DNA of 64,000 nucleotides from an uncultured Acidobacteriota bacterium. Lineage in GTDB: Bacteria > Acidobacteriota > Blastocatellia > RBC074. The notes under the pieces are model-generated. The model searched no databases. It had not been told where the DNA came from and was given only the letters and a program-made list of their open reading frames with translations. The stretch spans positions 7,730,689-7,794,688 of the forward strand of contig OY969418.1 in NCBI GenBank assembly GCA_963699175.1, in the 5' to 3' direction. A program made the position numbers and the translations under genes. Each line of letters begins with the position of its first letter. Within the stretch, counting starts at the first letter, position 1. Below are positions 1-64,000 of the stretch, one piece after another.

Positions 1-663
1 GGGCTGCGCAATCTGGAGCTGATCAAGTGGTGCACCTATTACGGCATTCACAATTTCTATAACATCCTCGTCAGATTTCCCGGCGAGACCGTCGCCGATT
101 ATCAGTTGCAATGCGAAGTAATCTCCAAGATCGCTCACTTGCAGCCGCCGTATGCGATTGTCAAAGCGCGTGCTGATCGCGGCTCGCCGATGTTCGCCGA
201 GCCTGAATCACAAAGCATCTCGCGGTTGCGCCCGGCGGCCTGCTACGAATACATCTTCCCGCAGCCGCGCTTCAATCTCGAACGCGTGTCTTATTACTTT
301 GATCACGAAATGCAAAATACGGTCACGGATGAGGATTACGAAGATATCTTCAGCCTGGTGGCCGACTGGCAGGAAAGCTGGGAACAGCCTGAGCCGCCAT
401 ATATGCGCTATCGCAAAGCCTGGTCAACCGTCGTGATCGAAGATGGCCGTACGCAGCCAGCCCAGACGTTTACTTTTTCCGCCGGCCCGGCAGAGCTTTA
501 TGAATATTGCGCCGATGCGCGCAGTCGTGGCGATATAGCCACGCGCTTCAATCAAGCGGAGTGGATTGAAGCGGCCTTGCAAGAGTTTATCGAACAAGAC
601 CTGATGATCTTTCTCGACGGTCGCTATCTTAGCTTGGCACTGCCTGAGAATCCGTATTTATAG
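1..663 (+). CDS. C-terminal part of a B12-binding-type radical SAM enzyme (RiPP-maturation rSAM methyltransferase-like); the 5' end is outside the window
   Basis: The frame of listed ORF 106..663 stays open back to nt 1 (GLRNLELIKWCTYYGIHNFYNILVRFPGETVADY...). The FPGET..DY and HLQPP segments resemble the post-core region of class B rSAM enzymes as I recall it. Family call is from memory only. Confidence 0.5.
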   Translation, partial: GLRNLELIKWCTYYGIHNFYNILVRFPGETVADYQLQCEVISKIAHLQPPYAIVKARADRGSPMFAEPESQSISRLRPAACYEYIFPQPRFNLERVSYYFDHEMQNTVTDEDYEDIFSLVADWQESWEQPEPPYMRYRKAWSTVVIEDGRTQPAQTFTFSAGPAELYEYCADARSRGDIATRFNQAEWIEAALQEFIEQDLMIFLDGRYLSLALPENPYL

Positions 664-688
664 CTACGGTCATAAACATGGGCCATCG

Positions 689-775
689 GCATTTTGCATT
701 CTCAACTCTCCATTCAATTGCAGTAAAGCATGCTCTTTTACTGCACAAGAATGATGAATTGAGAATGAAGAATGC
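689..775. repeat. Imperfect ~85-nt palindrome with 7-nt-periodic arms (heptamer-hairpin family, unit GAATGAN)
   Basis: The right arm reads GAATGAT GAATTGA GAATGAA GAATGCC. The left arm is its imperfect complement (GCATTTT GCATTCT CAACTCT CCATTCA). The inner stem is GCAGTAAAG/CTTTTACTGC. The right arm contains the ATG at 772. Confidence 0.7.
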
Positions 776-3753
776 CGATTGATTTGAGTTACCAGTCACC
801 GCAACAGCGCCTCGCACGCTGCCTGGGAGAGTTGGAATTGCGCAAAGCCCTATCCACTATTCTTTCTTCACTACCCACACAGTTTCATGCCGAGCGGGCG
901 GAACTGCTCGACTTCTTGTTGAAGCAGGGAATACTTTATCGCACGGAGACCCAGCCTGTGCTCTCGCGCGACGGCACTTCGGCCAGGTGGATGCTTGATT
1001 CTTTGGCCGTCACGCTCAGCCCGCGCGGCGCCGAATTGGCCGGGCGCTGCTTGCTCGCACTGCTCAAACACTTCGATGGCAGGCAACTCGCCACCTACGG
1101 TCTGACGGGCGCGCCGCTCCTGCAAGCTTGTCTCTTGCAAGCAGGCGGAGATTATCGCGGCTTGCTCGTGCGTAAAGAGAGAAAACAACACGGCTCGCTC
1201 AAGCTCATCGAAGGACGCATTGAGCCTGACGAGCCGGTGATTCTGATTGACGACTCGATCAGTTCAGGCATGTCGATGGACGAGGGTTGCCGGATTCTGG
1301 AAGAAGCCGGACTGCGCGTAGAAGGCGGCGTGGCGTTGGTGCGCTTCGGTTGGGAGAGCGGCTACGCTTCGCTGCAGGAGCGCGGCTACCACGTGGAAGC
1401 AGTCTACGACATTTGGGACGATTTTATGGTGAAGATGGAGGGCGAGGAGACCGCTTTGCCCAATCCCTCGAAGTGGTTTCCCGAATTTCAATGGAGTCCC
1501 ACGCAAGCGCCTGAAGGATTGCATCCGGCACAGCTTGCCCGCGTGGTGCTGCTGGCTTACCTGGAATCGGGCCAATTGCTGCGTCCGCCGCAACGCCTGG
1601 ACAGGGATTACGATGCGGCGGGCGGAGTCTGGGTCAGTCTCAGGTCGCGTGAGGAAATCTACGAGCGCCACGCGCGTGACGGCTTTTGGCACTTTCCCGG
1701 CGAAGCCAGAGGGACGCCGGCTGAAGACCTGGTCAAAGCGTGTTTGAGAACCGCTGATGAACTCCCGCGTGGCGCTGAAGGCCGCGCGCTGGTAGAAAGC
1801 AGTCACCTCGCCGTCACCTTTTTCTCTGCGCTGGAAGAATGCACGGTTGGGCAACTCGATAATGATCGCTATGGCATTGTGGTTTGCAGCCGGGAGCGCA
1901 CCGGGCGCATGGGCGGCGCGCTCCCGCGCATGCCCGGCATCGGCAACGAGTGGGAGCAATTCCGACACGCCGGGCGCAGAAACGGCGAGCTACTTTCTTT
2001 CGAGCCTTATGTGATTTATCGCCACGAAGTGTTCAAAGCGGTCGAGCCGGAGGCAGTATGGCAACCCTCTGGTGTGCCGCTCGAACCCCAACTCTTCTGG
2101 CATCAGAATCCAGCTATCTGTGAGCCAGTAGCGGAGCGCGCGCGCGACATTGTCATCGCTCGCCTGCTCGGCGTGGCTGAAACTACCTCGGCTTTGGCAG
2201 ATGACCTGCTGCCCGCTGACCTGGATTCCGTTTACGTGACAGTTTATCTGCAAGGCCAGGTGCGCGGTTGCATGGGTTCGGTTGTTACAAAGCTCGATGA
2301 AGACATCCGCAAGCTGGCGCTGGCGGCGCTCAAGGACGAACGCTTTGACGACGAAGCACAGGAAGCCGACGCGAACAATGTCGCGGTGACAGTCTCGCTT
2401 CTATTCAACCCGCTGGAACTGGGCGATTATGCACCGGAAGAAGTCGGCTGGCGCATTCGGCACGGCCAGCAAACGCTGATGGTTTATCAAAACCAGCGCG
2501 TCGGTCTGCTGCTGCCTTTCGTAGCCGTCACCCATAACTTTGATCGTGATGAATTCGTCGCCGAACTGATAGACAAAGCCGGCATCACTCGACCGCCTTA
2601 TCAATGGTGCCGTTTTGATTGCGCTACCTGGCGCGCCGATGCGACGGGCATCGCGCTGCTCGAAGGCATGTTTGCGCCCGCGCCGGAAGCGGCTTCCCTG
2701 GATGAATTGATCGAGCGGCTCGCACCCTTGCAGGTGCAATACCTCATCCGTCAGCAAGCGGACAATGGCTCGTTGTATCTGCGCTATGAGCCTTTTCAGG
2801 ATCAGCTTTATCAAGGGATTTCTGCGCCCCGGTTGGCGCACGCCGCCTGGGTGCTGGCGCGCGCCTGCCCAGTTTTCGGCGGAGCGGAGCTAAAAGAAGC
2901 GCGTGACAAGATCATTGATTACCTGGTGAAAACAGTTCAAACAGACGAACAGGGCTGTTGGTTGAAAGTAGGTGACGACGACTCGCCTTCGGTTTCCGAG
3001 CTTGCTTTTCTGTTGCTGGCGCTCTGCCAGCTTCCCGAAGCTGATAGCCGCCGCGCCCTGGCTGCGAGCCTCGCGTCAACTCTCTGGTCGAGTATCAATG
3101 CACACGGGCGCATCAACACTCATCTCGCGCCGGTTGATGATTCTGATGAATTTCAAGATTACTTTCCGGGACAGGCGTTGTTGGCGCTCGGAGCGGCTTA
3201 TCAAGCTGGCGTTACCGAACTACAAGAGAACAAACTTGAGCGCGCCTTCAAATACTACCGACATCGCTTTCGCCACCAACGCGATTTCGGACAAGTATCC
3301 TGGCTGATGCAATGTTTTGCTACTTGGTGGAAAGCAACAGCTAAGCCGCAGTTTTCTGAGTTAGTTTTTGAGATCGGCGATTGGATTCTACAGTATCAAC
3401 AAGAGAAGACCGGAGCGTTCATCAACGATCATCAAGCTGACACGCCCGGTTACACGACGGCCTTATATCTGGAAGGTATTGCGGTAGGTGCGAAGTTGGC
3501 GGCTTTGTCTGGCGATACGGAACGCCATCGCCGCTATCTCGAATCGCTCACGCGCGGATTCAAGTTCTTAGATCGGTTGGTAATTCAGCCACGCGATGCC
3601 TCTTTGTTGCCAAACGCGGAATTTGCAATTGGTGGGTTGCGCCAAAGTTTATATGCCAGTGAGGTACGAGTGGATTTCGTGCAACACTCACTGTCTGCGC
3701 TGCTTGAAGCCTACGCCTTGGCCGAACCTGTTCGGGCAATGGTACAGGGATAG
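772..3753 (+). CDS. Multidomain protein: type I phosphoribosyltransferase + two AMMECR1-like domains + C-terminal QW-repeat alpha/alpha-toroid (terpene-cyclase/prenyltransferase-like)
   Basis: 993-aa ORF with an ATG start. It has a PRPP loop (EPVILIDDSISSGMS) and an AMMECR1 signature (VYLQGQVRGCMGS) preceded by a degenerate AMMECR1-like copy (GGVWVSLRS...GIVVCSRERTGRMGGALPRMPG). QW-like motifs are QQADNGSLY, QTDEQGCW and QQEKTGAF. Confidence 0.6.
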   Translation: MPIDLSYQSPQQRLARCLGELELRKALSTILSSLPTQFHAERAELLDFLLKQGILYRTETQPVLSRDGTSARWMLDSLAVTLSPRGAELAGRCLLALLKHFDGRQLATYGLTGAPLLQACLLQAGGDYRGLLVRKERKQHGSLKLIEGRIEPDEPVILIDDSISSGMSMDEGCRILEEAGLRVEGGVALVRFGWESGYASLQERGYHVEAVYDIWDDFMVKMEGEETALPNPSKWFPEFQWSPTQAPEGLHPAQLARVVLLAYLESGQLLRPPQRLDRDYDAAGGVWVSLRSREEIYERHARDGFWHFPGEARGTPAEDLVKACLRTADELPRGAEGRALVESSHLAVTFFSALEECTVGQLDNDRYGIVVCSRERTGRMGGALPRMPGIGNEWEQFRHAGRRNGELLSFEPYVIYRHEVFKAVEPEAVWQPSGVPLEPQLFWHQNPAICEPVAERARDIVIARLLGVAETTSALADDLLPADLDSVYVTVYLQGQVRGCMGSVVTKLDEDIRKLALAALKDERFDDEAQEADANNVAVTVSLLFNPLELGDYAPEEVGWRIRHGQQTLMVYQNQRVGLLLPFVAVTHNFDRDEFVAELIDKAGITRPPYQWCRFDCATWRADATGIALLEGMFAPAPEAASLDELIERLAPLQVQYLIRQQADNGSLYLRYEPFQDQLYQGISAPRLAHAAWVLARACPVFGGAELKEARDKIIDYLVKTVQTDEQGCWLKVGDDDSPSVSELAFLLLALCQLPEADSRRALAASLASTLWSSINAHGRINTHLAPVDDSDEFQDYFPGQALLALGAAYQAGVTELQENKLERAFKYYRHRFRHQRDFGQVSWLMQCFATWWKATAKPQFSELVFEIGDWILQYQQEKTGAFINDHQADTPGYTTALYLEGIAVGAKLAALSGDTERHRRYLESLTRGFKFLDRLVIQPRDASLLPNAEFAIGGLRQSLYASEVRVDFVQHSLSALLEAYALAEPVRAMVQG

Positions 3754-3908
3754 GACTAACCGATAGTCTCTCGTACTTGCCTATCCAAAAGCCCTTGGAG
3801 AGCGTCACTGCGACCTGCGCCTCGTCAGGACGCCGCTCAGGTTCGTTGGGCGGGCTGTCCATGTAAAATCGAAGTGCACCCAGCGCGATCTTCACTTACC
3901 CTTACATC

Positions 3909-4523
3909 CTAGTCAGCAGGAAAGGCGAGGCGGTCATAAACCTCCGCCAGCCGCAACGTACACCCGATAGCTTGGATGGCAACGCTCTCCGCCAAACCCT
4001 GATACACGTAATGCGACCAGCCGCTAGCGTCCTGGCGAATGTAGTGGTAGACAATTGGCTCTGTTTGCGAAACCAGCAGAAAGTCGGTGAGCGTAGGATT
4101 CCAAAACTGATAACGCCGGAGCTTTTCGGTCGAATCAAAGGTCTCGGTGCTAGGCGAGAGGACTTCGATAATGACTTTGGGATTGACGAGAACGTCGCGG
4201 TGTTCGTCATGAAATTCCGGTTCGCCGCAGACGATGACCAAGTCGGGATAGGAGTAGAGTCCCTTGGTAGTGCGACGCGCTTGCGGGGCAGGGCCGCTGC
4301 GTACCTTGCAATCTTTGGCCCAGACTTGGCAGGGCGTACCTTTCAACTGGAGACTGATCTCACGGGTTAGGTTGGTGCAGATCGTGCCGTGCTCAGGACT
4401 CTCGCCCGCCATCGCGTAAATCTGGCCGTCGAGGTATTCGTGCCGTTCGTCGGTGGCGCGTTCGATAGCCAGATAATCTTCTACGGTGTAAATCAATTTC
4501 GATTCTGGTGTCGCCATTGCCAT
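3909..4523 (-). CDS. Uma2-family (DUF820) endonuclease
   Basis: 204-aa [38 protein letters not shown] is the typical Uma2 N-terminal pattern. Confidence 0.75.
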
Positions 4524-4872
4524 CTCTCCGCCGGAGGTCGTGTGTGACGCAACTATCTTGCGTTGTTTTCGCCGTTGCGGTCAAGGCTAGGCAAGTTGCT
4601 CACTGTTTGGCTTGTGGATTAGCTTCGCGCGCCGCCAATCAGCCCAGTGAGCGAGCCCCCGAAAATGGGATTGCACATTCCCAGCAACACACTCTACATT
4701 CCGCACTGCCGCCGAACCTGCGCGCGACATGCCATAAGATTGGCGAGTTGACGTGGGCGTCTAGCTGATGCGTTGATAGTCGAGCGGTAAAAATGATGGA
4801 AGAAAATCGTCACCATCTCTGTCTAATCTACAAACCGAAATCGTCCGGCATCTATCAACGGAGGTAGAAAGA

Positions 4873-7347
4873 ATGGCCCGTGACCTGCTGCGTTCATTTT
4901 GGCAAGACTTAAGCTACAGCTTGCGCATGCTCGGTAAGAAGCCGAGCTTCACGCTGGTGGCGGTGCTCACGCTGGCGTTGGGGATCGGCGCGAACACGGC
5001 GATCTTTACGGTGATCAATGGAGTGCTGCTGCGCCCGCTGCCTTATGACGAGCCGGAGCGGTTGGTGATGCTCTGGGAGAGCAACCCACGCCGGAAGATC
5101 GAGCAGCAGATGGTTGCGCCGCCGCATCTGGCCGAGTGGCGCGCGCAGAGCCGTTCGTTTGAAAACATCGCTTACTGGACGGGCACTGGCGAATTCAATT
5201 TGGTCACGGCTGAGGGCAGCGAGAAGGCCAAGTGCGCTTACGTCACCTCCAACCTCTTCGCCACTTTGCGCGTCAGGCCGCGGCTTGGTCGCGTCTTCTT
5301 GCCCGAAGAAGATCAGGAAAAGGGGAATCGTGCCGCGTTGCTCAGTTACGAATACTGGCAGCGACGTTTTGCGGCAGACCCGCAAGTGATTGGCCGAACG
5401 TTGACGGTTGATACGTTTGGCCGCCGCGTCTACACCATCGTCGGCGTTTTGCAGCCGGGCTTCCGCTTTCCCAATCAAACAGAGATTTGGTTGCCGGTGG
5501 GTTGGGATGGCATTCCCAGACAGCGACGTGGGAATTGGCTGTCGGTGATCGCGCGGTTGAAAGCGGGCGCGACGCTGGCGCAGGCACAGGCAGAGATGAA
5601 CACGATTCAGCCGCGCCTCGCCGCACAACATCCGCAGGAAGTGCTTAGCACACAAGTTGCCGTTATTCCTTTGCTGGAACAGACGCTGGGTCGCAACTTG
5701 CGCCTGGCTCTGTTGATTCTCTGGGGCGTGGTGGCCTGCGTGTTGTTGATCGCGTGCGCGAACGTGGCGAACCTGCTGCTGGCGCGCGCCGCCGACAGGC
5801 AGAAAGAGATTGCTATCCGGCTCGCGTTGGGTGGAAGCCGCTTCAGGCTGATTCGCCAATTGCTCACCGAGAGTTTGCTGTTGGCGCTGATTGGCGGCGT
5901 AGTAGGCGTGTTGCTGGCGAATTGGAGTTTGAAGCTGTTGATCGCGTTCAACGCCGATCACGTGCCGCGTTTGAGTGAGACGCGGCTGGACGGCTGGTCG
6001 CTGGGCTTTACGTTGTTGGTCGCTTGTTTGACGGGTTTGCTCTTTGGCCTAGCGCCCGCTTGGCAAACGACCGAGCCGGATTTGAACGTCGCGTTAAAAG
6101 ATACTGGCAGAGGCGCGACCGATGGTTTGCAACGCAATCGGCTGCGCAGCCTGTTAGTCGTGGTGGAAGTCGCGCTCTCAATGATCTTGTTGATCGGCGC
6201 AGGCCTGATGTTGCGCAGCTTCGCGCAAATGACGCGCGTTGATCGCGGCTTTGAGCCGGAACGTCTGCTCACTGCGAAACTGGATTTTTCCGTCTCAGGT
6301 TTCGGCACCTGGGTCAGACCGACCGAGACGCGCCCGCAAGTCACCATTCGCGCGCTTGTCGAGCGCCTGAAGAATCAGCCCGGTGTGCAAGCGGTTGCCG
6401 CCGTCAGCGACAAGGCTGGTTTCCAGATCACCGTCGAAGGCCGGCAGACCGGCGTTGAAGAGGATCATCCGCGCACCAGTTTTCAAGGCATCACCTCTGA
6501 CTACTTCCGCGCGATGGGCATCACGCTGTTGCGAGGCCGCACGGTCAGCGAGAGCGATGCGCTGGAATCGCCGCGCGTCGTCATCTTGACCGAATCGCTG
6601 GCCCGCAGGTGTTTCCCCAACGAGAACCCTATCGGCAAACGCATTTACATGGGCCGACTCAATCCCGGCCAAGTCGGAGAGTTTGATCGCTACACGAACG
6701 TGTCAATGTGGGCAGAAGTTGTCGGCGTGGTCGCGGACGTGAAGAGCATGAACCTCGACCCGAAAGTCGAGGCGAACGTCTACGTGCCATATTGGCAATG
6801 GCCGATGCAAACGCCGACGTTGGCGGTGCGAACGGCGGGCAACCCAGCCAATCTGGCGGCGGCGATTTACAGCGAGGTCAAAGCGTTGAACAAAGGACTG
6901 CCCGCGCCGAAGGTGCAGACGATGAACGAGCGGCTCGCTGATGTAGTCGCGGAGCCACGCTTTCAAACTCTGTTGCTCGGTTTGTTCGGGCTGTTGACGC
7001 TGGTTTTGGTGAGCGCGGGCATTTACGGCGTCGTCTCGTATTCAGTAGCTCAACGCACGCACGAGATCGGCGTGCGTATGGCATTGGGTGCGCAAACGCG
7101 GGATGTGTTGAAGCTAGTTATTGGGCAGGGAATGAAGCTGGCGCTCGTGGGCATTGGGTTTGGCTTGGCTGGCGCGCTGCTGTTGACGCGCTTGCTGAAG
7201 ACGCTGCTGTTTGGGGTGAGCGCGACTGATCCGTTGGCATTTGGGTTGGCGGCGTTGTTATTGATGGGCGTGGTATGGCTGGCTTGCTGGCTTCCGGCGC
7301 GGCGCGCGGCGCAAGTTGATCCGATGGTCGCGCTGCGGTGTGAATGA
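4873..7347 (+). CDS. ADOP-family duplicated FtsX/MacB-like ABC transporter permease
   Basis: 824 aa. The N-terminus WQDLSYSLRMLGKKPSFTLVAVLTLALGIGANTAIFTVINGVLLRPLPYDEPERLVMLW is the canonical ADOP start. There are two FtsX-like TM bundles. Confidence 0.9.
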   Translation: MARDLLRSFWQDLSYSLRMLGKKPSFTLVAVLTLALGIGANTAIFTVINGVLLRPLPYDEPERLVMLWESNPRRKIEQQMVAPPHLAEWRAQSRSFENIAYWTGTGEFNLVTAEGSEKAKCAYVTSNLFATLRVRPRLGRVFLPEEDQEKGNRAALLSYEYWQRRFAADPQVIGRTLTVDTFGRRVYTIVGVLQPGFRFPNQTEIWLPVGWDGIPRQRRGNWLSVIARLKAGATLAQAQAEMNTIQPRLAAQHPQEVLSTQVAVIPLLEQTLGRNLRLALLILWGVVACVLLIACANVANLLLARAADRQKEIAIRLALGGSRFRLIRQLLTESLLLALIGGVVGVLLANWSLKLLIAFNADHVPRLSETRLDGWSLGFTLLVACLTGLLFGLAPAWQTTEPDLNVALKDTGRGATDGLQRNRLRSLLVVVEVALSMILLIGAGLMLRSFAQMTRVDRGFEPERLLTAKLDFSVSGFGTWVRPTETRPQVTIRALVERLKNQPGVQAVAAVSDKAGFQITVEGRQTGVEEDHPRTSFQGITSDYFRAMGITLLRGRTVSESDALESPRVVILTESLARRCFPNENPIGKRIYMGRLNPGQVGEFDRYTNVSMWAEVVGVVADVKSMNLDPKVEANVYVPYWQWPMQTPTLAVRTAGNPANLAAAIYSEVKALNKGLPAPKVQTMNERLADVVAEPRFQTLLLGLFGLLTLVLVSAGIYGVVSYSVAQRTHEIGVRMALGAQTRDVLKLVIGQGMKLALVGIGFGLAGALLLTRLLKTLLFGVSATDPLAFGLAALLLMGVVWLACWLPARRAAQVDPMVALRCE

Positions 7348-7378
7348 GCGCATGTGTTGTTAGTAAGCTGTGTAAGAG

Positions 7379-7438
7379 GCCCGCGCGTGACCAAGGATTG
7401 CCGTAGTCTTCAGCTCCTACTCACGCGCGGGCTTTCTT
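7379..7438 (+). terminator. Putative intrinsic terminator after the permease gene
   Basis: A 12-bp GC-rich stem GCCCGCGCGTGA (7379-7390) / TCACGCGCGGGC (7421-7432) is followed by TTTCTT. The loop is unusually large (~30 nt). Confidence 0.45.
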
Positions 7439-7613
7439 ACACAATACGCGCTCAAATACGGAACCTACAGCAATAATCGGGCGTAAGGAAAACCTGAAAG
7501 TTCGTTCAATCTTCGACCAATTTTGCAAATTGCCCCCAATAACCTGAAACCTGAACGAGGCGTACGTCACTCGCAAACCGAGTTTTCCTGTCAGAATAGT
7601 TTGGCTAGTGATT

Positions 7614-10076
7614 ATGAAACCAAATTTGCTGTTGTTGTATCTCTTACTCTGCGCTCCGGTAGTGATTGCGCAAACAACAGCCTCAGCCGCACCGGCGGGA
7701 GAAACAAAGAAAACAGCCAACGGCAAATCAGTCATTGCCTTGCCGCCTGAAAAAGCGCAGCCCGTACAGATCAAGCGTTTCGACCAAGCCCCGACGATTG
7801 ATGGCCGTTTAGATGAGCCGATATGGCAACAGGCAGCCGTGCTCAAGGACTTCTATCAAATCCAGCCCGGCGACAACATCGCGCCCTCCAAGCCCGCCGA
7901 AGTGTTGCTTGGCTACGACTCGAAGTTTCTCTATATCGCTTTTCGCGCGCCTGACGAGCAGGGCAAAGTGCGCGCGACCGTAGCCAAGCGCGATCAAATC
8001 TGGGATGACGATACGGTCGGGATGTTTCTGGACACCTTTGCCGACCAGCGCCGGGCGTATGCACTTTTTTTCAACCCGCTCGGCGTGCAGGCCGATGGCA
8101 TCCTGACCGAAGGCAACGGCGAAGATTACAGCATTGACATCGTGATGGAATCGAAGGGCGTAGTGACCGAAGAGGGCTACACCGTCGAGATTGCCATTCC
8201 CTTCAAGTCGCTGCGTTACGAAGCGGGCAAAGACAAGGTATGGGGCGCGCATTTTTTTCGCCGGATCAAACGCTTCGACAATGAACTCGATTCGTGGATG
8301 CCGGTCTCACGCGACAAATCGGGCAACCTCAATCAAGCCGGGCGGCTCACCGGTTTCGAAGATATTTCTACCGAACGCACGCTCGAATTGATTCCGAGCC
8401 TGACGCTGTCAGAAACGGGCAAACGTGTTTCGGCGCTGCCTGTCGGCGCGCGTGCGTTCAACTCCTCGCTCGATGACCCGGGCCGCATCGTCAACCAGCC
8501 AGTCCAATTCGATCCGGGGCTGACAATCAAATACACTCTCACGCCCGCTGTCACGCTTGATCTGGCTGTCAATCCGGACTTCGCGCAGGTCGAAGCCGAT
8601 CAGACCGTCGTCACGGCCAATCAACGCTTCCCGATTTTCTTTGACGAGAAGCGCCCGTTTTTTTTCGAGGGCATTGATATTTTTCAAACGCCGATTCGCG
8701 CCGTGCACACACGCGCCATCGTTGATCCCGATTACGCCGCCAAACTGACGGGGCGGCGTGGGCGGAATACCTTCGGCCTGTTGCTGGCTTCTGACAACGC
8801 GCCGGGCAATTACAGCGAGGACGAACGTCGCGATCCGAACACGCTGCCGAATATTCAAAAATTTCTCGACAAGAATGCCTACATTGGCGTGCTACGGCTC
8901 AAACGCGATGTCGGCCAGCAATCAAGCATCGGGTTGATTGCGACCAGTTACAACTTCATCGAGCGGCATAATCAATTGGGCGGTATTGACGGACGTTTTC
9001 GGCTCGATCAGCGCACGGTCTTCAGTTTCCAGGCGCTCGGCACGACTTCGCGCCGCTTTTTCAACGATCCCGATCTCGGACGCGAGGTTTACCGCACCGG
9101 CAACGGCTTGGGCTACAGTTGGAACCTGGATATGTCGGGCAGGCATTTCGGTTATTTCATCGGCGGCGAAGGTTATAGCCGCGATTATCGCTCTGACGTA
9201 GGCTTCACACAGCGTACCAACACGAATTCGACCTTTGCCTTCTACCGTTATGCTTCCGAACCAAAACCGAAGGCCAAACTGATTTCGTGGCGGTTCAATC
9301 ACTTCAGCCGGATTGATTACGATTGGCAGGGGCGTATACAAAACTGGCGAACCGGGCCGCAGATGAATTTCCAGCTTAAGCGACAGACCTTTGTCGGCTT
9401 TGGCGGCAACGCCAACTACGAGCGCATCTTTGAAGAAGAGTTTGGCGCAAAACGTACGCTGACGCGCCGGGGCGCTTTTTACGGCAGCGACCCGGAGCGT
9501 TCGACCCGCAGCAAAGGTTTTTTCAGTTTTGTCGAAAGCGAACCGAGCAAGAAGATTTCCGCGTTCGGTGTCATGGGTATGGATTGGGGGGCACTTGATT
9601 ACGATTTTGGCGGTGGGCGGCGCTTCCCGCGCGTCAGCCCAGCAGCGCTGCTCGACCCGGACGCGCCGCTCGATCCGGGCGCAGGAAAATCATTTTTCAT
9701 GGAATCGAACATCACCTACAAACCAGTCAACGCTATGCGGCTTTCGCTCAGATACAACAAAAGCCGACTCGTGCGCAACGATACCGGGCGAATGGCCTTC
9801 GACGAAAATATCTTCTCCTTGAACACAACCTATCAGTTCACGCGCTTCATTTTCTTACGCGCGCGCGCCGATTACGCGACGCTCTCTTCACAACTGCGCG
9901 GGCAGTTCCTGTTTGGCTGGACGCCCAATCCAGGCACGTCGTTTTACGTTGGCTACAACGATGACCTGACGCGCAACGGTCTCAGCCCGTTCACTGGCCA
10001 ATTGGAACCCGGCTTCCGCCGCAATGGGCGCACCTTCTTCATCAAGACGTTTTATTTGATACGGCGCAGCCATTGA
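7614..10076 (+). CDS. Secreted CBM9-like / DUF5916 outer-membrane-type protein
   Basis: Signal peptide MKPNLLLLYLLLCAPVVIAQ. The segment APTIDGRLDEPIWQQAAVLKDFYQIQPGDN...FLYIAFRA is typical of the CBM9-DUF5916 family. A GTG at 7608 is an alternative start. Confidence 0.7.
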   Translation: MKPNLLLLYLLLCAPVVIAQTTASAAPAGETKKTANGKSVIALPPEKAQPVQIKRFDQAPTIDGRLDEPIWQQAAVLKDFYQIQPGDNIAPSKPAEVLLGYDSKFLYIAFRAPDEQGKVRATVAKRDQIWDDDTVGMFLDTFADQRRAYALFFNPLGVQADGILTEGNGEDYSIDIVMESKGVVTEEGYTVEIAIPFKSLRYEAGKDKVWGAHFFRRIKRFDNELDSWMPVSRDKSGNLNQAGRLTGFEDISTERTLELIPSLTLSETGKRVSALPVGARAFNSSLDDPGRIVNQPVQFDPGLTIKYTLTPAVTLDLAVNPDFAQVEADQTVVTANQRFPIFFDEKRPFFFEGIDIFQTPIRAVHTRAIVDPDYAAKLTGRRGRNTFGLLLASDNAPGNYSEDERRDPNTLPNIQKFLDKNAYIGVLRLKRDVGQQSSIGLIATSYNFIERHNQLGGIDGRFRLDQRTVFSFQALGTTSRRFFNDPDLGREVYRTGNGLGYSWNLDMSGRHFGYFIGGEGYSRDYRSDVGFTQRTNTNSTFAFYRYASEPKPKAKLISWRFNHFSRIDYDWQGRIQNWRTGPQMNFQLKRQTFVGFGGNANYERIFEEEFGAKRTLTRRGAFYGSDPERSTRSKGFFSFVESEPSKKISAFGVMGMDWGALDYDFGGGRRFPRVSPAALLDPDAPLDPGAGKSFFMESNITYKPVNAMRLSLRYNKSRLVRNDTGRMAFDENIFSLNTTYQFTRFIFLRARADYATLSSQLRGQFLFGWTPNPGTSFYVGYNDDLTRNGLSPFTGQLEPGFRRNGRTFFIKTFYLIRRSH

Positions 10077-10136
10077 GACTATTTCTTCAGCTATTTTCTG
10101 CGATTGTGTATGATGGCTCGGAGGTTGAGCCTGACT

Positions 10137-11033
10137 ATGTCAAACAAAAATTCATTCTTCTGCGCGATCATCCTCGCGCTTCTGGTGTGGCGCGCGCCCG
10201 GTCAAAATGCGCCGCCAGCGAGTGACATTTTTTTGGCCGGCGTGACGCAGCGCGGCGGTCAGCTTGTGCTCGGCAAGCCCGTCAATATTACGAACCGTGA
10301 CGGCTACGACAACCAGCCATCATTTTTGCCCGACGGGAAAGGTTTGCTCTTCACTTCGATACGCGAAAACAATCAGGCCGACATTTATCGTTACGATTTG
10401 GCGACGCAAAAGGTCGAGCGCGTCACCAATACAGGTGAAAGCGAATACTCGCCGACTGTCACTCCGGATCAAAAATTCTTTTCGACGATCCGCGTCGAGG
10501 CCGACCGCACGCAACGGCTCTGGAAATTCCCTTTGCGCGACGGCGAGCCGAGTTTGGTGCTGACGAACATCAAGCCCGTCGGCTATCACGTTTGGGTTGA
10601 TGACAACACGCTGGCATTGTTTGTGCTCGGCCAGCCGAACAGTTTGCAACTTGTGGATGTGAAGACGGAGAAGGCCGAAGTGTTGGCCAATAATATTGGC
10701 CGCGCGCTCCACCGCGTCCCTGGTCAAGTGAACAAGATCAGCTTCGTTCACAAGGCGGCTGAAAAAGAATGGGTGGTGAAAGAACTTGACGTGAAAACGC
10801 GCCAAATCGCTCCGCTCATCAATACTCTGCCGGGCAGTGAGGATTGTGTTTGGCTGCCGGATGGGACGCTGCTGATGGCGCAGGGCAGCAAGCTCTTCAA
10901 ATGGCAACGTGGCAAAGATAAAGATTGGCAGGAGGTTGCTGACTTGCTCACCGCCGGGGTGACGGGCATCACACGGCTGGCCGTCAGTCCGAAGGGCGAT
11001 AAACTCGCGCTCGTGGCTGCACCGGTGAAGTAG
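10137..11033 (+). CDS. TolB-like / PD40 beta-propeller repeat protein (secreted)
   Basis: GGAGG lies 12 nt upstream of the ATG at 10137, followed by a signal peptide. The repeat DGYDNQPSFLPDGKGLLFTS and similar repeats are present. Confidence 0.6.
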   Translation: MSNKNSFFCAIILALLVWRAPGQNAPPASDIFLAGVTQRGGQLVLGKPVNITNRDGYDNQPSFLPDGKGLLFTSIRENNQADIYRYDLATQKVERVTNTGESEYSPTVTPDQKFFSTIRVEADRTQRLWKFPLRDGEPSLVLTNIKPVGYHVWVDDNTLALFVLGQPNSLQLVDVKTEKAEVLANNIGRALHRVPGQVNKISFVHKAAEKEWVVKELDVKTRQIAPLINTLPGSEDCVWLPDGTLLMAQGSKLFKWQRGKDKDWQEVADLLTAGVTGITRLAVSPKGDKLALVAAPVK

Positions 11034-11052
11034 TAGCAGATTTTCGTGTATT

Positions 11053-11820
11053 TCAACTTGGCTTTTGTACAACGCAGATTGCCGACAGGCCGAACGTCAG
11101 CTTCGCAGTTGGCCGTCGTAGATACCTAGCTTCCAGCAAGAGCGCCTGCTCAAACAACCGATTCAACCACTGCAACGATGGCGACAGCGGCTTCACGTCA
11201 GACCCGCTATCGGCCAGTCCCAGTCGTTTCAACACCAAACGCCGCAACGCCGCAGCCGGAAACAACAAGCTGTTCGCATAAGTCTGTCGCAGCACACGAA
11301 AGCCTGTGCGTTCAAGCTTGCTGCTAAATTCTGCCAGCGTGTAACGCCGCTGCGTATCCAAAGCCGCGTCGTGTCCGCTCTTCATCCATTCGTAGGCTGC
11401 GCCACGCACGAACGCGAGGCCACCAGGTTTTAACACGCGCCACATCTCGCGCATCGCCTGTTCATCTGCGCCTACGCCAGGAATTTGCACCAACACATCG
11501 AAACTCGTCACCAGATCGAATGCCGCGTCAGCAAACGGCAAATCGGTGGCCGAAGCCTGAACCAAAAAACGTTCGCCGTTCTGCCGGCAAAATCGCAGAG
11601 CCGTGTTCATGTAATCCAAGCCCACGACGCGCCCCGCGCCAGCGTAGCGCCGCAGCCAAGCCAAATTGCCGCCCGTGCCACACCCGGCGTCGAGAATCAC
11701 GCGGTCGCACTGCTCAGACAAAAACGGATCGAGCAACACGGCAGCCACTTCGCGCATGCCTGCGAACCACCAGAAAGTCTCTTCGAGCTGATAGAGGTAT
11801 TCGTAATCTTCGGTCTGCAT
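11053..11820 (-). CDS. Class I SAM-dependent methyltransferase
   Basis: SAM motif I is ILDAGCGTGGNLAWL and post-I is VGLDY. 255 aa. Confidence 0.8.
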   Translation of the reverse strand: MQTEDYEYLYQLEETFWWFAGMREVAAVLLDPFLSEQCDRVILDAGCGTGGNLAWLRRYAGAGRVVGLDYMNTALRFCRQNGERFLVQASATDLPFADAAFDLVTSFDVLVQIPGVGADEQAMREMWRVLKPGGLAFVRGAAYEWMKSGHDAALDTQRRYTLAEFSSKLERTGFRVLRQTYANSLLFPAAALRRLVLKRLGLADSGSDVKPLSPSLQWLNRLFEQALLLEARYLRRPTAKLTFGLSAICVVQKPS

Positions 11821-11956
11821 AAACGCCGTGACTTTACCTTGCCAACGCGGAAAGACAAAGGCTTGGCAAGCTGTCAGGTGGGCATTAAACTGCGCGTGCG
11901 AATTTGCCTGTTCTGGCGACTCTCTTCATCAACAGCACCAACGTGGAAGGAAGACG

Positions 11957-14275
11957 ATGGCGACGGAAAATCAGACCGTTAAGCAAGCCTCTGGCTTAAT
12001 CACTGCGCTTTGGGCCAAGCCGCGCGTGCGGACGCTGGCGCGATACGTTGCGGCGCTCGCGCTCTGTCTGCTCGTGCTCGGCGCGGTGCTCAACGTGCGG
12101 CGCGAGGCGCGCAAGTGGCCGTATCTCTATCAGGGCGACACGATGTTCTATCACCTGGTCGTCAAGAGCGTGATTGATCACGGCTGGTTTCTCAACGTGC
12201 CGTTGCTGGGCGCGCCGGGACAGTTGAATCTGCGCGACGTGCCGACTTCGGATAACAACCTGCACGCGCTGCTGCTGCGCTTGTTAGCGTTGAATACATC
12301 GCATTACCCGTCAGTGCTCAACAACTTTTTTCTGCTCACGTTTCCGCTGGTCTTTCTTTGCGCGCTCTGGGTGCTGCGGCATTTCGGCTTGGGTTGGTGG
12401 GCGAGCGTGTGGGCGAGTCTGCTCTACACCTTCACGCCATATCATCTGACGCGCAACGAACATCATCTCTTTCTAGCGGCCTATTGGACGGTTCCATTGG
12501 TTGCGTTAATGGCGTTGTGGGTGAGCCGCGGTGAATTGTGGCCGGGGCAGGCGGAGCGTTCGAGTTGGCGTCACTGGCGGCTGGGGTTGAGTGTATTGAT
12601 TTGTTTGGTGCTGGGCGCGACAGGGTTTTACTACGCCTTCTTTGCCTGCTTCTTTTTGTTGCTGGCGGGAGTGCTGGCCGTGATGCAGCGGCGCGATTGG
12701 CGTGGTTGCTGGCTCGCGCTTGGGTTGATCACCATCATCAGCGCAGGCGTAGTCGTAAACCTCCTGCCGAGCATTCTCTATTTCGCCGAGCACGGCAACG
12801 TGCAAATCGTGCGGCGTCAGGCGGGCGAGGCCGATTATTACGGCTTGCGGATTGCGCAGCTTTTGTTGCCGGTGCGCTGGCATCGCCTGCAAGCGTTGGA
12901 GGATTTGAAAACCGAGTACAACCAGCGCTTGTTTATTAACGAGAACGACGACGCCTCGTTGGGCTTCGTCGGTGTGTTGGGTTTTCTAGGTTTGCTCTGG
13001 TGGTTCTGTTTCCGTAAACCGGCGGCGGAGGGGATGAGCAAAGGCGGCGCGGAGGGCTTGCTGCATCACTTGAGCATCTTCAATCTGGCTGGCCTGTTAT
13101 TTGGCACGATGGGTGGCTTCGGCTCTTTAGTGGCCTTCTTCGGCCTATCACAAGTGCGCGCCTACAATCGCATCAGCATCTTCCTGGCTTTCTTCGTCGT
13201 CTTTGCATTGGCGTTGTGGGTGGAGAGTTGGGCGCAACGCTCTGCCGTCACGCGTGCGCGGCAGGTTGCGTTGGGCGTGGCGCTAGTCGTGTTGACCGTG
13301 TTGGCGCTCTTCGATCAAATCAGCCCGAAGACCTTGCCAGAATACGAGAAGGTCAAAGCCCAATTCGTCAACGACGGCACCTTTGTGCGCGAGATCGAAA
13401 AGAACGTGCCGCACGGCGCGATGATTTTTCAACTGCCCGTGATGTCGTTTCCAGAAAATCCGCCGGTGGCGCGGATGAAAGACTATGACCTGTTGCGTGG
13501 CTACCTACACAGCAATCATTTGCGCTGGAGTTACGGCACCATCAAAGGACGTGAAGGGGATATATGGCTGCGCCAGGTGGCCAGCCAACCGTTGGACGAG
13601 ATGGTCGAGACACTGGCCTGGGCCGGGTTCAGCGGCATTTACATTGATCGCAACGGCTATGCCGACAATGCGGTGAGAATCGAGAAGGAGCTTTATACGG
13701 CACTTTGCGATTATCAGTTCTTCAGCCCGGACGAGAAGCTGATCTTCTACAACCTGAAAAACTACCGCGAACGCTTGCTGCAACGCACGCCGCAGAGTGA
13801 GTGGCAAGCGAAGCGTGAGGCGGCGCTCCATCCAATGTTGGCCGTCTGGCAAAGCGGCTTCTCCGAGTTGGAAGGCCCGTCGAATGACAATTGGCGCTGG
13901 TGTGGCGCGAATGGGCGAATGGCGTTGGTCAATCGCACTGCGCGCCCGCAGCAGGTGCGGCTGGAAATGACTGTGGCGGCGGACTACGGCGGTAACGTGA
14001 CGATCCAAGCGCCATTTTTTACTGAGCAGTTGAAAGCGGATAAGAATGGACAGAAGGTGGGCAAGACTTTCGCATTGCCGCCCGGCGAACACGCGGTCTA
14101 TTTTGCTTCCGACGCGCGGCGCGTGTATCCGGCGAATGATTTTCGCGAGTTGGTCTTTCGAGTGCGGAACTTCAGGCTGACGCCTATGGCGAGCGCGATT
14201 GAAGAGAAGAAGCAGGAGCCAGTAACGCAACCGACGCCGATGCAGAAAGGGAAAGCGGCCGGGGCAGCCCGCTAG
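11957..14275 (+). CDS. Large polytopic membrane protein with a C-terminal soluble domain (function unknown, possibly GT-C-like)
   Basis: The ATG at 11957 follows GGAAGGAAG. There are about 12 hydrophobic segments, then a ~300-aa hydrophilic domain. The function guess is weak. Confidence 0.4.
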   Translation: MATENQTVKQASGLITALWAKPRVRTLARYVAALALCLLVLGAVLNVRREARKWPYLYQGDTMFYHLVVKSVIDHGWFLNVPLLGAPGQLNLRDVPTSDNNLHALLLRLLALNTSHYPSVLNNFFLLTFPLVFLCALWVLRHFGLGWWASVWASLLYTFTPYHLTRNEHHLFLAAYWTVPLVALMALWVSRGELWPGQAERSSWRHWRLGLSVLICLVLGATGFYYAFFACFFLLLAGVLAVMQRRDWRGCWLALGLITIISAGVVVNLLPSILYFAEHGNVQIVRRQAGEADYYGLRIAQLLLPVRWHRLQALEDLKTEYNQRLFINENDDASLGFVGVLGFLGLLWWFCFRKPAAEGMSKGGAEGLLHHLSIFNLAGLLFGTMGGFGSLVAFFGLSQVRAYNRISIFLAFFVVFALALWVESWAQRSAVTRARQVALGVALVVLTVLALFDQISPKTLPEYEKVKAQFVNDGTFVREIEKNVPHGAMIFQLPVMSFPENPPVARMKDYDLLRGYLHSNHLRWSYGTIKGREGDIWLRQVASQPLDEMVETLAWAGFSGIYIDRNGYADNAVRIEKELYTALCDYQFFSPDEKLIFYNLKNYRERLLQRTPQSEWQAKREAALHPMLAVWQSGFSELEGPSNDNWRWCGANGRMALVNRTARPQQVRLEMTVAADYGGNVTIQAPFFTEQLKADKNGQKVGKTFALPPGEHAVYFASDARRVYPANDFRELVFRVRNFRLTPMASAIEEKKQEPVTQPTPMQKGKAAGAAR

Positions 14276-14619
14276 TCCTCATCGGGCCGCTTTGTCCGCG
14301 CGCGTTTACGTTCGCTTTGTTGCCGCTTGCTTTCGAGCCGCGCCTGCTTTGCAGCCGCAGTTGGCTTAGTAGCGCGGCGCTTCTTTTTCACGCGCTGCAT
14401 AGCTTCGAGCTTCTCTGCCATCCGTTCATAAGCCGCGTCGCGATTGGCCGATTGCGAGCGACGTTCGGTCGCAGTGACGATCAGACCCGAAGGCCGATGC
14501 GTCAAGCGCACGCCCGTTTCGACTTTATTGCGATGTTGTCCGCCGGGGCCGCCCGCGACGAAGAATTCCAACTCGCAATCGCGCTCTAAAGCTTCCCGGT
14601 CGGTTGGATAGTGCGGCAT
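14272..14619 (-). CDS. arfB: ArfB-like peptidyl-tRNA hydrolase (RF-1 domain, GGQ motif)
   Basis: GGPGGQHRNKVETGVRL contains the GGQ motif and the protein has a basic C-terminal tail. The ATG at 14619 is preferred over the GTG at 14628. Confidence 0.75.
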   Translation of the reverse strand: MPHYPTDREALERDCELEFFVAGGPGGQHRNKVETGVRLTHRPSGLIVTATERRSQSANRDAAYERMAEKLEAMQRVKKKRRATKPTAAAKQARLESKRQQSERKRARTKRPDED

Positions 14620-14648
14620 AACGGTCACGTTAGGTGCGTTTCACAGTC

Positions 14649-15122
14649 CTACTGCTTCTTTGTTTTGCGCTTGTACTTTGATCGAGCTTGCTGATCTTTG
14701 GGCGGTACCAACTCCCCAAAATTCGGAGATGGTTCAGGCGTTTCAAGATACTTTATGTCTTCTTTCCTGTTGGCATATCTGCCAGTCCCGGCGCAAACAT
14801 CAGTCACGAGCATAGGTTTTTCATCAAGCTTGACTTCATTTGCATACACCAAGTACTTATCACCCTTACCGAAGAAAATATCGCAAGTGGTCTCCTGACC
14901 ACTTCTCGTAATAAGAATCTCCTTTTCAACATTGCCTTTGTACGCGCGCGCTCTCCTTAATTTTACGGCCTTATCATTTATTCCGATTACCGTGCCTGCA
15001 AATATTGCTGTTGCCCGATCAAATCTGATTCTTGGAGAATCTTCCGCGCCGCAGGTGCAGGCATAACCCAAGTTCACTGCCATCACCATAGAAACAGTAA
15101 GCAACAATATCTTGAACTTCAT
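14649..15122 (-). CDS. Secreted TIMP/NTR-like protein (Cys-x-Cys directly after the signal peptide)
   Basis: The signal peptide MKFKILLLTVSMVMAVNLGYA is followed by CTCG, then AIFAGTVIG. The gene is visibly more AT-rich than its flanks. Confidence 0.5.
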   Translation of the reverse strand: MKFKILLLTVSMVMAVNLGYACTCGAEDSPRIRFDRATAIFAGTVIGINDKAVKLRRARAYKGNVEKEILITRSGQETTCDIFFGKGDKYLVYANEVKLDEKPMLVTDVCAGTGRYANRKEDIKYLETPEPSPNFGELVPPKDQQARSKYKRKTKKQ

Positions 15123-15165
15123 ATTTCCTCTACTTCAGTTTTGCGGAATCAATCAAGCACTTAAC

Positions 15166-16317
15166 TCAATCTTTAGTACCGCTGCGAATCAGCTCAAACT
15201 CATCTGTAATGATCGGTTGTGGTTTAATGACCGTCTGTTCGACTTGCAGATCACGCCAATGGCGCAGACCGACCAGCAGCAATGCCATCATCGGCACGCT
15301 CAAAAAAATGCCCGTGATGCCGCCTAACTCGGCGCCACACAAGACTGCCAGAATCACCAGCACCGGATGCATTTCAATACTCCGGCCAATCAGACGTGGG
15401 TAGATGACGTAATCATAAATCAGCCGCAGCAGCACGATAAAAACGATCACCGCCACCATACTAGTCACCGAATGAAAGCTGGCAACCAGCGCGGCAATCA
15501 CGCCTAAAGCCGCTGGCCCGACTACCGGAATAAATTCGAGCAATCCCGCCGTCACACCCAGCACCAGCGAATATGAAACCCCTAGCAGTCGCAACCCCGT
15601 GCCAACCACTACCCCGATCAAAAGGCATGCCAACAATTGCGTGCGTATGTAAGCCGCCAGCGTCTCGCTCACGTCTTGCAAGAAATCGGCCACGCGCACG
15701 CGCATGTCAGCTTTGGGCAACGAGGCCAGAAACCGCTGGCGCAGGCTGCGGCCGTCTTTCAAAAAGAAGAAGCCGATGACCGGAATCAAAATGAGCCAGT
15801 GTGAATAGAAACTCAACTCGACCGTGCGCCAGGCAAGTGATTGCAACCAGCCCCACACACCAGCCACAGCCGTATTGAGCCATTCGGTGGATTCTTGTTG
15901 CCAGCGCGCAGGCAAACGATAACGCGCGGGCAGACTAGTCACCATTCTGGAATATTTGTCGAGTTGTTTGGCGTATTCGGGCGCGTTGCCGATGAAGGAA
16001 CTGATCTGATCAGACAGCAGTGGGGCGAGCCAATCCACGGCCATAAAGCCGCAGTAGAAAATCAGCGTATAAACTCCGATGATCGCCAGCGCGCGCGGCG
16101 CACGCCAGGTGACGACCCACAACCGGCGCGGCCCACTCAGCAAGTCCACCAACGGCGAGATCAGGTAACAGAACAAGACCGTGAAGATGAGTAGCAGGAT
16201 GATCTTGCGCAGCGCATAGAGCAGCCACAGCAAGATCGCAGCACCGATTACAACCAGGATGATTTGCAGCACGCGGCTGCGCAATTCGGCTGGCCTAGTT
16301 TGATGGTCAACAGGCAT
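15166..16317 (-). CDS. AI-2E family transporter (PerM/UPF0118)
   Basis: Multi-TM protein with the typical C-terminal IPVVGPA...LSVP pattern. I moved the start to the ATG at 16317 because the listed N-terminal extension runs through the REP stub and into the IS110 CDS. Confidence 0.8.
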   Translation of the reverse strand: MPVDHQTRPAELRSRVLQIILVVIGAAILLWLLYALRKIILLLIFTVLFCYLISPLVDLLSGPRRLWVVTWRAPRALAIIGVYTLIFYCGFMAVDWLAPLLSDQISSFIGNAPEYAKQLDKYSRMVTSLPARYRLPARWQQESTEWLNTAVAGVWGWLQSLAWRTVELSFYSHWLILIPVIGFFFLKDGRSLRQRFLASLPKADMRVRVADFLQDVSETLAAYIRTQLLACLLIGVVVGTGLRLLGVSYSLVLGVTAGLLEFIPVVGPAALGVIAALVASFHSVTSMVAVIVFIVLLRLIYDYVIYPRLIGRSIEMHPVLVILAVLCGAELGGITGIFLSVPMMALLLVGLRHWRDLQVEQTVIKPQPIITDEFELIRSGTKD

Positions 16318-16366
16318 TGGTGAAGAAGCGGTGCAGTACTGGGAGCGGTAGATACCGTGTTGCTTG

Positions 16367-17347
16367 TCAAGCGGCAACTGCATAATTTGGATCGTAGGCC
16401 CGCTGCTTCTTCAACACGCCATAAGCGAGTCGCACCAGTTTATGCATAGCCGCCACGATAATTTGCATCTTCTTCTTGCCGCGCGCTGTGAGGCGTGCCG
16501 CCAGCTCTTTGAACTCTTTGCTTGAACGTAAGGCCGCCAGCGCGGGCAGGTAGAGCGCGTAGCGCACGCGCGGGTTGCCAATCTTCGAGAGCCGTCCGGG
16601 CGCGTTGAGCGAAGTCCCGGATTGCTGCCGCTGCGGCGTCAACCCCGTGTAGGCCGCCGCCGCCCGCGCTGAGTCGAACTCAGCCAGTTGTGGCATCTCG
16701 GCCAGCAGGCGCGCCGCTGTCTCCGGCCCGATGCCAGGGATCGAATCCAGTAACGCGCGTTGCTGCTTGAGCGTGGGATGCTCGTCGAAGTGCTGATTGA
16801 GTTGCCGCTTGATCTCGGCGATTTGCGCCTCGAGCGTCTCAACTACTTTCTCCCAAGACGCGCGTACGGCCTGCGTCAGCCGCCCGTCGGTCAGCCGGTT
16901 GCTGACTTGCGTGCGCTGCTCGATCAGGTCATCGAGATGCCGCACGAGCGCTTGCAGTTCCTGCTGTGCCGGCGGCAAGGGCGTCCAGGCCGCCGGGTTG
17001 TAGCGCCAGCCGAAGCGCGCGATCAAGACAGCATCGGCCCGGTCGGTTTTGTTGCGTTGCAGTTCGCTTCGGCCAAAGGCTTTGATTTGCGCCGGATTGA
17101 TAATACTGACCGTGTGCCCGGCGGCGTGCAGGTAGGCGGCCAGCGCGTCGCCATAAGCGCCGGTTGCTTCCAGCACGGCGTGGACTTGCGGCACACCTTG
17201 TTGGGTGAGCCAGGCCTGCAAAGCTTGAAAGCCGGCGGGCGTGTTGGCGCACTGCCGTTGTTTCGGCTTGCCTGCTTCCGGGTCGCGCAGCAAAGCTACG
17301 TCAAAGGTCTTTTTGCTAATATCAATTCCGAGTTTGGGCAGTGTCAT
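16367..17347 (-). CDS. IS110-family (DEDD) transposase/recombinase
   Basis: MTLPKLGIDISKKTFDVAL, EATGAYG, and the C-terminal Transposase_20-like IPGIGPETAARLLAEM. The ATG at 17347 is preferred over the listed upstream start. Confidence 0.9.
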   Translation of the reverse strand: MTLPKLGIDISKKTFDVALLRDPEAGKPKQRQCANTPAGFQALQAWLTQQGVPQVHAVLEATGAYGDALAAYLHAAGHTVSIINPAQIKAFGRSELQRNKTDRADAVLIARFGWRYNPAAWTPLPPAQQELQALVRHLDDLIEQRTQVSNRLTDGRLTQAVRASWEKVVETLEAQIAEIKRQLNQHFDEHPTLKQQRALLDSIPGIGPETAARLLAEMPQLAEFDSARAAAAYTGLTPQRQQSGTSLNAPGRLSKIGNPRVRYALYLPALAALRSSKEFKELAARLTARGKKKMQIIVAAMHKLVRLAYGVLKKQRAYDPNYAVAA

Positions 17348-17604
17348 GGTTAAGCTCCGGTTGAAGTCCAGCAACGCCAGGCACAAACTTACTGAGCGCG
17401 GTCTTGCCAATGCAGGCTGCTGCGCGTAGGCAGCGCCTTGAGATACCGTTCGGGCTTGAGCAGTAAGTTAAACGGTGGCAGCCTGAATCTACCGCACAGG
17501 CTCTAGGGCGAAGCGACTTGTCAGGTTGCTGCCACCGCTGTCCCAGGCGTCCCTGGGTATGTGCGCGCTACTTTGAGGTGGCGCGTACATAAACTCAACA
17601 TACA
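17348..17604 (-). ncRNA. Candidate bridge (guide) RNA region in the 5' non-coding arm of the IS110 element
   Basis: Its position matches where IS110-group elements encode their bridge RNA. It contains AGATACCGT (17441-17449), identical to the junction at 16350-16358. It also contains ATCTACCGC (17487-17495), the reverse complement of the junction at 16345-16353. No structure was computed. Confidence 0.4.
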
Positions 17605-17687
17605 AGCGACCGGGTTAGCCGCCGATTTGAGCGATTGGCCATCAAGCCAACCCGGTCGCTACCGCTCCCAGTACTGCAGCAGGTTTT

Positions 17688-18851
17688 TTACACTTTCCTA
17701 AATAGCGCCCCCGCAATGGTCAAGCCCGGTCCAAACGCCAAACTGGCGACCAGCGTGCCAGCCTTGATCATATCTGTTTCCAAAACACGCGCCCAAACGT
17801 GCGGCAAGGTCGCCGACGACATATTGCCGCGTTCGTACAACAGCGCGCGACTCACCGCGGTCTGTTCCCCGTTCAGTTCCAGGAGCGCCTGTACCGCATC
17901 AATGATGCGCGGCCCGCCAGGATGCACGGCAAACAAAGTCTGGGCGCGCTCAGCTTCATAATTTTCGCCCGCCTGCGCAAATATCCGCGCGAGAAATCCG
18001 GGCAGTTCCGCCGCAATCTTCTCTGGCACTTCGCGCGCCAGCGTCATCCTGAAGCCCCACTCCGACAACTCCCAAGTCATGTCGGCCAACGAATCCGGCA
18101 CGATCTCTTCACGCACGGCCAGCACTTCAAACGCCGGTTGTGCAATTTCGGCTTCAACCTCACACAACGTCAACGCGTAACGGATGTGGCCATCGGCGAA
18201 GAGGCTCTGCACCACGAGTTGTTCAGGCCGGTGATCGCGCGGGTTGAAATGGAGCGTGCACAACTCGGTATGCACGATCTCGGCGCGTGGCGGCCCGCCG
18301 TTTTGCGGATTGAGCAGTAGCCCTTTGGCCACGCGCAGCGCCGGCACGGCGGCATAACAACCCATGTGATAAATCTGCGTCGCGCGCGTTTGCGTGTGCC
18401 AACCTTTGGCCGCCAGCAGCCGCTGAATCGCGCTGGGCGAAGCGTAGCCGGTGCAGGTGACGTGCAGCAGATCGCTGGGTGCGTCCGTTTCGCCGACAAA
18501 AAAATCCTGCAAGGCGCGGTGGGCTGTCTCGGCAAAGAATTGACTGCGTACTGCCAGGCTGTGTCCCTCCGGGTTTTCGTGCAGATTGAAAATCTGCATG
18601 CGCGACCAATCCTGATGCAGGAAGTCTTCCAGTTCGGAATATCGCCGCCCGATGCTCGATGGCGCGCAGCCATAACGCCGTACCAGTCTGGACATACGCG
18701 ACACGAACTCCGCCTGCGGTTCGGCTTGTCCATTGGCGGTCGCTTCGGCACGCGAGTGCGCGGCGGTCAACCAGTCAGAGACATACTCCTGTGCGCCGTG
18801 ATAACGCGGCAGGATGATATTGAAATTGCTTAGCACCGTTCGTTGTTTCAT
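17688..18851 (-). CDS. Type III polyketide synthase (chalcone/stilbene synthase superfamily)
   Basis: The catalytic triad contexts are HVTCTGYASPS (Cys), FAVHPGGPRII (His) and GNMSSATLPHV (Asn), plus the C-terminal FGPGLT. 387 aa. Confidence 0.85.
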   Translation of the reverse strand: MKQRTVLSNFNIILPRYHGAQEYVSDWLTAAHSRAEATANGQAEPQAEFVSRMSRLVRRYGCAPSSIGRRYSELEDFLHQDWSRMQIFNLHENPEGHSLAVRSQFFAETAHRALQDFFVGETDAPSDLLHVTCTGYASPSAIQRLLAAKGWHTQTRATQIYHMGCYAAVPALRVAKGLLLNPQNGGPPRAEIVHTELCTLHFNPRDHRPEQLVVQSLFADGHIRYALTLCEVEAEIAQPAFEVLAVREEIVPDSLADMTWELSEWGFRMTLAREVPEKIAAELPGFLARIFAQAGENYEAERAQTLFAVHPGGPRIIDAVQALLELNGEQTAVSRALLYERGNMSSATLPHVWARVLETDMIKAGTLVASLAFGPGLTIAGALFRKV

Positions 18852-18881
18852 TTGGGTGAATTAGGACAAGGAGAATTACAC

Positions 18882-18969
18882 GCGGTACAGACCGGAGCGA
18901 TAGCGACCGGGTCCTTGGGTTGTGTCCAATCGGAGGACCCGGTCACTACTGCTCCCGGTACTGTACCGC
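18882..18969. repeat. REP-A hairpin copy (intact)
   Basis: GCGGTACAGACCGGAGCGATAGCGACCGGGTCC ... GGACCCGGTCACTACTGCTCCCGGTACTGTACCGC. Same family as 17606-17677 and 35978-36066. Confidence 0.8.
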
Positions 18970-18976
18970 ACTTCAA

Positions 18977-20128
18977 TCAAGCGCGTTTGCGCAATTCGCT
19001 GCGCAAACTGCCGCGCGCCACGTCAATTACTACTTCAGCATTGAACACACGCTGGAAATTATCAAACGCGGCCTGCTCGACCGCCGCGACCAGATTCGCA
19101 TGCAAGCCACGCGCGCCTGTGCCACGTTTCAAGCTGCGTTCGATGATGTAATCGAGCGCAGCCTCGGTGATGGTCAGTTGCAAGCTTTCGAGTTGAAACT
19201 CGCGCACGAATTGCGGCAGAACATTTTCGCTCAGAATCTGTTTCAGCGTCGTAGGGGATAACGCTTGAAAACGCACGATGCGCGCGAATCGCCCCATCAA
19301 TTCGGGCAGAAAGCCGTAGCGTTGAAAGCCCTCGATTTCTTCCAACACAGGCGCGTCCTGGGCGTGAGCGCCGGACTTGCCGTGGAAGCCGATGGTTTTG
19401 CTGTGGGACTTCAAGACCTGCTCCATGCCAGAGAAGGTGCCACACGCGATGAACGGCAGGTCGCGCGTCGAAAGCGGCGCGCGTTGGCCGTAGGCCGAAT
19501 AGCCAAAATCCATCGGCACCATCACGTCCGTGCCTTCCAACAGCTTGAGCAATTCGCGCTGTACGCCGTAGCCCGACACATCTTTCGTCGTGCCTTCACC
19601 GGCAAAACGCGCATTGCTGGTGGACGAGGCCAGCTTGTCGAATTCGTCCAGACAGATCACTCCGCATTGCGCCAGCAATAGATCGCCTTCCGCCGCGTAG
19701 ACCAGGCGCGTCAGAATCGTGTGCACGTCATCGCCTACATAACCGCTCTCGGTAAAACTGGTCACGTCCACAATCAGCGTCGGCAGATGAAAGAGCTGTT
19801 GAAAGAGCGATTCGACCAAGAAGGTCTTGCCACTGCCGGTCGGGCCGACGAGCAAGGTGTTCTGTTTGGGCGGCACGTGACGGCGCGGCTCATCGTCTAC
19901 GTGCAGCCGTTTCAGGCGTCGCACGTGACGATAGGCCATCAGCGCGAGCGCGCGGCGCGGCTCCGGCTGCCCTTTATAGCCCAATTGTTCCAACCGCTCG
20001 TAAATTTCCGGCGGCGCAATCAACGGCAGCGCGCGAATGAACTCACGCAGATTTTCGCGTTCCTGCCGCGACGGTTCGCGCGCCGACTGCATAGGGTCAT
20101 CGTCATCAAAAGGGAAGTTCAAAAGCAC
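18977..20128 (-). CDS. ClpX-family AAA+ unfoldase paralogue lacking the N-terminal C4 zinc-binding domain
   Basis: It has Walker A GPTGSGKT, pore loop ESGYVGDDV, Walker B ICLDEFDKL, the IGF-type loop KTIGFHG and sensor-2 GARGL. The N-terminal 90 aa have no Cys and there is no RKH loop. The exact start is uncertain (GTG 20128 / TTG 20122 / ATG 20092). Confidence 0.75.
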   Translation of the reverse strand: MLLNFPFDDDDPMQSAREPSRQERENLREFIRALPLIAPPEIYERLEQLGYKGQPEPRRALALMAYRHVRRLKRLHVDDEPRRHVPPKQNTLLVGPTGSGKTFLVESLFQQLFHLPTLIVDVTSFTESGYVGDDVHTILTRLVYAAEGDLLLAQCGVICLDEFDKLASSTSNARFAGEGTTKDVSGYGVQRELLKLLEGTDVMVPMDFGYSAYGQRAPLSTRDLPFIACGTFSGMEQVLKSHSKTIGFHGKSGAHAQDAPVLEEIEGFQRYGFLPELMGRFARIVRFQALSPTTLKQILSENVLPQFVREFQLESLQLTITEAALDYIIERSLKRGTGARGLHANLVAAVEQAAFDNFQRVFNAEVVIDVARGSLRSELRKRA

Positions 20129-20246
20129 CTCCGGGAAAAACAGACTTCAGCCCCCAGATTTTAGCCCGACAATTCGGTCACGAACATACGAACTGCGACA
20201 AGATCTGATTTTTAATGTCTGTGTCTTTGGTCTGAGGCGCTATCAT

Positions 20247-21530
20247 CTACTTTCGCGTGCTTGCGCGCAAATCTTTTTCCGCACCATGTTGCGTGTGGCA
20301 AGCGATACAACGCACATTACCTTGTTTAAGCGAGTTCGTGGCAGCCCACTGCGCCAGCTCAGCGGCCAGTTCCGGATGTAAACGATGACATTGCGCGCAC
20401 GATTCGCGTACATTGTGCCACAGCTCCTTGCCTTCCATACCACCCAGATGGCAATCGCTGCATTGGGTGCGGCCTTGCTGCCGGCCTTGCGTGTGCAGCA
20501 TGTGGAATTGCTCGCGCAGGTTGTAATCCGCCGTGTGCTTGGGCAAGGCGCGGCGTTGCCATTCGGCTTGCGCGAGACCGTCCCACGACCAGAGGCCGTT
20601 TTTGACCGGATAACGGACTGGCACCTGATGCGGCGAGCCAGCCGGCTTGTTTTCTGTTGTGCCGCTCTCTGCCAGATGGCAATTTGTGCAGACAGCATTG
20701 GCGACTAATCCAGGTTGAAAGGCGCTGCCGCGATGTTCAGCGTGACAAGTCAGACAAGTCAAGCCGAGCTTCGCATGCGTGTTGCCAATCTCAGATCGAA
20801 AAGCAGGTGTGGTGTGACAGCTTGCGCAATTTTTTTGCATTGAGCCAATCAAGACGTGACAGCTTACACACGAGCCGCCGCTGGCGCCCACCGCAACAGC
20901 GGTTGAGTTGGTGAGAGCGTTGCGAGTGTGCGCCGCAGAAAGTGCCGCCGGAGCAAACGCGCGCGGAAAGGCGAAGGCCGCAAAAATTGCAATCAGCGCA
21001 GTGGCCAGCAGGACGCCTACGACTAAACCCCACGTCCAGCGGCGGCGCAGGTCAGCAGTAGGTTGCCAGGCGAATTGTGCGTCGGCGGGCAGGGTTGTCT
21101 GTACCGCTTCAGCCGTTTGCAAGCGACGCGCCCAGTAATTGCTCAAGGCGTTTTCATCTGTGGGTGTGACTTCTTTCGGCGCTACGGTGGCCGCTGTGTC
21201 ACTGGCTGGCTCAAGCAGAAATTCAACGGTGATTTGCAACAGTTCTCCAATCACCGAGCAATGCAGCCGATATGCGCCGAGCAGCAACGCGTCGCCACTG
21301 GTGAGCGGCGCGTGGTTGACCGGTTCGCTGTTGAGCAAGAGACTCGATTCTGCGAGCGCGGAAATCCAATACGCACCATCCTGCAGTGTGATGCCCGCGT
21401 GAAAGGGCTGCACCGTAGGATGATTGAGCTGCAAATCGCACACTGCTGCGCGCCCGATCAGCAAACCTTCGCTATGGAGCGAACTGGGATCAGCCTGGTA
21501 ATCAGTGCGAAGAATGCGGAAAGTAGCCAT
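20247..21530 (-). CDS. FHA domain - single TM - periplasmic heptahaem c-type cytochrome
   Basis: The N-terminal FHA-like segment is LLIGRAAVCDLQLNHPTVQPFHAGITLQDGAYWI. The TM is WGLVVGVLLATALIAIFAAFAF. The seven CxxCH motifs are CVSCH, CASCH, CLTCH, CTNCH, CSDCH, CAQCH and CIACH. Confidence 0.8.
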   Translation of the reverse strand: MATFRILRTDYQADPSSLHSEGLLIGRAAVCDLQLNHPTVQPFHAGITLQDGAYWISALAESSLLLNSEPVNHAPLTSGDALLLGAYRLHCSVIGELLQITVEFLLEPASDTAATVAPKEVTPTDENALSNYWARRLQTAEAVQTTLPADAQFAWQPTADLRRRWTWGLVVGVLLATALIAIFAAFAFPRAFAPAALSAAHTRNALTNSTAVAVGASGGSCVSCHVLIGSMQKNCASCHTTPAFRSEIGNTHAKLGLTCLTCHAEHRGSAFQPGLVANAVCTNCHLAESGTTENKPAGSPHQVPVRYPVKNGLWSWDGLAQAEWQRRALPKHTADYNLREQFHMLHTQGRQQGRTQCSDCHLGGMEGKELWHNVRESCAQCHRLHPELAAELAQWAATNSLKQGNVRCIACHTQHGAEKDLRASTRK

Positions 21531-21533
21531 AGC

Positions 21534-23738
21534 TTAGCGCCAACTGAAATAGATCACCTGCCACAAGTGAATCACGAGCAAAGCAAGCATTGCGCTGGCG
21601 CAGACTATGTGCGGCCACAACCACCACCGCAACAGCCGCTGGCCCAAAATCAAGCGGTTCAAACGCGACAATGACGCGCGCTCTTCGTCCGTTGCCGCTT
21701 GCGCGGCCAACTGCTGGCGCAACGCCGCGCGGCGCTCAAGCAGGTCTTCCAGCAAGAGCGGCTGCTGTTCCCATTTCGTCAGCCAGCGCGGCACGAGCAG
21801 ATACAGCAACTGTCCCAGTCCACCCGTTAAAAACGCCAAGCCGGAAGTCAGCGCCAGCCATTTGGTCAGTGGACTGCTCAAACTTCTGCCGCAGTGCAGC
21901 GCAAAGAGCAACGCCGTCGCCAACCCCGCGTAGTTGTGCGCGAGCAGCCAATAGTGCAGCAAACCCGCGCGGCGCGTCTGGGTTCGTTTGCGCCAGACGT
22001 AGGTCAATACACCGGCTAAGCCTGCCATACCAACCAAACCCGTCAGCCAATGCCAGCCGCGCCCTGTGCTAAGTGGAGGCGCAGCCGCTTGCCGATTCCA
22101 CCAAACCAGCGCGGTCAGCAAGACCGTCACGGCTGCGCCCACTCCGTGCAACAAGGACAACAGCCGGCGATTGCGTCGCGTTTCAGGCAATGAATGCGGC
22201 GCGCCAAGCCGCTTTCGGCGCGCCTGTTGCAGCGTTGCGCCAGTGATCGTGCCGAGTTCGGCGAAGCTTTCGCCAGGCTTGACGCGCTGCAACGCACCTG
22301 TCGGACAATTCTCCACACAGCCATAAAGGTGTCGCTGGTGGCCATTGGCGTTTAACTCCGTGCCCACGCACAAATCGCACTTTACCGCCAACCGCTCTCC
22401 CGCTCTTTCAGCTTCACGCGGTATCAATGCAATTGCTCCATAAGGACAGCGCGCCGCGCAATCGCCGCAGCCGATGCAAGTTTGTGCGTTGATCTCGACG
22501 CGCCCATCGGGCAATTGTTTGATCGCGCTCGTCGGGCAGCCGTGCAAGCATTCCGGCTGCTGGCAATGATGGCAGGCGGCGGGCACGATCAATGTTTCCA
22601 ATGACGCGCGCTCATTCGCTTGAGGCAGTCTGGTAGGGCGGGTGAGTGTGAGGCCGCGCCGGACGAGGCGCGTTTGGCCGTGCAAGGTGTGACAGGCCAG
22701 CGAACAATTGCCGCAGCGGATGCAGGTCTCGGAGTCAATCGTCAGCAGATTGGCGGTGGCGGCCACGCCAGTGGTGATGAGACGGTCTTGTGCGGCGGCA
22801 ATCGGCAAGGGCTGGCGCTGATGAGCGAGTGTGGCAGGCGGCGCGATTTTTTTGAGCGCAGTAGTGATGTCTTCGATCAATTCGGACTCTTCGCGCAAGA
22901 GCGCCAGGGAAATTTCCAGCACTTCGACTCGGCTTATGGCTGTCGCAGTTTGCGGCCAATTTACTTCACCCGTCGCACCTTCCAGCCCGAAACAATAACC
23001 TGCGCCAAGGTATTCTGCCTGCGCTACCGCAGCCCAGTCGGTCGCGTTCATCGCGGCGTCTTCGGCCGTAGCCCCTTCATTGATTTTGCTCAGCTTCACC
23101 CAGCCGGACTTGATGATATAGAGCCGCCGGATCGGCTCGCCCTCACGAAAGAGCGTGTGCTGTTTTTCGTAGGCGTGGAATTGCGACATGGTCGCCAGTT
23201 TGTTGAGCGATTCTGTGTCGAGACGCGTGGCAGAGGCCAAGTCCTGCAGGGTCAGCGCGCGGTTGTTGCGGCGGTAAGCTTTGTCGAGCGCCACTGCAAA
23301 CAGTGGCACTTTGCGCAGTAAGCGCAAGGCCGGGCGTTGCACTTCGAGCACTGTCACGGAGCTGTCTTTGGGTGCGCAGACCGTCGCCGTGCGCGGCAGA
23401 TTGGCCAGTACGGTCATTTCGCCGAAGAGCGCGCCCGCCTGCAACTCGCCCACCTTCGCCCAGCCGCGCCGCACGTAGACTTCCGCCGGGCCGTCCACCA
23501 CGAAGTAGAAACGGTCGCCCAATTCGCCTTCGCGCACGATCTCTTCCGTCGGCTCGTAGATGAGCAGGCGCAGATAGGGCGCGACCGGTTGTCCGGCGTA
23601 GACGTGCCCGCGCGTAAGTGCATCCAGCTCGGCTTCGGCCAGGCCGCTTACCGTTGCCGGTTGCAACATCCCTGCTAATGCGGCAGTCTTCGCTATAGCA
23701 GCAAGCACATCATTGTGATCGGTGTTCTCCTGCGGCAT
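21534..23738 (-). CDS. Two cyclic-nucleotide-binding domains + NrfC/DmsB-like four-cluster [4Fe-4S] ferredoxin module + C-terminal 5-TM His-rich membrane domain
   Basis: The cNMP-like motifs are FGEMTVL...RTATV and YCFGLEG. The cluster motifs are CIRCGNCSLAC, CHHCQQPECLHGCP, CIGCGDCAARCP and CDLC...CVENCP. Five hydrophobic helices carry His residues (LAHNYAG, ALHCG, WPHIV, VIHLW). The stop is 3 nt from the next gene's start. Confidence 0.75.
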   Translation of the reverse strand: MPQENTDHNDVLAAIAKTAALAGMLQPATVSGLAEAELDALTRGHVYAGQPVAPYLRLLIYEPTEEIVREGELGDRFYFVVDGPAEVYVRRGWAKVGELQAGALFGEMTVLANLPRTATVCAPKDSSVTVLEVQRPALRLLRKVPLFAVALDKAYRRNNRALTLQDLASATRLDTESLNKLATMSQFHAYEKQHTLFREGEPIRRLYIIKSGWVKLSKINEGATAEDAAMNATDWAAVAQAEYLGAGYCFGLEGATGEVNWPQTATAISRVEVLEISLALLREESELIEDITTALKKIAPPATLAHQRQPLPIAAAQDRLITTGVAATANLLTIDSETCIRCGNCSLACHTLHGQTRLVRRGLTLTRPTRLPQANERASLETLIVPAACHHCQQPECLHGCPTSAIKQLPDGRVEINAQTCIGCGDCAARCPYGAIALIPREAERAGERLAVKCDLCVGTELNANGHQRHLYGCVENCPTGALQRVKPGESFAELGTITGATLQQARRKRLGAPHSLPETRRNRRLLSLLHGVGAAVTVLLTALVWWNRQAAAPPLSTGRGWHWLTGLVGMAGLAGVLTYVWRKRTQTRRAGLLHYWLLAHNYAGLATALLFALHCGRSLSSPLTKWLALTSGLAFLTGGLGQLLYLLVPRWLTKWEQQPLLLEDLLERRAALRQQLAAQAATDEERASLSRLNRLILGQRLLRWWLWPHIVCASAMLALLVIHLWQVIYFSWR

Positions 23739-23885
23739 AAAATCTAGTTGTAGGTGAATTCAATCAGTGATGCAAAGTCGGAGTGCCTTTTTACTGCAAA
23801 ACGCGCGGCTTGCATAGTGGCAGCCGGCGGTAATCATCAACTTGCACTTGAAATTCTCGCTTGGTGGCAAGACTGGTCATAACAA

Positions 23886-24407
23886 ATGCAGATTAGCACC
23901 CGCTATTTACTCGTCCCGGTCGCCCTGCAGATGTTGTGTATGGCGTTGGATGAGTTCTATTTTCACTGGCAACGCGAACTGCCGCGCTGGGAGCGCCTGG
24001 GGCATCCGCTCGATACCTTGACGGTGTTGGTGTGTTACGCTTGGCTGTTGATGGTGCCACCAGGCGCGCTGGCGCTCGGCGTCTATGCAGGTCTGTGCGT
24101 CTTTTCGTGTTTGTTTGTGACGAAAGATGAATTAGTGCATCGGCAGCATTGCCAAGCGGGCGAGCACTGGTTGCATGCGATGCTCTTCATTTTGCATCCA
24201 CTGAGTCTGCTCAGTGCCGGGTTGCTGTGGCCAGCTTGGCACGAAAGCACACTCTCTTTTATCCGCTACGAAGGATTTGAGCGCGCCTTCTTATTGATCA
24301 ACGCGCTGCTGACCTTCGGCTTCGGACTCTATCAACTGATCTACTGGAACTTCGTATGGCCATTGTCAAATCCGGTCAAGTCAACAACGAGATCTACCAC
24401 CAGCTAG
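23886..24407 (+). CDS. Small His-rich integral membrane protein (possible membrane di-iron hydroxylase-like)
   Basis: 173 aa with about 4 TM segments. The His clusters are DEFYFH, GHPLD, DELVHRQH and EHWLHAMLFILH. The function is an inference only. Confidence 0.4.
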   Translation: MQISTRYLLVPVALQMLCMALDEFYFHWQRELPRWERLGHPLDTLTVLVCYAWLLMVPPGALALGVYAGLCVFSCLFVTKDELVHRQHCQAGEHWLHAMLFILHPLSLLSAGLLWPAWHESTLSFIRYEGFERAFLLINALLTFGFGLYQLIYWNFVWPLSNPVKSTTRSTTS

Positions 24408-25114
24408 GCGAGCAGTGGTATACGGCACGGGACAATCCGGTAGCCTTGCTACGCGCCGAAGCGCGTGCGCGCAATCCGTGGATCACCGGAATGATTCACC
24501 GCGCCTTTCCGGCTGGTGAGGTCAAGGTATTGGACATCGGCTGTGGCGGCGGCTTTCTGTCGAATTATTTGGCGCGCGAAGGTCTGATTGTGACGGGACT
24601 GGATGCGGCGGCTGAGAGTTTGGCCGTCGCGCGGCGCTATGATGTGACAGGCAGTGTGAACTACGAATTGGGCGACGCCTACCGCCTACCTTATCAAGCG
24701 GGCACATTTCAAACGGCCTGCGCGTTGGATTTTCTCGAACACGTGGATGAGCCGAGGCGCGTGATTGATGAGGCGGCGCGTGTGTTGCAACCCGGCGGTC
24801 TATTCTTCTTCTCGACCTTCAACCGCAATCTCATCTCCTGGCTCTTCGGGATCAAGGGCGTGGAGTGGTTTGTCAAAAATACGCCGCCGCGTATGCACCA
24901 GTTGAGCTACTTCATCAAACCAGCGGAATTGCGCGCGATGTGCCAGCGGAGCGGTTTGCACGTTTCCGAACTACATGGCCTTGTGCCGCGCTTGAATCGC
25001 GCGTTTTGGCGCATGCTGGTGCGGGGCGAGGTGGGCGATGACTTTGCTTTTCGTTTCTCGCGCAACACGCTGACCGATTATATCGGGCTGGCAGTGAAGC
25101 GCGAGCTCAAGTAA
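24356..25114 (+). CDS. UbiG-like class I SAM-dependent O-methyltransferase
   Basis: VLDIGCGGGFLSNYLAREGLIVTGLDAAAESLAVAR, ALDFLEHV and LQPGGLFFFSTFNR resemble UbiG. It overlaps the upstream ORF by 52 nt. Confidence 0.7.
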   Translation: MAIVKSGQVNNEIYHQLGEQWYTARDNPVALLRAEARARNPWITGMIHRAFPAGEVKVLDIGCGGGFLSNYLAREGLIVTGLDAAAESLAVARRYDVTGSVNYELGDAYRLPYQAGTFQTACALDFLEHVDEPRRVIDEAARVLQPGGLFFFSTFNRNLISWLFGIKGVEWFVKNTPPRMHQLSYFIKPAELRAMCQRSGLHVSELHGLVPRLNRAFWRMLVRGEVGDDFAFRFSRNTLTDYIGLAVKRELK

Positions 25115-25862
25115 ACACGCTCGCCGCGCGTGCCACAGTCAACACGTTGACAGCCTTTGCGCCGCCTTCCAATAGGGCCTGAGCAATTTCGTGGGCGGTC
25201 GTGCCGGTGGTCATCACATCATCAACCAGCAAGACAACGCGCTGGGCGATCAAGCGCGGAGCGTGCACGCGGAAGGCTCGGTGCAGCGATTTAGCGCGTT
25301 CCCGCGTATCCATCCCGGCGCGATGGCGTTCGGTGGCTTTGACACGCAGCAGGCTGGCCGTATCCACACGCAAGCCCGTCTGCCTGGCTAACACATCGGC
25401 AATCAGTTCAGCTTGGTTGAAGCTGCGTTCAGCTAAACGGGTCGGATGAAGCGGAACAGGGATGATTGATTCACACTGCTGCAACACGGGATGAGCAGCG
25501 AAGGTCGCACAGATCAACTGGCGCAGACGCAAGGGAATTTGCGGATGAGCTTTCAGCCATAAGACACTCTCCAACAGCGCGCCATCATAAACACCACAAG
25601 CGCGTGCTGCGCTAAAAGCAAAATCGCGGCAGCTTCCACACTCGCGTTCAACGAGTCGCAAATGCGGTGCGAGCGGAGGTAGCGGCACGCCACACTTCAC
25701 GCATAGCTTGTGCTGTTGCCAATCGCTGGCTGTTTTCTCCCAACATTGCGCACAAGCCACGCCATCGCGCCAAGACTCGATATGACTGTCACAGACGCGA
25801 CACTCAGTCGGATAAAGCACGCTTAGCGCAGCATCGCGCACGCCAGCCAATGGCCCTGCCAT
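25107..25862 (-). CDS. comF: ComF-family phosphoribosyltransferase-like protein
   Basis: There are N-terminal Cys pairs (CRVC..CAQC, CVKC) and a PRTase loop VVLLVDDVMTTGTT. The ATG at 25862 is preferred over the TTG at 25889. Confidence 0.8.
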   Translation of the reverse strand: MAGPLAGVRDAALSVLYPTECRVCDSHIESWRDGVACAQCWEKTASDWQQHKLCVKCGVPLPPLAPHLRLVERECGSCRDFAFSAARACGVYDGALLESVLWLKAHPQIPLRLRQLICATFAAHPVLQQCESIIPVPLHPTRLAERSFNQAELIADVLARQTGLRVDTASLLRVKATERHRAGMDTRERAKSLHRAFRVHAPRLIAQRVVLLVDDVMTTGTTAHEIAQALLEGGAKAVNVLTVARAASVFT

Positions 25863-25984
25863 TGTGGATAGCTTTTGCAGTTGTCTCAACTCAACTACCG
25901 GCTATGGATGATTTGATGAGCGGAAAGCGGCTGAGCCAGCGATGCTCGAAGCGAATCACGATCTCCAATCCTCAAGCCTCTGGT

Positions 25985-26389
25985 TCAAGCGCGCGGTCGG
26001 ACGTTTTCACGGATGTATTTGATAATCTCTTCGGTAGAAGTGCCGGGCAAAAAGACCGCGTCAACGCCGCGTTCTTTCAGCTTAGGAATGTCGTCTTCAG
26101 GAATGATCCCACCGCCGAAAAGCAGCACATCATCCATTTCCTTTTCGCGCATCAACTCGCGGACGCGCGGAAAGATCGTCATATGCGCGCCCGACAAGAT
26201 CGAAAGCCCGATGATGTCTACATCTTCCTGCAAGGCCGCATTGACGATCTGTTCGGGCGTCTGGCGCAAGCCGGTGTAGACGACCTCCATCCCTGCATCA
26301 CGCAGCGCACGCGCGATGACTTTCACCCCACGGTCGTGACCGTCGAGGCCGGGTTTGGCTAATAGGACTCGGATTTTTGTTTCAGACAT
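25985..26389 (-). CDS. Methylmalonyl-CoA mutase, cobalamin-binding small subunit/domain
   Basis: [36 protein letters not shown] contains the DxHxxG B12-binding motif. 134 aa. Confidence 0.9.
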
Positions 26390-26672
26390 AGCGGTCAGTA
26401 GTTGGGAAACAATGTAGGTTAGCCAGAGCGCAATGGAAAGCGATTATTGTTGCTCTTCCTTCCTATCAGTTCGAGAATGTCGAGGAGATTGTAGCGCAGC
26501 GTACCGAGCATCGCCAGATGTTGCGCCATTTCGATGATGTGCCCGTTCCTCTGCAATATCCCGTAATCTGGTGGCAGCGGTCTCCGACTCAGCGCGCCCG
26601 CCTTTCATCAGCGGCACCAAGGACAGTCAGAAATTTGAAGGCTTAGTCGTAAGGCTTCGTGTGCATAACCGG

Positions 26673-27089
26673 TTACGGCTGTTTCTTGTAATCAATTTGC
26701 CAGACGCGCAACAGTTGCGCGAAGCCGTCATCGTGCGAGGTGGTGAAATCAACAATCTGAAGTTGTGGCAACACCCAGGAGAGATCCCTTTCCCGGCAGT
26801 GTGCGTATCGCAGCGGGACAATCTTGCCGTCAAACCGATCTTGCAATATGGCGTCGTTGAGTTCGTACTTGACCCACCTCGATTTGACTGAATTGGGGGA
26901 GAGAATGACGATAAACCAATCACAACGTTCAAGCGCTGCGCCGATTTCACCCAGCCATTGTTGGGCGGCAGTGATATTGGTTGGACTGTACCAAACAACC
27001 AACCCGTGTTGTCGGAGTGTGTCAGCCACATGCATCGCAAAGGCTTGGTCATCGCTGGAATGGGAGAGGAAAATTTCTTTCGGCAACAT
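26673..27089 (-). CDS. Stand-alone TIR-domain protein
   Basis: 138 aa. The TIR opening is EIFLSHSSDDQAFAMHVADTLRQHGLVVWYS. SPNSVKSRWVKYELNDA contains the SxW..E context of the catalytic Glu of TIR NADases. Confidence 0.8.
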   Translation of the reverse strand: MLPKEIFLSHSSDDQAFAMHVADTLRQHGLVVWYSPTNITAAQQWLGEIGAALERCDWFIVILSPNSVKSRWVKYELNDAILQDRFDGKIVPLRYAHCRERDLSWVLPQLQIVDFTTSHDDGFAQLLRVWQIDYKKQP

Positions 27090-27134
27090 AAGGGTAGCTA
27101 ACCGGCTGGTGTTGACGGCCAGACAAGCGCCTGC

Positions 27135-27938
27135 TTAGGCTGCGGCTTTTAGCGCCGCGACAATTTGATTGAGGTCTTCGCCCTGGCCGTTATTGGGCAG
27201 GGTGATCATGTTTAAGCGCCGCAAAATCCAGGGAATCTTGTTTTGGGGAATTTGTTTAGGATCGCCTACCAGCACTGGAATCAAGCGGTGTTCATAGGCG
27301 CGGTTGCCCAGCGCATACTCGATGTCCTTCTTGACGTCGTCCAGCGAGTCGGGCGAGAGCAGGACGACCATCGCATTGGATTCTTCGAGCGCCTTGCCTC
27401 TGATTTTGGCCCAATTGTCGCCGGGGAAAATTTCGCGGTCGGCATACCACACGTCTAAGTCGGAGTCTTTCAGCCTTGCCTGAATTTTGAGCGCGAGCGT
27501 TTTATCGCTCGGCGAGTAACTGAGGAAAACTTTTAGCTCATCACGTGCGGGCGGGCCAATAACAGCCTCAACTGCTCTCAACAAACTCTCTAGTCCCTCG
27601 CGCTTACTGCATAGAGAAACATTACTTCCATTTGCTGGTGAAAGGAGTTCACGCACTAAATCTACAGTCACCTCCAGATACGCCGTCAAGATGATCTTAG
27701 GCAAAGTGTCATCAAGTTGTTTGGCGAATACCAAACCGGAGAGATCCTTTTCGTCTGCATCATCTTGGAGACGGACATCAAAGATCGCCAAGTCTAGATA
27801 CTTTTGTCCTGCTGTAGTTATTGCTTCTTCAAGGCTTGAAGCTACTAGGACTTGATAACCCTTACGTTCAAGAAATTCTTGAACAGTTTCACGATAATCA
27901 GGATCATTGTCCACCAACAGGATTTTTTTTGTTTCCAT
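27135..27938 (-). CDS. Response-regulator receiver (REC) domain fused to a C-terminal TIR domain
   Basis: The REC domain has KILLVDNDPD (acidic pocket), LAIFDVRL (Asp54 acceptor), IILTAY (Thr85) and Lys112. The TIR domain has KVFLSYSPSDKTLALKIQARLKDSDLDVWYADREI...VVLLSPDSLDDVKKDIEYAL. An AGGAG SD lies upstream of the ATG. Confidence 0.8.
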   Translation of the reverse strand: METKKILLVDNDPDYRETVQEFLERKGYQVLVASSLEEAITTAGQKYLDLAIFDVRLQDDADEKDLSGLVFAKQLDDTLPKIILTAYLEVTVDLVRELLSPANGSNVSLCSKREGLESLLRAVEAVIGPPARDELKVFLSYSPSDKTLALKIQARLKDSDLDVWYADREIFPGDNWAKIRGKALEESNAMVVLLSPDSLDDVKKDIEYALGNRAYEHRLIPVLVGDPKQIPQNKIPWILRRLNMITLPNNGQGEDLNQIVAALKAAA

Positions 27939-28035
27939 CGCGTTTTCTCCTGCGAGCTGTTGGGCTATCTACAAAGGCTCACACGCAAGCTAAACCTAGA
28001 AAAAACATTTTGGCAAACACCGCGCCAGCACGAGC

Positions 28036-29736
28036 CTAAAAGTCCGGCTCTTGATATTCCCCAAACACGGGCCGTAGCGCGTCGCACATTTCACCCAACG
28101 TGCAATCAGCGCGCGCACACTCAATCAGCAGCGGCATCGTGTTGGCCTGCTGGTCTTCCGCGCCTTTACGTAAAGCGTCGAGCGCGCGTTCAGCTTTGGC
28201 TTTATCGCGCCTCTCACGCAGCCGCGCCAGCCGCTCTGCTTGCAGCCCCGCCACCGTTTCGTCAATCAAGAGGATATTCGGCTCGCCGAGTTCGTTGCCT
28301 TCCATTTGATAGTCATTGACGCCGACGATGATCTTCTCACCGCGTTCGACCGCACGCTGATATTGGTAGGCCGATTCATGAATCTCCTTTTGCGGGAAGC
28401 CCAACTCAATGGCCTCGACCATTCCACCCATCGCGTCAATCTTGCGGAAGTACTCCCAGGTTTCCTCTTCGATGTCTTTGGTCAGCCGCTCGATGAAGTA
28501 GGAACCGGCCAGCGGATCAACTGTGTTGTTGGCGCCGGTCTCGTGCGCGATGATCTGTTGCGTGCGCAATGCAATCAGCGCCGCGCGTTCGGTCGGCAGC
28601 GCCAACGCTTCGTCGTAGCCGTCGCAATGCAGCGACTGCGTGCCGCCAATGACACCAGCCAGCGCCTGAATCGCCACGCGGATAATGTTGTTGATCGGCT
28701 GTTGCACGGTGAGCGAGACGCCCGCTGTCTGCGTGTGGAAGCGCATTTGCCACGAGCGCGGATTTTGCGCGTTGAAGCGTTCGGTCATCACGCGATACCA
28801 AATGCGCCGCGCCGCACGGTACTTGGCAATCTCTTCAAAAAAGTCGTTGTGTGCGTTGAAGAAGAACGACAGGCGCGGCGCGAACTCATCCACGTCCAGT
28901 CCCGCGCTGATGCCGTATTCGACGTATTCAATGCCGTCGCGCAGCGTGAAAGCCAATTCCTGCGCCGCCGTCGCGCCCGCTTCGCGAATGTGGTAGCCGG
29001 AGATTGAGATGGAATTCCACTTCGGCATCTCCTGCGCGCAGAACTTGAAGGTGTCCGTGATCAAACGCATCGCCGGGCGCGGCGGATAAATCCATTCCTT
29101 CTGCGCGATGTATTCTTTCAGGATGTCGTTTTGCAACGTGCCGCCAATGTTGTTCCACGCTGCGCCTTGCCGCTCCGCGGTCGCCAGAAAGAAAGCGAAG
29201 ATCATCGAAGCGGGCGCGTTGATCGTCATCGAAGTCGTAACTTGATCGAGCGGGATGCCATCAAAGAGCACTTCCATATCTTCACGCGACGCAATGGCCA
29301 CGCCGCACTTGCCGACCTCGCCCTCGGAAAACGGATGGTCGGAGTCGTAACCCATCAGCGTCGGTAGATCGAAGGCAGTAGACAAGCCTGTCTGGCCGTG
29401 TTCGAGCAGATATTTGAAACGCCGATTGGTATCGAAGGCCGAGCCAAAGCCAGCGAATTGCCGCATCGTCCAGGGCTTTGCACGATAGCCAGTCGGATGA
29501 ATGCCGCGCGTGTAAGGCGGCTGCCCCGGGAAGTTGATGTCGCGCGCGAAGTCAATGTCTGTTACGTCCTGCGGCGTGTAGAGCCGTTTAATCGGGCGCA
29601 GCGAGACGGTCGAAAACTCGCGCTGGCTTTCGGGCAGCTTCTTGAGCGAAGCCGCGAGCGTGGTTTCTTCCCATTCTTGTTGCAGTGCGTCGGGTTGATT
29701 CTCTAAGAGAGTGACATTAGTAGACGAATTGCTCAT
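28036..29736 (-). CDS. Methylmalonyl-CoA mutase large (catalytic, TIM-barrel) subunit
   Basis: It has the typical [33 protein letters not shown] and [23 protein letters not shown] blocks. The ATG at 29736 has an AAGGAG SD. The listed TTG at 29766 lies inside a REP-B arm. Confidence 0.9.
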
Positions 29737-29755
29737 TGTTTGGACTCCTTGGAAA

Positions 29756-29839
29756 ATGTCCGACAAGCTGCCAGCTTGTCGCTGACTTTGCTATGCGTCC
29801 AACCGAAAGACCGCGACAGGCTGGCAGCTTGTCGGACAT
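29756..29839. repeat. REP-B double-hairpin palindrome
   Basis: ATGTCCGACAAGCTGCCAGCTTGTCGC (29756-29782) pairs with GCGACAGGCTGGCAGCTTGTCGGACAT (29813-29839). Each arm is itself a small palindrome (CGACAAGC..GCTTGTCG). Confidence 0.8.
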
Positions 29840-29985
29840 TGCGAGAAACAGCCTGATTTTATTGGCGAAATCGTTCGTTCAGCCTTAAGTGGCGATGATA
29901 GTGGAGCATTACAAGGAGTGTCAAACAAGAGAACTTGGCGGCTACGTGCTTGTGCTGTGCTGAGTAGGCTGTCTGTTATTGCGGC

Positions 29986-31224
29986 TCAGGCGAAACTTTC
30001 CTCCGCCCTACCACGTTGCGAACGATAAATGAAATTAGCCCGGCCAAAGCGCACTTCACAGCCGTCATCCAAGCGCACTTCCTTGATGCGTTTGCCGTTG
30101 ACGAAAGTGCCATTGCTGCTGTCTAGATCGAAGAGCAAGTATTGATCCTCTTCGACGATCAAGCGGGCGTGGCGTTTGGAGACCGAAGGGTGTTCGATCA
30201 CGAAAGAGTTGTTGAGTGTACGCCCGACGAAGATTTCATCGCGGTTGAGGATGAAGGCGATGCGCTCGTCGCCATCCGGCGTGAACGAAACGAAGTGCGG
30301 GCGGTTGTCCAGATTTTCGCGCGCCGGAAGGCGGATGTTTGCGCCGCAGCGCATGCAGAACTTCGCGCCAGGGCGTTGTGGTTCGCTACAGACAGGACAT
30401 AGCTCCAGTTCTTCGGGATCAGGAATAATGACCCCACAACGCGGGCAAGGCATGCCGGCTTTGCCCTTCGCGCCGCATTGCTGGCAGTAACGGCGCGTCG
30501 GCATCAGCATCGTACCTTCGCGGTGTGGCGAAGTCTCGGCGTGATACTTAGTGCGTGAGCGTACCCACAGGAAGAGCGCAACCATCGCAATGACCAGCAG
30601 CACGAAAAAGCCATTGTGCCACTTGGTCGCGCCTTCCAGCATCGTGTTGAAGAGTGCATGCAACATTGCCGCAATCAGCCAGCCTTTGACGACAATGGGC
30701 GCGCGTTCACTGGTCAGGTTGGGTTTGGTCTTGGCTTCGCAGAGCGCCAGACCCCAGACAGCGGAGAAAAGCGCATGGCCAGGGTTCGAGAGTGGCCCGC
30801 GCAGCAATACAAACAGCGGATTGTTTTGCGAGATGTAGAAGATATTTTCGACGGCGGCAAAGCCTAGCGCGGCAGCGGCGCTGTAGATGACACCATCGAG
30901 CGGCTCGTCGAATTCCGGCTGGCGGTAAGCGTAAATCCAGACCATCAGCATCTTGATGCCCTCTTCGACCGGCCCGACGACGCAAAAGAAAAAGAGAATG
31001 TCCGAGATTTGCGTCTTGCCCGCAAACGCATAGAAGAGATTGCGCCCAATGACATTGAGGAAGAGCGCCGGAATCGTCGAGAACGCGCCCAGCGCAAAGG
31101 TGATGGCGATCAGCCGTAACGGCGGGCGTTTGTAACGGCTATGCGTGTAGAAGTAGACCAGCCAGACTACGCAAGGCAGCAGCGAGATGAAGGGGATGAA
31201 GATGAGTTTTTGCAGGTCAGTCAT
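29986..31224 (-). CDS. PrsW-family intramembrane protease + double zinc ribbon + C-terminal FHA domain
   Basis: PrsW motifs are VEEGIKML, GFAAVENIFY, HALFSAVWG and HALFNTMLEG. There are four CxxC pairs (CQQCG, CPRCG, CPVCS, CMRCG). The FHA segment is IFVGRTLNNSFVIEHPSVSKRHARL...LDSSNGTFVNG. Confidence 0.8.
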   Translation of the reverse strand: MTDLQKLIFIPFISLLPCVVWLVYFYTHSRYKRPPLRLIAITFALGAFSTIPALFLNVIGRNLFYAFAGKTQISDILFFFCVVGPVEEGIKMLMVWIYAYRQPEFDEPLDGVIYSAAAALGFAAVENIFYISQNNPLFVLLRGPLSNPGHALFSAVWGLALCEAKTKPNLTSERAPIVVKGWLIAAMLHALFNTMLEGATKWHNGFFVLLVIAMVALFLWVRSRTKYHAETSPHREGTMLMPTRRYCQQCGAKGKAGMPCPRCGVIIPDPEELELCPVCSEPQRPGAKFCMRCGANIRLPARENLDNRPHFVSFTPDGDERIAFILNRDEIFVGRTLNNSFVIEHPSVSKRHARLIVEEDQYLLFDLDSSNGTFVNGKRIKEVRLDDGCEVRFGRANFIYRSQRGRAEESFA

Positions 31225-31226
31225 TC

Positions 31227-31335
31227 GATTTTAGATTTTGGATTTTGGATTTTGGATGGCGGATTTGTTGAAATGCTGCTTGGTCTTGCTGCGCTAAATT
31301 CTCAATCCAAAATCCAAAATCTAAAATCCAAAATC
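31227..31335. repeat. Heptamer-hairpin (unit GATTTTG / CAAAATC)
   Basis: The left arm is GATTTTA GATTTTG GATTTTG GATTTTG GATGGCG GATTT. The right arm is AAATTCTCAATCCAAAATCCAAAATCTAAAATCCAAAATC. It exactly fills the gap between two same-strand genes. Confidence 0.85.
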
Positions 31336-33124
31336 AATTCTCTTCGCTCTTGCGTTTCAAAATCACCATCGTCAGGTCATCCACGCTCTTGGCTTTACCG
31401 ACGAAGCGTTGCAGGGCGTCGTCAATGCGGTCGCGCAGGCCGGCAGCGGTGCGCCCGCGATTGCGCTGGGCGATTTCGATCAGACGAGCTTCGCCGAACT
31501 CTTCTTCTTGCTCGTTGAGGCTTTCGGTCACGCCATCGGAATAGATTACCAGCACATCGCCGGGTTCAAGCTGCACCAAACCTTCATGATAATCGCCGAA
31601 GGGTGTGATACCGACCGGAAAACCGCCGATGTCCAGGCCCGTAACTTCACCCGAGGCGCGCACGAGGAGCGGCGAGTTGTGGCCACCGTTGATGTAGGTC
31701 AATTGATGCGTGCGCGGATCGAGTTCGCTGTAAAAGAGCGTCACATAGCGGTTGGCGGGCGTGTTGTCGTAGATGTAATGGTTGATCTCGCTGACGATCT
31801 CACTTGGCGAGAGCCGTGTGGTGGCTTGCGCGCGCACGGCGGCATGGATGGAAGACATCAGCAGTGCCGCGCCCGTTCCTTTACCCGATACGTCACCAAG
31901 TGCGATGACGTGACGACCGTCGCGCTTCTCGATGAAATCGAAGTAGTCGCCGCCGACTTCGTAACAAGGGAAGCTCACGCCCATCAAATCGTAACCTTCA
32001 ATGGACGGCGACGCCGAAGGGTGCAAGCGCAATTGAATTTCGCTGGCCAGGGCCAATTCGTTGGCAAGGCGCTTCTGCTCCTGCTGCGCGTCGAGCAGGC
32101 GGACGTTTTCGATGCGGATGGCGGCGACGCTCGCGATCAGCGTCAGCAGTTCAAGGTCGCGTTTGGTGAAACGGTTGGTGTGAACGGGGCTGTCAACGTA
32201 GATCATGCCCAGCACGCGCCCTTCGACCATCAAGGGCACGGCCATGATTGAGCGGATGCCGGTGAGCATGATGGATTGATTCGATTGGAAGCGCGGATCT
32301 TGTTGCGCGTCGGAGGTGAGCAGTGATTTGCCGTGCTGCAAGACCTGCTCGGTAATCGAGCGGCTGAGCGAAACTTCATTACTGTTCGGCCCGGTGCTGC
32401 GCAACTTTTGGGCTTTGCAAACGAGTTCGGGCGGCGCGTTCTTCTTGCCCTCCGGCGGTTCGAGCAGCATCACGTAGCCGCGATCTGCCTGGTTCACCTG
32501 AAAGACGCACTCCAGCACTTGCCCCAAGGTTTCGTCGAGCGACATCGGCGAGAGCAGCGTCACGCTCACGCGGCTGATGACGGCCAGCGTGTCGTCTTGC
32601 GAAGCGGTGACCGGCCCACTCGGTTGCACGCCAACTGGCCCGGATTTGTGCAGCGATTGCGCTAGCAGTGTTTGATGGCTGGAATCAATCGTAGTTAGCA
32701 GACTCTCCTTTGAATTGCGCGAGCCGGAGGCAATCGTCACTTCGGGAGCCGATGGATGCGGCGTGTCGGCCAGCAGCACCTGTGTGCGGCCTTTGGTGCG
32801 GCTCGTGTCGGCGCGGTCGTTGAATTCGATCTCAGTCTCGCCGATGCGGATGACATCGCCATCACGCAAGAGGGCTGGGGAAGTCAAGCGCGCTTCATTG
32901 AGCAGCGTGCCATTGGCGCTGCCCAGGTCGCTCAACCAAAAGCTGGTGTCGCCTTTCTTGCGCACTTCAGCGTGTAGGCGGGAGGCGAATGGGTCTTCCA
33001 AACAAAGATCGTTGCGCGCAGAACGGCCAATAGTGACGCGGGGACGATTCAATTCGGCAACCGAATCGCTACCGGGTGCGCTGGCGGAACCAGCGGGGGC
33101 AACACGAACAATCAAACGTGGCAT
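31334..33124 (-). CDS. FHA - GAF - PP2C/SpoIIE-type Ser/Thr phosphatase
   Basis: The FHA segment is VTIGRSARNDLCLEDPFASRLHAEV...LGSANGTLLN. There is a central GAF-like region. The phosphatase motifs are GGDYFDF, ALGDVSGKGTGAALLMS and YSDGVTE. Confidence 0.85.
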   Translation of the reverse strand: MPRLIVRVAPAGSASAPGSDSVAELNRPRVTIGRSARNDLCLEDPFASRLHAEVRKKGDTSFWLSDLGSANGTLLNEARLTSPALLRDGDVIRIGETEIEFNDRADTSRTKGRTQVLLADTPHPSAPEVTIASGSRNSKESLLTTIDSSHQTLLAQSLHKSGPVGVQPSGPVTASQDDTLAVISRVSVTLLSPMSLDETLGQVLECVFQVNQADRGYVMLLEPPEGKKNAPPELVCKAQKLRSTGPNSNEVSLSRSITEQVLQHGKSLLTSDAQQDPRFQSNQSIMLTGIRSIMAVPLMVEGRVLGMIYVDSPVHTNRFTKRDLELLTLIASVAAIRIENVRLLDAQQEQKRLANELALASEIQLRLHPSASPSIEGYDLMGVSFPCYEVGGDYFDFIEKRDGRHVIALGDVSGKGTGAALLMSSIHAAVRAQATTRLSPSEIVSEINHYIYDNTPANRYVTLFYSELDPRTHQLTYINGGHNSPLLVRASGEVTGLDIGGFPVGITPFGDYHEGLVQLEPGDVLVIYSDGVTESLNEQEEEFGEARLIEIAQRNRGRTAAGLRDRIDDALQRFVGKAKSVDDLTMVILKRKSEEN

Positions 33125-33137
33125 AGGGGATTCCTAT

Positions 33138-33264
33138 CAGGGAAAAGCAAAAGGCAAAAAGCAAATATCAAAAGGCAAAAGTGTAAAACCTGCCTTTTAG
33201 TTGAGAGAAGAAGGTGCCGACCTTAACTTTTGATATTTGCCTTTTGCCTTTTGATTTTTGACTG
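33138..33264. repeat. Heptamer-like hairpin (unit approx. CAAAAGG / CCTTTTG)
   Basis: The left arm CAGGGAAAAGCAAAAGGCAAAAAGCAAATATCAAAAGGCAAAAG pairs with CTTAACTTTTGATATTTGCCTTTTGCCTTTTGATTTTTGACTG. It fills the gap between the phosphatase start and the upstream gene's stop. Confidence 0.8.
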
Positions 33265-35061
33265 CTACCGCTCCTGAAAACTATTCTGGAAACTTTTGCC
33301 TGGCACCGGCTCTTTGCGCGCCTCGGCCTGTTTGGCTTGGGTCGCCTTGAGCAGCCCTTTTGACTGCCGCTCTAGTTCTTTTTGCTGGCGCTCTAGTTCT
33401 TTGCGCGCGGGTTTCTCAATCTGCTTGGCGGCATTCTGCGCGATCTGCGCATAAGGCCCCGCTTCACACTTCTTGAAATACTCGAAGGCTTTGATGAGTT
33501 GGCCCAGCCCTTTGTAAGAGCCACCGAGAAAGTAATAAATGTCCTTATCACTCGGCGTCAGCCGCACCGCCTCGTGCAACTCCTTGAGTGCCGCGCCGAA
33601 TTGGCCAATGTTGAAATAGCGCTTGCCTAATTCTTTGTGATGTTGCGCCACCAGCGTAGGATCGGGCGTCTCCAGCGGGCGCAGCGGATTGAAGTTCGAG
33701 AGTGAACGCGCACCAGGCGCGGCAAATGGATTTTGGGGAATCAGCGCAACTTGACTGCGCGCCGTTGTGTTGGGCAGCAGCACTGGCCCCAGGTTTTTCC
33801 GTCCACTCGTACGACGCGGACGCCCGCCCTGAGCGTGATTGCCCGGCGTCGCTTGCGCCAGCGCGTCATCCAATTCTTCGATAGCTTCGAGCGCCCGTGT
33901 CGCTTCCGGGCTGGATTGATTCATTGTGATGATACGTTGGTATTGTGCGCGCGCTTCGCTGAGATTGCCTTTGGCGCGATGCATCTCGGCCACCTTAAGC
34001 CGCGCGCTCAGATTTTCCGGCACCACCTTGAGCAGGCCATTGTAGGCTTTCAGCGCTTCATCTGTACGGCCTGCACCTTCAAAGGTCTCCGCCAGCAACT
34101 GGCGCGGTCCTGGCCGATCGGGCGTTAATTCAATCGCCTTGCTCAAATCTGCCGCTGCCGTTTCGACTTGGCCGCCTTGTCGTGCGCGTTCGGCATTTTG
34201 GATCAACTGCTCACTTTGATCTACGGGCGAAAGCAAGTTACGCCCCGCATTTTGCGCATTAGCTGAGTTGGCTCTTTGATTGTAATAAAGATAAGCCCCG
34301 CTACCCAGCAACAGGCAGGCTAACAGGCCCGCCGCCACGCGCAGGAACAAACCAGCTTGTGGGTGCTCGTGTAAACCAGAGGCCTCGGCCACCGCAACGG
34401 CGGGCGGCATTGATAGCTTGCCGGAATTTAAGCCAGTTGTCTGCAGCGGCCCTGAGTTGCGCGCCGCATTCGGCGGCAATGGCCCGGTTCTCACCTTAGG
34501 GGTTGGGTTGCTAGTCAACGGGCCGGAATTCCTGGCCAGGGCAGATACTACTGGGGGTGTAGCGGTCGTTAGTTGATTGGCCTGCGTGGTTACTTGCGCT
34601 GCCGCCAATTTGTCGGCGGCATTTTGGGCCAGGCGTTGCGATAGACTGCTGGCAGCCGTCTGTTTGATTTGACGCGCATCTTCTTCCTGTTTTTGCTCGA
34701 TGAGGTGCGCGGCGCGCTTACGCTGCTGATCTTTACTAGCTGCCAGCCGCTCACGTCTAGGTAGCGGCGGAGCCGGCGGTGGAGGCGGAATAGAAGTAGC
34801 GGCTTGTTCGGCTACCGGTTCTTCTGTCGCTGCGCTAGTAGCAGATTTACTGCTGGGGGAAGAAACGATGCGAAGTTGCGACTTCGCCGGTGAGGTAGCC
34901 GAATTAGCTGAACCTTGACCGTCAGGATTTGGCGCGTCGGCGCGCGGTTGGGCCGTGCTGGCTTTCGTCGCCTGCGTGTCTAAGTCAGTCCCACACTGAC
35001 GGCAGAATCTGGCGGCCACTCCATTTGCCGCTCCACAACTCCCACAATAATTCACAGTCAT
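33265..35061 (-). CDS. N-terminal zinc ribbon - low-complexity linker - TM - TPR repeat protein
   Basis: The zinc ribbon is MTVNYCGSCGAANGVAARFCRQCG. It is followed by an Ala/Pro/Ser-rich region, the TM LFLRVAAGLLACLLLGSGAYLYY and C-terminal TPR-like repeats. Confidence 0.7.
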   Translation of the reverse strand: MTVNYCGSCGAANGVAARFCRQCGTDLDTQATKASTAQPRADAPNPDGQGSANSATSPAKSQLRIVSSPSSKSATSAATEEPVAEQAATSIPPPPPAPPLPRRERLAASKDQQRKRAAHLIEQKQEEDARQIKQTAASSLSQRLAQNAADKLAAAQVTTQANQLTTATPPVVSALARNSGPLTSNPTPKVRTGPLPPNAARNSGPLQTTGLNSGKLSMPPAVAVAEASGLHEHPQAGLFLRVAAGLLACLLLGSGAYLYYNQRANSANAQNAGRNLLSPVDQSEQLIQNAERARQGGQVETAAADLSKAIELTPDRPGPRQLLAETFEGAGRTDEALKAYNGLLKVVPENLSARLKVAEMHRAKGNLSEARAQYQRIITMNQSSPEATRALEAIEELDDALAQATPGNHAQGGRPRRTSGRKNLGPVLLPNTTARSQVALIPQNPFAAPGARSLSNFNPLRPLETPDPTLVAQHHKELGKRYFNIGQFGAALKELHEAVRLTPSDKDIYYFLGGSYKGLGQLIKAFEYFKKCEAGPYAQIAQNAAKQIEKPARKELERQQKELERQSKGLLKATQAKQAEARKEPVPGKSFQNSFQER

Positions 35062-35430
35062 TGCTTTAATCCCCACAAAAGATCACTACAAGTTGGATGC
35101 TGTTGCACGGGGCTGACCACGCAGGAACGTAGCCATTGGGGCACAGTTTAACCACTCGTTGTTGGCGTGGTATTCAAGCCGGGATGCCATGGGGGATGGC
35201 CGCCGCTTGTGCCAACAAAACTCCGTCCCGGTGGGGAACGATCTTTAGTCTGTTGTAGCTACGGCGCGCTCATCATTGCATGATTGATGATGTGCCGCAA
35301 CCCTGCCGGGACGCCGAAATGATTAAAGCTCGGTTCGGTACAAACTAGAAAAAGGAAACGAGTCGCTCAAACAGAAATTTCAATTGGAGTTACCTTGGTC
35401 GTCAGCAAAAGCGAGTCGCCTGCTTAAGCC

Positions 35431-35949
35431 TTATTCTTTGACGACCAACGTACCGGCTAGCTTGTCGTGCCAGCCTTGCTGCTTTCCATCCCAAAGAGCC
35501 CAGAGTAAACCTAGTCCGCCACACAGCAGCGAGAGCGGGTAACCGATGAAATGCCTGATAGCCAGCGCGCGAAAATCCAGCGGCTGGCCATCGGCACGGA
35601 TCACGCGAATGCCGATAAAGCGTTTGCCAAAGGTCTGGCCATCCCGCTCGGCGTAATAGACCAAATTGAAAAACAGCACGCCTGCTGTGGCCAAATAGCC
35701 CAACAATAGAACGATGTTGGCCAACTCCGTCGCTTCCCATCGGCGTTTGATGGCGTAGGCTACCAGCACCGTCAACGAGAGCACCAGCATCGTCAAAATG
35801 TAATCGAGCAAAAATGCCCCGCAGCGCAAGCCCAAACTGGCCAACGCCGCTTGCTTTTTGCCACCAGCACGCTGACCGGGCGATCTGTCGGCAAAAGCCT
35901 GACTCGAAGCTGCATTGCTCATGCGAACAACGTGGGTGGTTTGGGACAT
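35431..35949 (-). CDS. RDD-family membrane protein
   Basis: CGAFLLDYILTMLVL, RDGQTFGKRFIGIRVIRADG and GWHDKLAGTLVV are typical RDD-domain blocks. Confidence 0.8.
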   Translation of the reverse strand: MSQTTHVVRMSNAASSQAFADRSPGQRAGGKKQAALASLGLRCGAFLLDYILTMLVLSLTVLVAYAIKRRWEATELANIVLLLGYLATAGVLFFNLVYYAERDGQTFGKRFIGIRVIRADGQPLDFRALAIRHFIGYPLSLLCGGLGLLWALWDGKQQGWHDKLAGTLVVKE

Positions 35950-35977
35950 CGCAGTGAATTCCAGAGAGTGTGTGTAG

Positions 35978-36066
35978 GTCGGTACTACAGGGAGCGATAG
36001 CGACCTAGTGATTTAGGTTGCGCTTAATGCGGAGAACCAGGTCGCCATTACTCCCTGTACCGCACC
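35978..36066. repeat. REP-A hairpin copy
   Basis: GGTCGGTACTACAGGGAGCGATAGCGACCT ... AGGTCGCCATTACTCCCTGTACCGCACC. It lies between the RDD and kinase genes. Confidence 0.8.
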
Positions 36067-36079
36067 ACGCGTGCCGGTC

Positions 36080-37609
36080 TCACGAGACGACGAATTTCAA
36101 CATCGTCTCACCGAGCTTAAGCTCGTCACCGCTCACCAGCGCGTGTAATTGTCCCTGTGGCAGTTTCTTGGTGCCATTGATAAAAGTGCCATTGGCGCTG
36201 CCCAGGTCTTCGATGAAGAACTGTGTATCGCGCGCGATGATCTTGGCGTGGCGGCGCGAGACGCGCGCCGCCGGGTCGTACTTCGACAAATCCACTTCGG
36301 GACGAATCCCGCGATTCGGATCCATACGGCCAATCAAGCTTTCGCCTTCGAGATTGAGCATGAACTGCGCGTTCATCTCGTTCGTGCCCAACACGACCAG
36401 CTTGGCCGTGGTGCGCTGGCGATGGCCACAATAAGCGCAAAAGACATCGCCCGTTGCCATCTCGCGCCCGCAGTTGCCACAGGTCTGTATGGGCGCAGGC
36501 GGCGCAGCGTAATCAATTTGCTGGCGCACCGGCCCGGCGTGACCTTGCAAGTGACGCAGGTGCTCGATCAAGTCCGCGCCAAAAGCTTTGGCCGACGCAA
36601 AGCGGTTCTCTGGTTTGTATTCGACCGAGCGGCAAATCAACTCTTCTAATTCCGGCGAGATTTCGGGATTGATCTGGCGCGGTTTCGGATTCTTGGCGAA
36701 ATCGAAGATCAGCAACGGATTGTCTTGCGGGTCTTGTCCCGTGAGCAGATGGAACATCGTCGCGCCGAGCGAATAGATGTCCGAGCGCGCTTCAACATTG
36801 CCCGCAAACAGCTCTGGCGGCGCATAGCCCATCGTGCCGATGGCCGTCACGCCTTTGACCGTCGGCGCGACGAAGCGCGCGATGCCGAAATCCACCAGCA
36901 TGATGCGATTCGTGCGCGCGTCCACCATCAGGTTGGCGGGTTTCAGGTCGCGATAAATGATCGGCGGATTCTGTGAGTGTATGTAATCGAGCACGTCGCA
37001 GATTTCAATGCCCCACTTGGTGACGGTCGCTTCGTCCAACTTACCACCGGCAGCACGTTGGCGAGCGGCCAGGTCGCCGCCGTCAATGAACTTCATCACG
37101 AGGTAGTAGCGGCCACGCGCCGTATCGAAGAAGTATTGCAGGATCGTCGGGATCGAAGGGTGATCGAGTTGCGCGAGCAGTTCGGCCTCGCGTTTGAAGT
37201 CGTCTATCGCTTTCACGCGCGCCGAGTCGTCGGCGAACATCTCGATCATCTCTTTGACTGCGACTTTGCGGTTGGCCAGGTTCTGATCTTCCGCTAGATA
37301 GACCGATCCCATACCGCCGCCGCCAATGCGCCGGACGATCTTGTAACGGTCGGCCAACAACGTCCCTGGCGGAAGTTGAATGCCTGAGGTGTTATTGCCG
37401 GATGCGCTCATACTCAAGTGTGACGTTCGCCCTGATTCTGTGTCTACGCCGGTTCCCATCCCCGCTTGCGTGCCTGCCCAGTTCGCAGCCCCGCGAGCGG
37501 GCGCTTGCGGTGGTGGCGGTGGCGCCGTAATGTCCTGAAGCCAGCCGCATTCGCCGCAATAAGGATCACCGGCTGTGGTGGGCGCGCCACATTCGGGACA
37601 GAATGGCAT
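36080..37609 (-). CDS. Zinc ribbon - Ser/Thr protein kinase - zinc ribbon - FHA domain protein
   Basis: The first zinc ribbon is MPFCPECGAPTTAGDPYCGECG. Kinase motifs are IGGGGMGSVY, VAVKEM, YRDLKPANLMV, DFGIAR and GTMGYAPPE. The second zinc ribbon is CGNCGREMATGDVFCAYCG. The FHA segment is LIGRMDPNRGIRPEVDL...VSRRHAKI...IEDLGSANGTFING. Confidence 0.9.
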   Translation of the reverse strand: MPFCPECGAPTTAGDPYCGECGWLQDITAPPPPPQAPARGAANWAGTQAGMGTGVDTESGRTSHLSMSASGNNTSGIQLPPGTLLADRYKIVRRIGGGGMGSVYLAEDQNLANRKVAVKEMIEMFADDSARVKAIDDFKREAELLAQLDHPSIPTILQYFFDTARGRYYLVMKFIDGGDLAARQRAAGGKLDEATVTKWGIEICDVLDYIHSQNPPIIYRDLKPANLMVDARTNRIMLVDFGIARFVAPTVKGVTAIGTMGYAPPELFAGNVEARSDIYSLGATMFHLLTGQDPQDNPLLIFDFAKNPKPRQINPEISPELEELICRSVEYKPENRFASAKAFGADLIEHLRHLQGHAGPVRQQIDYAAPPAPIQTCGNCGREMATGDVFCAYCGHRQRTTAKLVVLGTNEMNAQFMLNLEGESLIGRMDPNRGIRPEVDLSKYDPAARVSRRHAKIIARDTQFFIEDLGSANGTFINGTKKLPQGQLHALVSGDELKLGETMLKFVVS

Positions 37610-37671
37610 AACCAAATCTGAGTGCCGTGTGCTTGAGCCGCAAGCTTTGCTGACTCCGCACTCGGCGCTTT

Positions 37672-38412
37672 TCAATTCACTACAAATTTCAAAAAAGTTT
37701 TGCCGACGATGATCTCATCGCCGTTCTTCAAAGGTTGCTTGTTGCCGGGCAGCAAGCGCGGGCCGCGATTGACGAAAGTACCGTTAGTGCTGCCCAGGTC
37801 TTCGATCAAAAACTGATTGTTCAAAACCTGAATGCGTGCATGCCGCCGCGAGACTTTGGCTTCGGGGTCGTCCTGATCCAAATCTACATCGGGAAAGATA
37901 CCTCCGTCGGCATCCCAGCGCCCAATCATTGATTCGTCGCTGGTCAACGGAAACTCTTTGCCGACCTTGCCCCCGCGTTGAATGATAAGTTTAGCGCGCA
38001 TCGCAGTGGCCTCTGCATCGCCATCGGCCACTGCCACTCGGCTTGATGATGATGCATGTAAAGAACCCGTTTGCCCTTTGACGACATTGGTCAAATTGGG
38101 CTGATTGCTGACGGCCGTGGGGTTACCCCCCAGCGCCGGATTGACCGACGTATTAACCGGTGTAGACCGCGCAGGCTGGGCCGGTTGGGCAGCGGGTGGC
38201 GGCGCGGTATAGGGCGTCGCCGGTTTCGGCGCGACGTTCTCACGCGCGAACTGCGCTGGCGGCGGCGGCGCGAATTGCGGCGGCGGTGGCACCGCCGGTT
38301 TCTGCGCGGGCACGGAACGCACCGAAGCTGCCGCACTCAGCCGGTTTCCGCATTCGTCGCAAAATTCCGAGCCGTCCAGATTATCAGTGCCGCATTGATG
38401 ACATCTGACCAT
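37672..38412 (-). CDS. Zinc ribbon - Pro/Ala-rich linker - FHA domain protein
   Basis: The zinc ribbon is MVRCHQCGTDNLDGSEFCDECG. The FHA segment is MIGRWDADGGIFPDVDL...VSRRHARI...IEDLGSTNGTFVN, closely paralogous to the kinase FHA. Confidence 0.85.
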   Translation of the reverse strand: MVRCHQCGTDNLDGSEFCDECGNRLSAAASVRSVPAQKPAVPPPPQFAPPPPAQFARENVAPKPATPYTAPPPAAQPAQPARSTPVNTSVNPALGGNPTAVSNQPNLTNVVKGQTGSLHASSSSRVAVADGDAEATAMRAKLIIQRGGKVGKEFPLTSDESMIGRWDADGGIFPDVDLDQDDPEAKVSRRHARIQVLNNQFLIEDLGSTNGTFVNRGPRLLPGNKQPLKNGDEIIVGKTFLKFVVN

Positions 38413-38826
38413 AGTCCTCTTGCCTCCACTCAGGGCAAACCCGACGCAGCTTGGAACGGAGGAGCCTAGTGCATAATCGCCTTGGCTCGTTATCTTGCCT
38501 GGGTTTGCTGCGGGAAAGCGTTACCGCTGCTTGCCGATGATGAGTCAATAGCTCCACAAACGACGCTGCATTCTACAACGTTCATTATGCCTATGCCAGT
38601 TTTGTTTGCAACCGCTAAGTGCTCATGGTTTGCAGTCGCAAAAAGTCTGCGCTGCGCAGGCTTGGACAGGTTGTGTGAGAGATCTGTGAGAGAGCTGAAT
38701 TGATGATTAGCAAGGCAAATTGCTTTGCTTTCCGTCCATCTGTTACCATCCACCGACTTGTTAGTCGCCTGTGAAATGGCTGTAATTCTCCAAACCGTCG
38801 CCGAGCAATTGCTAGGAGTTGCCGCT

Positions 38827-39471
38827 ATGCTGAAACGCCGAATACTATACGTCTTAATTCTGTCGCTGCTCTTCGCGTTGGCGCTCGCCTGTGGGACGCG
38901 TATGGCTACGCGCACACCCAGCGGCACACCGCCCGCTGGGTTGAATGTGGCGCGCGTTCGCCAACTACTGCAAACCATCGGAGGCAGCAACCTGAAGCCA
39001 CAACAAATCGAGATTAAGAGCATCTCCACCGGCGTCGGTGCTGACAATGCCGTTGTCGAAGCCAGGCTTGAAACGGCCTTTCGTTTCTCGCGCGCCAGCG
39101 GTGACTGGCAGGTCGCCGAAATAAGGCTTGGCGATCAGCAGTGGGAGTCTATCGAATTGATTGAGACAGCGCTGCGTCAGGAAAAAGGGCGACGCACGAC
39201 GGGACTGCTGCGGCGCGTGGCTGATGGATTGGAAGCTTACCACCGCGAAAAAGGACAGTTCGTCCCGACCGAGGATTTCGGTGTGTTGCTCGATCATCTA
39301 TCGCCGCGTTACCTGACTGACCCGTTGCGCGTTGACTGGTGGGGTACGCAGTTCGTCTATCGCGGCACGGCTGGGAATTATCAACTGCTTTCTGCGGGCG
39401 CGGATCGCAAGGCCGGTACGAAGGATGATCTGGTGATTGAGAACGGCGTGCTGCGCGCTGAGAAAGAATGA
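38827..39471 (+). CDS. Lipoprotein with a GspG (type II secretion pseudopilin) C-terminal-like domain
   Basis: The lipobox is LFALALAC|G after the ATG at 38827. DPLRVDWWGTQFVYRG...YQLLSAGADRKAGTKDDLV resembles the GspG globular-domain signature. Confidence 0.55.
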   Translation: MLKRRILYVLILSLLFALALACGTRMATRTPSGTPPAGLNVARVRQLLQTIGGSNLKPQQIEIKSISTGVGADNAVVEARLETAFRFSRASGDWQVAEIRLGDQQWESIELIETALRQEKGRRTTGLLRRVADGLEAYHREKGQFVPTEDFGVLLDHLSPRYLTDPLRVDWWGTQFVYRGTAGNYQLLSAGADRKAGTKDDLVIENGVLRAEKE

Positions 39472-39513
39472 AATTTGTCGGCTGTTGTGCAAAGCCCCTG
39501 ACCACTGACTGCC

Positions 39514-39987
39514 ATGCAATACATCTCTGTTGAAAATCAGAAAGCTGTAGATCAAACCTACCGTTTGTCGGTCATCATCGTGCTTGCTTTTTGCTTCACG
39601 CCAATTCTATTGATGGCGCTGGGACGCTTCATCCACGCGAGAGCGGCGTACTATGACCCCGCGACGCTCGAACTGATTAAAAAGCTGGCCTACGGGAGCA
39701 CGCTGCTTTTCGGGTTGCTAGTCGTCGCGTTGCGTCGCTTCGGGATGGCCTGGCTCACGGGCAAACGCCAACGTTCGGTGAGCAGCGTACTGAGCAATTT
39801 GCGCTTGCTCACGCTCATCAGCGCAGTGCTGGGTGAGTTGGTGGCGCTCACCGGGTTTGTCGCTTTCTCCCTGACGAGCGATTATGAATATTGCTGGCGC
39901 TTGGGGGTGGTTAGCTTGCTCTTGATTTTGTACAGCTTCCCGCGCCGCTGGGATTGGGATCGTGCGGTCGCCCACGCGCAAGCTTGA
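39514..39987 (+). CDS. Hypothetical 4-TM membrane protein
   Basis: 157-aa ORF with four hydrophobic segments and no recognisable motif. Confidence 0.5.
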   Translation: MQYISVENQKAVDQTYRLSVIIVLAFCFTPILLMALGRFIHARAAYYDPATLELIKKLAYGSTLLFGLLVVALRRFGMAWLTGKRQRSVSSVLSNLRLLTLISAVLGELVALTGFVAFSLTSDYEYCWRLGVVSLLLILYSFPRRWDWDRAVAHAQA

Positions 39988-40030
39988 GTCGCTGCGGCCG
40001 TTCACTTGTTTACGTGTTTTTGAGGTGCAA

Positions 40031-41371
40031 ATGCCTGGGAATGATTTGAAGATGTGCCAGTCCTGTCGCGCGCTGATTCCGGCGAATGCCGCGCGTTGCG
40101 AGATGTGCGGAGCTGAAGGTCACTATGCCGCGCGCGCTGGTGTCAGCACGGGCGAGAGCTTCAGCCTGTTGACCAATTGGCCAGTCACGACGCTGCTGTT
40201 GACGCTCAATGTGCTGATCTATGCGTTGACGCTGCTCTATCAATTGCGGCTCTTTGCGCAATTGGATGATGCGCCGGGCTTCTCGATGTCGCCTTACCCA
40301 ATCGTGAACGACGGCTTCGGAACTTCACATCCGGGCATACGGCAGAACGGCGAATGGTGGCGCTTGCTGGCGTCGTGCTTTCTGCACGGCGGCCCGATTC
40401 ATTTGCTCTTTAACAGTATGGCGTTGATGCAGGCGGGCCGGATCGCCGAAGAAGTTTTCGGGCGTTCGCAATACATCTGCCTGTACATATTGGGCGGCAT
40501 AGGCGGAAATCTGCTGGCCATCATGTTCGGTTCGCGTGTAGTGGGCGCGTCGGGCGCGCTCTTCGCGTTAATCGCGGCGCTGGCGGTCTACGGCTACAAA
40601 CGCCGTGACACGCTGGGGCGGAGTTTGCGGCAGGACATGATCTATTGGCTGCTCTACGGCCTGGCCATCAGCTTTCTGCCGGGCATCAGTATGGCCGCGC
40701 ACGCAGGCGGCGCAGTGGTTGGCGCGGCGCTGGCCTTCTTGTTGCCGGATGAGGAACAGTTGCGGCAAAGCTTCCTACGCATGCGGCTCGCGAAAGTCTT
40801 TGGGACAGTGGCTTGGTTGTTGATTTTGGGTACGGGCGTGCTGATGGCGCGCAACGTTCTCAGACAGGATGAAATGATTCGCGTGGCTACGTCGGCCGAG
40901 CGTGTTTACACGGTCTGGCTCAATCATCTGCAACTCAACAAGCTGGTGGCAGGCGCACGGCTGAAACAAACCGGCGGCGCAGCCGGGAGCGAATTGCCAG
41001 ACCTCGCCACGCTGACCAAGCGCATAGATCAGACACAGCGCGCCCTGTGCAGCGACATCGGCGCGCTCGAACGCTTGCCAGTCACCGATGAAGAGAGTGG
41101 CCAGTTGTATCGCCGCATGGCCAGCAATCTGCGCACGCGTTGCGATAAAATGCCAGCCTTGCCCAAAGAGGATAACGACGCGGCTTTGCAACAAGCCTTG
41201 TCCAATTTTCAAAGTCAGGCTGAGCAGGGCAAAGAATTGGATGAGTTGATGAAGCAGTACGAACAATGGCTGGCGCGCAAAGCTGACGGCTTGCGCATGC
41301 CGGTCAAGGCGTTGAAGCCACGCTTGTCCAGTGAGACAATTACCCCCGACGAGTTGGAGAACAGCAAATAA
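40031..41371 (+). CDS. Zinc ribbon - rhomboid intramembrane serine protease - C-terminal coiled/helical extension
   Basis: GAGGTG SD and ATG at 40031. The zinc ribbon is CQSCRALIPANAARCEMCG. Rhomboid motifs are WRLLASCFLHGGPIHLLFNSMAL, GASGALFALI and AHAGGAVVGAAL. Confidence 0.85.
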   Translation: MPGNDLKMCQSCRALIPANAARCEMCGAEGHYAARAGVSTGESFSLLTNWPVTTLLLTLNVLIYALTLLYQLRLFAQLDDAPGFSMSPYPIVNDGFGTSHPGIRQNGEWWRLLASCFLHGGPIHLLFNSMALMQAGRIAEEVFGRSQYICLYILGGIGGNLLAIMFGSRVVGASGALFALIAALAVYGYKRRDTLGRSLRQDMIYWLLYGLAISFLPGISMAAHAGGAVVGAALAFLLPDEEQLRQSFLRMRLAKVFGTVAWLLILGTGVLMARNVLRQDEMIRVATSAERVYTVWLNHLQLNKLVAGARLKQTGGAAGSELPDLATLTKRIDQTQRALCSDIGALERLPVTDEESGQLYRRMASNLRTRCDKMPALPKEDNDAALQQALSNFQSQAEQGKELDELMKQYEQWLARKADGLRMPVKALKPRLSSETITPDELENSK

Positions 41372-41401
41372 GGCGATTGCGACATTGAGGTGAAGAGAGG
41401 A

Positions 41402-43516
41402 ATGTTGAAACAACAACGAGTCGTGGCGCGCAATTATCTTGCGGCCTTTGTTCTACTCAGCCTTAGTTTAGTGAGCTACGCGCAAACCTCCGGCACGAAA
41501 CCGCCGCCCCCCGCGCCCGCCCCACAGCCGAGTCAGACACCGCGTCCCGCTACCGGCGACACACGCCAACAAGCCCTCTTGCATTTTCTCGAAGCGCGCC
41601 GCTTGAAAGGCGAAGCGCAACACAGCCGCGATAACAAGCTGCTGATTGAGCAAGCCCTCAAAGCCTACCGCGACACGATCTGGCTAGACCCGCAAGCCGC
41701 CGAACCGCGCGTGGATTTGGGCGAGTTGTATTTCTTCTTCAAAAACGACCTGCGTTCGGCGGAATTCGAAGCCCTCGAAGCGATCAGACTGGATAATGAC
41801 TCTGCCGGCGCGCACCAGTTGTTGGCGCGCCTCTCCATTGCCGTCCTCAAATTCGACAATCAGAACAACGCACCGAACAGCCAGACCATGCTCGACCGTG
41901 CGACGAGCGAATATGAAGCCGTCACGCGGCTCGATCCCAGCAATGCCGAAGCCTGGGCGCTGCTCTCCGAGTTGTATCGGATGAAGAATGACACGGCCAA
42001 GCAGATACAGGCGCTGGAACGTTGGGCTAGTGCGCCATTGCCGAGCGATCAGGCTTTTTATTACTGGCTCTCGAACAGTGAACTCACACCCGATCAAGCG
42101 TTCTCGCAGTTGTCGCAAGTCTATCTAAGCCAGGGGCGCAAGCGCGAAGCCCTCGACGCCGCGCGCCGCGCCTACGAATTCAACCCGGAGAACAATGCCT
42201 ACGGGCGCAATCTGATCAGCGCACTGCACGCGGCGACGAAGCTGGATGAAGAATTGAAACTCTACGCGCGTCTGTCGAAGACAGCGCCGAGTCCGGTTTT
42301 GGAGATCGGTTATGGCGCGACACTGATCCGCGCCGGTCGCTATCAGGAAGCGGCCGAAAAATTGAGCGAGCAGTTAAATGGCGACAACACCAATAGCAGC
42401 CTCATCGCTTTGCTGGCGACTGCGCAACGCCGCGCAGGCCAACGCGCCGCCGCTGCCGAAACGCTCAAGGCTGGCATCGCCAAAGCCGAGGCGAACGCGC
42501 GCATCTCGCTGCAACTAGAATTGGCGGAGACCTACGAGGAGTTGGGGCGCAACGAAGAGGCGCTGGCGCAATACGACCAACTTTTGGATGCGCTCGCTGG
42601 TAAAGGCGCAGTCAGCGAGCAAAACGCCGGGCTGTACGGTCACGTCGTCAGCAAACTGGCGCGCCTGTGCCGTCGCACCGGCAACCAGGCGAAGCTGCAA
42701 GCCGTACTCAACCGGGCGCGGCGCGCGATTGACGAACAGAATCCGCTGATTGAAATGGTCACGATCGAAGCCTTGCGTGAAGACGGCAAACGCCGCGAGG
42801 CGCTCGACCTTACGCGCGCCGCCATCCGTCGCGTCCAGGATGATCGCGGCCTGCGCTTGACCGAAGTCCTCATCCTGAGCGAGCTGAAGAACTACAAAGA
42901 AGCCGCCGAACTGCTGCGCGGCATGCTCACCGGACGCGCCGAACACGCCGCCGAGGACGCCAGCGTTTGTTTGATTCTGAGCAACGTGCAGATGCAAGCC
43001 GGACAGTTGCAAGAGGCCGAAGCGACGGCGCGCAAGGCGCTGGAACTCAATCCGGATGATAGCGATGCCTTGCTGCAATTAGGCTCCGTGCTCGACCGCG
43101 CAGGCAAGCAGACAGAAGCTGAGGGAATTTTGCGCGTACTGCTGGAACGCGAGCCTGACAACACGACAGTACTCAACAATCTCGGCTATTTGCTGATCGA
43201 GCGCGAGCAGAAGTTGGCAGAAGCGCAAACACTAATTGAGCGCGCCGTGAGCATTGAGCCGCTCAATGGCAGCTTCCTCGACAGCCTCGGCTGGGCCTAT
43301 TTCAAACAGGGCAAGCTCGACCAGGCACGCGCGCAGTTGGAGAAGGCGCTCAGCCTCGCCCGCCGCAATCCGACTATTCACGAGCATCTCGGCGACGTGT
43401 TGCTCAAGCTGGGCAAACTGGCCGAAGCGCGGCGCGCGTGGGAGAAGGCGTTGGAGTATGCGCTTGAAGCCGATGAGACGGCGCGGCTGAAAGGGAAGTT
43501 GAGAGACGCGCATTAA
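41402..43516 (+). CDS. Secreted TPR-repeat protein
   Basis: It has a signal peptide and many TPR-like repeats (e.g. AEAWALLSELYRMKND, LNNLGYLLIE, LDSLGWAYFKQGKLDQA). Confidence 0.8.
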   Translation: MLKQQRVVARNYLAAFVLLSLSLVSYAQTSGTKPPPPAPAPQPSQTPRPATGDTRQQALLHFLEARRLKGEAQHSRDNKLLIEQALKAYRDTIWLDPQAAEPRVDLGELYFFFKNDLRSAEFEALEAIRLDNDSAGAHQLLARLSIAVLKFDNQNNAPNSQTMLDRATSEYEAVTRLDPSNAEAWALLSELYRMKNDTAKQIQALERWASAPLPSDQAFYYWLSNSELTPDQAFSQLSQVYLSQGRKREALDAARRAYEFNPENNAYGRNLISALHAATKLDEELKLYARLSKTAPSPVLEIGYGATLIRAGRYQEAAEKLSEQLNGDNTNSSLIALLATAQRRAGQRAAAAETLKAGIAKAEANARISLQLELAETYEELGRNEEALAQYDQLLDALAGKGAVSEQNAGLYGHVVSKLARLCRRTGNQAKLQAVLNRARRAIDEQNPLIEMVTIEALREDGKRREALDLTRAAIRRVQDDRGLRLTEVLILSELKNYKEAAELLRGMLTGRAEHAAEDASVCLILSNVQMQAGQLQEAEATARKALELNPDDSDALLQLGSVLDRAGKQTEAEGILRVLLEREPDNTTVLNNLGYLLIEREQKLAEAQTLIERAVSIEPLNGSFLDSLGWAYFKQGKLDQARAQLEKALSLARRNPTIHEHLGDVLLKLGKLAEARRAWEKALEYALEADETARLKGKLRDAH

Positions 43517-43572
43517 AGACAGTGGTGCACCAAGCCACAGCCAGCCGTCTCGGTCTACGAACATTTGTTGGT

Positions 43573-43729
43573 CAAAAAGCTGTAGTGGGAAAACGGGGTG
43601 GGATGATGGTGATGGCGTAGGGGCAGACCTGCGTGCCTGCCCTGCAGCGGCAGGGACGCGAGACCAGGGCAGACACGCAGGTCTGCCCCTACGTCTCACC
43701 CCATTTCCCCGCTACCCAAAAAGCTGTAG
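43573..43729. repeat. MITE-like long palindrome flanked by a 13-nt direct repeat
   Basis: CAAAAAGCTGTAG occurs at 43573-43585 and 43717-43729. The core stem is GTAGGGGCAGACCTGCGTG (43617-43635) / CACGCAGGTCTGCCCCTAC (43674-43692). The outer arms also pair (GGGAAAACGGGGTGGGA / TCACCCCATTTCCCC). Confidence 0.75.
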
Positions 43730-43899
43730 CAATCTGGTGAAGACTTGTTGAACTTCACCAGCTTGCAAGATTTGGAGGAATGGCGGCGGCGGCGCACGCG
43801 GGCGCGCAACCGGGCCAGCGGCGGCGCGTCAGGCACAGTGCAAGGGCCGCGTGATGCCTGAGCCGCGTAGCTGCCTCACGCACCACAGCAAAAAAGACT

Positions 43900-46719
43900 A
43901 TGGCCAAAACAGACCAAACCCCAGACAACAAGCTGACACGCACACCCATCCTGCGGATCGAAACGGGCCGGCATACCGCCGTCATCAGAAGGATCAGCGT
44001 GGATGCGGCGAATCGCTATCTGGTGACGGCTTCGGATGACAAGACGGCGCGGGTCTGGGAACTGGCGACGGGCCAGGGTGAGCCAATGAAGCTGTTGCGC
44101 GTGCTGCGTCCGCCGCTGGGCGCGGGCAACGAAGGCAAGCTTTTCGCAGTCGCGCTATCGCCCGATGGCCGCACCGTTGCGGTCGGGGGATGGACGAGCA
44201 AGGATGGATTGCAAACCAATCTCTACCTCTTCGACCGGGAGAGCGGGCGGCTGGTGCGGCGCATTGCGGGGCTACCCAATGTCATCAATCACCTCGTCTA
44301 CTCGCCGGACGGGGAGTGGCTGGCTGCCACGCTGGGCGAAGGCGGCGTGCGCGTCTACGCCACCGGCAGCTACGCCGAGACGGGCGCGGATCGGGATTAC
44401 GGCAATCAGAGCTACGGCGCGGACTTCGACGCGACGGGGCGGCTGGTGACGACGTGCTTTGACGGCAACCTGCGTCTTTACGATTTGAGCGATGGCGCCT
44501 TGCGGCTGGCGGCGAAGCGCAAGGCGGAAGGCGGTGAGCGACCATTCTCAGTCAGCTTCTCGCCCGATGGGGAACGGGTGGCAGTCGGGTTTGCTGATTC
44601 GACCCGCATAGCCGTGCTGTCGGGGCGCGACCTGACGCAACTCTACGCACCCGATACTAGCGGCGTGGACAATTGGACATTAGATAGCGTCGCGTGGACG
44701 GCGGACAGGCAGGCGCTCGCGGCGGGGGGCAGCTATGGCAAAGGCGGGCAGCGCCAAATCCGCCTCTGGTCGGAGGGCGAGCGCGGCAGTTACCGTGAGG
44801 TGGCGGCGGCAGATAACACGATTATGCACATCCTGCCGCTGCGAGATGGCGGGTTGGTCTACGGCGCGGGTGATCCGGCCTGGGGAGTGATTGATGCGCG
44901 CGGCCAGCGCTCGCACTTCTTCGGCCCGGAGATTGCCGATTACCGGGGAATGCTGGAAAGTTTTTTGCTCTCCGGCGATGGCGCGGGCGTGCAGTTTGGT
45001 TATGAGTCCGGCGGCAAAGCCCCTGCGCGATTTGCAGTGGCTGAGCGGCGGTTGGAGATGGGCGTCCCCGGTTCTGGCGCGCTCGCTGCTCCGCTCATCA
45101 CCGGCCTTGCGGTCAGTGATTGGAAGGACAACTACGCCCCTAAACTCAACGGCCAGCCGCTGAAGCTGGAGCAGTACGAAAGATCGCGCAGCCTCGCCAT
45201 CGCGCCCGACCAGGCGCGGTTTCTGCTGGGAGCAGATTACCGGTTGCGCCTCTTCGACCGCAGCGGCAAAGAGTTGTGGCAGACGGCGATTCCGGGCGTG
45301 GCGTGGAGCGTCAATATCTCCGGCAACGGCAAGCTGGCGGTGGCGGCCTTTGGCGATGGGACGATCCGCTGGTATCGGCTGACGGATGGCCAGGAATTGC
45401 TTGCCTTCTTCCCGCACAACGACCGCGAACGCTGGGTGCTGTGGACGCCGTCGGGCTATTACGATGCGTCGCCCGGCGCGGAAGATTTGATCGGCTGGCA
45501 CGTCAACAACGGCCCGGAGCGCGAGAGCGATTTCTTTCCCGCCAGCCAGTTCCGCGACCTTTATTACCGGCCCGACGTGGTCGCGCGCGCGATGCAGACG
45601 CTCGATGAAGCCGAGGCCGTGCGACTGGCCGACGCCAAAGCGGGGCGCAAGCGGCAAGACCCGGACGTGCTCAAACGGCTGCCGCCCGTGGTGCAATTGA
45701 TCGCGCCGCACGATGGGATGGAGGTGCGGGGGACGGAGTTGACGGTCTACTTCACGGTGCGCGCGCCATCGGGCGAGCCGTTGACGGGAGTGAAGGCGCT
45801 GGTGGACGGGCGTCCGGTCGAGATCGAAAAGGATTTGCAGTGGTCAGCCGACACGCCGCAACACTTGCAAGTGACGCTGCCGGAGCAGGATTGCGAGCTA
45901 CAATTGCTGGCCGAGAACCGCTTTGCCGCCAGCGTCCCCGAAGTGCGGCGGTTGAAATGGCGCGGGCGCACTACGTCAGTCAGCCGACCGAACCTGTACC
46001 TGCTGGCCGCCGGGGTCAGCCGCTACGCCAATTCGGATTACAACCTGAGCTTTGCGGCGAAGGATGCGCGCGATTTTGCAGCGGCGATGGAGCGGCAACA
46101 AGGCTTGCTCTACGGCAAAGTTGAGGCGCGCGCGTTGGAAGACGGAGATGCAACACGTGACGGGATTGTGGACGGGCTGGATTGGATTTGGAAAGCGGCA
46201 AAGAGCACGGATGTGGCGATGGTCTTCCTGGCCGGCCACGGCGTCAACGATGCGCGCGGGCGTTACTTTTTTTGCCCGCATAACATCTCGTTCGAGCGGC
46301 TGTTGAGCACCGGTGTCAGCTTCAGCGACATCAAGAGCGCCGTCGAAGCGATTGCGGGCAAAGCGGTCTTCTTCATAGACACTTGCCATTCCGGCAACGC
46401 GCTCGGCGGCCAGGCGCGGGCGGTGGACATCAACGGCTTCATCAACGAATTGACCAGCGCGGAGAATGGCGCGGTTGTCTTCGCCGCCTCGACCGGGCGG
46501 CAAGTCTCGCTCGAATTTGACGAGTGGGGAAACGGCGCGTTTACGAAAGCACTGGTCGAAGGTATTAATGGCGGCGCTGTGGTTCAGGGAAAAGACAAGA
46601 TCACGATTACCTCACTCGACTTGTATATCTCTGAGCGGGTCAAGGCACTGACTGACAACGCGATTACCGGGAAAAAGTGCTTATTGAAACAGCAAGTTAA
46701 AGAGCGAATAGGCGAGTAA
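43900..46719 (+). CDS. WD40-repeat beta-propeller(s) + caspase-like (peptidase C14) protein; the 3' end is altered by the IS982 insertion
   Basis: WD repeats include TASDDKTARVWEL. The caspase His/Cys dyad contexts are VFLAGHGV and FFIDTCHSGNA. From codon 920 (nt 46657) the frame reads into the IS, giving the IS-derived tail NAITGKKCLLKQQVKERIGE. Confidence 0.85.
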   Translation: MAKTDQTPDNKLTRTPILRIETGRHTAVIRRISVDAANRYLVTASDDKTARVWELATGQGEPMKLLRVLRPPLGAGNEGKLFAVALSPDGRTVAVGGWTSKDGLQTNLYLFDRESGRLVRRIAGLPNVINHLVYSPDGEWLAATLGEGGVRVYATGSYAETGADRDYGNQSYGADFDATGRLVTTCFDGNLRLYDLSDGALRLAAKRKAEGGERPFSVSFSPDGERVAVGFADSTRIAVLSGRDLTQLYAPDTSGVDNWTLDSVAWTADRQALAAGGSYGKGGQRQIRLWSEGERGSYREVAAADNTIMHILPLRDGGLVYGAGDPAWGVIDARGQRSHFFGPEIADYRGMLESFLLSGDGAGVQFGYESGGKAPARFAVAERRLEMGVPGSGALAAPLITGLAVSDWKDNYAPKLNGQPLKLEQYERSRSLAIAPDQARFLLGADYRLRLFDRSGKELWQTAIPGVAWSVNISGNGKLAVAAFGDGTIRWYRLTDGQELLAFFPHNDRERWVLWTPSGYYDASPGAEDLIGWHVNNGPERESDFFPASQFRDLYYRPDVVARAMQTLDEAEAVRLADAKAGRKRQDPDVLKRLPPVVQLIAPHDGMEVRGTELTVYFTVRAPSGEPLTGVKALVDGRPVEIEKDLQWSADTPQHLQVTLPEQDCELQLLAENRFAASVPEVRRLKWRGRTTSVSRPNLYLLAAGVSRYANSDYNLSFAAKDARDFAAAMERQQGLLYGKVEARALEDGDATRDGIVDGLDWIWKAAKSTDVAMVFLAGHGVNDARGRYFFCPHNISFERLLSTGVSFSDIKSAVEAIAGKAVFFIDTCHSGNALGGQARAVDINGFINELTSAENGAVVFAASTGRQVSLEFDEWGNGAFTKALVEGINGGAVVQGKDKITITSLDLYISERVKALTDNAITGKKCLLKQQVKERIGE

Positions 46720-47645
46720 ACACACCAGCAAGTGAATCGCGAAGGCGTAATCCGCCCGATGTGTACTGCGGATCAGGCCGAAACAGCACTTGAGAAATTC
46801 GAACGCCTCTTCAACCCGGTGCCGGGCTTGCAGACACGCTACTTGGAACGGCGTGGCGAGTTTTTTCATGTTCTTGCGGTTTGGGGTGAAGAGCTTGATT
46901 CCACGCCGCCCTAGTTCTTCTGCCCTTGCTTGCGAGATGTAACCGCGGTCGCCCACCACAATGCCGTGCTCGATCCACTCACACAAGGGGTCGAGCAACT
47001 GCCGATCATCCACGTTGGCGGCCGTCAAACGCACGGCACATAAACGCCCACGCTGATCACACTGCACGTGCAGTTTGAAACCATACCAGTAGCCACTCCC
47101 GTTGCGCGATTTGCGCGCGTGCTCTTTGAAGGTACGATGCTGTTTGGCACGGGCCACTTTGCAAACCGGCACGGGCGTGGAGTCTTGCAAGACCACGGGG
47201 TGGCCGTGCTGCGCAGCGCGATTGGCTTGCAATTGCTGACCCAACAGTGCGCCCGCTTCACGCACGACGCGGTTCGTCGCTTCGACAAACTTGCTGTAAC
47301 TGGGCAAGGCCGGAAACTCCGCCCAGTGGTGCCGCTGAAAGTAGTAATAGAGTTTGGCCTTGTCGGTCAGTCCGAGCCAAGCGCCGTAAATCATGATCGT
47401 CAGCACCTCGGCGGCACACAAGCGCGCTGGCCCGCCCCGACGGTCACGCGGCAACTGTTGGGCGGCGAGTTGCGGTTGCAAGGCCTGCAATTGATCGTCG
47501 AGATTAACCAGCAGCTTGAGCAGCATATCGGGTTCGTTTATGGTTTCCTGGATGAGCATAGTGTCCTCCTGAAGCAAAGTGTTTGGTCACACTTTTCTTA
47601 CTTCGGAAGGGCTATGCTCATCAAACTTTTTCCGGTAATCGCGTT
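46657..47645 (-). mobile_element. IS982-family insertion sequence (989 bp) with ~22-bp terminal inverted repeats and a probable 3-bp GAC target duplication
   Basis: The IRs are AACGCGATTACCGGGAAAAAGT (46657-46678) and ACTTTTTCCGGTAATCGCGTT (47625-47645). GAC is found at 46654-46656 and 47646-47648. A hairpin GATGAGCATAG (47551-47561) / CTATGCTCATC (47612-47622) covers the transposase start. Confidence 0.8.
46681..47559 (-). CDS. IS982-family DDE transposase
   Basis: LQDSTPVPVC, GFKLHV and VGDRGYIS are the blocks I recall for IS982 transposases. The ATG at 47559 has an AGGAGG SD. Confidence 0.75.
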   Translation of the reverse strand: MLIQETINEPDMLLKLLVNLDDQLQALQPQLAAQQLPRDRRGGPARLCAAEVLTIMIYGAWLGLTDKAKLYYYFQRHHWAEFPALPSYSKFVEATNRVVREAGALLGQQLQANRAAQHGHPVVLQDSTPVPVCKVARAKQHRTFKEHARKSRNGSGYWYGFKLHVQCDQRGRLCAVRLTAANVDDRQLLDPLCEWIEHGIVVGDRGYISQARAEELGRRGIKLFTPNRKNMKKLATPFQVACLQARHRVEEAFEFLKCCFGLIRSTHRADYAFAIHLLVCLLAYSLFNLLFQ

Positions 47646-47717
47646 GACAGGAAACAGACACCGACGACGACCAAACCGGCGACCGTGCCGGATTTCCCGA
47701 TTGCGGTGCGGCAGTAA
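47646..47717 (+). other. Orphaned original 3' end of the WD40-caspase gene (D-RKQTPTTTKPATVPDFPIAVRQ-stop)
   Basis: It is in frame with 43900.. once the IS and one GAC copy are removed. The stop TAA is at 47715-47717. Confidence 0.7.
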
Positions 47718-47731
47718 TGCGTAAGGCGGAA

Positions 47732-48151
47732 TTATAGCGGTGGCATCAACGTTGGGATGGTTTGATTGTGGTGACGGCGATAAATGTTGAAGTCGCTGTC
47801 AGCGGTGAGCACGAGGCTGTCGGAATGAAGCTCACTCATCCGCACCAAGCAAGCATCGGCGAGCGACATTGGCATGTTGGCGTAACGCGCCATTAGACTT
47901 TTGACTACAGCGAGTTCATCAGCCAGGTTGAAAGCAAGTTTTGCGCCACCTCCCTGAATGAATTCAAGCGCCGGATTGCTGTTGCCCATCAATCGGTAAA
48001 GTAGAAAACACGTTTCGGTCAGCACCGGCTCGCAAAGCAATAATGGCGGTAGAAATCGGTCAATTTGTTTGCGAGCCCATTGGTGGTTCTTGTCGCGGCG
48101 GTAGAAATATGCCACAAACGGCCCGGTGTCGAGCAAGATCGCAGCTTTCAT
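47732..48151 (-). CDS. vapC: PIN-domain toxin (VapC family)
   Basis: 139 aa. ILLDTGPFVAYF carries the first acidic residue. It overlaps the upstream RHH gene by 4 nt. Confidence 0.75.
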   Translation of the reverse strand: MKAAILLDTGPFVAYFYRRDKNHQWARKQIDRFLPPLLLCEPVLTETCFLLYRLMGNSNPALEFIQGGGAKLAFNLADELAVVKSLMARYANMPMSLADACLVRMSELHSDSLVLTADSDFNIYRRHHNQTIPTLMPPL

Positions 48152-48399
48152 TCGCCAAAGCCTTCAAAGTATTTTTTGTTGGTGGACAGATCAGTTGGGC
48201 CGTCAACATCTATGCAACCGGCCAAGTGGCCGACGAGATCACCAACGGTCAGAGGCTTGGCATTGCCGCCGTTTTGCCGCGCCAAGTATTCCTCCAACGC
48301 CTTCCGCGCAATTGCCGTCTTGCTTGAGCGGCGGCGTTTGGCGGCGGTGGTCAATTGCTCATCGAGGGCCTTGGGTAATTTCAACGTCAACGTAGTCAT
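48148..48399 (-). CDS. Ribbon-helix-helix (CopG-like) antitoxin
   Basis: LTLKLPKALDEQLTTAAKRRRSSKTAIARKALEEYL is a typical RHH fold sequence. 83 aa. Confidence 0.75.
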   Translation of the reverse strand: MTTLTLKLPKALDEQLTTAAKRRRSSKTAIARKALEEYLARQNGGNAKPLTVGDLVGHLAGCIDVDGPTDLSTNKKYFEGFGE

Positions 48400-48430
48400 A
48401 AAAGCTTCTCCTTACTGAGTTGATAATCGA

Positions 48431-49339
48431 ATGCTACTTACTCTTCCATCTTTTGCCAAGCTCAATTGGACGCTCGAAGTGTTGGGCAAACGGCCCGACG
48501 GCTACCACGAATTGCGCACGCTGCTGCAAACGATCAGCGTAGGCGATGAGTTGACGTTTGAATTGACCGAGCAAGGTATCGAATTGCAGAGCGCGCACCC
48601 TGCCTTGCCGCTGGACGAAACCAACCTGATTTATCGCGCGGCGAAGCTGCTCAGCGATTTCACTGATTGCCATTTGGGTGTGCGCGTAACTATCAAAAAG
48701 AATTTGCCGATGGCCGCCGGGCTGGGTGGCGGCAGCAGCAATGCGGCGATGACTTTACTCGCCTTACAAAGGCTGTGGGATGTGCGGCTCGACACGCGCG
48801 ATCTGTTCAAGCTTGGCGCGCAGCTTGGCGCAGATGTGCCGTTCTTTTTCATTGGCGGCACCTGCATCGGGGTGGGGCGTGGTGATGAGGTCTACCCAAC
48901 GACGGAGATTCAAGCCGAACATATTTTGCTCGTGAATGCAGGTGTAGCAGTGCCGACGCGCGAAGTCTATGGCAACCTACCGCCTGAGTTGACAAACCCC
49001 GGAGCCGCCACTAAGATGCCGATTTCTTTGAAGGCCGCCTACGACGCCATGTGCAAGGGGCGCGCCTCTTCTGGCGACTCGTTCCCGGAGCTTTATAACG
49101 AGCTTGAGACACCTGTGCTGGCGCGTTATCCGCTGTTGGCGGAGATTAAGCGGCGATTGTTTGCAGCAGGCGCGCGCGGGGTGTTGATGTCCGGCAGCGG
49201 CTCGACCATTTTCGGGCTCTTTGACAGTGAGGCAACGCGCTCCGTCGCGCAGCAGGATTTACAGGCGACCGGTTGGTGGTGCGCGCCAGCGCGCACGCTC
49301 GACCGTGCTGAGTATCGAGCAGCATTGCAATTGAGTTGA
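48431..49339 (+). CDS. ispE: 4-diphosphocytidyl-2-C-methyl-D-erythritol kinase
   Basis: [31 protein letters not shown] and the GHMP motif [14 protein letters not shown]. Confidence 0.9.
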
Positions 49340-49399
49340 GGGTTGTAATATGCTCGCGAGCGTTCAAACGCTACACATTTCTTTGGTTTAGTGAGTTAC

Positions 49400-49477
<78 letters not shown>

Positions 49478-49560
49478 TCCTTTTCTTAAGTCGCTTCTTT
49501 CACGTCGGGCCAGCACCGGCAATCCACTAGCAAGGATCATTACTACCGGGAGAGAATTGC

Positions 49561-50508
49561 TTGAAGAACCTACAGGTATTCTCCGGCAACGCGCATCGCA
49601 CGCTGGCCGAAGAGATTTGCCAGTATCTGGAAATGCCGCTCGGGGGAACCAATACCACGCGTTTTCCTGATGGGGAGTTCAATTTCCAAATTCTGGAAAA
49701 CGTGCGCGGCAGCGATGTCTTCATCGTGCAGCCGACCTCGCCGCCGGTAGACGCCAACGTGATGGAGTTGCTGATTATGATTGATGCCTTCCGGCGTTCG
49801 TCGGCGGAGCGTATCACGGCGGTAATTCCGTACTATGGTTACGGGCGCGGCGACAAGAAGGACAAGCCGCGCATCCCGATTTCGGCCCGCTTGGTGGCCA
49901 ACCTGCTGACGACGGCGGGTGCGGATCGCATCCTGACGATTGATCTGCACGCGCCGCAGATTCAGGGCTTCTTTGATATTCCGGTGGATCATCTCTTCGC
50001 CGCGCCGCTGATGATGAAGTATTTCGCGGACAACCCGATTGAGGAATTGGTCGTGGTGGCGCCCGATCCCGGCGGAGCGGAGCGCGCGCGCGCTTACGCC
50101 AAGCGGCTCAATGCCGACTTTGCCATCGTGGACAAACGGCGCGACAAATCGCAGCCGGGCCACGCCGAGGCTGAAGTGATGAATGTTATCGGCAATGTCG
50201 AAGGGCGCAATGTCTTGATCGTTGACGATATGGTGGACACGGCGGGCACGCTGACCAAAGTCGCCGAGGCGTTGGCCAAGAAAGGCGCCAGGCGCATCGT
50301 GACCAGTTGCGTGCATGCGGTGTTGTCAGGCAACGCGATTGAGCGGATCGAAAAATCGCCGCTCGAAAAGGTGGTCATTACCAACACGCTGCCGACCAAA
50401 GAGGCTTGCCAGGAGCCGCAGTTTGAATGTCTGAGCATTGCGCCGCTGCTGGCCAAAGCGATTCGCTCGATTCACGAGGAAACGTCGGTCAGCGGTTTGT
50501 TCGTGTAG
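49561..50508 (+). CDS. prs: Ribose-phosphate pyrophosphokinase
   Basis: FSGNAHRTLAEEI, RFPDGEF, and the PRPP loop VLIVDDMVDTAGTL. It has a TTG start. Confidence 0.9.
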   Translation: MKNLQVFSGNAHRTLAEEICQYLEMPLGGTNTTRFPDGEFNFQILENVRGSDVFIVQPTSPPVDANVMELLIMIDAFRRSSAERITAVIPYYGYGRGDKKDKPRIPISARLVANLLTTAGADRILTIDLHAPQIQGFFDIPVDHLFAAPLMMKYFADNPIEELVVVAPDPGGAERARAYAKRLNADFAIVDKRRDKSQPGHAEAEVMNVIGNVEGRNVLIVDDMVDTAGTLTKVAEALAKKGARRIVTSCVHAVLSGNAIERIEKSPLEKVVITNTLPTKEACQEPQFECLSIAPLLAKAIRSIHEETSVSGLFV

Positions 50509-50555
50509 GTTTTCTATATCAAATCTCGCAGTTGAGATCATTCGGAGTTTAAGTT

Positions 50556-51200
50556 ATGAGTTTTGATGCCAGTGTTTCATTGAATGTGCAGACGCGCGCT
50601 GAGCATGGCAAGAATGCCGCGCGGCGCTTGCGTGCTGACGGCTTTGTGCCGGTCACGGTCTACGGCGGCGGCAACGAGCCGCTTAGCGGCGCCATCAACA
50701 AGCGCGAATTGGGTGCGCTGCTTCGTGCGCATGGCCGCAACAAAATCTTCAATCTGAATTACGACGGAGCAGCTTCGTCAGTCAAGATCGCCGATATGCA
50801 ACTCGATCCGATCAAAGGCACGCTGATACATCTTGACTTGATGCGCATCTCGTTGACCGAAAAGTCCGAGTTCGAGGTGACGATCAAGATCGTCGGCGAA
50901 CCGGAAGGTGTGAGGACCAACGGCGGTATCCTGGGCATTCCCACTCACGCGCTTAAGGTGCGCTGCCTGCCGGGCGATCTGCCTGATGTGATCGAGGTGG
51001 ACGTCAGCAAGCTGGACATCGGCGGCCACATCTACGTCAAGGATTTGCAACTCGGCGACAAGGTCGAAATCCGCACCAGCGGTGACGTGACCATCGCCAC
51101 GGTCGTTGCGCCGGCGGCTGAAGAAGTTACCGCGCCGACTGAAGAAGCCGCTGCCGAGCCTGAAGTGATCAAGAAGGGCAAGGCAGAAGAAGAGAAGTAG
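50556..51200 (+). CDS. rplY: 50S ribosomal protein L25 / general stress protein Ctc
   Basis: RAEHGKNAARRLRADGFVPVTVYGG is the L25 N-terminus, and the protein has an acidic C-terminal extension. Confidence 0.9.
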   Translation: MSFDASVSLNVQTRAEHGKNAARRLRADGFVPVTVYGGGNEPLSGAINKRELGALLRAHGRNKIFNLNYDGAASSVKIADMQLDPIKGTLIHLDLMRISLTEKSEFEVTIKIVGEPEGVRTNGGILGIPTHALKVRCLPGDLPDVIEVDVSKLDIGGHIYVKDLQLGDKVEIRTSGDVTIATVVAPAAEEVTAPTEEAAAEPEVIKKGKAEEEK

Positions 51201-51203
51201 CTC

Positions 51204-51284
51204 GAATGCGGATTTCAGGTTGCGGATTGCGGATTTCTTGAAATAAGGCGCATTCCGCATTCCGCATTCCGCATTCCGCATTCC
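51204..51284. repeat. Heptamer-hairpin (unit GAATGCG / GCATTCC)
   Basis: Five perfect tandem GCATTCC copies (51250-51284) face a degenerate complementary arm GAATGCG GATTTCA GGTTGCG GATTGCG GATTTC. The repeat ends 1 nt before the pth ATG. Confidence 0.9.
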
Positions 51285-51285
51285 T

Positions 51286-51846
51286 ATGTGGTTGATCGTG
51301 GGCTTGGGCAATCCCGGCGCTGAGTACGAATGGACGCGCCACAACGCCGGTTTCATGGTCATTGACGAATTGGCGCGGCGCACCGCACAAAGCGTGCGTG
51401 TGAAAGAATGCCAATCGCTCACCGCGCGGACGCGTATCGGCGGAGTCGAGGCGTTGCTCGTAAAGCCGCAAACTTTCATGAACCTGAGCGGCGTGGCGAT
51501 CGCGCAGTTGAAAAGCAAATACGAAATTGCCGACACAGCGCAGGTGCTCGCCGTCACGGACGATTTCGCGCTGCCCTTCGGCAAGTTGCGCGTCCGAGCC
51601 AGCGGCAGCGCGGGCGGGCACAACGGCTTGAAGTCGCTGATCGCCAAGCTCGACACGCAAAACTTCCCGCGTGTGCGGCTGGGCATCGCGCCTGATCATC
51701 CGCTGAGCAATTCCGCCGATTTCGTTTTGGCGGAATTCCCGCGCAAAGATCGCGCGGCGCTCGCCACGCTGGTCGAGCGTGCGGCAGACGCCGTCGAAGT
51801 TATTTTGACAAACGGCATCGCGGAAGCGATGAGCCGGTTTAATTGA
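51286..51846 (+). CDS. pth: Peptidyl-tRNA hydrolase
   Basis: LIVGLGNPGAEYEWTRHNAGF and GSAGGHNGLKS. Confidence 0.95.
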   Translation: MWLIVGLGNPGAEYEWTRHNAGFMVIDELARRTAQSVRVKECQSLTARTRIGGVEALLVKPQTFMNLSGVAIAQLKSKYEIADTAQVLAVTDDFALPFGKLRVRASGSAGGHNGLKSLIAKLDTQNFPRVRLGIAPDHPLSNSADFVLAEFPRKDRAALATLVERAADAVEVILTNGIAEAMSRFN

Positions 51847-51849
51847 AAA

Positions 51850-51895
51850 CCGAAGATCGAAGATTGTGGAAAACGCCCACGATCATCGAATCTCC
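51850..51895. repeat. Short heptamer-type hairpin (CGAAGAT x2)
   Basis: CCGAAGATCGAAGATTGTGG pairs imperfectly with CCACGATCATCGAATCTCC, about 13/18 by eye. Confidence 0.5.
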
Positions 51896-51946
51896 TTGCT
51901 TGCTGACTTACGCTCAGCAGGCTCGATTATCCATAAGGAGGAAACA

Positions 51947-52360
51947 TTGAGAACGTATGAAGTCAGCTTCATCGTCAATCCCAACACGACTGAAGATGAT
52001 CTAAAGAAACTCACCGGCCAGCTCGAACATATCATTACCGATCAGGGCGGCAAGATTACCAAGACCGACCACCAGGGCCGCAAAAAACTGGCCTACCGCA
52101 TCGGCAAGTTCGACGAAGGCAACTACACTTTCCTTTACCTCGAAGGTAGCGGGCGCGAGATCGCCGAAGTCGAACGCCGCCTGCGCGTCAACGACGCAGT
52201 CATTCGTTACATGACCGTGCGCACCGATGAGGATTTGAAGCGCGCCGAAAAGATGAAGGCCAAGCGTAAAGGCGCTGCCGCGGCGCCACGCCGCACCGAT
52301 GACGATCTATCCGACCTCGGTCTGAGCGAGGAAGAGCGTGAAGCATTGGAGGAGATCTAA
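51947..52360 (+). CDS. rpsF: 30S ribosomal protein S6
   Basis: The TTG at 51947 lies 7 nt after AAGGAGG. (M)RTYEVSFIVNPN is the canonical S6 N-terminus. The listed longer ORF start is rejected. Confidence 0.9.
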   Translation: MRTYEVSFIVNPNTTEDDLKKLTGQLEHIITDQGGKITKTDHQGRKKLAYRIGKFDEGNYTFLYLEGSGREIAEVERRLRVNDAVIRYMTVRTDEDLKRAEKMKAKRKGAAAAPRRTDDDLSDLGLSEEEREALEEI

Positions 52361-52401
52361 AACCGCTGTTTTACACAGCCGGACATACGAGGTGAATAAC
52401 T

Positions 52402-52671
52402 ATGGCATTCAGAAACGACCAAGATGACGACAAGGGCGGCAGAGGTCCCAAGGGCCGCCCCATGCGCCGCCGCCGCGTTTCCAAACTCACGGCTGAGCGC
52501 ATTGATTACATTGATTACAAAGATGTGAAGCTGCTGCAATCGTTCATCGCCGAGAACGGCAAGATTCTGCCGCGCCGGCTTTCAGGCCTCTCGGCCTACC
52601 AGCAGCGCAAAATCACCGAAGCAGTCAAGCGCGCGCGCAACATCGCGCTGCTGCCTTACACAAAATATTAG
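52402..52671 (+). CDS. rpsR: 30S ribosomal protein S18
   Basis: [53 protein letters not shown]. Confidence 0.95.
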
Positions 52672-52745
<74 letters not shown>

Positions 52746-52763
52746 TGGTGGAGGATTTGAATC

Positions 52764-53231
52764 ATGGCAATGATGGAAGTTTTACTACGCGATGACGTAG
52801 ACAACTTGGGCGCGCGTGGCGAAGTCGTCAAAGTGCGCGCCGGGTACGGACGCAATTACTTGCTGCCGCAAGGACTGGCGGTGCAGGCGACACCCGCCAA
52901 CGTCAAACGAATCGAAATGCAGCGTAAGGTGTTGCTCAAGAAAGCCACCGAAGAGAAAGCGGTGGCCGAACAGCAGGCTGAGCTGCTCAGGGACGTCACG
53001 CTCGAATTCGCCCGCAAGGTCGGCGAGCACGGCCTGCTTTACGGCTCGGTCACTTCGATGGATGTCGCCGAGGCTTTTGCGGCTAAAGGCTACGAGATCG
53101 AGCGCCGAAAGATCACACTGAAAGACCCGATCAAAGAGATCGGCGAATACGAAGTGCCCGTCAAGCTCCACCGCGAAGTCACGACCAATGTCAAAGTCGT
53201 CGTGAAGAGCGAAGCGGAAGCGGCGGCCTAG
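52764..53231 (+). CDS. rplI: 50S ribosomal protein L9
   Basis: MEVLLRDDVDNLGARGEVVKVRAGYGRNYLLPQGLA. A GGAGG SD lies upstream. Confidence 0.95.
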   Translation: MAMMEVLLRDDVDNLGARGEVVKVRAGYGRNYLLPQGLAVQATPANVKRIEMQRKVLLKKATEEKAVAEQQAELLRDVTLEFARKVGEHGLLYGSVTSMDVAEAFAAKGYEIERRKITLKDPIKEIGEYEVPVKLHREVTTNVKVVVKSEAEAAA

Positions 53232-53417
53232 TCAATAATCAATGGCCTGTAGTCAGCCGTTGAGCGCGCAGGCCGCTGCTAGCAGATTGGCAATCATTGG
53301 CCATCTGTCGGCAGTTCAATCAACTTTCCCAAAGCGCACGTGGTCATTGCCTCCGTGCGCTTTGGCTTTTATGATGACGGCGCATTTCAGAAGTCGAACC
53401 ACTGAGCATTATTTTCG

Positions 53418-54782
<1,365 letters not shown>

Positions 54783-54808
54783 TTACGCGCGCCGCGCTCG
54801 ATTTGTGC

Positions 54809-55942
54809 ATGCAGCAGCTTTTCCCGCAACGTCCGACCTGGGTTGAAATCTCGCTTCCGCGTCTCGTCCATAATTGCCACACGATCAAGAAACATTTGCC
54901 GCCGGATGTACAGTTGATGGCCGTGGTCAAAGCTGACGCCTACGGCCACGGCGCGGCGCGTTGCGCGCAAGTATTGGAGCAAGCAGGCGCGGACTGGTTC
55001 GGCGTGGCCTTGCTCGAAGAAGCTCTCGAATTGCGCGCCGCTGGCATCACCAAGCCGGTCTTTTGCCTTGGCGGATTTTGGCCCGCGCAGGCGGATGAAC
55101 TCATCGAGCTTGAATTGACGCCGGTGCTTTTTCGTTCGGATGCGGCGGTGGCTTTGAATGAACGGGCGCGGGCGCACAACCGCGTAGTCAACGTGCACGT
55201 GAAGGTTGACACCGGCATGGGGCGGCTCGGCGTGCCGCTGGCTGAATTGCCGAACTTCATTGCGGCTCTCAAACCGCTTGCGCATTTGCGGCTGGATGGG
55301 TTGATGACTCATCTCGCCAGCGCTGATGACGAAGACGCAACCTACACTGAAACCCAGACCGCTTTGTATGACGAAGCGTTGGCGCTGCTGCACGCGCATG
55401 GGTTTGCGCCCACTTGGCGACATCTGGCGAATACTGCGGGAATGCACGGCCATCCGCAGGCGCGCGGCAATCTGGTGCGTGCGGGAGCGATGCTTTACGG
55501 CTTGACGCGGGACATCTTGCGTCCGGGCAGTGTGCCGTGGCCGGTCGAGCCTGTGCTCTCGCTCCATTCGCGCGTGGCTTGGTTGAAGACGGTTCCGGCG
55601 GGCGCGGCCATCGGCTACGGCAGCACTTTCATCACGCAGCGCGCGAGCCGGATTGCAACGCTTCCGATTGGTTATGCGGATGGTTTGTCACGCGGATTGT
55701 CGAATCGGGGACGCGTGATTGTGCGCGGCTGTCATGCGCCGATTGTCGGGCGCGTGAGCATGGATTTGACGACGATTGATGTGACCGAGGTGCCAGGCGT
55801 GGCGTTGGATGACGAAGTCGTGTTGCTCGGTGAGCAGAATGGTTTGCGCATTACTGCGGAAGATTTGGCTGCGCAGCTTGGCACGGTCTCTTACGAGATT
55901 ATCACGGGCATCTCAGCCAGAGTGCCGCACGTTTATCGGTGA
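54809..55942 (+). CDS. alr: Alanine racemase
   Basis: RPTWVEISL, the PLP-Lys block AVVKADAYGHGA, and PIGYADG. The ATG at 54809 is preferred; a GTG at 54779 is possible. Confidence 0.9.
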   Translation: MQQLFPQRPTWVEISLPRLVHNCHTIKKHLPPDVQLMAVVKADAYGHGAARCAQVLEQAGADWFGVALLEEALELRAAGITKPVFCLGGFWPAQADELIELELTPVLFRSDAAVALNERARAHNRVVNVHVKVDTGMGRLGVPLAELPNFIAALKPLAHLRLDGLMTHLASADDEDATYTETQTALYDEALALLHAHGFAPTWRHLANTAGMHGHPQARGNLVRAGAMLYGLTRDILRPGSVPWPVEPVLSLHSRVAWLKTVPAGAAIGYGSTFITQRASRIATLPIGYADGLSRGLSNRGRVIVRGCHAPIVGRVSMDLTTIDVTEVPGVALDDEVVLLGEQNGLRITAEDLAAQLGTVSYEIITGISARVPHVYR

Positions 55943-55961
55943 CGGTTGCCAGTGAGTTTGC

Positions 55962-57368
55962 TCACTCGCTGGTCGGGTTGGGGACGATGCGATAGCTTTC
56001 GTAGCGGAAGTTGAGCAGAATGCTATCGTCGGTCTCCGCTCTGACCACCACCTGATAAGCCGCTGGGAAAGTCTCGTGCCCGTCTTTTTTCAACTGTTTC
56101 TTCAATTCGAGCAGGTGTTCGGGCGAACTGAAAAACTCCGCCGCTGCTTGTGTGCCAGCCGAATTGACGCCCGAAAAGATCACCGTGCGGTGTTGCTGGC
56201 TGAATGAGCTTTCGCTGGGCAATACCGTAATCAGCCCATAAACCAGCGCCAGCCGATTCTGCTGATCACGTTTCATCGCATAGCGTACTGCCGGAGTTTG
56301 GTTCGGCCCTGTGCTGAAAATGGCATCGAGGTAGTTGACCCGCAACGGGCATTTTTCCAGAAAGTGCGCCACGGCAGGGCTGTACTCAGGCGTGCCGAAG
56401 AAGATCACATTGCGCCGGCGCAAGGTCGGAATGGTGATCACTTTTTCGGGAAACATCTGCGGCGTGACTCCCGCCGTATGCAAAGCTCTGAGCGCCATCA
56501 GCGCGCCCAGCGTATCGCCCCAATAGGTGGCATTGGTGGTTATGGTTAGTGAGAAGGTTGCGTCGGCGCTCGCGCTGTAGCGCGTTTTGTACAAGTCGTA
56601 CAGTGGCGCAGGCATAGGCCGCGCTCCCGGATCGTTGAAGGGAAGTGGAGAAGCGGTGGCCGTCGCTGGCGCAATTAAGGGATGCACTGAAAAGCTGGCT
56701 GGATTGGCAACACAAAGCATTACCTCGGCGTTTGGCGCAAGCAACGGCCCCCAGGCTTCAGCCATAATCGGCACGAGGTTGTGCAGGGCAGCGTTGGAGG
56801 CCTGCCGAGCCACGCTCAACAGGTAGATAGCAGCAGCGAGCAGCCCCATTGCCACCACCCCGGCGCTGAAGGCCAAGAGCCGGCTTCGCTTCCAGCCAGT
56901 CTGTCTTACCTCAGCCGGCAATAGCTCGGCCTGTGCAGTTGCCACGGGCACAAGCTGCTGAGAGACCTGAGCTACCAACGCCCCATCGCCATTCGTGTTT
57001 GGTTGCAACTGCGCTTCAACAAAGTGTGGGCAGTAGGAGCCTTTCGTCAACTCAATATGGAGGGCGGCATCGGGCTGCTCGTGTTCATAAAATTCTTGCA
57101 GCTTCTTGCGCAGCGCAAACGCCCGGTTGCGCACCGCCGAATCATCGCCCGGCGAATAATTAGCGGGCCGCCCCAACGCTTCAATGCCAATCAGATATTC
57201 GGTCAACTCGTGGCCGCGCCCGGCAATCTCCATTTCACAGACGTACTTCAGGAAACTTTTTAATTGATCGGCCCGGGCAAAGGTGTGGCTGTGCAACGCG
57301 GCCTCAAGCGCCGCGCGCTTCTGCTCGCTGCTCACAGACTGGCTGGTGTCGAAGGCCGTCTCGCGCAT
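55962..57368 (-). CDS. Hypothetical single-pass membrane protein (N-terminal cytoplasmic helical domain, large extracytoplasmic domain)
   Basis: The long ORF has codon usage consistent with its neighbours and a TM LLAFSAGVVAMGLLAAAIYLL. I recognise no motif. Confidence 0.5.
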   Translation of the reverse strand: MRETAFDTSQSVSSEQKRAALEAALHSHTFARADQLKSFLKYVCEMEIAGRGHELTEYLIGIEALGRPANYSPGDDSAVRNRAFALRKKLQEFYEHEQPDAALHIELTKGSYCPHFVEAQLQPNTNGDGALVAQVSQQLVPVATAQAELLPAEVRQTGWKRSRLLAFSAGVVAMGLLAAAIYLLSVARQASNAALHNLVPIMAEAWGPLLAPNAEVMLCVANPASFSVHPLIAPATATASPLPFNDPGARPMPAPLYDLYKTRYSASADATFSLTITTNATYWGDTLGALMALRALHTAGVTPQMFPEKVITIPTLRRRNVIFFGTPEYSPAVAHFLEKCPLRVNYLDAIFSTGPNQTPAVRYAMKRDQQNRLALVYGLITVLPSESSFSQQHRTVIFSGVNSAGTQAAAEFFSSPEHLLELKKQLKKDGHETFPAAYQVVVRAETDDSILLNFRYESYRIVPNPTSE

Positions 57369-57622
57369 AAGTGCTTTGGTCAAGTCATTTTTGCCGTAGG
57401 GGAAACAGTGCGGGGAGATGTTAGCAAACGTTTTGTAACGTTCCAATACTTGTCAGACATTTATCGTAGCAGTACAACAATTTCGCTTTGTTGTCGCTTT
57501 CCTACCGTTGTAACTAACAGAAGATAAACAAACCGACTGGCTTTGCTTTTTCCGATTCGTTTTACCCGTCTGCGGCTTTCGCGGCAAGCGTTGCTCACTC
57601 AATTTCACTTGGGGTGGTGATG

Positions 57623-57716
57623 GTTCGACAAGCCGGCAGAACTTGTCGGAGGCTCGGCTAGCGAATCATTGGGTTTGACGATTAAACCTAGGACAAGCTC
57701 TGTCAGCTTGTCGAAC
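57623..57716. repeat. REP-B double-hairpin palindrome copy
   Basis: GTTCGACAAGCCGGCAGAACTTGTCGGA ... TAGGACAAGCTCTGTCAGCTTGTCGAAC. Same CGACAAGC/GCTTGTCG core as 29756-29839. Confidence 0.75.
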
Positions 57717-57727
57717 AGGAGAGGTCA

Positions 57728-58216
57728 ATGCGCTACGTAATGAAAAAGAAGTTGTTCGCCATTGGCGATGACTTCTACATCAAGGACGAAGACGGCAACA
57801 AGGTATTCTACGTTGACGGCAAAGCCTTCAGCCTCGGCGACAAGTTTTCCTTCCAAGACCTTGCGGGCAACGAACTGGCCTACATCAAACAAAAACTGCT
57901 GGCGCTGACGCCGAGCTACGAAATTCATCGCGGCGGCGAATTGTACGCGGTCGTCAAGAAAGACTTCTTCAACTTCTTCATCTGCGGCTACACGGTGGAT
58001 GTGCCAGGGCCGGATGATCTGCGCGCCGAGGGCGATCTGTTCGATCACGAGTACGAATTCAGACGTGGCGGGCAGGTCGTCGCCACCGTAACCAAACGCT
58101 GGTTTTCGTGGACTGACACTTACGGCGTCGAAGTTGCGCCGGGCGAAGACGATGTGCTGATGCTGGCCAGCACGGTCGTCATTGAAATGGCTTGCCACAA
58201 GGAGAAAGAAGATTAA
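57728..58216 (+). CDS. LURP-one-related (DUF567, tubby C-terminal-like) protein
   Basis: KLFAIGDDFYIKDEDGNKVFYVDGKAFSLGDKFSFQDLAGNELAYIKQKLL and YEIHRGGELYAVVKK are typical of the family. Confidence 0.7.
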   Translation: MRYVMKKKLFAIGDDFYIKDEDGNKVFYVDGKAFSLGDKFSFQDLAGNELAYIKQKLLALTPSYEIHRGGELYAVVKKDFFNFFICGYTVDVPGPDDLRAEGDLFDHEYEFRRGGQVVATVTKRWFSWTDTYGVEVAPGEDDVLMLASTVVIEMACHKEKED

Positions 58217-58283
58217 GGCGTGGGGCGCTCACGCCGATTTCAGCAAACACTCTCACCTATCAACCATGCAACAGGAGGCATCA

Positions 58284-61200
58284 ATGCGAAGAAGAATGGC
58301 GGTTTTAGCAGCGATTTTGCTGGCGTGCGTAACGGCGTTCGGGCAATCGGATCGCGGCACGATCAGCGGGCGCATCACCGACAACACAGGCGCGGCTGTC
58401 CCCGGCGCAAAGGTCGTCGTGAGCAATTTGGCGACGGGCGCAGGCTCGACGGTCACGACGACTGGCGAAGGCTTGTACACCGTTCCGGCGCTGCCCGCGG
58501 GCACTTATAAGGTCAAGGTCGAAAAGACCGGCTTCAAGGCGGCGGAAGTAAATGGTGTCACCTTGGTAGTCGGCAACAACGCCAATGCCGATGTGGCGCT
58601 CGAAGTCGGGCAAGTTTCGGAGACTGTCCAAATCACCACCGATGTGGCGCAGGTGCAGACCGAGAACGCCAAAATCTCTTCGCAGGTCTCCAACAAGCAG
58701 ATTGACGAGTTGCCATTGGTCGTGAGCGGCACGATGCGCAGCCCATTTGATCTGTCGTTGCTGACGCCGGAGTCGAAGCCGCTCGGGTTGGGCGGCGATG
58801 CGGGGGTGCAAGGCCCCGGTTACACTTCCAACTTTTCTATCGGCGGTGGCCAGGGCGGCACCTGGGGCATTACGCTCGACGGCGCTTCCTCCGCCACCAG
58901 CCGCTTTGGCTCGACCGAATGGTCCAGTCTGAACACGCCTTCGATTGACGCCATCACGGAATTTTCGGTGGATACCAACGGCTTCAAAGCCGAATCCGGG
59001 CGCGGGCAAGGCGGCACGCTGGTCTTCGCGTCGAAATCGGGCACAAATCAATACCACGGCACGGTCTACGAATACGGGCGCAACAGCTTCTTTGACGCGC
59101 GCAACTATTTCGAGAACACGCGCAGCGTGCTCAAACAGCACGATTACGGGTTGACCTTTGGCGGCCCCGTCTGGATTCCAAAAATCTATAATGGCAAGAA
59201 CAAGACCTTCTTCTTCGGCTCGGTGGAATGGTTCAAGAACCGCGCCGGATCAGGCGCCTTCACCACCACCGTGCCGACACCCGAAATGTACAAGGGCGAT
59301 TTCAGCAAGTGGGTGGATTCGACCGGCAAACAGCAGATCATTTACGATCCGGCAACGACACGCGCCAATCCGAACTACAATCCCAATGCGGCGATCAGCG
59401 AGTCGAACCCGCGCTTTATCCGTGACCCCTTCCCCGGCAACATTATTCCGGCCAACCGCATCAGCCCGCTGGCGCAGAAGTATCTGGACTACGTCGGCAA
59501 CACGGTCTTCCCGAACGCGGCGGGTGCGCCCGGCACCTACGCCTACGTCAACCAGAACTTCAAAAGCTTCGCGGGCAGCTCGCTCTTCCCGTGGACGAAG
59601 TGGAGCGTAAAGGTTGACCACAACTTTAACGAGCGACACAAAATCAGCGGCCTCTACAACTACGGTTTGAGCGAAGTGCTGCCCGGCGTAGATGGTTACC
59701 CGCAACTGCCCGCTTCCGTCAGCAACTTCCGCTTCACACACCAGGACAGCCACGTCTATCGTGCCAACTACACTGCGACGATCACCCCGACGTTGGTCAA
59801 TTACCTCTACGGCGGCGTCAATTGGTGGAAGCAGTTCAACTATACGCCAAACATCGGCGGCGGCTGGAAGGCCAAAGGCATCTGTCTACCCGGCGCTTTC
59901 AATTGCGATGAGGCGCTGTTGCAGCTCGAATACCAGAGCGACGGTTATGCCACCTGGGGCGGCTCGAATGGCGACGGCTCGGAAAATCCGATCTTCACTT
60001 TCGGCGACGATCTCACCTATATCAAAGGCCGCCACACTATCAAGGGCGGCTACCTATACGAGCGGCTGCACTACAACGGCTTCGGACGGCAGACGCTGGC
60101 CGGACTGGTGCGTGTGAGCCGCGCTCAAACGAGCATCCCGCAAAGCAGTAATGCGACGCTGGGTGGTGGCAACAGCTTTGCCTCTTTCCTGCTCGGCGAA
60201 GTCAACAGCGCGCAGACTGAGAACGACCGCTTTGTGCGCCAATACTGGCGCGGCCACGCGGCTTACATCCAGGACGACTGGAAGGTGAACTCTAAACTGA
60301 CGCTTAACTTCGGCCTGCGCTACGACGTGACGTTGCCGCCGCTCGAACGCGACGACAAGTGGAGTGACTTTGATCCGTTCACGCCCAATCCGAGTGCCAA
60401 CAACCGGCTGGGTGCGCTGCGCTTCGCGGGCTTTGAAGCGGGCGAAGTCGGCAAGCGCACGCTGGTTGAAGGTTGGTACGGAGGTTGGGGGCCGCGCTTC
60501 AGCTTTGCGTATGCGTGGAACGACAAGACGGTTATTCGCGGCGGTGTCGGACGCACCTTCGGTTATGTCCGCACCACTTCCGGCAGTACGCACTTCGACG
60601 GCGCGATTCAGATCTACAGCGTCAATTCGCCGGACGGCATCAACCGCCTGTTCAAGCTTGATGAGGGTTTCATCGTCAACGGCGCCAACACCGTGCCGCA
60701 GCCGCCGAGCACCAATCCCGGCTTTAACACCAACGCCGATGTGCCCTGGTGGCAGGGGCAGGAAGTCTCGCGCCTGCCGGAGAATTGGAACTGGACTTTG
60801 TCGGTGCAACGCGAATTGCCGGGCAAGTTCCTGGTCGAAGCTTCATACAATGCGAGCATCGGCGTTCACCTGATCGCTGGCTTGGTCAACGTCAACCAAT
60901 TGGATTCGAAGTACGTCTACGACCCGCGCGTCAACCCGTTGCGGGGTCTGGCGATTACCAACTCGGCGGTCGTGGCGGCGGGCTTCACCAAACCTTACGC
61001 ATCTTTCCCGGACAACCTCGCGCTGGAGCGCGCACTGCGCCCGTTCCCGCAATACGCGAACATCAACACGTGGGCTGGCAACGGCGACCGCAGCGGTCAT
61101 TCGACCTATCACGCAGCGGTGCTGAAGATGGAGCGGCGCGTGTCGGACGGTGTTTACCTGCAAGGCTCTTACGTTTTCTCAAAGATGCTGAGCAACGCCG

Positions 61201-61868
61201 ATGTGGTGGACGCAGGTGCGCCACGGGCACTGGATCAGTACAACCGCCAATGGGAGAAGTCGGTCAGCCAATTTGACCTGCCGCACAACTTCAAGTTCAG
61301 CTACATCCTCGACGCGCCCTTCGGTAAAGGGAAGAAGTTTGATATGGGTCGCGCTGGCAACCTGATCGTCGGCGGCTGGCGCTTCTCGGCGATTCACGTC
61401 TACACCAGTGGTCAGCCGATCCAATTGACGGGCGGCGCGGTCAGCTTGGGCGGGCGGAGTGCGGCGCTCGTCAAGACGCTCGACGGTTGGGTGGTAAACA
61501 TCCCTGATAATCCAAACATCCGGGCTACGAGCGGGTTCACTAGCTACTTCGCCAACGTCTGCTCAATCGCGCAGTTCTGCAATGCCGCCGGGACAGTAGT
61601 GGGGCAAACCGACCGGCTGGGCAACGCACCGCGCTTTAACGGCAAGGCGCGCCGCCAGGCCAACCTGGGCGAGAACATCTCGCTGCAAAAAAGCTTCCAG
61701 TTCACCGAGCGCTTCAAACTGGACTTCCGCTGGGAGGTCTTCAACGTCTTCAACCGAGTGGTCTTCAACGCGCCAGACAGCAGTATCACCAACCAAACCT
61801 TCGGACGCATCACGAGCCAATTCAATAGCCCGCGCCAGATGCAGTTCGGGTTGAAGCTCTATTTCTAG
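58284..61868 (+). CDS. TonB-dependent receptor with N-terminal carboxypeptidase-regulatory-like domain
   Basis: AGGAGG SD and ATG at 58284, followed by a signal peptide. GTISGRITDNTGAAVPGAKVVVSNLATG...YTVPALPAGTYKVKVEKTGFK. The C-terminus is QFGLKLYF. Confidence 0.85.
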   Translation: MRRRMAVLAAILLACVTAFGQSDRGTISGRITDNTGAAVPGAKVVVSNLATGAGSTVTTTGEGLYTVPALPAGTYKVKVEKTGFKAAEVNGVTLVVGNNANADVALEVGQVSETVQITTDVAQVQTENAKISSQVSNKQIDELPLVVSGTMRSPFDLSLLTPESKPLGLGGDAGVQGPGYTSNFSIGGGQGGTWGITLDGASSATSRFGSTEWSSLNTPSIDAITEFSVDTNGFKAESGRGQGGTLVFASKSGTNQYHGTVYEYGRNSFFDARNYFENTRSVLKQHDYGLTFGGPVWIPKIYNGKNKTFFFGSVEWFKNRAGSGAFTTTVPTPEMYKGDFSKWVDSTGKQQIIYDPATTRANPNYNPNAAISESNPRFIRDPFPGNIIPANRISPLAQKYLDYVGNTVFPNAAGAPGTYAYVNQNFKSFAGSSLFPWTKWSVKVDHNFNERHKISGLYNYGLSEVLPGVDGYPQLPASVSNFRFTHQDSHVYRANYTATITPTLVNYLYGGVNWWKQFNYTPNIGGGWKAKGICLPGAFNCDEALLQLEYQSDGYATWGGSNGDGSENPIFTFGDDLTYIKGRHTIKGGYLYERLHYNGFGRQTLAGLVRVSRAQTSIPQSSNATLGGGNSFASFLLGEVNSAQTENDRFVRQYWRGHAAYIQDDWKVNSKLTLNFGLRYDVTLPPLERDDKWSDFDPFTPNPSANNRLGALRFAGFEAGEVGKRTLVEGWYGGWGPRFSFAYAWNDKTVIRGGVGRTFGYVRTTSGSTHFDGAIQIYSVNSPDGINRLFKLDEGFIVNGANTVPQPPSTNPGFNTNADVPWWQGQEVSRLPENWNWTLSVQRELPGKFLVEASYNASIGVHLIAGLVNVNQLDSKYVYDPRVNPLRGLAITNSAVVAAGFTKPYASFPDNLALERALRPFPQYANINTWAGNGDRSGHSTYHAAVLKMERRVSDGVYLQGSYVFSKMLSNADVVDAGAPRALDQYNRQWEKSVSQFDLPHNFKFSYILDAPFGKGKKFDMGRAGNLIVGGWRFSAIHVYTSGQPIQLTGGAVSLGGRSAALVKTLDGWVVNIPDNPNIRATSGFTSYFANVCSIAQFCNAAGTVVGQTDRLGNAPRFNGKARRQANLGENISLQKSFQFTERFKLDFRWEVFNVFNRVVFNAPDSSITNQTFGRITSQFNSPRQMQFGLKLYF

Positions 61869-61891
61869 GCTTCGGAAGGAAGCGAAACTAG

Positions 61892-61935
61892 CGAGCGGCT
61901 GTAGACCATTCCACAGCCGCTCGTTCGGCTTTCAC
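61892..61935 (+). terminator. Putative intrinsic terminator
   Basis: An 11-bp stem CGAGCGGCTGT/ACAGCCGCTCG is followed by TTCGGCTTTC. Confidence 0.55.
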
Positions 61936-61976
61936 TGTAATAGCTGCGCAAGCTTCGCGGTTTCATAGGAGAATCA

Positions 61977-64000
61977 ATGGAAAAGAAAATCCGTACAATG
62001 CTGCTCGTGATAAGCAGCGTGTTGCTGCTCTCCACTTTGGCCAGCACCTGCCAAGCGCAAACGCAAGGCGAGATCACTGGCGTCATTACCGATGCTGGCG
62101 GCGCCATCGTGCAAGGCGCGACCGTGACCGTTACGAATATTGCGACCGGCGCGCCGCGCGTCAATACCAGCAACGATGCCGGTGTTTACAGCTTCCCGGC
62201 GCTGCTGCCAGGCGTCTACACGGTGCGCATCGAAAAGAGCGGTTTCAAGTCAGCCATGCGCAACGAGATTCAGTTGCAGGTCCAACAGACTGTGCGCTTG
62301 GACATAACGCTAGAGGTCGGCAATGTCGGCGAGACCGTCACGATCACAGGTGGCGCGCCGCTGCTTTCGCAAGAGAGCACGACCGTCGGCACCGTGATTG
62401 AAAACAAACGCATCGTGGATTTGCCGCTCAACGGGCGCAACTTCCTGCAACTGGTCGCCACCGCGCCCAACGTCAGCTTCGGTTTTCAGAACGCCGGGCA
62501 GGCCGGTTCGCGCCAGGGCGGTTCGCGCGCCGCTCAAAACATCTCGGTCGCGGGGCAGCGCAGCTACTACAACCGCTTCACGATTGACGGCATCGAGAAT
62601 ACGGACGTGAACTTCAACACGCCGATCATCTTCCCTTCGATTGACGCGCTCCAAGAGTTCAAAGTCCAGACCGGCATCTTCCCGGCGGAGTTTGGGCGCG
62701 CCTCGACGCAGATCAACATCTCTACCAAATCGGGCACACGCGAATATCACGGTGCGTTGTTTGAATTCCTGCGCAACGACGTGCTCGACGCGCGCACTTA
62801 CGACTTCACGGGCAGACGCGCGAAGACCGCGCCGAAAGAGCCATTCAAGTGGAACCAGTACGGCTTCACGCTGGGTGGCCCGGTCTGGCTGCCGAAGAAG
62901 CTATTCGGCCCGCTCGGTTACGAGAACAAAGAACGCATTTTCTTTCTGACCAACTTCGAGGGCTATCGCGACCGCAAGGTGCTGCTGGGGCGCTACAGTT
63001 TGCCGCCCGTGGCCTGGTATGACGGCGATTTCTCCAAGCTGGCGAACCCAATTTACGACCCGCTGACGCGCACACAGTTCCCCGGCAACATCATTCCGAA
63101 AAATCGCATTCACCCGACCTCGGTCAAGTTGCTGGAGTTTTATCCGCGTCCGACGCTCAATCCCAACGCGCTCGGCACCAACCACGAGCAGTTGAACCGC
63201 CGCTTGATTGACAAGGATCAGTTCATTGCGCGCGGCGATTTTATCGAGAGCGCGAAGTCCAGTTGGTCGGGACGCTACAGCACGGGCGACGAAGTGCAGC
63301 TCGATCCTGGGTTGAAGCTCAACGGCACGAAGCTGCTGACTACTGTTTACCAGGTGATGGCCTCCAACACGCGCACCTTGAGCGCCAGCATGGTCAACGA
63401 GGCGCGCTTTGGCTACAACTCATTCTTCAACAGCTTGGGGCGCGAACTGGCCAACTCGCGCGATGTGGTCAGCGAGCTAAAGATTCCCGGCATCGAACCG
63501 GGGCCGCCCATCTCGTGGGGCATTCCCAACATCAGCCTGATCGGTTTCTCCGGCTTCGGCGACGATTCCGAAGGGCCGTATGTCAATACCAACAAGACTT
63601 ATCAGTTCGTGGACAACTTTACCTGGACGTTGAGTAACCACAGTCTGCGCTTCGGCGGCGAGTTGCGTTGGGATCAATACAACCAGGTGGGCAATCAGTT
63701 CGCGCGCGCGCAATTCCAGTTCGAGCCGAACGCCACCACGAACGCGGGCGCGGCCAACACCGGCAACACATTTGCTGAATTCCTGCTCGGCTATTCCAAA
63801 CGCTCCGAAGTGTCGGTCTCGTTGGCGCAGGCGCAGTTCCGCGCTTTAGACAAATACTTCTACATAGACGATGCGTGGAAGGTGACGCCGAAGCTAACGC
63901 TCAACGTGGGTTTACGTTATGAATACACGCCGCCGTGGTTCGACAAGACGGGGCGGCTGGTGAACATCCACGTGCCCTTTCTGGACAACACGCCGAATGT
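61977..64000 (+). CDS. Second TonB-dependent receptor with CarboxypepD_reg-like domain; the 3' end is outside the window
   Basis: It is absent from the ORF track because no stop falls inside the window. My hand translation from the ATG at 61977 gives MEKKIRTMLLVISSVLLLSTLASTCQAQTQGEITGVITDAGGAIVQGATVTVTNIATG...DLPLNGRNFLQL. I translated only the 5' part by hand. Confidence 0.8.
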   Translation, partial: MEKKIRTMLLVISSVLLLSTLASTCQAQTQGEITGVITDAGGAIVQGATVTVTNIATGAPRVNTSNDAGVYSFPALLPGVYTVRIEKSGFKSAMRNEIQLQVQQTVRLDITLEVGNVGETVTITGGAPLLSQESTTVGTVIENKRIVDLPLNGRNFLQLVATAPNVSFGFQNAGQAGSRQGGSRAAQNISVAGQRSYYNRFTIDGIENTDVNFNTPIIFPSIDALQEFKVQTGIFPAEFGRASTQINISTKSGTREYHGALFEFLRNDVLDARTYDFTGRRAKTAPKEPFKWNQYGFTLGGPVWLPKKLFGPLGYENKERIFFLTNFEGYRDRKVLLGRYSLPPVAWYDGDFSKLANPIYDPLTRTQFPGNIIPKNRIHPTSVKLLEFYPRPTLNPNALGTNHEQLNRRLIDKDQFIARGDFIESAKSSWSGRYSTGDEVQLDPGLKLNGTKLLTTVYQVMASNTRTLSASMVNEARFGYNSFFNSLGRELANSRDVVSELKIPGIEPGPPISWGIPNISLIGFSGFGDDSEGPYVNTNKTYQFVDNFTWTLSNHSLRFGGELRWDQYNQVGNQFARAQFQFEPNATTNAGAANTGNTFAEFLLGYSKRSEVSVSLAQAQFRALDKYFYIDDAWKVTPKLTLNVGLRYEYTPPWFDKTGRLVNIHVPFLDNTPN

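Follow-up and report, generated by a model that had tools for sequence, protein, structure and literature searches.

A REP hairpin in the 64,000-nt stretch of Blastocatellia DNA analyzed here (the window) is interrupted by an element that, in our judgment with high confidence, is a structurally intact insertion sequence (IS) of the IS110 group, namely an IS621-type bridge recombinase element whose guide RNA is aimed at the REP hairpin of its host. This reading is based on the anatomy of the element, protein homology, a covarying RNA fold, the matching of guides to flanks, and a junction motif. The strongest evidence is the covariation of the guides with DNA that lies outside the element. The element is a clear example of the RNA-guided recombinase type described in 2024, not a new kind of system. 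A first-pass annotation had proposed that this copy carries a bridge RNA programmed for the host's own REP-A family, and for the predicted RNA this is supported by the fold, the guide matches and the flank covariation.

The element, its insertion site and its recombinase

The body of the element covers positions 16352-17604 on the minus strand (1253 nt) and lies between two CT cores within one arm of the REP hairpin. Its limits were set by reconstruction of the empty site and by alignment to two relatives, L003 and L004. Excising the element in silico rebuilds the REP arm exactly. The distal piece of the split arm (right target, RT; 16333-16351, minus strand), which ends in the core CT, joins 17607-17615, and the body limits follow because the joined flanks are, base for base, the reverse complement of the arm left intact at 17650-17677. 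On the other side of the element, 17605-17615 (minus strand) comprises the second CT (17605-17606) and the proximal part of the interrupted arm (left target, LT), next to the hairpin loop (17616-17649) and the intact arm (17650-17677). Read on the minus strand, the layout is ..ACCCGGTCG-CT-element-CT-ACCGCTCCCAGTACTGC. An empty site has one copy of the core, an occupied site two. On the plus strand the core reads AG and stands at both junctions (16350-16351, 17605-17606), and the intact arm has it a single time.

The ends show the traits of the IS110 group, with the core dinucleotide CT at both ends and a long left end (LE) compared with a short right end (RE). LE is a non-coding arm of 257 nt (17348-17604, minus strand) that encodes the predicted bridge RNA, and RE is 15 nt (16352-16366, minus strand), the last 7 nt of which form, together with CT, the left donor (LD) that is matched by the guide LDG. 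No terminal inverted repeats were found at the element ends, just a 5-nt subterminal CAACA/TGTTG. The anatomy described in the first-pass annotation, i.e., an intact 28-nt right REP-A arm, a left arm split exactly with AG at both junctions, no terminal inverted repeats, and arms of 257 nt upstream and 15 nt downstream of the gene, is thereby confirmed. The intact arm (17650-17677, plus strand) also holds an identical free target, ACCCGGTCG-CT-ACCGC, in inverted orientation 45 bp from the element and with its core CT at 17659-17660.

The insertion is flanked by a gene for an AI-2E family transporter on one side and by a type III polyketide synthase-like gene (17688-18851) on the other. Since the neighbouring genes are all on the minus strand, upstream read-through could feed the element. 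A 405-aa ORF at 15166-16383 (minus strand) starts inside the IS (ATG at 16383) and runs through the REP arm; the true start of the transporter (Pfam PF01594) is most likely the ATG at 16317, which gives a protein of 383 aa.

The gene within the element (16367-17347, minus strand; ATG at 17347, stop at 16367) encodes a recombinase of 326 aa with a DEDD RuvC-like domain and a Tnp domain, and is preceded by a GGAG ribosome-binding site 7 nt upstream of the ATG (17355-17358, minus strand). The protein contains the Pfam domains PF01548 (DEDD_Tnp_IS110) and PF02371 (Transposase_20), and scores 255.8 bits against the NCBIfam equivalog NF033542 "IS110 family RNA-guided transposase", for which the cut-off is 140. 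Its PDB matches, ISCro4 (E 3.6e-65) and IS621 (E 1.5e-62), are both solved bridge recombinases. Residues D9, E60, D102, D105 and S243 align to the identical residues D11, E60, D102, D105 and S241 of IS621 (5 of 5 kept), for which catalytic roles have been described (PMC11208158). Residues 131-281 also gave a sub-threshold NCBIfam match to "TIGR-Tas system RNA-guided endonuclease" (42.3 bits, cut-off 100).

In IS621, a junction promoter is reconstituted by the joining of RE and LE (PMC11208160). Here, a TTGACA -35 box in RE (16365-16370, minus strand) overlaps the stop codon, and nearly all relatives have the same box with the same spacing. The -10 box of the predicted circle-junction promoter is TATGTT (17597-17602, minus strand). 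When RE and LE are joined in silico they give TTGACA-N17-TATGTT, a 17-nt spacing that exists solely in the circular junction, and the junction motif TTGAC-N17-TAT..T is kept among relatives. In the integrated state the flank supplies just TCGGCG at the place of the -35 box. A weak terminator-like hairpin, GGCGGCU-AACCC-GGUCGCU (17605-17623, minus strand; 7 pairs, 3 of them G-U), is made up of the REP loop, the left target and the core, and is followed by the U-rich start of LE.

If the mechanism of IS621 applies, the element would excise as a circle in which the joining of RE and LE would create a sigma-70 promoter, and the 5' arm would be transcribed to a bridge RNA of about 205 nt. The first internal loop of this RNA would read the target in the arm of a host REP-A repeat, and the second loop would read the element's own RE-CT-LE junction. 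A tetramer of the DEDD/Ser recombinase would then exchange strands at the CT core, and the element would end up precisely at this CT, with nothing but the core duplicated. Transcription, RNA-protein binding and current activity are here only inferred. In the covered parts of soil-metagenome contigs, no joints were seen for either the empty site or the circle junction.

The predicted bridge RNA, its guides and the flanks they match

The relatives L003 (80% protein identity) and L004 (66%) come from Blastocatellia metagenome-assembled genomes and align with the element over the whole LE. RNAalifold predicts a pair of stem-loops at the 5' end and, after them, two long ones that open into large internal loops, and 15 pairs are compensatory on both sides among three sequences, i.e., this element, L003 and L004. 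All parts of the fold are read on the minus strand. The 5' stem-loops, SL1 (17558-17591) and SL2 (17542-17557), cover 17542-17591 and show compensatory changes in the three sequences. The target-binding loop (TBL) module at 17472-17538 has an outer helix (17528-17538/17472-17482) and a second helix (17522-17524/17483-17485), and the donor-binding loop (DBL) module at 17386-17469 has an outer helix (17461-17469/17386-17394) and an inner stem-loop (17415-17437).

From the two large stem-loops we derived a covariance model of 159 positions. It matched over its full length, immediately before the start of the recombinase gene, in 59 of the 62 sources searched, the window included. In the resulting alignment, 88.1% of the cells are paired compared with 60.6% in shuffles and 34-47% in slid controls, and both sides change in 29 of 31 pairs, figures that lean somewhat towards the structure because the alignment was fitted to the model. 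The strong covariation in relatives supports the existence of a bridge-RNA-like fold, as the first-pass annotation had suggested. In a genuine IS621 copy from E. coli, found through a protein search of plasmids, the model also matches the LE, weakly but in register (16.8 bits, E 4.5e-4). Two observations on the fold count against our reading. In the 3-bp upper stem of the TBL, whose conservation among relatives (91.7% paired) itself speaks for the fold, the middle pair is C-C in this element. Additionally, an Rfam 15 scan of 16000-18000 with E up to 10 detected no bridge-RNA family. A MIR164 match in the same Rfam scan range was dismissed as chance.

According to the rules described for IS621, LTG and LDG read in the sense of the top strand from the left side through the core, RTG and RDG read antisense to the stretch from the core rightwards, and two handshake bases follow each right guide (PMC11208160; PMC11208158). 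In the TBL of this element, LTG CAAGUCGCU (17512-17520, minus strand) has the same sense as the left target plus core and matches the occupied site CCGGTCG-CT at 7 of 9 positions. The two mismatches are distal and count against our reading. LTG matches the commonest REP variant at 8 of 9 positions, and the flank of L004, which carries the same LTG, at 9 of 9. RTG GCGGUAG (17489-17495, minus strand) is antisense to CT+ACCGC at 7 of 7 positions, and the TBL handshake guide AU (17487-17488, minus strand) can pair with AT, the final two bases of RE, which is also the arrangement in IS621. In the DBL, LDG ACGGUAUCU (17441-17449, minus strand) is identical to the RE end plus core (9 of 9), and RDG CAU-UGG-CAAG (17403-17412, minus strand) shows discontiguous pairing with CTTG-T-ATG at the LE start, in which a 3-nt bulge separates the pairing of CAAG with CTTG from that of CAU with ATG, the pattern known from IS621. 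The DBL handshake position (17401-17402, minus strand) is AC. All four guides are found in internal loops adjoining covarying helices. An LTG-RTG helix that appears in the single-sequence MFE fold was rejected as not conserved (33.3% paired vs. 32.7% in shuffles).

The first-pass annotation had drawn attention to three junction-matching segments in the long arm, which we find as described and which can now be assigned. The segment 17441-17449 is identical to the junction at 16350-16358, and this 9-mer (AGATACCGT) is LDG. The segment 17487-17495 is the reverse complement of 16345-16353, and this 9-mer (ATCTACCGC) is RTG (7 nt) plus the 2-nt handshake guide. The 7-mer AAGCGAC at 17511-17517 equals 17604-17610 and is the core end of LTG plus one base. 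When mapped onto the fold, the two 9-mers and the 7-mer fall in internal loops, outside the conserved helices.

The guides change together with the DNA next to the element in several relatives. L003/L086 and two more copies from another genome (L090 and L096) occupy different copies of a REP variant with arms ..CGCTCG-CT-ACCGC, and combine an LTG ..CGCUCGCU with the left flank CGCTCG-CT. The element from genome G220 combines LTG AAUUCGCU with the left flank AATTCG-CT and RTG CGUAGUAG with the right flank CT-ACTACG; as its ends lie on different contigs, both flanks are assigned to one element by inference. Among 38 distinct guide-flank pairs from relatives, LTG matches its flank on average at 5.53 of the seven non-core positions compared with 2.93 after permutation, and the observed score was exceeded in 0 of 10000 permutations. 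Automatic RTG matching was noisy in distant relatives, with many matches of 4-6 of 7 positions, consistent with an RTG of 4 nt, and in some of these relatives the right-end boundaries may be wrong. RTG covariation was therefore taken from the close clade. Other copies and relatives thus sit at the same CT in REP-like arms, with target loops that change with the flanks, as expected from the first-pass annotation.

In the G220 element (L095 400-600, L088), an apparent inverted repeat is formed by CACGTAGT, which precedes the left flank, and ACTACGTG, which is part of the right flank. Since this target also appears to lie in an inverted repeat, palindromic targets may be general in the clade, even across repeat families.

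Target sites, handshake and mobility

The host genome is a single contig of 9.54 Mb with 56% G+C, and the closest relatives of the element, which are from Blastocatellia, place it in Acidobacteriota. The full 14-nt cognate target occurs once in it, the CAGG variant with one LTG mismatch 31 times, and the CCGG variant with two mismatches, which is the occupied type, 24 times. The 11-mer GTCGCTACCGC is found 67 times compared with 7.9 expected. The prediction that REP-A copies are further targets stands in part. The other copies in the window (18893, 18941 and 35990) have core-adjacent mismatches (ATCGC, ACTGC, or A before CT) and are therefore poorer predicted targets, and the better sites are located elsewhere in the genome. 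Recognisable relatives of the element are present in 10 of 401 genomes of the class, the host included, and none of them is near-identical. The same element body, with no listed differences, was found on a soil-metagenome contig, where it sits in another REP copy with the CAGG variant as left target, between REP arms with a different loop and different outer flanks. A 30-nt flank of this IS-bearing contig (X1) is absent from the host genome, and the contig thus represents a second insertion context, probably in another strain.

The host genome also carries a second IS110-family element (L084; C1:2305875-2309819, minus strand) with a recombinase of 319 aa and 49% identity, and a match to the bridge-RNA covariance model at 2619-2475. 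Its RE ends in ..GACAGTAT-CT, and its RTG AAUUUAC is compared with a flank CT-AAATT, with C where the core-binding G is expected. The match to its LTG (CCCACGG) lies in a small hairpin, and 9 extra bases, AGGGTATCT, stand between this match and LE. These bases look like an RE end plus core, and may be a remnant of an earlier event.

Two findings on the element at 16352-17604 bear on whether it still moves, and both count against our reading. This element is single-copy in the host genome despite dozens of near-cognate sites, and its DBL handshake AC cannot pair with the target ..CG, while its A could pair with donor T7. The TBL handshake AU does pair with donor AT. In IS621, the equivalent donor-loop change (G166A) strongly reduced recombination (PMC11208158). 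These findings might be explained if the element were a genuine bridge-RNA IS by descent that is now immobile or nearly so, as the handshake base would lock the complex before strand exchange. The resemblance of the handshake to the IS621 G166A mutant favors this explanation, as do the single copy next to 1 perfect, 31 one-mismatch and 24 two-mismatch targets, the unoccupied identical target 45 bp away, and the integrated copy that has TCGGCG from the flank instead of a -35 box. However, IS110 elements usually have low copy numbers, the ORF is intact with all catalytic residues kept, and an identical body is found in a different flank in the soil metagenome. The AC handshake is also carried by four natural relatives (L003, L004, L008 and the G220 element, L095), and since these occupy different sites, AC is compatible with transposition. 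We therefore consider an immobile element unlikely, and keep the reading of an intact bridge recombinase element.

The AC handshake is found in every relative with a left target ending in CG, and GU in nearly all others, most of which combine it with targets ending in C. As AC faces a target ending in CG in each of them, the Blastocatellia clade formed by this element, L003, L004 and the G220 element might use another handshake rule than IS621, although we regard this as a speculative idea with a low probability. If true, the AC handshake, the extra 5' stem-loop and the weakened TBL upper stem could together indicate a natural variant in which the control of directionality or efficiency is altered.

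The junction-matching segments could also be protein-binding subterminal repeats or leftovers of end duplication with no role as an RNA guide, in line with the view of IS110 ends held before 2024. We find this highly improbable. The segments are in loops framed by compensatory helices, which DNA-binding sites do not need, those on the target side change in step with the host DNA that flanks the element, and the layout fits the experimentally proven RNA of IS621.

Matches by chance were assessed with 20000 dinucleotide-preserving shuffles of the LE arm. A lone 6-mer or 7-mer is common by chance (LTG matches of at least 6 in 1225 of 20000 shuffles, RTG matches of at least 7 in 492), but the 9-mers are rare (2 of 20000 for the donor 9-mer and 10 of 20000 for the junction 9-mer) and all three core-anchored matches together were never obtained (0 of 20000). 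With the same pattern recurring in relatives and the result of the flank permutation test, coincidence of the arm-junction matches is refuted and has a next to negligible probability.

Significance and comparison with known systems

The element offers a clear case from nature, in a soil phylum that has received little study, of a predicted bridge RNA tuned to the host's own REP family, and in close relatives both halves of the TBL appear reprogrammed in step with different host repeats. It leaves the known mechanism unchanged. For annotation, the 405-aa ORF call can be recognized as an insertion artefact, the element ends and the RNA can be marked, and REP copies can be ranked as landing sites. 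The compact, divergent pair of recombinase and RNA, with its 7-nt RTG, can also be added to the catalogue of programmable recombinases.

The closest known system is IS621 of Escherichia coli and its bridge RNA (PMC11208160, Durrant et al., 2024; PMC11208158, Hiraizumi et al., 2024). The recombinases are homologs (E 1.5e-62; tblastn identity about 41%) with the same five catalytic residues, and in both elements the core is CT, the target is a REP and a non-coding LE precedes the gene. The RNAs share the order of 5' stem-loop, TBL and DBL, the polarity of the guides and the TBL handshake AU. The donor ends are nearly the same (..GTAT-CT-TGTAT..), RDG is discontiguous in both (..AU-N3-CAAG), and the junction promoter of IS621 has a counterpart in the predicted promoter motif of our element. 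In contrast to IS621, the host belongs to the phylum Acidobacteriota, class Blastocatellia, and the REP family and target differ (..GTCG-CT-ACCGC compared with ATCAGGC-CT-AC). RTG is 7 nt here and 4 nt in IS621, and the DBL handshake is AC instead of GU. There is also an extra second 5' stem-loop, which accounts for a predicted RNA of about 205 nt compared with 177 nt in IS621. At DNA level no similarity was detectable, as blastn with the element as query gave no match in any complete E. coli genome.

ISPpu10 from Pseudomonas putida, also an IS110 element, has a bridge RNA and inserts almost exclusively in convergent pairs of REP sequences, and its target-derived hairpin is reported to be a post-integration junction terminator (bioRxiv 10.64898/2026.03.19.712850). 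This hairpin, located by the LE start with its U-rich tract, resembles the weak hairpin at 17623-17605. However, ISPpu10 is without a 5' stem-loop, whereas the element described here has two. ISCro4 from Citrobacter rodentium (PDB 9t56) is the best solved-structure match to the recombinase (E 3.6e-65) in a comparison that covered the protein, and unlike our element it is enterobacterial. The seekRNA elements of the IS1111 group, which belong to the IS110 family, share the recombinase superfamily and the RNA-guided logic. However, their ncRNA is located downstream of the gene, in RE, and they have subterminal inverted repeats, whereas in the element from Blastocatellia RE measures just 15 nt and the RNA fold precedes the gene.

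Follow-up and report, generated by a model that had tools for sequence, protein, structure and literature searches.

The NOX/FRD family, to which MsrQ (YedZ) and STEAP belong, uses two His pairs, spaced about 13 residues, on TM3 and TM5 to hold two stacked b-haems, and passes electrons from a cytoplasmic donor through these haems to the outside. The CbcL/FdnI-HydC-type systems, inner-membrane modules of extracellular electron transfer in Geobacter, and FdnGHI exchange electrons with quinones; FdnH is periplasmic, and in FdnHI the path from FeS clusters through one b-haem to the next is established. In the Hmc, Tmc, DsrMKJOP and Qrc complexes of sulfate reducers, DsrO and HmcB are Tat-exported and the cytoplasmic partner is HdrD-like; to our knowledge, none of these complexes carries regulatory cNMP or FHA domains.

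A putative ptdABCDEFG operon has been described bioinformatically (bioRxiv 10.1101/2023.11.21.568154), in which PtdE, PtdF and PtdG are a cNMP-binding 4Fe-4S protein, a ferric-reductase-like transmembrane protein and a periplasmic deca-haem cytochrome, and PtdC is an FAD/NAD(P) oxidoreductase. We analysed a 64,000-nucleotide stretch of DNA from an uncultured soil bacterium of the Acidobacteriota (the window), in which two adjacent genes have the three parts of PtdE/F/G in common, a likeness that concerns the architecture as described and not the Ptd sequences. They differ from Ptd in that the cNMP-FeS and transmembrane parts are fused and that the cytochrome bears an N-terminal FHA domain and 7 haems where PtdG has 10. 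With moderate confidence, we propose that the two products would form a complex that moves electrons across the cytoplasmic membrane, outward and under regulation, without need of a catalytic molybdo- or nickel-enzyme partner.

A linked gene pair and its domains

Both genes lie on the minus strand. Gene 1 (21534-23738; 734 aa) encodes two cNMP-binding domains, a module for four [4Fe-4S] clusters and a 5-TM four-His domain in a single polypeptide, and gene 2 (20247-21530; 427 aa) encodes a heptahaem c-type cytochrome with an FHA domain and a single TM anchor. The two are in the same reading frame, with a 3-nt gap between stop and start (TAA-GCT-ATG), and the ORF calls bear out the coordinates, strand and spacing given in the first-pass annotation. 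With scoring limited to 8,000 candidates, gene 1 has more than 2,700 homologues, and nearly all of the 120 matches listed are full-length with the same architecture. The pair occurs in more than 409 species genomes. Among 80 homologous loci in species genomes, 77 had room for a downstream gene (almost all of them in genomes labelled Acidobacteriota, many in Blastocatellia), and gene 2 stands directly 3' of gene 1 in every one of these 77, which confirms that the pair is conserved together; the flanking genes of three listed homologous loci were unlike each other and unlike those of the window. In the homologues compared, 61 of gene 1 and 87 of gene 2 (30-84% identity), the 16 FeS Cys, the 4 TM His, the 7 CxxCH motifs and 7 further His are all invariant, a conservation of the predicted cofactor ligands far beyond chance. 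The first-pass annotation had named loss of linkage, FeS clusters and haems on one side of the membrane, and failure of the domain assignments as findings that would tell against it; all three were checked, and none was seen.

Pfam recognises two cNMP_binding domains (E 3.5e-28) and Fer4_11/Fer4_7 (E ~1e-11) in gene 1. Domain 1 (23304-23573, minus strand; residues ~56-145, with the best PF00027 stretch at 61-133) has a canonical phosphate-binding cassette, F105-G-E...P-R116-T-A-T119, whose columns are conserved among the homologues (F 61/61, G 61/61, E 60/61, R 54/61, T 61/61). Domain 2 (22869-23216, minus strand; residues ~175-290), the second PF00027 stretch, is degenerate, its cassette Arg being replaced (Q263 in the window), and H194, C249 and W261 are invariant or almost so in the 61 homologues. 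The four-cluster ferredoxin module that follows (22278-22745, minus strand; residues 332-487), predicted to be cytoplasmic, shows the DmsB/NrfC/AegA-N pattern with its 16 invariant Cys in the groups C339/342/345/349, C389/392/397/401, C421/424/427/431 and C454/457...474/478. Pfam matches and Cys positions agree with the two cNMP domains and four DmsB/NrfC-type clusters first read from the sequence. The best partial NCBIfam matches of the module are the AegA N-terminus, DmsB, NrfC and DsrO, all far under their cut-offs, and it was modelled with pLDDT below 50. A four-cluster ferredoxin fold is also found in the complexes of sulfate reducers, which connect periplasm and cytoplasm by multihaem c cytochromes, a membrane b-cytochrome and FeS proteins, a plan that the window pair would share; the partial matches of gene 1 to DsrO, HmcB and QrcC are far under the cut-offs (DsrO 62 vs 200 bits).

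Gene 2 matches FHA and Cytochrom_c3_2/C7 in Pfam, and these profiles, hydropathy and motif positions reproduce the previously noted FHA domain, single TM helix and seven CxxCH motifs. The FHA domain (21264-21494, minus strand; residues 13-89; PF00498 37.1 bits vs a cut-off of 20.7) retains G26-R27 and N67. At the phosphate-contacting position, occupied by Ser in canonical FHA domains and in the consensus of this family, the window has Q41 (S 61, A 20, Q 6 in this column among the 87 homologues). The FHA and cNMP assignments are upheld by profile searches, but as signalling domains they call for two reservations, the replaced cassette Arg in the second cNMP domain and the Ser-to-Gln exchange in the window's FHA domain. 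The TM signal-anchor (20970-21026, minus strand; residues 169-187; hydropathy score 2.74) leads to a periplasmic heptahaem domain (20250-20951, minus strand; residues 194-427), in which the CxxCH motifs lie at residues 221, 235, 259, 281, 357, 378 and 408; all 86 full-length homologues have exactly seven. Together with the seven invariant distal His (H201, 252, 266, 301, 343, 346 and 415), these motifs lead us to predict bis-His coordination for all haems of gene 2.

The four-His membrane domain and its separately encoded relatives

Hydropathy gives the 5-TM domain of gene 1 (21537-22160, minus strand; residues 527-734) segments at 527-545, 564-582, 598-616, 627-645 and 711-729. The first-pass annotation had called these five His-bearing helices; the five helices stand, but TM4 contains no His. 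The four invariant His form two i,i+14 pairs, H601/H615 in TM3 and H710/H724 in TM5, on helices that run parallel, and are putative ligands of two b-haems, while H531 in TM1 is ~90% conserved and H563 and H595 are unconserved. The cytoplasmic insert between TM4 and TM5 is conserved as PRxLTxxExxPLLxEDLxxRR. An AF2 model of the domain alone is all-helical and confident (pLDDT 85.6, pTM 0.75), and a Foldseek search with it returned no match (best E 0.3, STEAP1 at E 2.9); comparison with Pfam haem-b families gave nothing significant (E 0.63 and 1.0), and PDB sequences gave no match. The domain aligned with a stand-alone four-His family (hhalign E 1.5e-48) with the four His in register. Of 80 such stand-alone relatives, 28 weakly match DUF4405, 21 Ni_hydr_CYTB and 13 Ferric_reduct, with the best E near 1e-5. 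The invariant His pairs and these transitive matches to di-haem cytochrome b families support the putative haem-b domain proposed earlier, although a direct profile or structure match is absent.

The window domain resembles NOX/FRD proteins in its His pairs on TM3 and TM5, their spacing, the N-in orientation and the weak Ferric_reduct matches of its relatives, and it would work on the same principle. It differs in its donor module, an N-terminal polyferredoxin in place of a C-terminal FAD/NADPH domain, in having 5 TM helices and the long conserved TM4-TM5 insert where NOX/FRD has 6 helices, in a dedicated multihaem cytochrome as acceptor, and in the lack of a significant direct Pfam or Foldseek match. 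With the CbcL/FdnI-HydC type it would share a di-haem b membrane domain beside a periplasmic multihaem c cytochrome, and its relatives weakly match Ni_hydr_CYTB and DUF4405; here, however, the TM domain has its FeS module on the same polypeptide, on the cytoplasmic side, and a role for quinones is not evident.

The stand-alone homologues are unannotated proteins of ~300 aa from Terriglobia, Methylomirabilota and Planctomycetota, and the split clusters of these groups resemble PtdE/F/G in architecture. In 49/65 loci the ORF directly 3' of the stand-alone TM gene has 6 or more CxxCH (mostly 10), and an FeS protein lies directly 5' in 31 of the 61 loci having an upstream ORF. The annotated split clusters, two in all (L113 and L153), encode a NuoE/NuoF-like module as a NuoE-NuoF fusion, recalling NuoEFG/HoxFU, together with a HoxU/NuoG-N plus cNMP protein, a decahaem cytochrome and, set between these, the four-His TM protein. 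In L113, the HoxU/NuoG-N-like FeS domain (HoxU 174 bits) precedes the cNMP domains, and the same protein includes the four-cluster FeS part. This N-terminal module is missing from gene 1, and of the window ORFs of at least 200 aa that were annotated, none was NuoEF-like. Residues 61-514 of gene 1 are colinear with the split-cluster cNMP-FeS protein (E 4e-41), and the decahaem partner in the split systems shares homology with the membrane-proximal four-haem part of gene 2 (hhalign probability 97.2, E 3.6e-11).

Gene 2 is followed in 43/60 Acidobacteriota fused-form loci by a third gene, for a membrane-anchored 2x[4Fe-4S] plus FAD/NAD(P)H oxidoreductase, a flavoprotein that PtdC matches in domain type. 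Using tblastn we found no member of this PtdC-like, NAD(P)H-oxidising gene 3 family in the window, and it is also absent in the closest relatives; the annotated window ORFs of at least 200 aa include no porin or pentahaem (PtdA/B) gene. Judged by sequence, separate genes for a multihaem cytochrome, a haem-b-like membrane protein and a cNMP plus FeS protein occur together widely, and the window pair appears to be a condensed, FHA-bearing variant of such a cytoplasm-to-periplasm electron-export module. Its novelty, suggested by the earlier reading, is therefore partial, given the split genes and the like architecture of the preprint's putative PtdE/F/G. A natural fusion of the heptahaem and TM domains, P0230, is a singleton on one contig, directly 3' of TIR-iSTAND and AAA+ genes.

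Membrane sidedness and the probable direction of electron flow

Neither product has a signal or twin-arginine motif at its N-terminus, as had been noted for gene 1. Predicted cytoplasmic loops are rich in K+R and predicted periplasmic ones poor, in the window and in the whole family, and the helix of gene 2 (3 K+R in the 15 residues before it, 1 in the 15 after) is predicted N-in/C-out. In L113 and L153, the gene for the related FeS protein neighbours a NuoEF-type NADH/FMN module, which is necessarily cytoplasmic. These three lines of evidence corroborate the proposed sidedness, FeS inside and haems outside.

Electrons would enter the chain of four [4Fe-4S] clusters of gene 1, pass to two b-type haems in TM3/TM5, bound by H601/H710 on the cytoplasmic side and H615/H724 on the periplasmic side, and leave by way of the membrane-anchored product of gene 2, through its seven periplasmic bis-His c-type haems. 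Flow most likely runs outward, with NAD(P)H or ferredoxin as the donor and periplasmic or extracellular acceptors, or periplasmic reductases, at the far end, since flavoproteins that oxidise NADH or NAD(P)H are partners in homologous systems and the inside-negative membrane potential favours outward electron movement. Such flow would spend both reducing power and membrane potential, so regulation is to be expected. The most probable allosteric switch would be the canonical cNMP domain 1, N-terminal to the FeS module, and the FHA domain of the cytochrome subunit may offer a second cytoplasmic docking or regulatory handle in the Acidobacteriota form, so that gating by cNMP or pThr is conceivable.

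An unlikely alternative is that the four-His domain is a quinol (or polyketide-quinol) oxidase/reductase of the CbcL/ImcH/FdnI type, passing quinone-pool electrons to the heptahaem, with the cytoplasmic FeS/cNMP part as a second input or regulator and not the main donor. It draws on the Ni_hydr_CYTB matches of distant relatives, an FdnI/HydC quinone-reactive family, and on the neighbours of the window's clade, which resemble polyketide-quinone clusters (PMC9927152): a type III polyketide synthase (PKS; 17688-18851, minus strand; Pfam Chal_sti_synt_N and Chal_sti_synt_C), and a 173-aa His-rich membrane protein with a UbiG-like O-methyltransferase (23886-25114, plus strand, divergent from gene 1). 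The methyltransferase reaches 139 bits against the NCBIfam UbiG cut-off of 103, and the membrane protein had no match in Pfam or NCBIfam. The PKS is, however, confined to a few closely related loci of the window's clade (2/80 species genomes, two metagenome contigs and the window); in L004, L005, L008 and L009, which have this neighbour, the membrane protein and methyltransferase lie 3' of it on the same strand as the pair. Moreover, no quinone-site motif was identified, both annotated split forms have complete NADH-to-FeS input modules, and the simplest reading of a polyferredoxin with 16 invariant Cys fused to the TM domain is an electron entry chain.

Slightly less probable still is a transmembrane redox sensor, in which the external redox state, read by the periplasmic haems, would be relayed via the b-haems and FeS clusters to the cNMP-like and FHA domains, these being partner-recruiting outputs instead of inputs. 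Two signalling-type domains on the cytoplasmic side, a window without a donor enzyme gene, the abundance of FHA, STK, PP2C, TIR and caspase-WD40 genes around the pair and the position of P0230 would suit such a role. Thirteen redox centres in a wire arrangement nevertheless far exceed what a sensor needs, the intact cassette of domain 1 is typical of an input domain, and the presence of split homologues on NuoEF-type NADH dehydrogenase modules or FAD/NAD(P)H oxidoreductases implies bulk electron flow. Cultured members of the class Blastocatellia are mainly aerobic heterotrophs. This, a doubly uphill path (toward the negative membrane side and onto low-potential FeS or NAD(P)+) and a cluster without a coupling ion-translocating subunit make it very improbable that periplasmic or extracellular donors reduce the heptahaem and send electrons inward to cytoplasmic ferredoxin or NAD(P)+, even if the cofactor chain is reversible in principle and the ptd genes, related by architecture, have been reported from nitrite oxidisers and Planctomycetes, organisms that depend on reverse electron flow (10.1101/2023.11.21.568154).

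Other genes near the pair

A Ser/Thr kinase/FHA island, suggested earlier as the source of pThr, does exist at ~29.9-38.4 kb of the window, but nothing ties it to the pair; the region as a whole is rich in FHA, STK, PP2C, TIR and caspase-WD40 genes. Directly 3' of gene 2 lies a ClpX paralogue without the Zn-finger N-domain (18977-20128, minus strand; NCBIfam ClpX 233 bits vs a cut-off of 359, the alignment covering ClpX residues 57-395), which also follows gene 2 in 12/80 homologous loci at 61-85% identity.

Domain architecture and topology of the gene pair

Gene 1 (21534-23738, minus strand, 734 aa) and gene 2 (20247-21530, minus strand, 427 aa) were recovered by ORF calling with the coordinates and strand of the first-pass annotation, and its observation of the pair is confirmed: Pfam profiles matched the two cNMP-binding stretches, the four-cluster ferredoxin, the FHA domain and the multihaem region, and neither N-terminus displayed a signal or twin-arginine motif. 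Direct inspection showed five hydrophobic helices in the C-terminal part of gene 1 and a single TM helix in gene 2. Residue conservation was evaluated in 61 homologues of gene 1 (37-84% identity) and 87 of gene 2 (30-79%).

At the junction (...TGG CGC TAA GCT ATG GCT...), gene 2 starts 3 nt past the gene 1 stop and no Shine-Dalgarno sequence is evident. The TAA, the single codon GCT and the gene 2 ATG (21528-21536, minus strand) belong to one reading frame. Since the two genes share this frame, we considered a stop-codon readthrough giving one protein and rejected it, as no fused homologue of ~1,160 aa appeared among the 120 gene 1 homologues listed. A promoter and terminator scan returned nothing above shuffled controls. 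A gene 2 homologue was found immediately downstream and on the same strand in all 77 loci with enough sequence, so the two genes are conserved together, and the adjacency recurs in three metagenomic loci with gaps of 8, 62 or 197 nt. This variation indicates that, of the translational coupling initially proposed, the adjacency is conserved across loci and the tight coupling is not.

The cNMP assignment in gene 1 is well supported (PF00027, 97.8 bits versus a cut-off of 27.5, two stretches, E 3.5e-28), and the 2 domains differ in their binding residues. Domain 1 has an intact phosphate-binding cassette (F105-G-E107...R116-T-A-T119, with the pattern FGE...PRTAT), whose Arg is kept in 54 of the 61 homologues. 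In domain 2 the corresponding position is occupied by Q263 (Gln in 36/61 and Tyr in 15/61 homologues), and the loss of this phosphate-contacting Arg predicts only one functional nucleotide site. Domain 2 is degenerate, yet H194, C249 and W261 are invariant among gene 1 homologues, which suggests that this Arg-less domain could hold a non-nucleotide ligand or cofactor such as haem or a metal, for which CooA-type sensors offer a comparison. These three residues are encoded within 22992-23159 (minus strand), where the phosphate-binding Arg has been lost. At the N-terminus of gene 1, Pro2 is conserved in at least 90% of sequences.

The FeS module that follows was matched by Fer4_11 (45.1 bits versus a cut-off of 26.2) and by Fer4_7, and its 16 Cys are all present and invariant in the 61 homologues, arranged in four groups (CxxCxxCxxxC, CxxCxxxxCxxxC, CxxCxxCxxxC and CxxC...CxxxC) that reproduce the DmsB/NrfC pattern. 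Its best NCBIfam matches were the AegA N-terminus, DmsB, NrfC and DsrO, with 75, 69.7, 64.3 and 62.1 bits versus cut-offs of 1003, 214, 378 and 200, respectively. As these scores fall far under the cut-offs, gene 1 would share the fold of these families and not their membership; equivalog membership was also rejected because there is no Tat motif and no catalytic subunit adjoins, genes for a molybdo-enzyme or periplasmic complex catalytic subunit being absent among the neighbours.

In gene 2, the FHA domain (PF00498, 37.1 bits versus a cut-off of 20.7) covers residues 24-85, so profile searches uphold both the FHA and the cNMP assignments. Canonical residues make up the family consensus (GR...SRxH...NG). 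Of them, the window copy keeps R27 and N67, carries Q41 at the Ser position and has G68 changed to S; position 41 is Ser in 61, Ala in 20 and Gln in 6 of the 87 homologues. Judged by these residues, the window copy is degenerate at one of the three phosphothreonine (pThr) contact residues, and Q41 together with S68 makes its binding of pThr uncertain.

C-terminal to an N-in signal anchor, gene 2 continues with a haem domain recognised by c3/c7-type models (Cytochrom_c3_2, 49.2 bits versus a cut-off of 25). Its seven CxxCH motifs are all invariant, every full-length homologue has exactly seven, and seven further His (201, 252, 266, 301, 343, 346 and 415) are invariant as well. Seven distal His for seven haems predict bis-His coordination throughout, which, from established haem chemistry, would make the domain a wire for electron transfer and not a haem enzyme. 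A NapC/NirT/CymA-type quinol dehydrogenase was rejected, with PF03264 reaching only 15.2 bits (E 0.019) versus a cut-off of 24.1.

The first-pass annotation had placed the FeS module in the cytoplasm and the c-haems in the periplasm, and this structural inference is supported by the distribution of positively charged residues. The predicted cytoplasmic segments of gene 1 contain 4 K+R in the 15 residues before TM1 (family median 2), 5 in the 15 residues of the TM2-TM3 loop (median 6) and 10 in the 65 residues of the TM4-TM5 insert (median 18), and few K+R are found in the predicted periplasmic loops, with 2 in the 10 residues of the TM3-TM4 loop (median 0). The gene 2 anchor is flanked by 3 K+R in the 15 residues N-terminal to it and 1 in the 15 C-terminal. 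This distribution predicts a cytoplasmic location for the FeS module, both cNMP domains and the FHA domain, and a periplasmic one for the c-haems, on the side where c-type haem attachment has to take place; FeS clusters and c-haems would thus lie on opposite sides of the membrane.

A divergent four-histidine membrane domain

Within the TM domain of gene 1, H601, H615, H710 and H724 are invariant or 97% conserved and H531 is conserved in about 90% of the 61 homologues. The four His form two pairs with i,i+14 spacing, H601/H615 in TM3 and H710/H724 in TM5, and both helices have the same orientation. Such pairs are the classical layout by which cytochrome b and the NOX/ferric-reductase domain hold two b-haems in a stack, and the superfamily hallmark of four conserved His on two TM helices at a spacing of about 13-14 residues is found here.

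Direct comparison of this domain with known families was negative. Pfam returned only Ni_hydr_CYTB (E 0.63) and DUF4405 (E 1.0) for the window TM domain, and the family profile found nothing relevant among PDB sequences. An AF2 model of the TM domain was obtained with pLDDT 85.6 and pTM 0.75; when the FeS part was modelled with it, pLDDT fell below 50 over that part. Two Foldseek runs against the PDB yielded chance-level helical-bundle matches, with a best E of 0.3 and STEAP1 only at E 2.9; the sensitivity of Foldseek is limited for all-helical membrane bundles. As both the structural and the PDB profile searches stayed at chance level, the fold of the TM domain is not equated here with that of a solved cytochrome b.

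Relatives provided the connection. An exhaustive HMMER search of 1.8 billion cluster representatives gave 222 TM-domain relatives, many of which are stand-alone proteins of about 280-300 aa that keep the same four His, and the gene 1 TM-domain profile aligned to this stand-alone family with a probability of 100% (E 1.5e-48) and the His in register. Among 80 stand-alone relatives, Pfam detected DUF4405 in 28, Ni_hydr_CYTB in 21 and Ferric_reduct in 13, with best E values of 7e-6, 9e-6 and 1e-4, respectively, and these three are di-haem transmembrane cytochrome b families. From this transitive support we conclude that the TM domain would belong to the di-haem cytochrome b superfamily as a branch that has diverged and lacks annotation, with two putative b-haems. 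Database records name the membrane subunit 'hypothetical protein' throughout. A search with the Planctomycetota four-His protein recovered close Planctomycetota relatives only, and its top 120 database relatives all bear that name and have no Pfam domain.

Fused and split forms of the module

The distribution of the fused form rests on an alignment-based scan of one genome per species, guided by a profile of the FeS and TM region of gene 1, a genome scan with the gene 1 sequence alone having hit nothing but an unrelated ferredoxin. Relatives were present in at least 409 species genomes, the best 80 of which are nearly all labelled Acidobacteriota, many of them Blastocatellia, Pyrinomonadaceae or Chloracidobacterium, together with a few MAGs labelled Heliomicrobium or Clostridia. 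Eight loci with an Acidobacteriota-type pair (L014, L017, L022, L032, L037, L044, L047 and L066) have Heliomicrobium, Heliobacteriaceae or Clostridia in their titles, and two others (L153 and L158) are labelled 'Kuenenia' though their ORF layout is closely like that of Planctomycetaceae/Gemmataceae loci; all these labels are probably taxonomic mislabels in public records. Two paralogous pairs (L032 and L047) lie roughly 13 kb apart in one genome, on CAZJQQ010000008.1, as estimated from where each locus is placed on that contig.

Two additional redox genes accompany the fused form. The gene 3 family, located 3' of the pair in 43 of 60 fused-form loci (8468-10168 in locus L011, for example) and absent from the window, combines N-terminal TM helices, 2x[4Fe-4S] and an FAD/NAD(P)H oxidoreductase with a Zn-ribbon insert, and is a candidate for the electron-input subunit. 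An extra multihaem cytochrome of ~326 aa with c7/c3/MtrC-like domains was noticed at 13280-14236 (minus strand) of locus L025; 20 of 60 homologous loci have a member of this family at a distance of up to 3-5 ORFs from the pair, and it is a possible periplasmic acceptor.

The stand-alone four-His protein, scanned for with a sub-alignment (a single-sequence scan with P0276 gave nothing), was present in at least 394 species genomes, with hosts that include Terriglobia, Bryobacterales, Methylomirabilota/Rokubacteria, Planctomycetota and Wallbacteria, among others. In 49 of 65 four-His loci the gene directly 3', on the same strand, encodes a cytochrome of 6 or more haems (10 in most), and in 31 of the 61 that have an upstream ORF an FeS-motif protein is encoded directly 5'. 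In one of the two annotated split clusters, L113, four consecutive parts can be read: a NuoE-NuoF fusion (2Fe-2S_thioredx, FMN-binding 51K and NADH_4Fe-4S), a 742-aa protein in which a HoxU/NuoG-N-like FeS region is combined with cNMP_binding stretches and a four-cluster ferredoxin, the four-His protein and a decahaem cytochrome. The other, L153 from Planctomycetota, arranges these parts differently and adds a divergent c554-like tetrahaem.

Alignments tie these parts to the window pair. The L113 cNMP-FeS protein is colinear with residues 61-514 of gene 1 (E 4e-41), which suggests that gene 1 is its equivalent, lacking the HoxU-like head and joined to the membrane subunit in one chain. The L113 decahaem matches the membrane-proximal four-haem region of gene 2 (probability 97.2, E 3.6e-11) in an alignment that spans the GP[LV]SxxHA motif past the anchor, and the partner cytochromes of L113 and L153 contain no FHA domain. 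By this comparison gene 2 reads as a partner cytochrome that was shortened and acquired an FHA domain.

A further arrangement was seen in P0230, a 1277-aa protein (6001-9834 of locus L168, within 1-10442) that joins a large N-terminal region to a gene 2-type heptahaem and a gene 1-type four-His TM domain, and its gene comes right behind those of a TIR-iSTAND and an AAA+ protein. STAND-type signalling or conflict systems may on occasion take up the haem/TM module, which the literature we found on iSTAND conflict systems does not mention; as P0230 is a singleton from one contig, we give it little weight.

Full-text literature searches retrieved no characterised system of this architecture. They did show that this kind of module has already been noticed, bioinformatically only, as the putative ptdABCDEFG operon of marine Alpha- and Gammaproteobacteria, Nitrospirales and Planctomycetes, in which PtdC is an FAD/NAD(P) oxidoreductase, PtdE a cNMP-binding protein with 4Fe-4S clusters, PtdF a ferric-reductase-like TM protein and PtdG a decahaem, and whose function 'remains completely unknown' according to its authors (10.1101/2023.11.21.568154). 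Compared by described architecture only, PtdE/F/G follow the same tripartite logic as our split clusters, which match them fully, whereas the window pair is alike in architecture but fused and with 7 haems; PtdC and gene 3 are of the same domain type. Neither PtdA (pentahaem) nor PtdB (porin) has a counterpart beside the pair or among the annotated window ORFs of at least 200 aa. The fused gene 1 and the FHA-bearing heptahaem are variants not described in the literature we found.

Proposed electron export, its possible control and the gene neighbourhood

Taken together, the pair is likely a transmembrane FeS/haem electron-transfer complex, and we consider it reasonably probable that this complex exports electrons. 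Electrons would pass from the four [4Fe-4S] clusters to the N-side haem b (H601/H710), from there to the P-side haem b (H615/H724) and on to the seven bis-His c-haems, forming a conduit from cytoplasm to periplasm. An outward direction is favoured because relatives carry NADH- or NAD(P)H-oxidising partners and because the membrane potential assists electrons moving to the positive side, as established in bioenergetics. Inward electron uptake, the reverse reading, would be energetically uphill unless a coupling subunit took part. Compared with electron export, a pure redox-sensor role is less probable for a protein pair that would bear 13 redox centres and whose relatives are associated with NADH modules.

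A quinone-linked, CbcL/FdnI-like role survives best among the alternatives and draws some support from the gene neighbourhood of the window clade (L004, L005, L008 and L009), where the pair is followed by a ClpX paralogue and by genes for a type III PKS, a small membrane protein and a methyltransferase, the latter three on a single strand. In the window, the PKS lies at 17688-18851 (minus strand), abutted by an ORF (16367-17410, minus strand) that we take to be an IS110-family transposase, and the membrane protein and methyltransferase genes are inverted on the other side of gene 1. The former (23886-24407, plus strand, 173 aa) is His-rich and has no family match, and its motifs EFYFH, DELVHRQH and EHWLH are reminiscent of the His boxes of membrane di-iron hydroxylases; the latter (24356-25114, plus strand) is UbiG-like (NCBIfam UbiG, 139 versus a cut-off of 103 bits). 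This set resembles the polyketide-quinone (PkQ) clusters, which consist of a PKS, a methyltransferase and an oxidoreductase. That these genes accompany the pair would fit a quinone-linked role, which we nevertheless regard as unlikely.

The ClpX paralogue (18977-20128, minus strand, 383 aa) lacks the N-terminal Zn-finger domain and retains the Walker A (GPTGSGKT), the GYVG pore loop and an IGF-type loop (TIGFHG). It is found 3' of gene 2 in 12 of 80 homologous loci, with 61-85% identity versus 27-54% for the pair, and may have a dedicated unfoldase or protease-adaptor role.

Returning to electron export, the flow would dissipate both reductant and membrane potential, so regulation is expected. 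In L113 the cNMP domains are placed between the HoxU-like head and the polyferredoxin, where they would be well placed to gate the hand-over of electrons by conformational change. The regulatory inference made initially for the pair is plausible, and partly weakened for the window copy. In its most specific form, which we put forward tentatively, the complex would be a cAMP/cGMP-gated 'electron valve': nucleotide binding at the polyferredoxin-fused domain would switch a wire that runs from FeS through haem b to haem c, works independently of quinones and is built on an unrecognised cytochrome b family, and in the fused form of Acidobacteriota the FHA domain would place this wire under Ser/Thr-kinase (pThr) control. 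In the window clade the valve might be coupled to the polyketide-quinone pathway.

Most known transmembrane electron conduits come from metal reducers and sulfate reducers, and to our knowledge none has second-messenger or phospho-threonine reader domains. The window pair is one form of a large uncharacterised family extending over Acidobacteriota, Methylomirabilota, Planctomycetota and other phyla. If the proposal holds, it would provide a route by which NAD(P)H or ferredoxin pass electrons to periplasmic multihaem cytochromes independently of quinones, define a new branch of the di-haem cytochrome b superfamily, offer a concrete case of cNMP-regulated electron transport and allow a function to be assigned to the PtdE/F/G genes, which are transcribed in marine oxygen-deficient zones. 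A true valve would mean that transmembrane electron export is controlled directly, both allosterically and post-translationally, in carriers that are among the most abundant soil bacteria.

The first-pass annotation had also pointed to a nearby kinase island as a possible supplier of the pThr signal. The island exists, with kinase, FHA and PP2C genes at 29986-38412, and its tie to the pair is not supported: the flanks of the loci with listed genes give no support to the island as a conserved partner, and we found no conserved link between signalling genes and the pair. More broadly, the window is dense in signalling or 'multicellularity-type' genes (26673-27938 and 29986-38412, minus strand; 43900-46719, plus strand), which encode REC-TIR, PrsW-Zn-ribbon-FHA, FHA-GAF-SpoIIE phosphatase, TPR, Ser/Thr kinase-Zn-ribbon-FHA, Zn-ribbon-FHA and WD40-caspase proteins. 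A rhomboid gene is located at 39962-41371 (plus strand), and the short ORF at 26673-27089 appears TIR-like by eye.

Follow-up and report, generated by a model that had tools for sequence, protein, structure and literature searches.

The two TIR genes lying between the mutase subunit genes of this acidobacterial DNA are a local, REC-fused version of a TIR cassette that comprises two genes, is widespread and lacks an effector partner. The cassette consists of TIR-B, a small stand-alone TIR protein, and a different TIR protein, TIR-A, encoded directly upstream of it. Most members of the cassette family are without any REC domain; a receiver was fused to TIR-A on a single occasion, within a narrow lineage of Acidobacteriota (Blastocatellia type). 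The window analysed here is the whole stretch of 64,000 nucleotides, and the locus has the following layout.

28036-29766, minus strand: mutase large subunit, acyl-CoA mutase family (PF01642, E 4.5e-224)
27135-27938, minus strand: REC-TIR gene (Response_reg, E 3e-10; TIR_2, E 2e-21)
27555-27938, minus strand: REC domain, residues 1-128 of REC-TIR (Response_reg, E 3e-10)
27138-27536, minus strand: TIR-A domain, residues 135-267 of REC-TIR (TIR_2, E 2e-21)
27090-27134, minus strand: intergenic gap of 45 nt between TIR-A and TIR-B
26673-27089, minus strand: TIR-B, stand-alone TIR of 138 aa (TIR_2, E 1e-26)
26390-26672, no strand: spacer of 283 nt, no function detected
25985-26389, minus strand: B12-binding mutase small subunit (PF02310, E 3.5e-29; TIGR00640, E 7.8e-51)

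Pfam matches confirm the gene order described in the first-pass annotation of this DNA (large subunit, REC-TIR, TIR, small subunit, all on the minus strand), and the 283-nt spacer that it placed between TIR-B and the B12-binding gene is real. The lower G+C reported for the segment is also real but lies mainly in the REC half, where GC is 0.436 and GC3 is 0.36, against a GC3 of 0.60-0.72 nearby. Among the approximately 26 larger open reading frames of the window there is no histidine kinase and no SIR2, SLOG or Macro gene, which bears out the earlier remark that the pair has neither a recognisable effector nor a kinase nearby.

The probable true start of the mutase large subunit is the ATG at 29736, which is preceded by an AAGGAG motif. 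The protein had been annotated as a methylmalonyl-CoA mutase. Its membership of the mutase family (PF01642) holds, but the residues that set substrate specificity, Tyr89 and Arg207 in P. shermanii numbering, are absent: alignment to 1REQ and 4R3U places Phe (in RQFAGF) and Gln (in AQKEW) at these positions. "Methylmalonyl" is therefore only a family label; Phe together with Gln is presumably the signature of isobutyryl-CoA mutases. Comparison of mutase loci bears out the proposal that the TIR pair is an insertion. The two subunit genes are directly adjacent in many related Acidobacteriota. The pair is missing from a relative whose mutase is 86% identical (L028) and whose mutase operon is otherwise the same, and about 30 Acidobacteriota more distant than this one have only ∼10-130 nt between the subunit genes. 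In the closest relatives (L001, L003, L115), the site of the spacer is occupied by two M16 peptidase genes. We rejected the spacer as a relic of an M16 gene (no similarity to the intergenic DNA of the relatives), as a riboswitch (no Rfam match, and a fold no more stable than that of shuffled sequences, z +1.58) and as a small gene (its small open reading frames and an 83-codon antisense frame have no Pfam match).

Profile and structure searches (Pfam, AF2, Foldseek) corroborate both TIR assignments and the REC domain. The TIR_2 (PF13676) scores are 77 bits for REC-TIR and 93.9 bits for TIR-B, with a cut-off of 28, and the models of both proteins match solved TIR folds, including TIR-STING. The AF2 model of TIR-B (pLDDT 93.3) recovers PdTIR, SPARTA TIR, BtpA, BtTir and AbTir in Foldseek. 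The SRWVKYEL segment, which had been proposed as the context of the catalytic Glu of NAD-cleaving TIR domains, does correspond to it: S70-x-W72-x3-E76 (26862-26882) aligns with the W..E of AbTir and BtTir, the two proteins recovered at 6e-12 and 8e-13, respectively, in a profile search with TIR-B. The S-x-W-x3-E motif is kept in all 95 of the 95 TIR-B sequences, with W72 and E76 invariant. TIR-B is predicted to be the catalytic, NAD+-cleaving subunit. As a separate observation, TIR-B has conserved Cys and His residues.

The TIR domain of REC-TIR has Asp205 (27324-27326) in place of the catalytic Glu, pairing with E76 of TIR-B in a profile-profile alignment (hhalign, probability 99.5%) in which the Trp position falls in a two-residue deletion. 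The first-pass annotation had read DIEYAL as the corresponding motif, with Glu present and Trp missing. The Trp is indeed deleted, but the Glu (E207) is not at the catalytic position: it lies two residues downstream of Asp205, in a non-conserved column. Asp takes the catalytic position in all 10 REC-fused orthologues. Across the TIR-A family this position is Glu in 69, Asp in 18 and Asn in 10 of 99 sequences, with Trp kept in 20 of the 99. Since Glu is kept in 69% of the family and Asp in every REC-fused copy, TIR-A may also be catalytic. An invariant PGDNW loop (P172-G-D-N-W176 in REC-TIR) characterises TIR-A, whose mean pairwise identity is 45% versus 60% for TIR-B. Ten long open reading frames considered as other N-terminal fusions on TIR-A turned out to be over-extended frames holding only a TIR domain. 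One TIR-A protein (L020) gives a single weak, sub-threshold match to a ferritin-like domain.

TIR-B forms a tight family found in at least ∼430 species-representative genomes of at least 10 phyla. A distinct second TIR gene, TIR-A, lies directly upstream on the same strand at 79 of 80 TIR-B loci, the 80th being cut by a contig end, and loci outside this set have the same arrangement. The gap between the two genes has a median of ∼22 nt and mostly ranges from -17 to +53 nt; the 45 nt of the window pair falls within this range. The distance matrices of TIR-A and TIR-B are correlated (Mantel r 0.73, with none of 999 permutations as high). The adjacency of the homologues and the co-evolution of the two families uphold the view that the two genes form one module; the pairing of TIR-A with TIR-B is obligate. 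Both genes are under purifying selection, with dN/dS of 0.1-0.34.

We found no conserved third gene, as no blastp cluster of neighbours is common to different phyla. Nor was an effector found next to the pair: at 33 diverse loci, any one PADLOC or Pfam family is seen in at most 2 of the 131 nearest neighbours. A small membrane protein encoded downstream of the pair at three loci (L201-L203) was rejected as a partner, its position reflecting local synteny only. The annotated contexts of the cassette are housekeeping ones (for instance after atpC, near rpoD/dnaG, moaC or addB). A defence-island context was rejected, as no consistent link to defence genes was found among the cassette loci examined; the window pair, too, has housekeeping neighbours and is not part of a defence island, as observed earlier. 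No member was found among 72,556 plasmids (best match 37% identity) or 50,697 phage records. Long-term synteny of the cassette is seen in Nostoc and Pyrinomonadaceae, with ten Nostoc species sharing one common locus. The shared Nostoc locus, the housekeeping contexts and the absence from plasmids and phages are unusual for a defence system, and fit a physiological role equally well. We found no paper on such a cassette in the literature searched, and nothing on REC-TIR proteins or paired bacterial TIRs beyond ThsB1/B2 of Thoeris, in line with the initial impression that the pair matches no described TIR system.

The REC part of the REC-TIR model (pLDDT 92.5) has a (beta-alpha)5 fold and matches PhoB, CheY4 and VicR with a target-normalised TM of ∼0.8 in a structure search. 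It was initially described as keeping all the phospho-acceptor residues. D54 (27777-27779), T85 and K112 are present, but the acidic pair is D10-N11: it lacks the second, metal-binding Asp, and D12 is shifted by one position relative to the canonical pair. The domain also has a long conserved beta3-alpha3 loop. Among the REC-fused orthologues T85 and K112 are invariant, whereas 9 of 10 have N, R, K or S at the metal-binding position that corresponds to CheY D13. The acceptor Asp is replaced in 4 of 10 (by Glu in three and Asn in one), including all three other mutase-linked loci, which casts doubt on control by phosphorylation. The REC-fused sequences form a monophyletic group (100% bootstrap). 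The two-component phosphorylation control suggested for this locus thus loses ground on two counts, as the REC was added in one lineage to a cassette that is otherwise without it, and its acceptor and metal-binding Asp residues are not conserved. The REC domains most closely related to this one are joined to CyanoTRADDas_TM, which is predicted to be a 2-TM effector domain.

The reading that we prefer, and to which we give about an even chance, is that the window holds a REC-fused copy of a self-contained cassette in which TIR-B is catalytic, TIR-A is regulatory and the position in the mutase operon is incidental. TIR-A followed ∼20 nt on by TIR-B makes up a self-contained unit common in environmental bacteria, and TIR-A gained its N-terminal receiver in one narrow acidobacterial lineage. 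TIR-B would be the NAD+-cleaving subunit and TIR-A a faster-evolving regulatory or sensor partner, the two assembling into a heteromeric TIR complex in which TIR-A gates the activity of TIR-B. The REC would act in this lineage as an added input switch, probably atypical and not strictly dependent on phosphorylation. Activation would consume NAD+ or yield an ADP-ribose-derived product, leading to cell arrest in phage attack or stress. The place in the mutase operon would result from in-line insertion and inheritance, perhaps with read-through expression, and would imply no metabolic link. A further-reaching reading, which we put forward only tentatively, takes TIR-A/TIR-B as an obligate heteromeric enzyme representing a new effector-less class of TIR systems, spread over at least 10 phyla and inherited stably at loci of housekeeping genes. 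Instead of classical phage defence it would have a physiological role, for instance as an NAD-derived signal or in the control of NAD under stress, in dormancy or in multicellular behaviour, with an atypical receiver added in one lineage.

REC-TIR could instead be a true response regulator, its TIR domain turned on by phosphorylation of D54, with an orphan histidine kinase or acetyl phosphate as phosphodonor. D10, D54, T85 and K112 sit in a canonical REC fold, so phosphorylation is possible in this genome; a distant REC-TIR protein (P0077) has all the canonical residues and adjoins a giant PAS/GAF kinase and other REC proteins, and the representative library contains several further REC-TIR architectures. 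However, the replacements of the acceptor and metal-binding Asp among the orthologues speak against such a mechanism, as does the fact that most of the cassette family works without a REC. The lack of a kinase among the larger open reading frames of the window points the same way but is weak evidence, because orphan response regulators exist. On balance we find phosphorylation control unlikely. The pair could also be an addiction module resembling toxin-antitoxin systems, with TIR-B as an NAD-degrading toxin that the upstream TIR-A neutralises by heterodimerising. Two small co-directional genes ∼20 nt apart, single among housekeeping genes and inherited together, are arranged as in type II modules; the upstream gene evolves faster, and at one locus (L114) a PIN toxin-antitoxin module is inserted between TIR-A and TIR-B. 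Yet TIR-A has no DNA-binding domain for autoregulation according to Pfam, the family is absent from the plasmid and phage records, and its long-term synteny in Nostoc and Pyrinomonadaceae suggests retention for a host function. These points make an addiction module quite unlikely.

A Thoeris-like pair, whose TIRs would produce a signal of the cyclic ADP-ribose type that acts on an effector from another genomic locus, would agree with the weak ThsB-type matches of both proteins (PADLOC, Pfam, NCBIfam) and with the existence of operons with two ThsB genes. But the ThsB_TIR Pfam scores are under the gathering threshold (19.5 versus 21.2), and all Thoeris types described so far have an effector gene as a neighbour of the TIR gene or genes (10.64898/2025.12.03.692087). 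No such neighbour, whether SIR2-SLOG, Macro, TM, caspase or other, was found in the window or at the 33 diverse loci; we regard this possibility as improbable. Functional coupling, by which the pair would regulate or respond to the acyl-CoA mutase pathway or B12 metabolism, draws on the genomic context. In 7 of 8 genomes of the clade, mutase or B12-subunit genes adjoin the pair, in two different arrangements, for which chance alone is not a comfortable explanation. One ancestral insertion behind the three mutase-linked arrangements is consistent with the tree, but weakly supported (43% and 6% bootstrap). Moreover, the TIR pair is on the same strand as the mutase gene, and a strong promoter-like site is seen only 5' of the latter. 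Against coupling, REC-fused pairs of the same subfamily also occur at two kinds of locus unrelated to the mutase, one downstream of a DUF1552 gene and the other next to a methyltransferase gene; the position in the operon is therefore probably incidental. More than 85 pairs of other lineages have no mutase nearby, and L028 has the operon and no pair. The mutase context, which had been seen as part of what sets the system apart, is thus not a property of it, and we consider functional coupling very improbable.

Current surveys of bacterial TIR proteins seek a TIR beside an effector in defence islands and discard TIRs without such partners. A cassette of two minimal TIRs with unequally conserved catalytic motifs, without an effector and in housekeeping neighbourhoods, would so escape them, although hundreds of species have it. 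Should TIR-B depend on TIR-A for its activity, as the preferred reading of a catalytic TIR-B gated by TIR-A supposes, the cassette would represent the simplest TIR heteromer of sensor and catalyst in nature and a compact model of the gating of TIR assembly, with the REC fusion as a natural handle on regulated assembly. At least one carrier of the cassette, Nostoc sp. UHCC 0252 (L134), comes from a named, non-MAG genome record, so genetic work may be feasible.

TIR-B shares its fold and the S-x-W-x3-E motif with AbTir, BtTir, PdTIR and BtpA/TcpB, which are its best sequence-profile and structure matches. The AbTir-type NADases are homo-oligomers that usually carry an N-terminal coiled coil or other regions, whereas TIR-B is domain-only; and unlike these stand-alone enzymes it is always encoded with a second, different TIR. 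In the plant pair RRS1/RPS4, a TIR heterodimer, the non-catalytic TIR regulates the catalytic one. The heterodimer is a prediction for the cassette, and the plant proteins are large eukaryotic NLRs whose homology to it is limited to the TIR fold.

Kinase-independent REC domains have been proposed in bacterial conflict systems (Kaur et al. 2021, PMC8195603; cRec PMC7824862). Like REC-TIR, they are attached to a predicted effector and have no cognate kinase. They are computational predictions within multi-gene ternary systems, and REC-TIR is likened to them by architecture, as a candidate for the same subtype only. In the Thoeris system of S. aureus, ThsB1 senses the trigger, then recruits and activates ThsB2, and the catalytic Glu is needed only in ThsB2 (Roberts et al. 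2025, PMC12578639). Two distinct TIR genes lie side by side both in ThsA-ThsB1-ThsB2 and in the cassette. Thoeris depends on an effector encoded next to them (ThsA or equivalent) and is found in defence contexts, whereas the cassette has housekeeping contexts and no conserved effector that we could find; in further contrast, its proteins are minimal TIR domains of ∼136 aa, the REC fusion excepted. The division of labour established for Thoeris is one that we infer for the cassette, where a catalytic TIR-B and a regulatory TIR-A would correspond to ThsB2 and ThsB1, minus the effector.

The locus comprises four genes, all on the minus strand of the window, and a spacer:

28036-29766, minus strand: acyl-CoA mutase large subunit
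27135-27938, minus strand: REC-TIR protein, 267 aa (Pfam Response_reg 3e-10, TIR_2 2e-21)
26673-27089, minus strand: stand-alone TIR protein (TIR-B), 138 aa (Pfam TIR_2 1e-26)
26390-26672: spacer, 283 nt
25985-26389, minus strand: B12-binding small subunit of the mutase

These coordinates and the strong Pfam matches uphold the gene order, the spacer, both TIR assignments and the receiver (REC) domain of the first-pass annotation. Structure comparison agrees with the profiles on the TIR assignment of both proteins. Their AlphaFold2 models are confident (pLDDT 92.5 and 93.3), and the Foldseek hits of the short TIR are PdTIR, the SPARTA TIR, BtpA, BtTir and AbTir; those of the N-terminal half of REC-TIR are the PhoB, CheY4 and VicR receivers, and its C-terminal half hits a TIR-STING protein. 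The Foldseek search found no solved structure combining REC and TIR. The G+C content of the TIR segment is indeed below that of its neighbours, with most of the drop in the REC-coding half (27555-27938, minus strand): its GC3 is 0.36, against 0.60-0.72 in its own TIR half and the neighbours. The orthologous segments in the related loci L001 and L115 show no similar drop (0.63 and 0.59). Recent replacement of the REC-coding segment in the window is a possible cause.

TIR-B proteins form a tight family of 135-150 aa (∼108 clusters at 45-76% identity). Scanning a single genome for each GTDB species with a TIR-B profile recovered at least ∼430 matching stretches, of which we examined the best 80. 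Carriers include Acidobacteriota, Nostoc and other cyanobacteria, Planctomycetota, Latescibacterota, Gammaproteobacteria, Armatimonadota, Chloroflexota, Poribacteria, Binatia and Verrucomicrobiota. A gene of the TIR-A family, to which the TIR domain of REC-TIR belongs, lies directly upstream on the same strand in 79 of these best 80 loci, and the sole exception is truncated by a contig end. The median intergenic gap is ∼22 nt. The pairwise distances of the two families correlate (r 0.73, reached by 0 of 999 permutations), and the genes thus travel as a unit: they are one module, as had been proposed. Purifying selection acts on both genes: in Nostoc, where dS is ∼0.17, their dN/dS values are 0.34 and 0.21, and outside Nostoc the ratio is about 0.1. 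Split pairs are very rare; in one of them, on the metagenomic contig L114, genes for a PIN-domain toxin and its 80-aa partner separate TIR-A from TIR-B (689-1340, compared with L113).

The two families differ at the catalytic motif. TIR-B keeps Ser70 in 93, Trp72 in 95 and the predicted catalytic Glu76 in 95 of 95 sequences, with a mean pairwise identity of 60% compared to 45% in TIR-A. Among 99 TIR-A sequences the catalytic position is Glu in 69, Asp in 18 and Asn in 10, and the Trp is present in just 20; features of TIR-A's own are a near-invariant P-G-D-N-W loop and a P-W pair. In the ten REC-fused TIR-A sequences the residue at the catalytic position is always Asp, and the Trp is always missing. 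In the profile-profile alignment of the two families, Asp205 of REC-TIR aligns with Glu76 of TIR-B, and the Trp position falls within a two-residue deletion, in agreement with the reported lack of Trp. The Glu of DIEYAL, previously taken as the catalytic equivalent, is not: this residue, E207, lies two residues past Asp205 in a non-conserved column. TIR-B also carries a near-invariant Cys/His set that is unusual for TIR domains, including C56 (26922-26924; 93/95), C98 (26796-26798; 90/95) and several histidines, e.g. H10 and H28; judging by conservation, it might be a metal or redox site.

The best-supported reading makes the pair a heteromeric TIR system in which TIR-B would cleave NAD+, TIR-A would serve as a sensor or adaptor gating TIR-B assembly, and REC would be an additional, probably atypical, input in the window's lineage. 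The effect would come either from NAD+ consumption as such or from a product recognised by a component encoded elsewhere.

A rival reading, which is unlikely, couples the pair to the mutase pathway. The mutase subunit genes are ∼10-130 nt apart in ∼30 related Acidobacteriota, which bears out the suspected insertion between them. The closest relative without TIR genes (L028, 86% mutase identity) has two M16 peptidase genes between the subunit genes. The order in L001, L003 and L115 is mutase, REC-TIR-A, TIR-B, M16, M16, B12, and the window has its 283-nt spacer in place of the M16 genes. In three loci of the same clade (L121, L122 and L125) a REC-less pair closely follows the B12 subunit gene, and the pair is near mutase genes in 7 of the clade's 8 genomes. 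These compared loci indicate that the insertion is real and old. Other REC-fused pairs of this subfamily have no mutase nearby and lie after a DUF1552 gene (L201-L203) or by a methyltransferase (L199 and L200); the metabolic-operon setting described earlier is therefore true of the window but not defining. A weak terminator-like hairpin follows the mutase gene and a strong promoter-like site precedes it (29924-29895, 11 of 12 consensus positions matched); co-transcription of the pair with the mutase gene is possible.

The mutase large subunit has Phe (RQFAGF) and Gln (AQKEW) at two substrate-specificity positions, which are Tyr89 and Arg207 in methylmalonyl-CoA mutase. We take Phe and Gln to be an isobutyryl-CoA mutase signature, which would fit a split IcmA/IcmB-like gene structure. 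The best solved relative, the 2-hydroxyisobutyryl-CoA mutase HcmA (4R3U), has Ile and Gln there. Between the promoter-like site and the Shine-Dalgarno and ATG of the mutase lies a long, near-perfect inverted repeat (29755-29840; 35-nt arms, 91% complementary; RNA fold z = -6.7). Because the listed TTG start lies inside this hairpin, translation more likely begins at the ATG at 29736. A second, diverged copy (57623-57716) lies upstream of an outer-membrane protein gene at 58182, and the repeat looks like a REP-like intergenic element. FHA-domain proteins are unusually frequent near the locus (20247-21530, 29986-31224, 31334-33124 and 36080-37675, all minus strand), with the architectures FHA and multihaem cytochrome, PrsW protease and FHA, FHA-GAF-SpoIIE phosphatase, and Ser/Thr kinase and FHA. 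In a 939-aa protein (43900-46719, plus strand), WD40 repeats accompany a caspase-like Peptidase_C14 domain.

Genuine phospho-control of REC-TIR, the two-component control proposed initially, is doubtful here. D10, D54, T85 and K112 are present as reported, but the second acidic residue, a metal-binding Asp in CheY, is Asn11. Ten REC orthologues conserve T85, K112 and a long acidic beta3-alpha3 loop; at acceptor position 54 three of them have Glu and one has Asn, and a single orthologue has Asp as its second acidic residue. We found no histidine kinase among the ∼26 larger ORFs of the window, in line with the earlier observation. Kinase-independent receiver domains in conflict systems have been proposed (PMC8195603). 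The nearest relatives of the window REC are fused to a 2-TM domain, CyanoTRADDas_TM. REC fusion is limited to one monophyletic TIR-A group (100% bootstrap). Only two members of this group appear among the 1.84 billion cluster representatives of a protein library, next to a few unrelated REC-TIR architectures (32-38% identity). In L005, a distant REC-TIR whose receiver is fully canonical adjoins a large sensor kinase, and phospho-controlled TIRs therefore probably exist, but the window's subfamily does not clearly illustrate them. Besides this REC-TIR and the kinase (2309 aa, PAS/GAF), the L005 cluster (2639-20646) encodes a lone REC protein, a REC-TCAD9-Trans_reg_C protein, asparaginase-domain proteins and two more TIR proteins, one of them with AAA_35. 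The protein P0063 (365 aa; REC, TIR, LuxR/GerE helix-turn-helix) is a NarL-type response regulator with an inserted TIR, and in the representative library P0202, P0217, P0231, P0252 and P0333 are giants of 1,400-2,300 aa with five to seven query-matching stretches each, the top-scoring one TIR-like.

Two further readings, both less likely than the heteromeric system, are a toxin-antitoxin-like module and Thoeris-like signalling to a distant effector. No third component emerged at the loci compared. Within 4 kb of the pairs we found no neighbour cluster common to several phyla; conservation is lineage-level synteny only, e.g. the flanking genes that ten Nostoc species share. PADLOC and Pfam annotation of 131 nearest-neighbour proteins at 33 diverse loci returned no family more than twice and no SIR2, SLOG or Macro, extending the absence of such partners noted in the window. 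Annotated contexts are housekeeping (after atpC, by rpoD/dnaG, near moaC or addB, or inside a MacB transporter cluster). No family member was found in 72,556 plasmids (best match 37% identity) or among 50,697 phage records.

For the heteromeric reading, the closest published precedent for the division of labour is staphylococcal Thoeris, in which ThsB1 binds a phage capsid protein, then recruits and activates ThsB2, and the catalytic Glu is needed in ThsB2 only (PMC12578639). Thoeris has an effector, whereas the TIR-A/TIR-B cassette is without one. The newest systematic survey of bacterial TIR systems describes 29 Thoeris-like types, all of which include an effector, and explicitly drops TIRs outside multigene operons (10.64898/2025.12.03.692087). 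The literature searched held nothing further on REC-TIR or paired bacterial TIRs beyond ThsB1/ThsB2, consistent with the initial impression that no described TIR system matches. What appears to be new is an obligate two-TIR cassette of TIR enzymes without an effector, receiver-fused in the window.

What the first reader, a model, noticed from the sequence alone, without database searches (positions are those of the whole stretch)
29986..38412. FHA / zinc-ribbon phospho-signalling island with an intramembrane protease
Seen: six consecutive same-strand genes have short spacers that are filled by repeat hairpins. In transcription order they are: (1) ZnR-linker-FHA, (2) ZnR-STK-ZnR-FHA, (3) RDD membrane protein, (4) ZnR-TM-TPR, (5) FHA-GAF-PP2C and (6) PrsW-double ZnR-FHA. 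Four of the six carry FHA domains and four carry CxxC-x(9-13)-CxxC ribbons. The FHA domains of (1) and (2) are close paralogues (GR.D...GI.P.VDL...DP...VSRRHA.I...F.IEDLGS.NGTF.N). Established: FHA domains read pThr written by Hanks-type kinases and erased by PP2C phosphatases. PrsW is a site-1 protease in regulated intramembrane proteolysis. Actinobacteria have an FhaA/FhaB-PstP-PknA/B cluster tied to cell-wall synthesis. Inference: this island has the kinase, phosphatase and FHA logic of that cluster. However, RodA/PbpA are replaced by a protease-FHA fusion, an RDD protein and a TPR protein. This suggests an undescribed pathway in which pThr signalling gates intramembrane proteolysis. The recurrent zinc ribbons may act as a shared docking or membrane-proximal module.
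Basis: partly seen in the sequence, partly recalled or inferred. Interest (0 to 1): 0.8.

Follow-up and report, generated by a model that had tools for sequence, protein, structure and literature searches.

The report
Blastocatellia FHA–kinase–RDD–phosphatase operon with PrsW
This is a real six-gene operon, conserved across one class of soil Acidobacteria, that combines a Ser/Thr kinase, a phosphatase, four phosphothreonine-reading FHA domains and three membrane proteins including an FHA-tagged PrsW protease; it is an uncharacterised variant of a familiar signalling theme, and the protease is an add-on rather than its core.

Summary

Gene order is conserved well beyond this genome. Of 80 non-redundant, fully informative Blastocatellia loci, 53 carry the six-gene arrangement, and their flanks are unrelated.

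The interpretation needs correcting on four points:
- **Core versus accessories.** The invariant core is four genes: ZnR-FHA, ZnR-kinase-ZnR-FHA, RDD and FHA-GAF-PPM phosphatase. The ZnR-TM-TPR gene and the PrsW-DZR-FHA gene are accessories. They are absent or unlinked in 27 of the 80 loci.
- **Prior description.** PrsW fused to FHA or Zn-ribbon domains was already noted as a "signaling peptidase" in 2012 (PMC3482391).
- **Actinobacterial comparison.** The resemblance to the Fha/PstP/PknAB cluster is only generic.
- **Hairpins.** The spacer hairpins are genome-wide repeat elements, not features of this island.

The likely mechanism is inferred. The soluble kinase phosphorylates conserved Thr motifs, such as the phosphatase linker TxxL and E-x-T-I. 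FHA domains then assemble the proteins on the RDD membrane protein. Where PrsW is present, it acts as a pThr-controlled output.

Verdict: a new variant of a known kind, of moderate interest.

The parts
37672..38412 (-). g1: Zn-ribbon, Pro-rich linker and FHA adaptor (246 aa). It is a stand-alone paralogue of the C-terminal ZnR-FHA module of g2.
   Evidence: Pfam FHA 60.9 bits and Zn_Ribbon_1 28.2 bits. 49% identity to the g2 FHA, and its ZnR aligns to the second ZnR of g2. Present in every informative locus except one. The linker motif PKPATPYTPPPP is conserved in most orthologues.
36080..37675 (-). g2: soluble Hanks-type Ser/Thr kinase with an N-terminal Zn ribbon and a C-terminal Zn ribbon + FHA (531 aa as listed). 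The real start is probably the ATG at 37609.
   Evidence: Pkinase 144.9 bits, FHA 53.3 bits, two Zn ribbons. No hydrophobic helix. The motifs VAVK, YRDLKPAN, DFG and APPE, and activation-loop T277/T281, are conserved in 57 orthologues. Orthologue alignments begin at residues 20-25.
35986..36059 (.). Hairpin in the g2|g3 spacer (24-nt arms). A member of a repeat family also seen at 18894-18955.
   Evidence: RNA MFE -40.7 kcal/mol, z -7.6.
35431..35949 (-). g3: RDD-family membrane protein with three hydrophobic helices (172 aa). It is the invariant membrane component of the core.
   Evidence: Pfam RDD 93.2 bits. Helices at 45-63, 79-97 and 134-152. R42, D49 and D161 conserved. Present in all loci that carry g2 and g5.
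35077..35430 (-). Long g3|g4 spacer (354 nt) without a large hairpin. Possibly an internal regulatory region.
   Evidence: The median g3|g4 spacer across species is 288 nt, the longest of the five. No Rfam family matches.
33265..35076 (-). g4: Zn ribbon, low-complexity linker, conserved juxtamembrane motif (VLAQASGL, about 225-235), single TM (241-259) and TPR domain (603 aa). An accessory gene and the fastest-evolving of the six.
   Evidence: TPR_11 64 bits and Zn_Ribbon_1 23 bits. TM helix. Motif alignment. 26-54% identity across species. Absent in 20 of 80 informative loci.
33143..33258 (.). Hairpin filling the g4|g5 spacer. Its arms are made of AAAAGGC-type heptamer repeats.
   Evidence: MFE -44.5 kcal/mol, z -7.4. 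Hairpins of the same design occupy the same spacer in L093, L094 and L098.
31334..33124 (-). g5: FHA-GAF-PPM (SpoIIE-type) phosphatase, soluble (596 aa). Its FHA-GAF linker carries the conserved motifs T114-x-x-L and E-x-T130-I131.
   Evidence: SpoIIE 175 bits, FHA 72.6 bits, GAF 66.2 bits. T130 conserved in 99 of 102 orthologues and I131 in 100 of 102, across all clades. TxxL is conserved in most clades.
31227..31335 (.). Hairpin filling the g5|g6 spacer. Its arms are GATTTTG heptamer repeats, and the 3' arm abuts the g6 start codon.
   Evidence: MFE -41.6 kcal/mol, z -7.9. The orthologous spacers of L093 and L094 carry GAATGCG and GAAGGAT heptamer hairpins.
29986..31224 (-). g6: PrsW-family intramembrane protease (8 helices), invariant juxtamembrane ETSPHREGT, double Zn ribbon (8 invariant Cys) and FHA (412 aa). 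An accessory output gene.
   Evidence: PrsW-protease 146 bits, FHA 71.9 bits, DZR 27.6 bits. E87, E88, K91, E126, N127, H150, H189, eight Cys, G334, R335, S349 and N371 are invariant in 22 sequences. The AF2 model shows eight helices then a beta-rich domain. Only two full-length 50%-identity clusters among 1.84 billion representatives.
38413..38724 (.). Divergent intergenic region between g1 and the opposite-strand envelope operon. Presumed promoter region.
   Evidence: Two weak sigma-70-like matches on the minus strand, not above the shuffle expectation.
38725..43516 (+). Divergent operon: u1 (lipoprotein with a T2SS-G-like domain), u2 (4-TM protein), u3 (Zn-ribbon rhomboid protease) and u4 (secreted TPR protein). 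Loosely associated with the cassette.
   Evidence: Pfam. u1-u2-u4 lies divergent to g1 in 16 of 93 unique loci, spread over several clades. The rhomboid is present only in the window's clade.

Best explanation
This is a class-specific (Blastocatellia, Acidobacteriota) Ser/Thr phospho-signalling operon.

**Invariant core (four genes)**
- g2: a soluble Hanks kinase carrying its own ZnR-FHA module.
- g1: a stand-alone ZnR-FHA paralogue of that module.
- g3: an RDD membrane protein.
- g5: a soluble FHA-GAF-PPM phosphatase.

**Accessories.** One large clade has added a type-II membrane ZnR-TM-TPR protein (g4) and a PrsW-DZR-FHA intramembrane protease (g6).

**Shown**
- The domains and their conserved catalytic and pThr-binding residues.
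- The conserved order of the genes.
- The split between core and accessory genes.
- Conserved Thr motifs outside the domains.

**Inferred mechanism**
- g2 autophosphorylates its activation loop and phosphorylates conserved Thr motifs. Candidates are the g5 linker TxxL and E-x-T-I, the g6 juxtamembrane ETSPHREGT, and the Pro/Thr-rich g1 linker.
- The four FHA domains read these marks and assemble kinase, adaptor and phosphatase at the membrane on the RDD protein. RDD would act as anchor and/or intramembrane sensor.
- The GAF domain lets a small ligand tune the phosphatase that resets the system.
- Where g6 is present, its cytoplasmic FHA couples this pThr state to PrsW activity or substrate choice. 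Cleavage of a membrane partner then becomes the output. The partner would be g4, which has the same N-in single-pass layout as the PrsW substrate RsiW, or RDD.
- The envelope-type neighbours suggest the process being controlled lies in the cell envelope.
For: - **Domains.** Confirmed by Pfam.
- **Conserved order with unrelated flanks.** L016 has a CheB/R histidine kinase upstream and a TonB receptor downstream. L018 has UvrD upstream and an ECF sigma downstream. L020 has an amidohydrolase upstream and a PAS protein downstream.
- **Counts over 80 fully informative unique loci.** 48 have the full six-gene order. Four have a divergent insert at the g4 position. One has no detectable g1. 19 have g1-g2-g3-g5 only. 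Seven have g1-g5 without g6. One has g1-g2-g3-g5-g6.
- **Operon-like junctions in other species.** In L016, g5 and g6 overlap by 8 nt and the g3-g4 gap is 4 nt. In L020, g2 and g3 abut.
- **Conserved active sites.** The protease, kinase, phosphatase and FHA sites are all conserved.
- **Conserved Thr motifs.** g5 T130 is present in 99 of 102 orthologues in all clades, and TxxL in most. g6 T238 is 100% conserved.
- **Pairwise fusions of the membrane parts elsewhere.** PrsW-RDD (P0157, P0271, P0272). PrsW-TPR (Pseudanabaena plasmid protein). RDD-TPR (P0274; weak, 24.3 bits against a 27.2 cut-off). PrsW-DZR without FHA is common. The C-terminus of the PADLOC PD-T4-6 kinase model matches g3 RDD weakly.
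- **Literature precedents.** The RDD protein SppI binds and inhibits the membrane protease SppA (PMC7568657). RDD is proposed to have an intramembrane binding site facing the cytoplasm (PMC12419801). PrsW-FHA and PrsW-ZnR fusions are proposed to be signal-gated peptidases (PMC3482391).
Against: - There are no experimental data of any kind for this family.
- g6 and g4 are dispensable or unlinked in about a third of loci. Proteolysis therefore cannot be the core function.
- g6 occurs without g4 (L140, L175) and g4 without adjacent g6. This weakens the case for g4 as the obligate substrate.
- The PrsW-RDD fusions form one small lineage and have no FHA or kinase neighbours.
- The C-terminal TPR of the PrsW-TPR fusion would lie on the cytoplasmic side. 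The g4 TPR is predicted to be periplasmic.
- The RDD tails carry no conserved Thr.
- Strong hairpins sit between the genes, and the 354-nt g3|g4 spacer may break the unit into separately regulated transcripts.
- The assignment of phospho-acceptors rests only on conservation.
Confidence: 0.6

Rival explanations
1. Classical regulated intramembrane proteolysis of an anti-sigma-like factor. Under this reading g4 (cytoplasmic Zn domain, TM, extracytoplasmic domain) is an RsiW-like anti-sigma factor, and g6 is its site-1 protease. The kinase and phosphatase would merely tune this process.
For: g4 has the same overall layout as RsiW: an N-terminal Zn-binding module, a single TM helix and an outside domain. 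It also has a strongly conserved juxtamembrane motif. g4 and g6 were both added in the same broad clade. One relative (L018) has an ECF sigma gene directly downstream of g6.
Against: There is no sigma factor in the cassette, either in the window or in most relatives. The g4 Zn module matches generic Zn_Ribbon_1 and DUF7577, not a ZAS/zf-HC2 domain. g6 exists without g4 in L140 and L175, and g4 exists without adjacent g6 in seven loci.
Confidence: 0.15
2. The four-gene core is a self-contained RDD-centred kinase/phosphatase switch whose output is not proteolysis at all. The output might be RDD-mediated transport or lipid-linked sensing. PrsW-FHA would be just one more client that reads the same pThr marks, with no feedback onto the module.
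For: The core occurs alone in 19 of 80 loci, with variable opposite-strand genes after g5. In one clade g6 has moved to another contig and keeps its FHA domain. An RDD protein has been reported as a cation/H+ antiporter (PMC5996927, listed; described in PMC7568657).
Against: Where g6 is present it is almost always the last gene of the same operon, sometimes overlapping g5. PrsW-RDD fusions and the SppI-SppA precedent argue for a direct link between protease and RDD.
Confidence: 0.2
3. An anti-phage or conflict system in which a kinase/phosphatase sensor controls a membrane protease effector.
For: The g2 kinase domain matches the PADLOC PD-T4-6, mad6 and PglW kinase models. A Response_reg-TIR gene lies 2 kb downstream. 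The flanks of the cassette differ between clades.
Against: - The kinase matches cover the generic catalytic domain only.
- g1, g5 and g6 have no PADLOC hit.
- There are no full-length relatives on viral contigs or plasmids.
- GC content equals that of the surroundings.
- The cassette appears once per contig wherever it was found in this class, with divergence that tracks across its genes. This pattern fits vertical inheritance.
- The TIR gene is not syntenic in relatives.
Confidence: 0.04
4. Chance adjacency of unrelated FHA and Zn-ribbon genes in a genome rich in such domains.
For: FHA, Zn-ribbon and TPR domains are common in Acidobacteria. Other kinase genes lie near some relatives (L008, L148, L150).
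Against: The same order and strand occur in 53 of 80 informative unique loci, down to 50% g6 identity, with unrelated flanks.
Confidence: 0.01

Closest known systems
Bacillus subtilis PrsW - RsiW - sigmaW site-1 regulated intramembrane proteolysis
   Same: g6 has a PrsW-family membrane domain (Pfam 146 bits). It has eight helices and invariant EE..K, E-N, H and H motifs. g4 has the single-pass, N-in, Zn-module layout of RsiW.
   Different: g6 scores 111 bits against the PrsW equivalog cut-off of 225. It carries a cytoplasmic double Zn ribbon and an FHA domain. No sigma or anti-sigma pair is present. The trigger would be cytoplasmic pThr rather than envelope stress acting on the substrate.
'Signaling' PrsW peptidases fused to FHA, Zn-ribbon, PilZ or cNMP-binding domains (Zhang, de Souza, Anantharaman, Iyer, Aravind 2012, Biol Direct, PMC3482391)
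   Same: This is the same architecture class. That paper already proposes that such PrsW versions cleave proteins in response to signals sensed by the fused domains. PrsW + DZR proteins of about 290 aa are the closest non-FHA relatives.
   Different: The paper gives a one-sentence note from domain architectures. It describes no gene neighbourhood, no kinase/phosphatase/RDD partners and no lineage. The PrsW-DZR-FHA family found here is confined to two 50%-identity clusters.
Actinobacterial FhaA/FhaB-PstP-RodA-PbpA-PknA-PknB cluster
   Same: One operon combines a Hanks kinase, a PPM phosphatase and several FHA proteins with membrane proteins. The FHA domains resemble FhaA, FhaB and GarA in fold and sequence.
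   Different: The kinase is soluble, with no TM helix or PASTA domain. The phosphatase is a soluble GAF-SpoIIE type rather than membrane PstP. There is no SEDS or PBP gene. No NCBIfam equivalog cut-off is reached.
SppA-SppI (YteJ) membrane protease complex of B. subtilis
   Same: An RDD-family membrane protein is encoded next to a membrane protease, binds it and inhibits it (PMC7568657). This offers a model for g3 acting on g6.
   Different: The protease family is different (the SppA serine peptidase, not PrsW). There is no phospho-signalling. The g3-g6 interaction is untested.
GarA/OdhI and Bdellovibrio DgcB: FHA domains that bind a phosphorylated tail of their own protein to switch an activity
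   Same: These are the best structural matches to the g6 FHA domain. In g5, conserved Thr motifs lie 10-35 residues after its FHA domain. This is compatible with an intramolecular pThr-FHA switch on a fused enzyme.
   Different: The regulated enzymes here are a PPM phosphatase and an intramembrane protease. Phosphorylation of these motifs has not been shown.
Type VI secretion threonine-phosphorylation pathway (PpkA-PppA-Fha1/TagH)
   Same: The logic is the same: a kinase, a PPM phosphatase and an FHA scaffold controlling a membrane machine post-translationally.
   Different: There are no T6SS genes. The TagH model scores 35-53 bits against a cut-off of 120.

Membership tests
PrsW family intramembrane protease (Pfam PF13367 / MEROPS M82) | Match to the family HMM above the curated threshold | tested here: met
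   g6 residues 35-219 score 146.3 bits against a cut-off of 23.5.
PrsW family intramembrane protease (Pfam PF13367 / MEROPS M82) | Conserved catalytic motifs (EExxK/R, a second acidic motif, two His) within membrane helices | tested here: met
   E87, E88, K91, E126, N127, H150 and H189 are invariant in 22 family members and conserved in 77. The mapping to B. subtilis PrsW residues is from memory and was not aligned here.
PrsW family intramembrane protease (Pfam PF13367 / MEROPS M82) | About eight transmembrane helices | tested here: met
   The AF2 model has eight helices between residues 2 and 231, with a mean pLDDT of 74.
B. subtilis-type PrsW (NCBIfam equivalog NF033739) acting on RsiW/sigmaW | Score above the equivalog cut-off, with an anti-sigma/sigma partner | tested here: not met
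   111 bits against a cut-off of 225. There is no sigma or ZAS anti-sigma gene in the cassette.
Hanks-type Ser/Thr protein kinase | Pkinase HMM match with intact catalytic Lys, HRD-like, DFG and APE motifs | tested here: met
   144.9 bits. VAVK, YRDLKPAN, DFG and APPE are conserved in at least 95% of 57 orthologues.
PASTA kinase PknB/Stk1 (NF033483), as in the actinobacterial cluster | TM helix plus extracellular PASTA repeats, and an equivalog score | tested here: not met
   199.7 bits against a cut-off of 450, kinase domain only. g2 has no hydrophobic helix.
Actinobacterial Fha-PstP-RodA-PbpA-PknAB cluster | Adjacent SEDS (RodA) and class B PBP genes, and a PstP-type membrane PP2C | tested here: not met
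   None of the six products, nor their neighbours, matches these families. g5 is a soluble FHA-GAF-SpoIIE protein.
PPM phosphatase, SpoIIE/RsbU type (PF07228) | HMM match with conserved metal-binding Asp motifs | tested here: met
   175.1 bits over residues 402-591. The GDVSGKG, SDG and DDLT motifs are conserved in at least 95% of 68 orthologues.
FHA domain (PF00498), pThr-binding competent | Conserved Gly-Arg, Ser-x-x-His and Asn-Gly-Thr loop residues | tested here: met
   All four FHA domains score 53-73 bits. GR, S..H and NGT are invariant or nearly invariant. Foldseek's top hits are GarA, FhaA, OdhI and DgcB FHA domains.
RDD family (PF06271) | HMM match, three TM helices and conserved Arg/Asp/Asp | tested here: met
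   93.2 bits. Three helices. R42, D49 and D161 are conserved.
Known anti-phage defence systems (PADLOC-DB 2.0) | Specific matches to more than the generic kinase domain | tested here: not met
   Only the g2 kinase domain matches (PD-T4-6, mad6, PglW). g1, g5 and g6 have no hit.
T6SS threonine phosphorylation pathway | TagH/Fha1 equivalog and neighbouring T6SS genes | tested here: not met
   TIGR03354 scores 35-53 bits against a cut-off of 120. No T6SS genes lie in the neighbourhood.
pThr-gated PrsW proteolysis (the functional claim) | The kinase phosphorylates a partner, the FHA domain of g6 binds it, and cleavage depends on this | not testable with these tools
   The only support is the conservation of candidate Thr motifs and of gene order.

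The most novel reading that the evidence does not exclude
An RDD membrane protein is the receptor or anchor of a soluble Hanks kinase/PPM phosphatase pair. In the six-gene version, FHA-mediated reading of pThr marks directly gates a PrsW intramembrane protease. This would be the first bacterial case of Ser/Thr-phosphorylation-controlled site-1 intramembrane proteolysis, and the first signalling role assigned to the RDD family.
Probability: 0.3. Interest if true: 0.75.

Novelty: new variant of a known kind. Interest (0 to 1): 0.5.

Why it matters
Kinase/phosphatase/FHA modules are well known in bacteria, but their membrane outputs are understood in only a few cases. This cassette is found in many members of one abundant class of soil bacteria. 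It ties such a module to two poorly understood membrane families: RDD, whose function is unknown, and the 'signaling' PrsW proteases, which have never been studied experimentally.

The cassette offers a defined and conserved set of partners. It also offers candidate phospho-motifs for testing two questions: whether cytoplasmic threonine phosphorylation can control intramembrane proteolysis, and what RDD proteins do.

A partial version (g4-g5-g6 on a contig that begins inside g4) was seen in a MAG labelled Chloracidobacterium sp.. Whether a cultured Blastocatellia strain carries the cassette was not checked, so an experimental system is possible but not yet established.

Tried and rejected
- **Structure search.** Foldseek of the AF2 model of g6 against the PDB returned only FHA-domain matches. 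Nothing matched the membrane domain.
- **PDB sequence search.** The PrsW domain and the RDD protein found no solved relatives.
- **RNA families.** Rfam found no family in 27000-42000.
- **Promoters and terminators.** The scans were not above the shuffle expectation, so they say nothing about transcript boundaries.
- **Defence systems.** PADLOC gave only generic kinase matches.
- **Mobile elements.** Viral-contig and plasmid searches found no full-length relative.
- **Literature.** Searches for PrsW+FHA, RDD+FHA+PP2C and Blastocatellia+FHA found no description of this cassette. One further search failed on syntax.
- **PrsW-RDD fusions.** Their neighbourhoods (P0157, P0272) contain no FHA or kinase genes, so they support only a physical link between PrsW and RDD.
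- **Dehalococcoidia PrsW-DZR loci.** These also lack the cassette.
- **Hairpins.** I considered that they might be island-specific regulators and rejected this. They are members of window-wide repeat families and occur in only a quarter to 40% of orthologous spacers.
- **Other phyla.** I could not test for the core cassette outside Blastocatellia. Every capped search returns its best 80-120 hits, and Blastocatellia orthologues saturate these lists.

Full report
**1. Observation**

Pfam confirms every domain call:
- g1: Zn ribbon + FHA.
- g2: Zn ribbon + Pkinase + Zn ribbon + FHA.
- g3: RDD.
- g4: Zn ribbon + TPR, with a single hydrophobic helix at 241-259.
- g5: FHA + GAF + SpoIIE-type PPM.
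- g6: PrsW-protease + double Zn ribbon + FHA.

g1, g2 and g5 have no hydrophobic helix and so are soluble. The FHA domains of g1 and g2 are 49% identical over 108 residues. The g1 Zn ribbon aligns with the second ribbon of g2, so g1 is a free-standing copy of the C-terminal ZnR-FHA module of g2. Other FHA pairs are only 35-36% identical.

Orthologue alignments suggest that g2 really starts at the ATG at 37609. No NCBIfam equivalog threshold is reached by any of the six proteins. For example, g6 scores 111 bits against 225 for PrsW, and g2 scores 199.7 against 450 for the PASTA kinases.

**2. Hairpins**

Three of the five spacers are almost filled by long hairpins: 35986-36059, 33143-33258 and 31227-31335. 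A fourth hairpin lies downstream of g6 at 29755-29840. As RNA they fold with z-scores of -7.4 to -9.6.

They are not specific to the island. The same designs recur at 685, 18894, 43616, 51204 and 57623. Two of the three spacer hairpins (33143-33258 and 31227-31335) have arms built from tandem heptamers.

In close relatives the same spacers hold hairpins of the same design but with different heptamers. Across species, only about a quarter to 40% of each spacer type is strongly structured. I read them as genome-wide REP-like elements that settle in intergenic gaps. They may affect mRNA stability or translation, since the 3' arm of one abuts the g6 start codon, but they do not define the system.

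**3. Conservation**

*The g6 family.* g6 has at least 388 relatives. The best 120 all share the PrsW + FHA architecture, at 59-95% identity. Every source name is Blastocatellia, Acidobacteria or Chloracidobacterium.

*Context look-ups.* Three relatives at 61-64% identity show the same six genes in the same order, with unrelated flanks. Several gene junctions there are only a few bases long or overlap.

*Species-representative genomes.* Two scans, one anchored on g6 and one on g2, gave about 170 loci, all from Blastocatellia or Acidobacteriota MAGs. A few carry obviously wrong Firmicutes labels. tblastn of the window's proteins against these loci, followed by de-duplication, leaves 116 unique loci. 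Of these, 80 are fully informative:

| Arrangement | Loci |
|---|---|
| g1-g2-g3-g4-g5-g6 | 48 |
| A divergent insert in place of g4 | 4 |
| No detectable g1 | 1 |
| g1-g2-g3-g5 only | 19 |
| g1-g5 without adjacent g6 | 7 |
| g1-g2-g3-g5-g6 | 1 |

A second species with g1-g2-g3-g5-g6 turned up.

*Where g6 is missing.* Genes downstream of g5 are variable and mostly on the other strand, so the unit ends at g5 in those loci. In one clade (g2 77% identical) g6 is retained but lies on a different contig of the same MAGs, next to unrelated genes.

*Conclusion on structure.* The invariant core is g1, g2, g3 and g5. g4 and g6 are accessories of a large clade.

*Rarity of the architecture.* Among 1.84 billion representatives at 50% identity, only two clusters have the full PrsW-DZR-FHA architecture. 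The next relatives are PrsW + DZR proteins of about 290 residues without FHA. Dehalococcoidia PrsW-DZR loci lack the cassette.

*Not mobile.* No full-length relative occurs on viral contigs or plasmids.

*Limit.* I could not test other phyla for the four-gene core, because capped searches are saturated by Blastocatellia orthologues.

**4. Residue-level evidence**

- *g6.* In 22-77 orthologues the following are invariant or nearly so: the PrsW motifs (E87, E88, K91, E126, N127, H150, H189), all eight ribbon cysteines, the FHA pThr-binding residues (G334, R335, S349, N371-T373) and a juxtamembrane ETSPHREGT segment at 230-238.
- *g2.* The kinase motifs and activation-loop threonines are conserved.
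- *g5.* The PPM metal-binding motifs are conserved.
- *g3.* It keeps the R/D/D signature.
- *Motifs outside domains.* The g5 linker just after its FHA domain has T130-I131 in 99-100 of 102 orthologues from all clades, and a T-x-x-L motif in most. g1 has a conserved PKPATPYTPPPP motif. g4 has a conserved VLAQASGL motif about ten residues before its TM helix.

These are candidate phospho-acceptor or docking sites. That reading is inference.

**5. Links between the membrane parts**

PrsW-RDD fusion proteins exist, in three clusters of one lineage. A PrsW-TPR fusion is encoded on a Pseudanabaena plasmid. There is also an RDD protein with a weak TPR-like match (24.3 bits against a 27.2 cut-off). 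The C-terminus of one PADLOC PD-T4-6 kinase model weakly matches g3, which hints at kinase-RDD fusions.

In the literature, the B. subtilis RDD protein SppI forms a complex with the membrane protease SppA and inhibits it (PMC7568657). RDD has also been proposed to hold an intramembrane binding site facing the cytoplasm (PMC12419801). Together these make a physical complex of RDD, PrsW and TPR plausible.

**6. Mechanism (inferred)**

- The soluble kinase autophosphorylates and marks Thr motifs on g5, g6, g1 and possibly g4.
- The four FHA domains read these marks and assemble the proteins at the membrane on RDD.
- The GAF-controlled phosphatase resets the state.
- In six-gene versions, the cytoplasmic FHA of PrsW couples this state to cleavage of a membrane partner.
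- g4 has the layout of RsiW, the known PrsW substrate. It is not obligatory, because g6 occurs without it.
- A divergent operon of envelope proteins (a lipoprotein, a 4-TM protein and a secreted TPR protein, plus a Zn-ribbon rhomboid in this clade) is linked in 16 of 93 loci. This hints at an envelope-related role.

**7. Comparison with known systems**

The cassette works like other kinase/PPM/FHA modules, such as actinobacterial Fha-PstP-PknAB, the T6SS threonine phosphorylation pathway and GarA-type switches. It is a member of none of them: every equivalog test failed and their signature partners are absent.

Its protease belongs to the PrsW family but not to the B. subtilis PrsW equivalog. 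Zhang et al. 2012 already noted that PrsW is fused in several bacteria to FHA and Zn-ribbon domains, and proposed signal-gated cleavage. The concept is therefore not new. I found no paper describing this cassette, its RDD-centred core or its lineage.

**8. Verdict**

The feature is real and conserved. It is a new variant of a known kind. Interest is moderate, at 0.5.

Noticed in passing
window 685-779, 31227-31335, 33143-33258, 51204-51283, 52711-52744; L093 12883-13018 and 14815-14898; L094 12332-12474 and 14254-14343; L098 12446-12551: These are intergenic hairpins in which one arm is 4-6 tandem copies of a heptamer and the other arm is its reverse complement. The heptamer differs from site to site and between species at the same site (GATTTTG, AAAAGGC, GAATGCG, GAAGGAT, GGGAGAA, AAGAATG). 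RNA folding z-scores are -7.4 to -7.9 and there is no Rfam match. From memory, they resemble cyanobacterial STRR heptamer repeats and REP elements. They look like a lineage-wide repeat class worth its own study.
   Followed up: partly
window 18894-18955 and 35986-36059; 29755-29840 and 57623-57716; 43616-43693: There are two further hairpin families with shared arm sequences (GGAGCGATAGCGACC... and GACAAGCTGCCAGCTTGTCG), plus a 29-nt perfect-arm palindrome. All are intergenic.
   Followed up: no
window 39962-41371 (+): This is a rhomboid intramembrane serine protease with an N-terminal CxxC...CxxC Zn ribbon and a long C-terminal extension. It is inserted into the divergent u1-u2-u4 envelope operon only in the window's clade (L093, L094). 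It is a second Zn-ribbon-tagged intramembrane protease within 2 kb of the island.
   Followed up: partly
window 38725-39471, 39514-39987, 41390-43516 (+): A divergent operon encodes a lipoprotein with a T2SS-G-like domain, a 4-TM protein with no Pfam match and a secreted 708-aa TPR protein. It lies head-to-head with g1 in 16 of 93 unique loci spread over several clades. It may be functionally connected to the cassette.
   Followed up: partly
window 27135-27938 (-): This is a Response_reg receiver fused to a TIR domain (TIR_2 77 bits), with weak PADLOC SAVED_TIR hits. It is not syntenic with the cassette in relatives.
   Followed up: no
L016 15962-20101: In one relative, a kinase-TPR, PP2C_2 and vWA gene trio lies 5 kb downstream of the cassette. 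It appears to be a separate kinase/phosphatase/vWA module.
   Followed up: no
record titles of L022, L028, L031, L034, L036, L037, L044, L046-L048, L149, L151 and others: Many MAGs that carry this Blastocatellia-type cassette are labelled 'Heliomicrobium', 'Heliobacteriaceae' or 'Clostridia' in their records. These are probably taxonomic mislabels in the source assemblies.
   Followed up: no
L183 3980-5680 (Pseudanabaena sp. ABRG5-3 plasmid NZ_AP017563.1): A 566-aa protein annotated only as 'tetratricopeptide repeat protein' is in fact an N-terminal PrsW protease domain (80.6 bits) fused to TPR repeats.
   Followed up: partly
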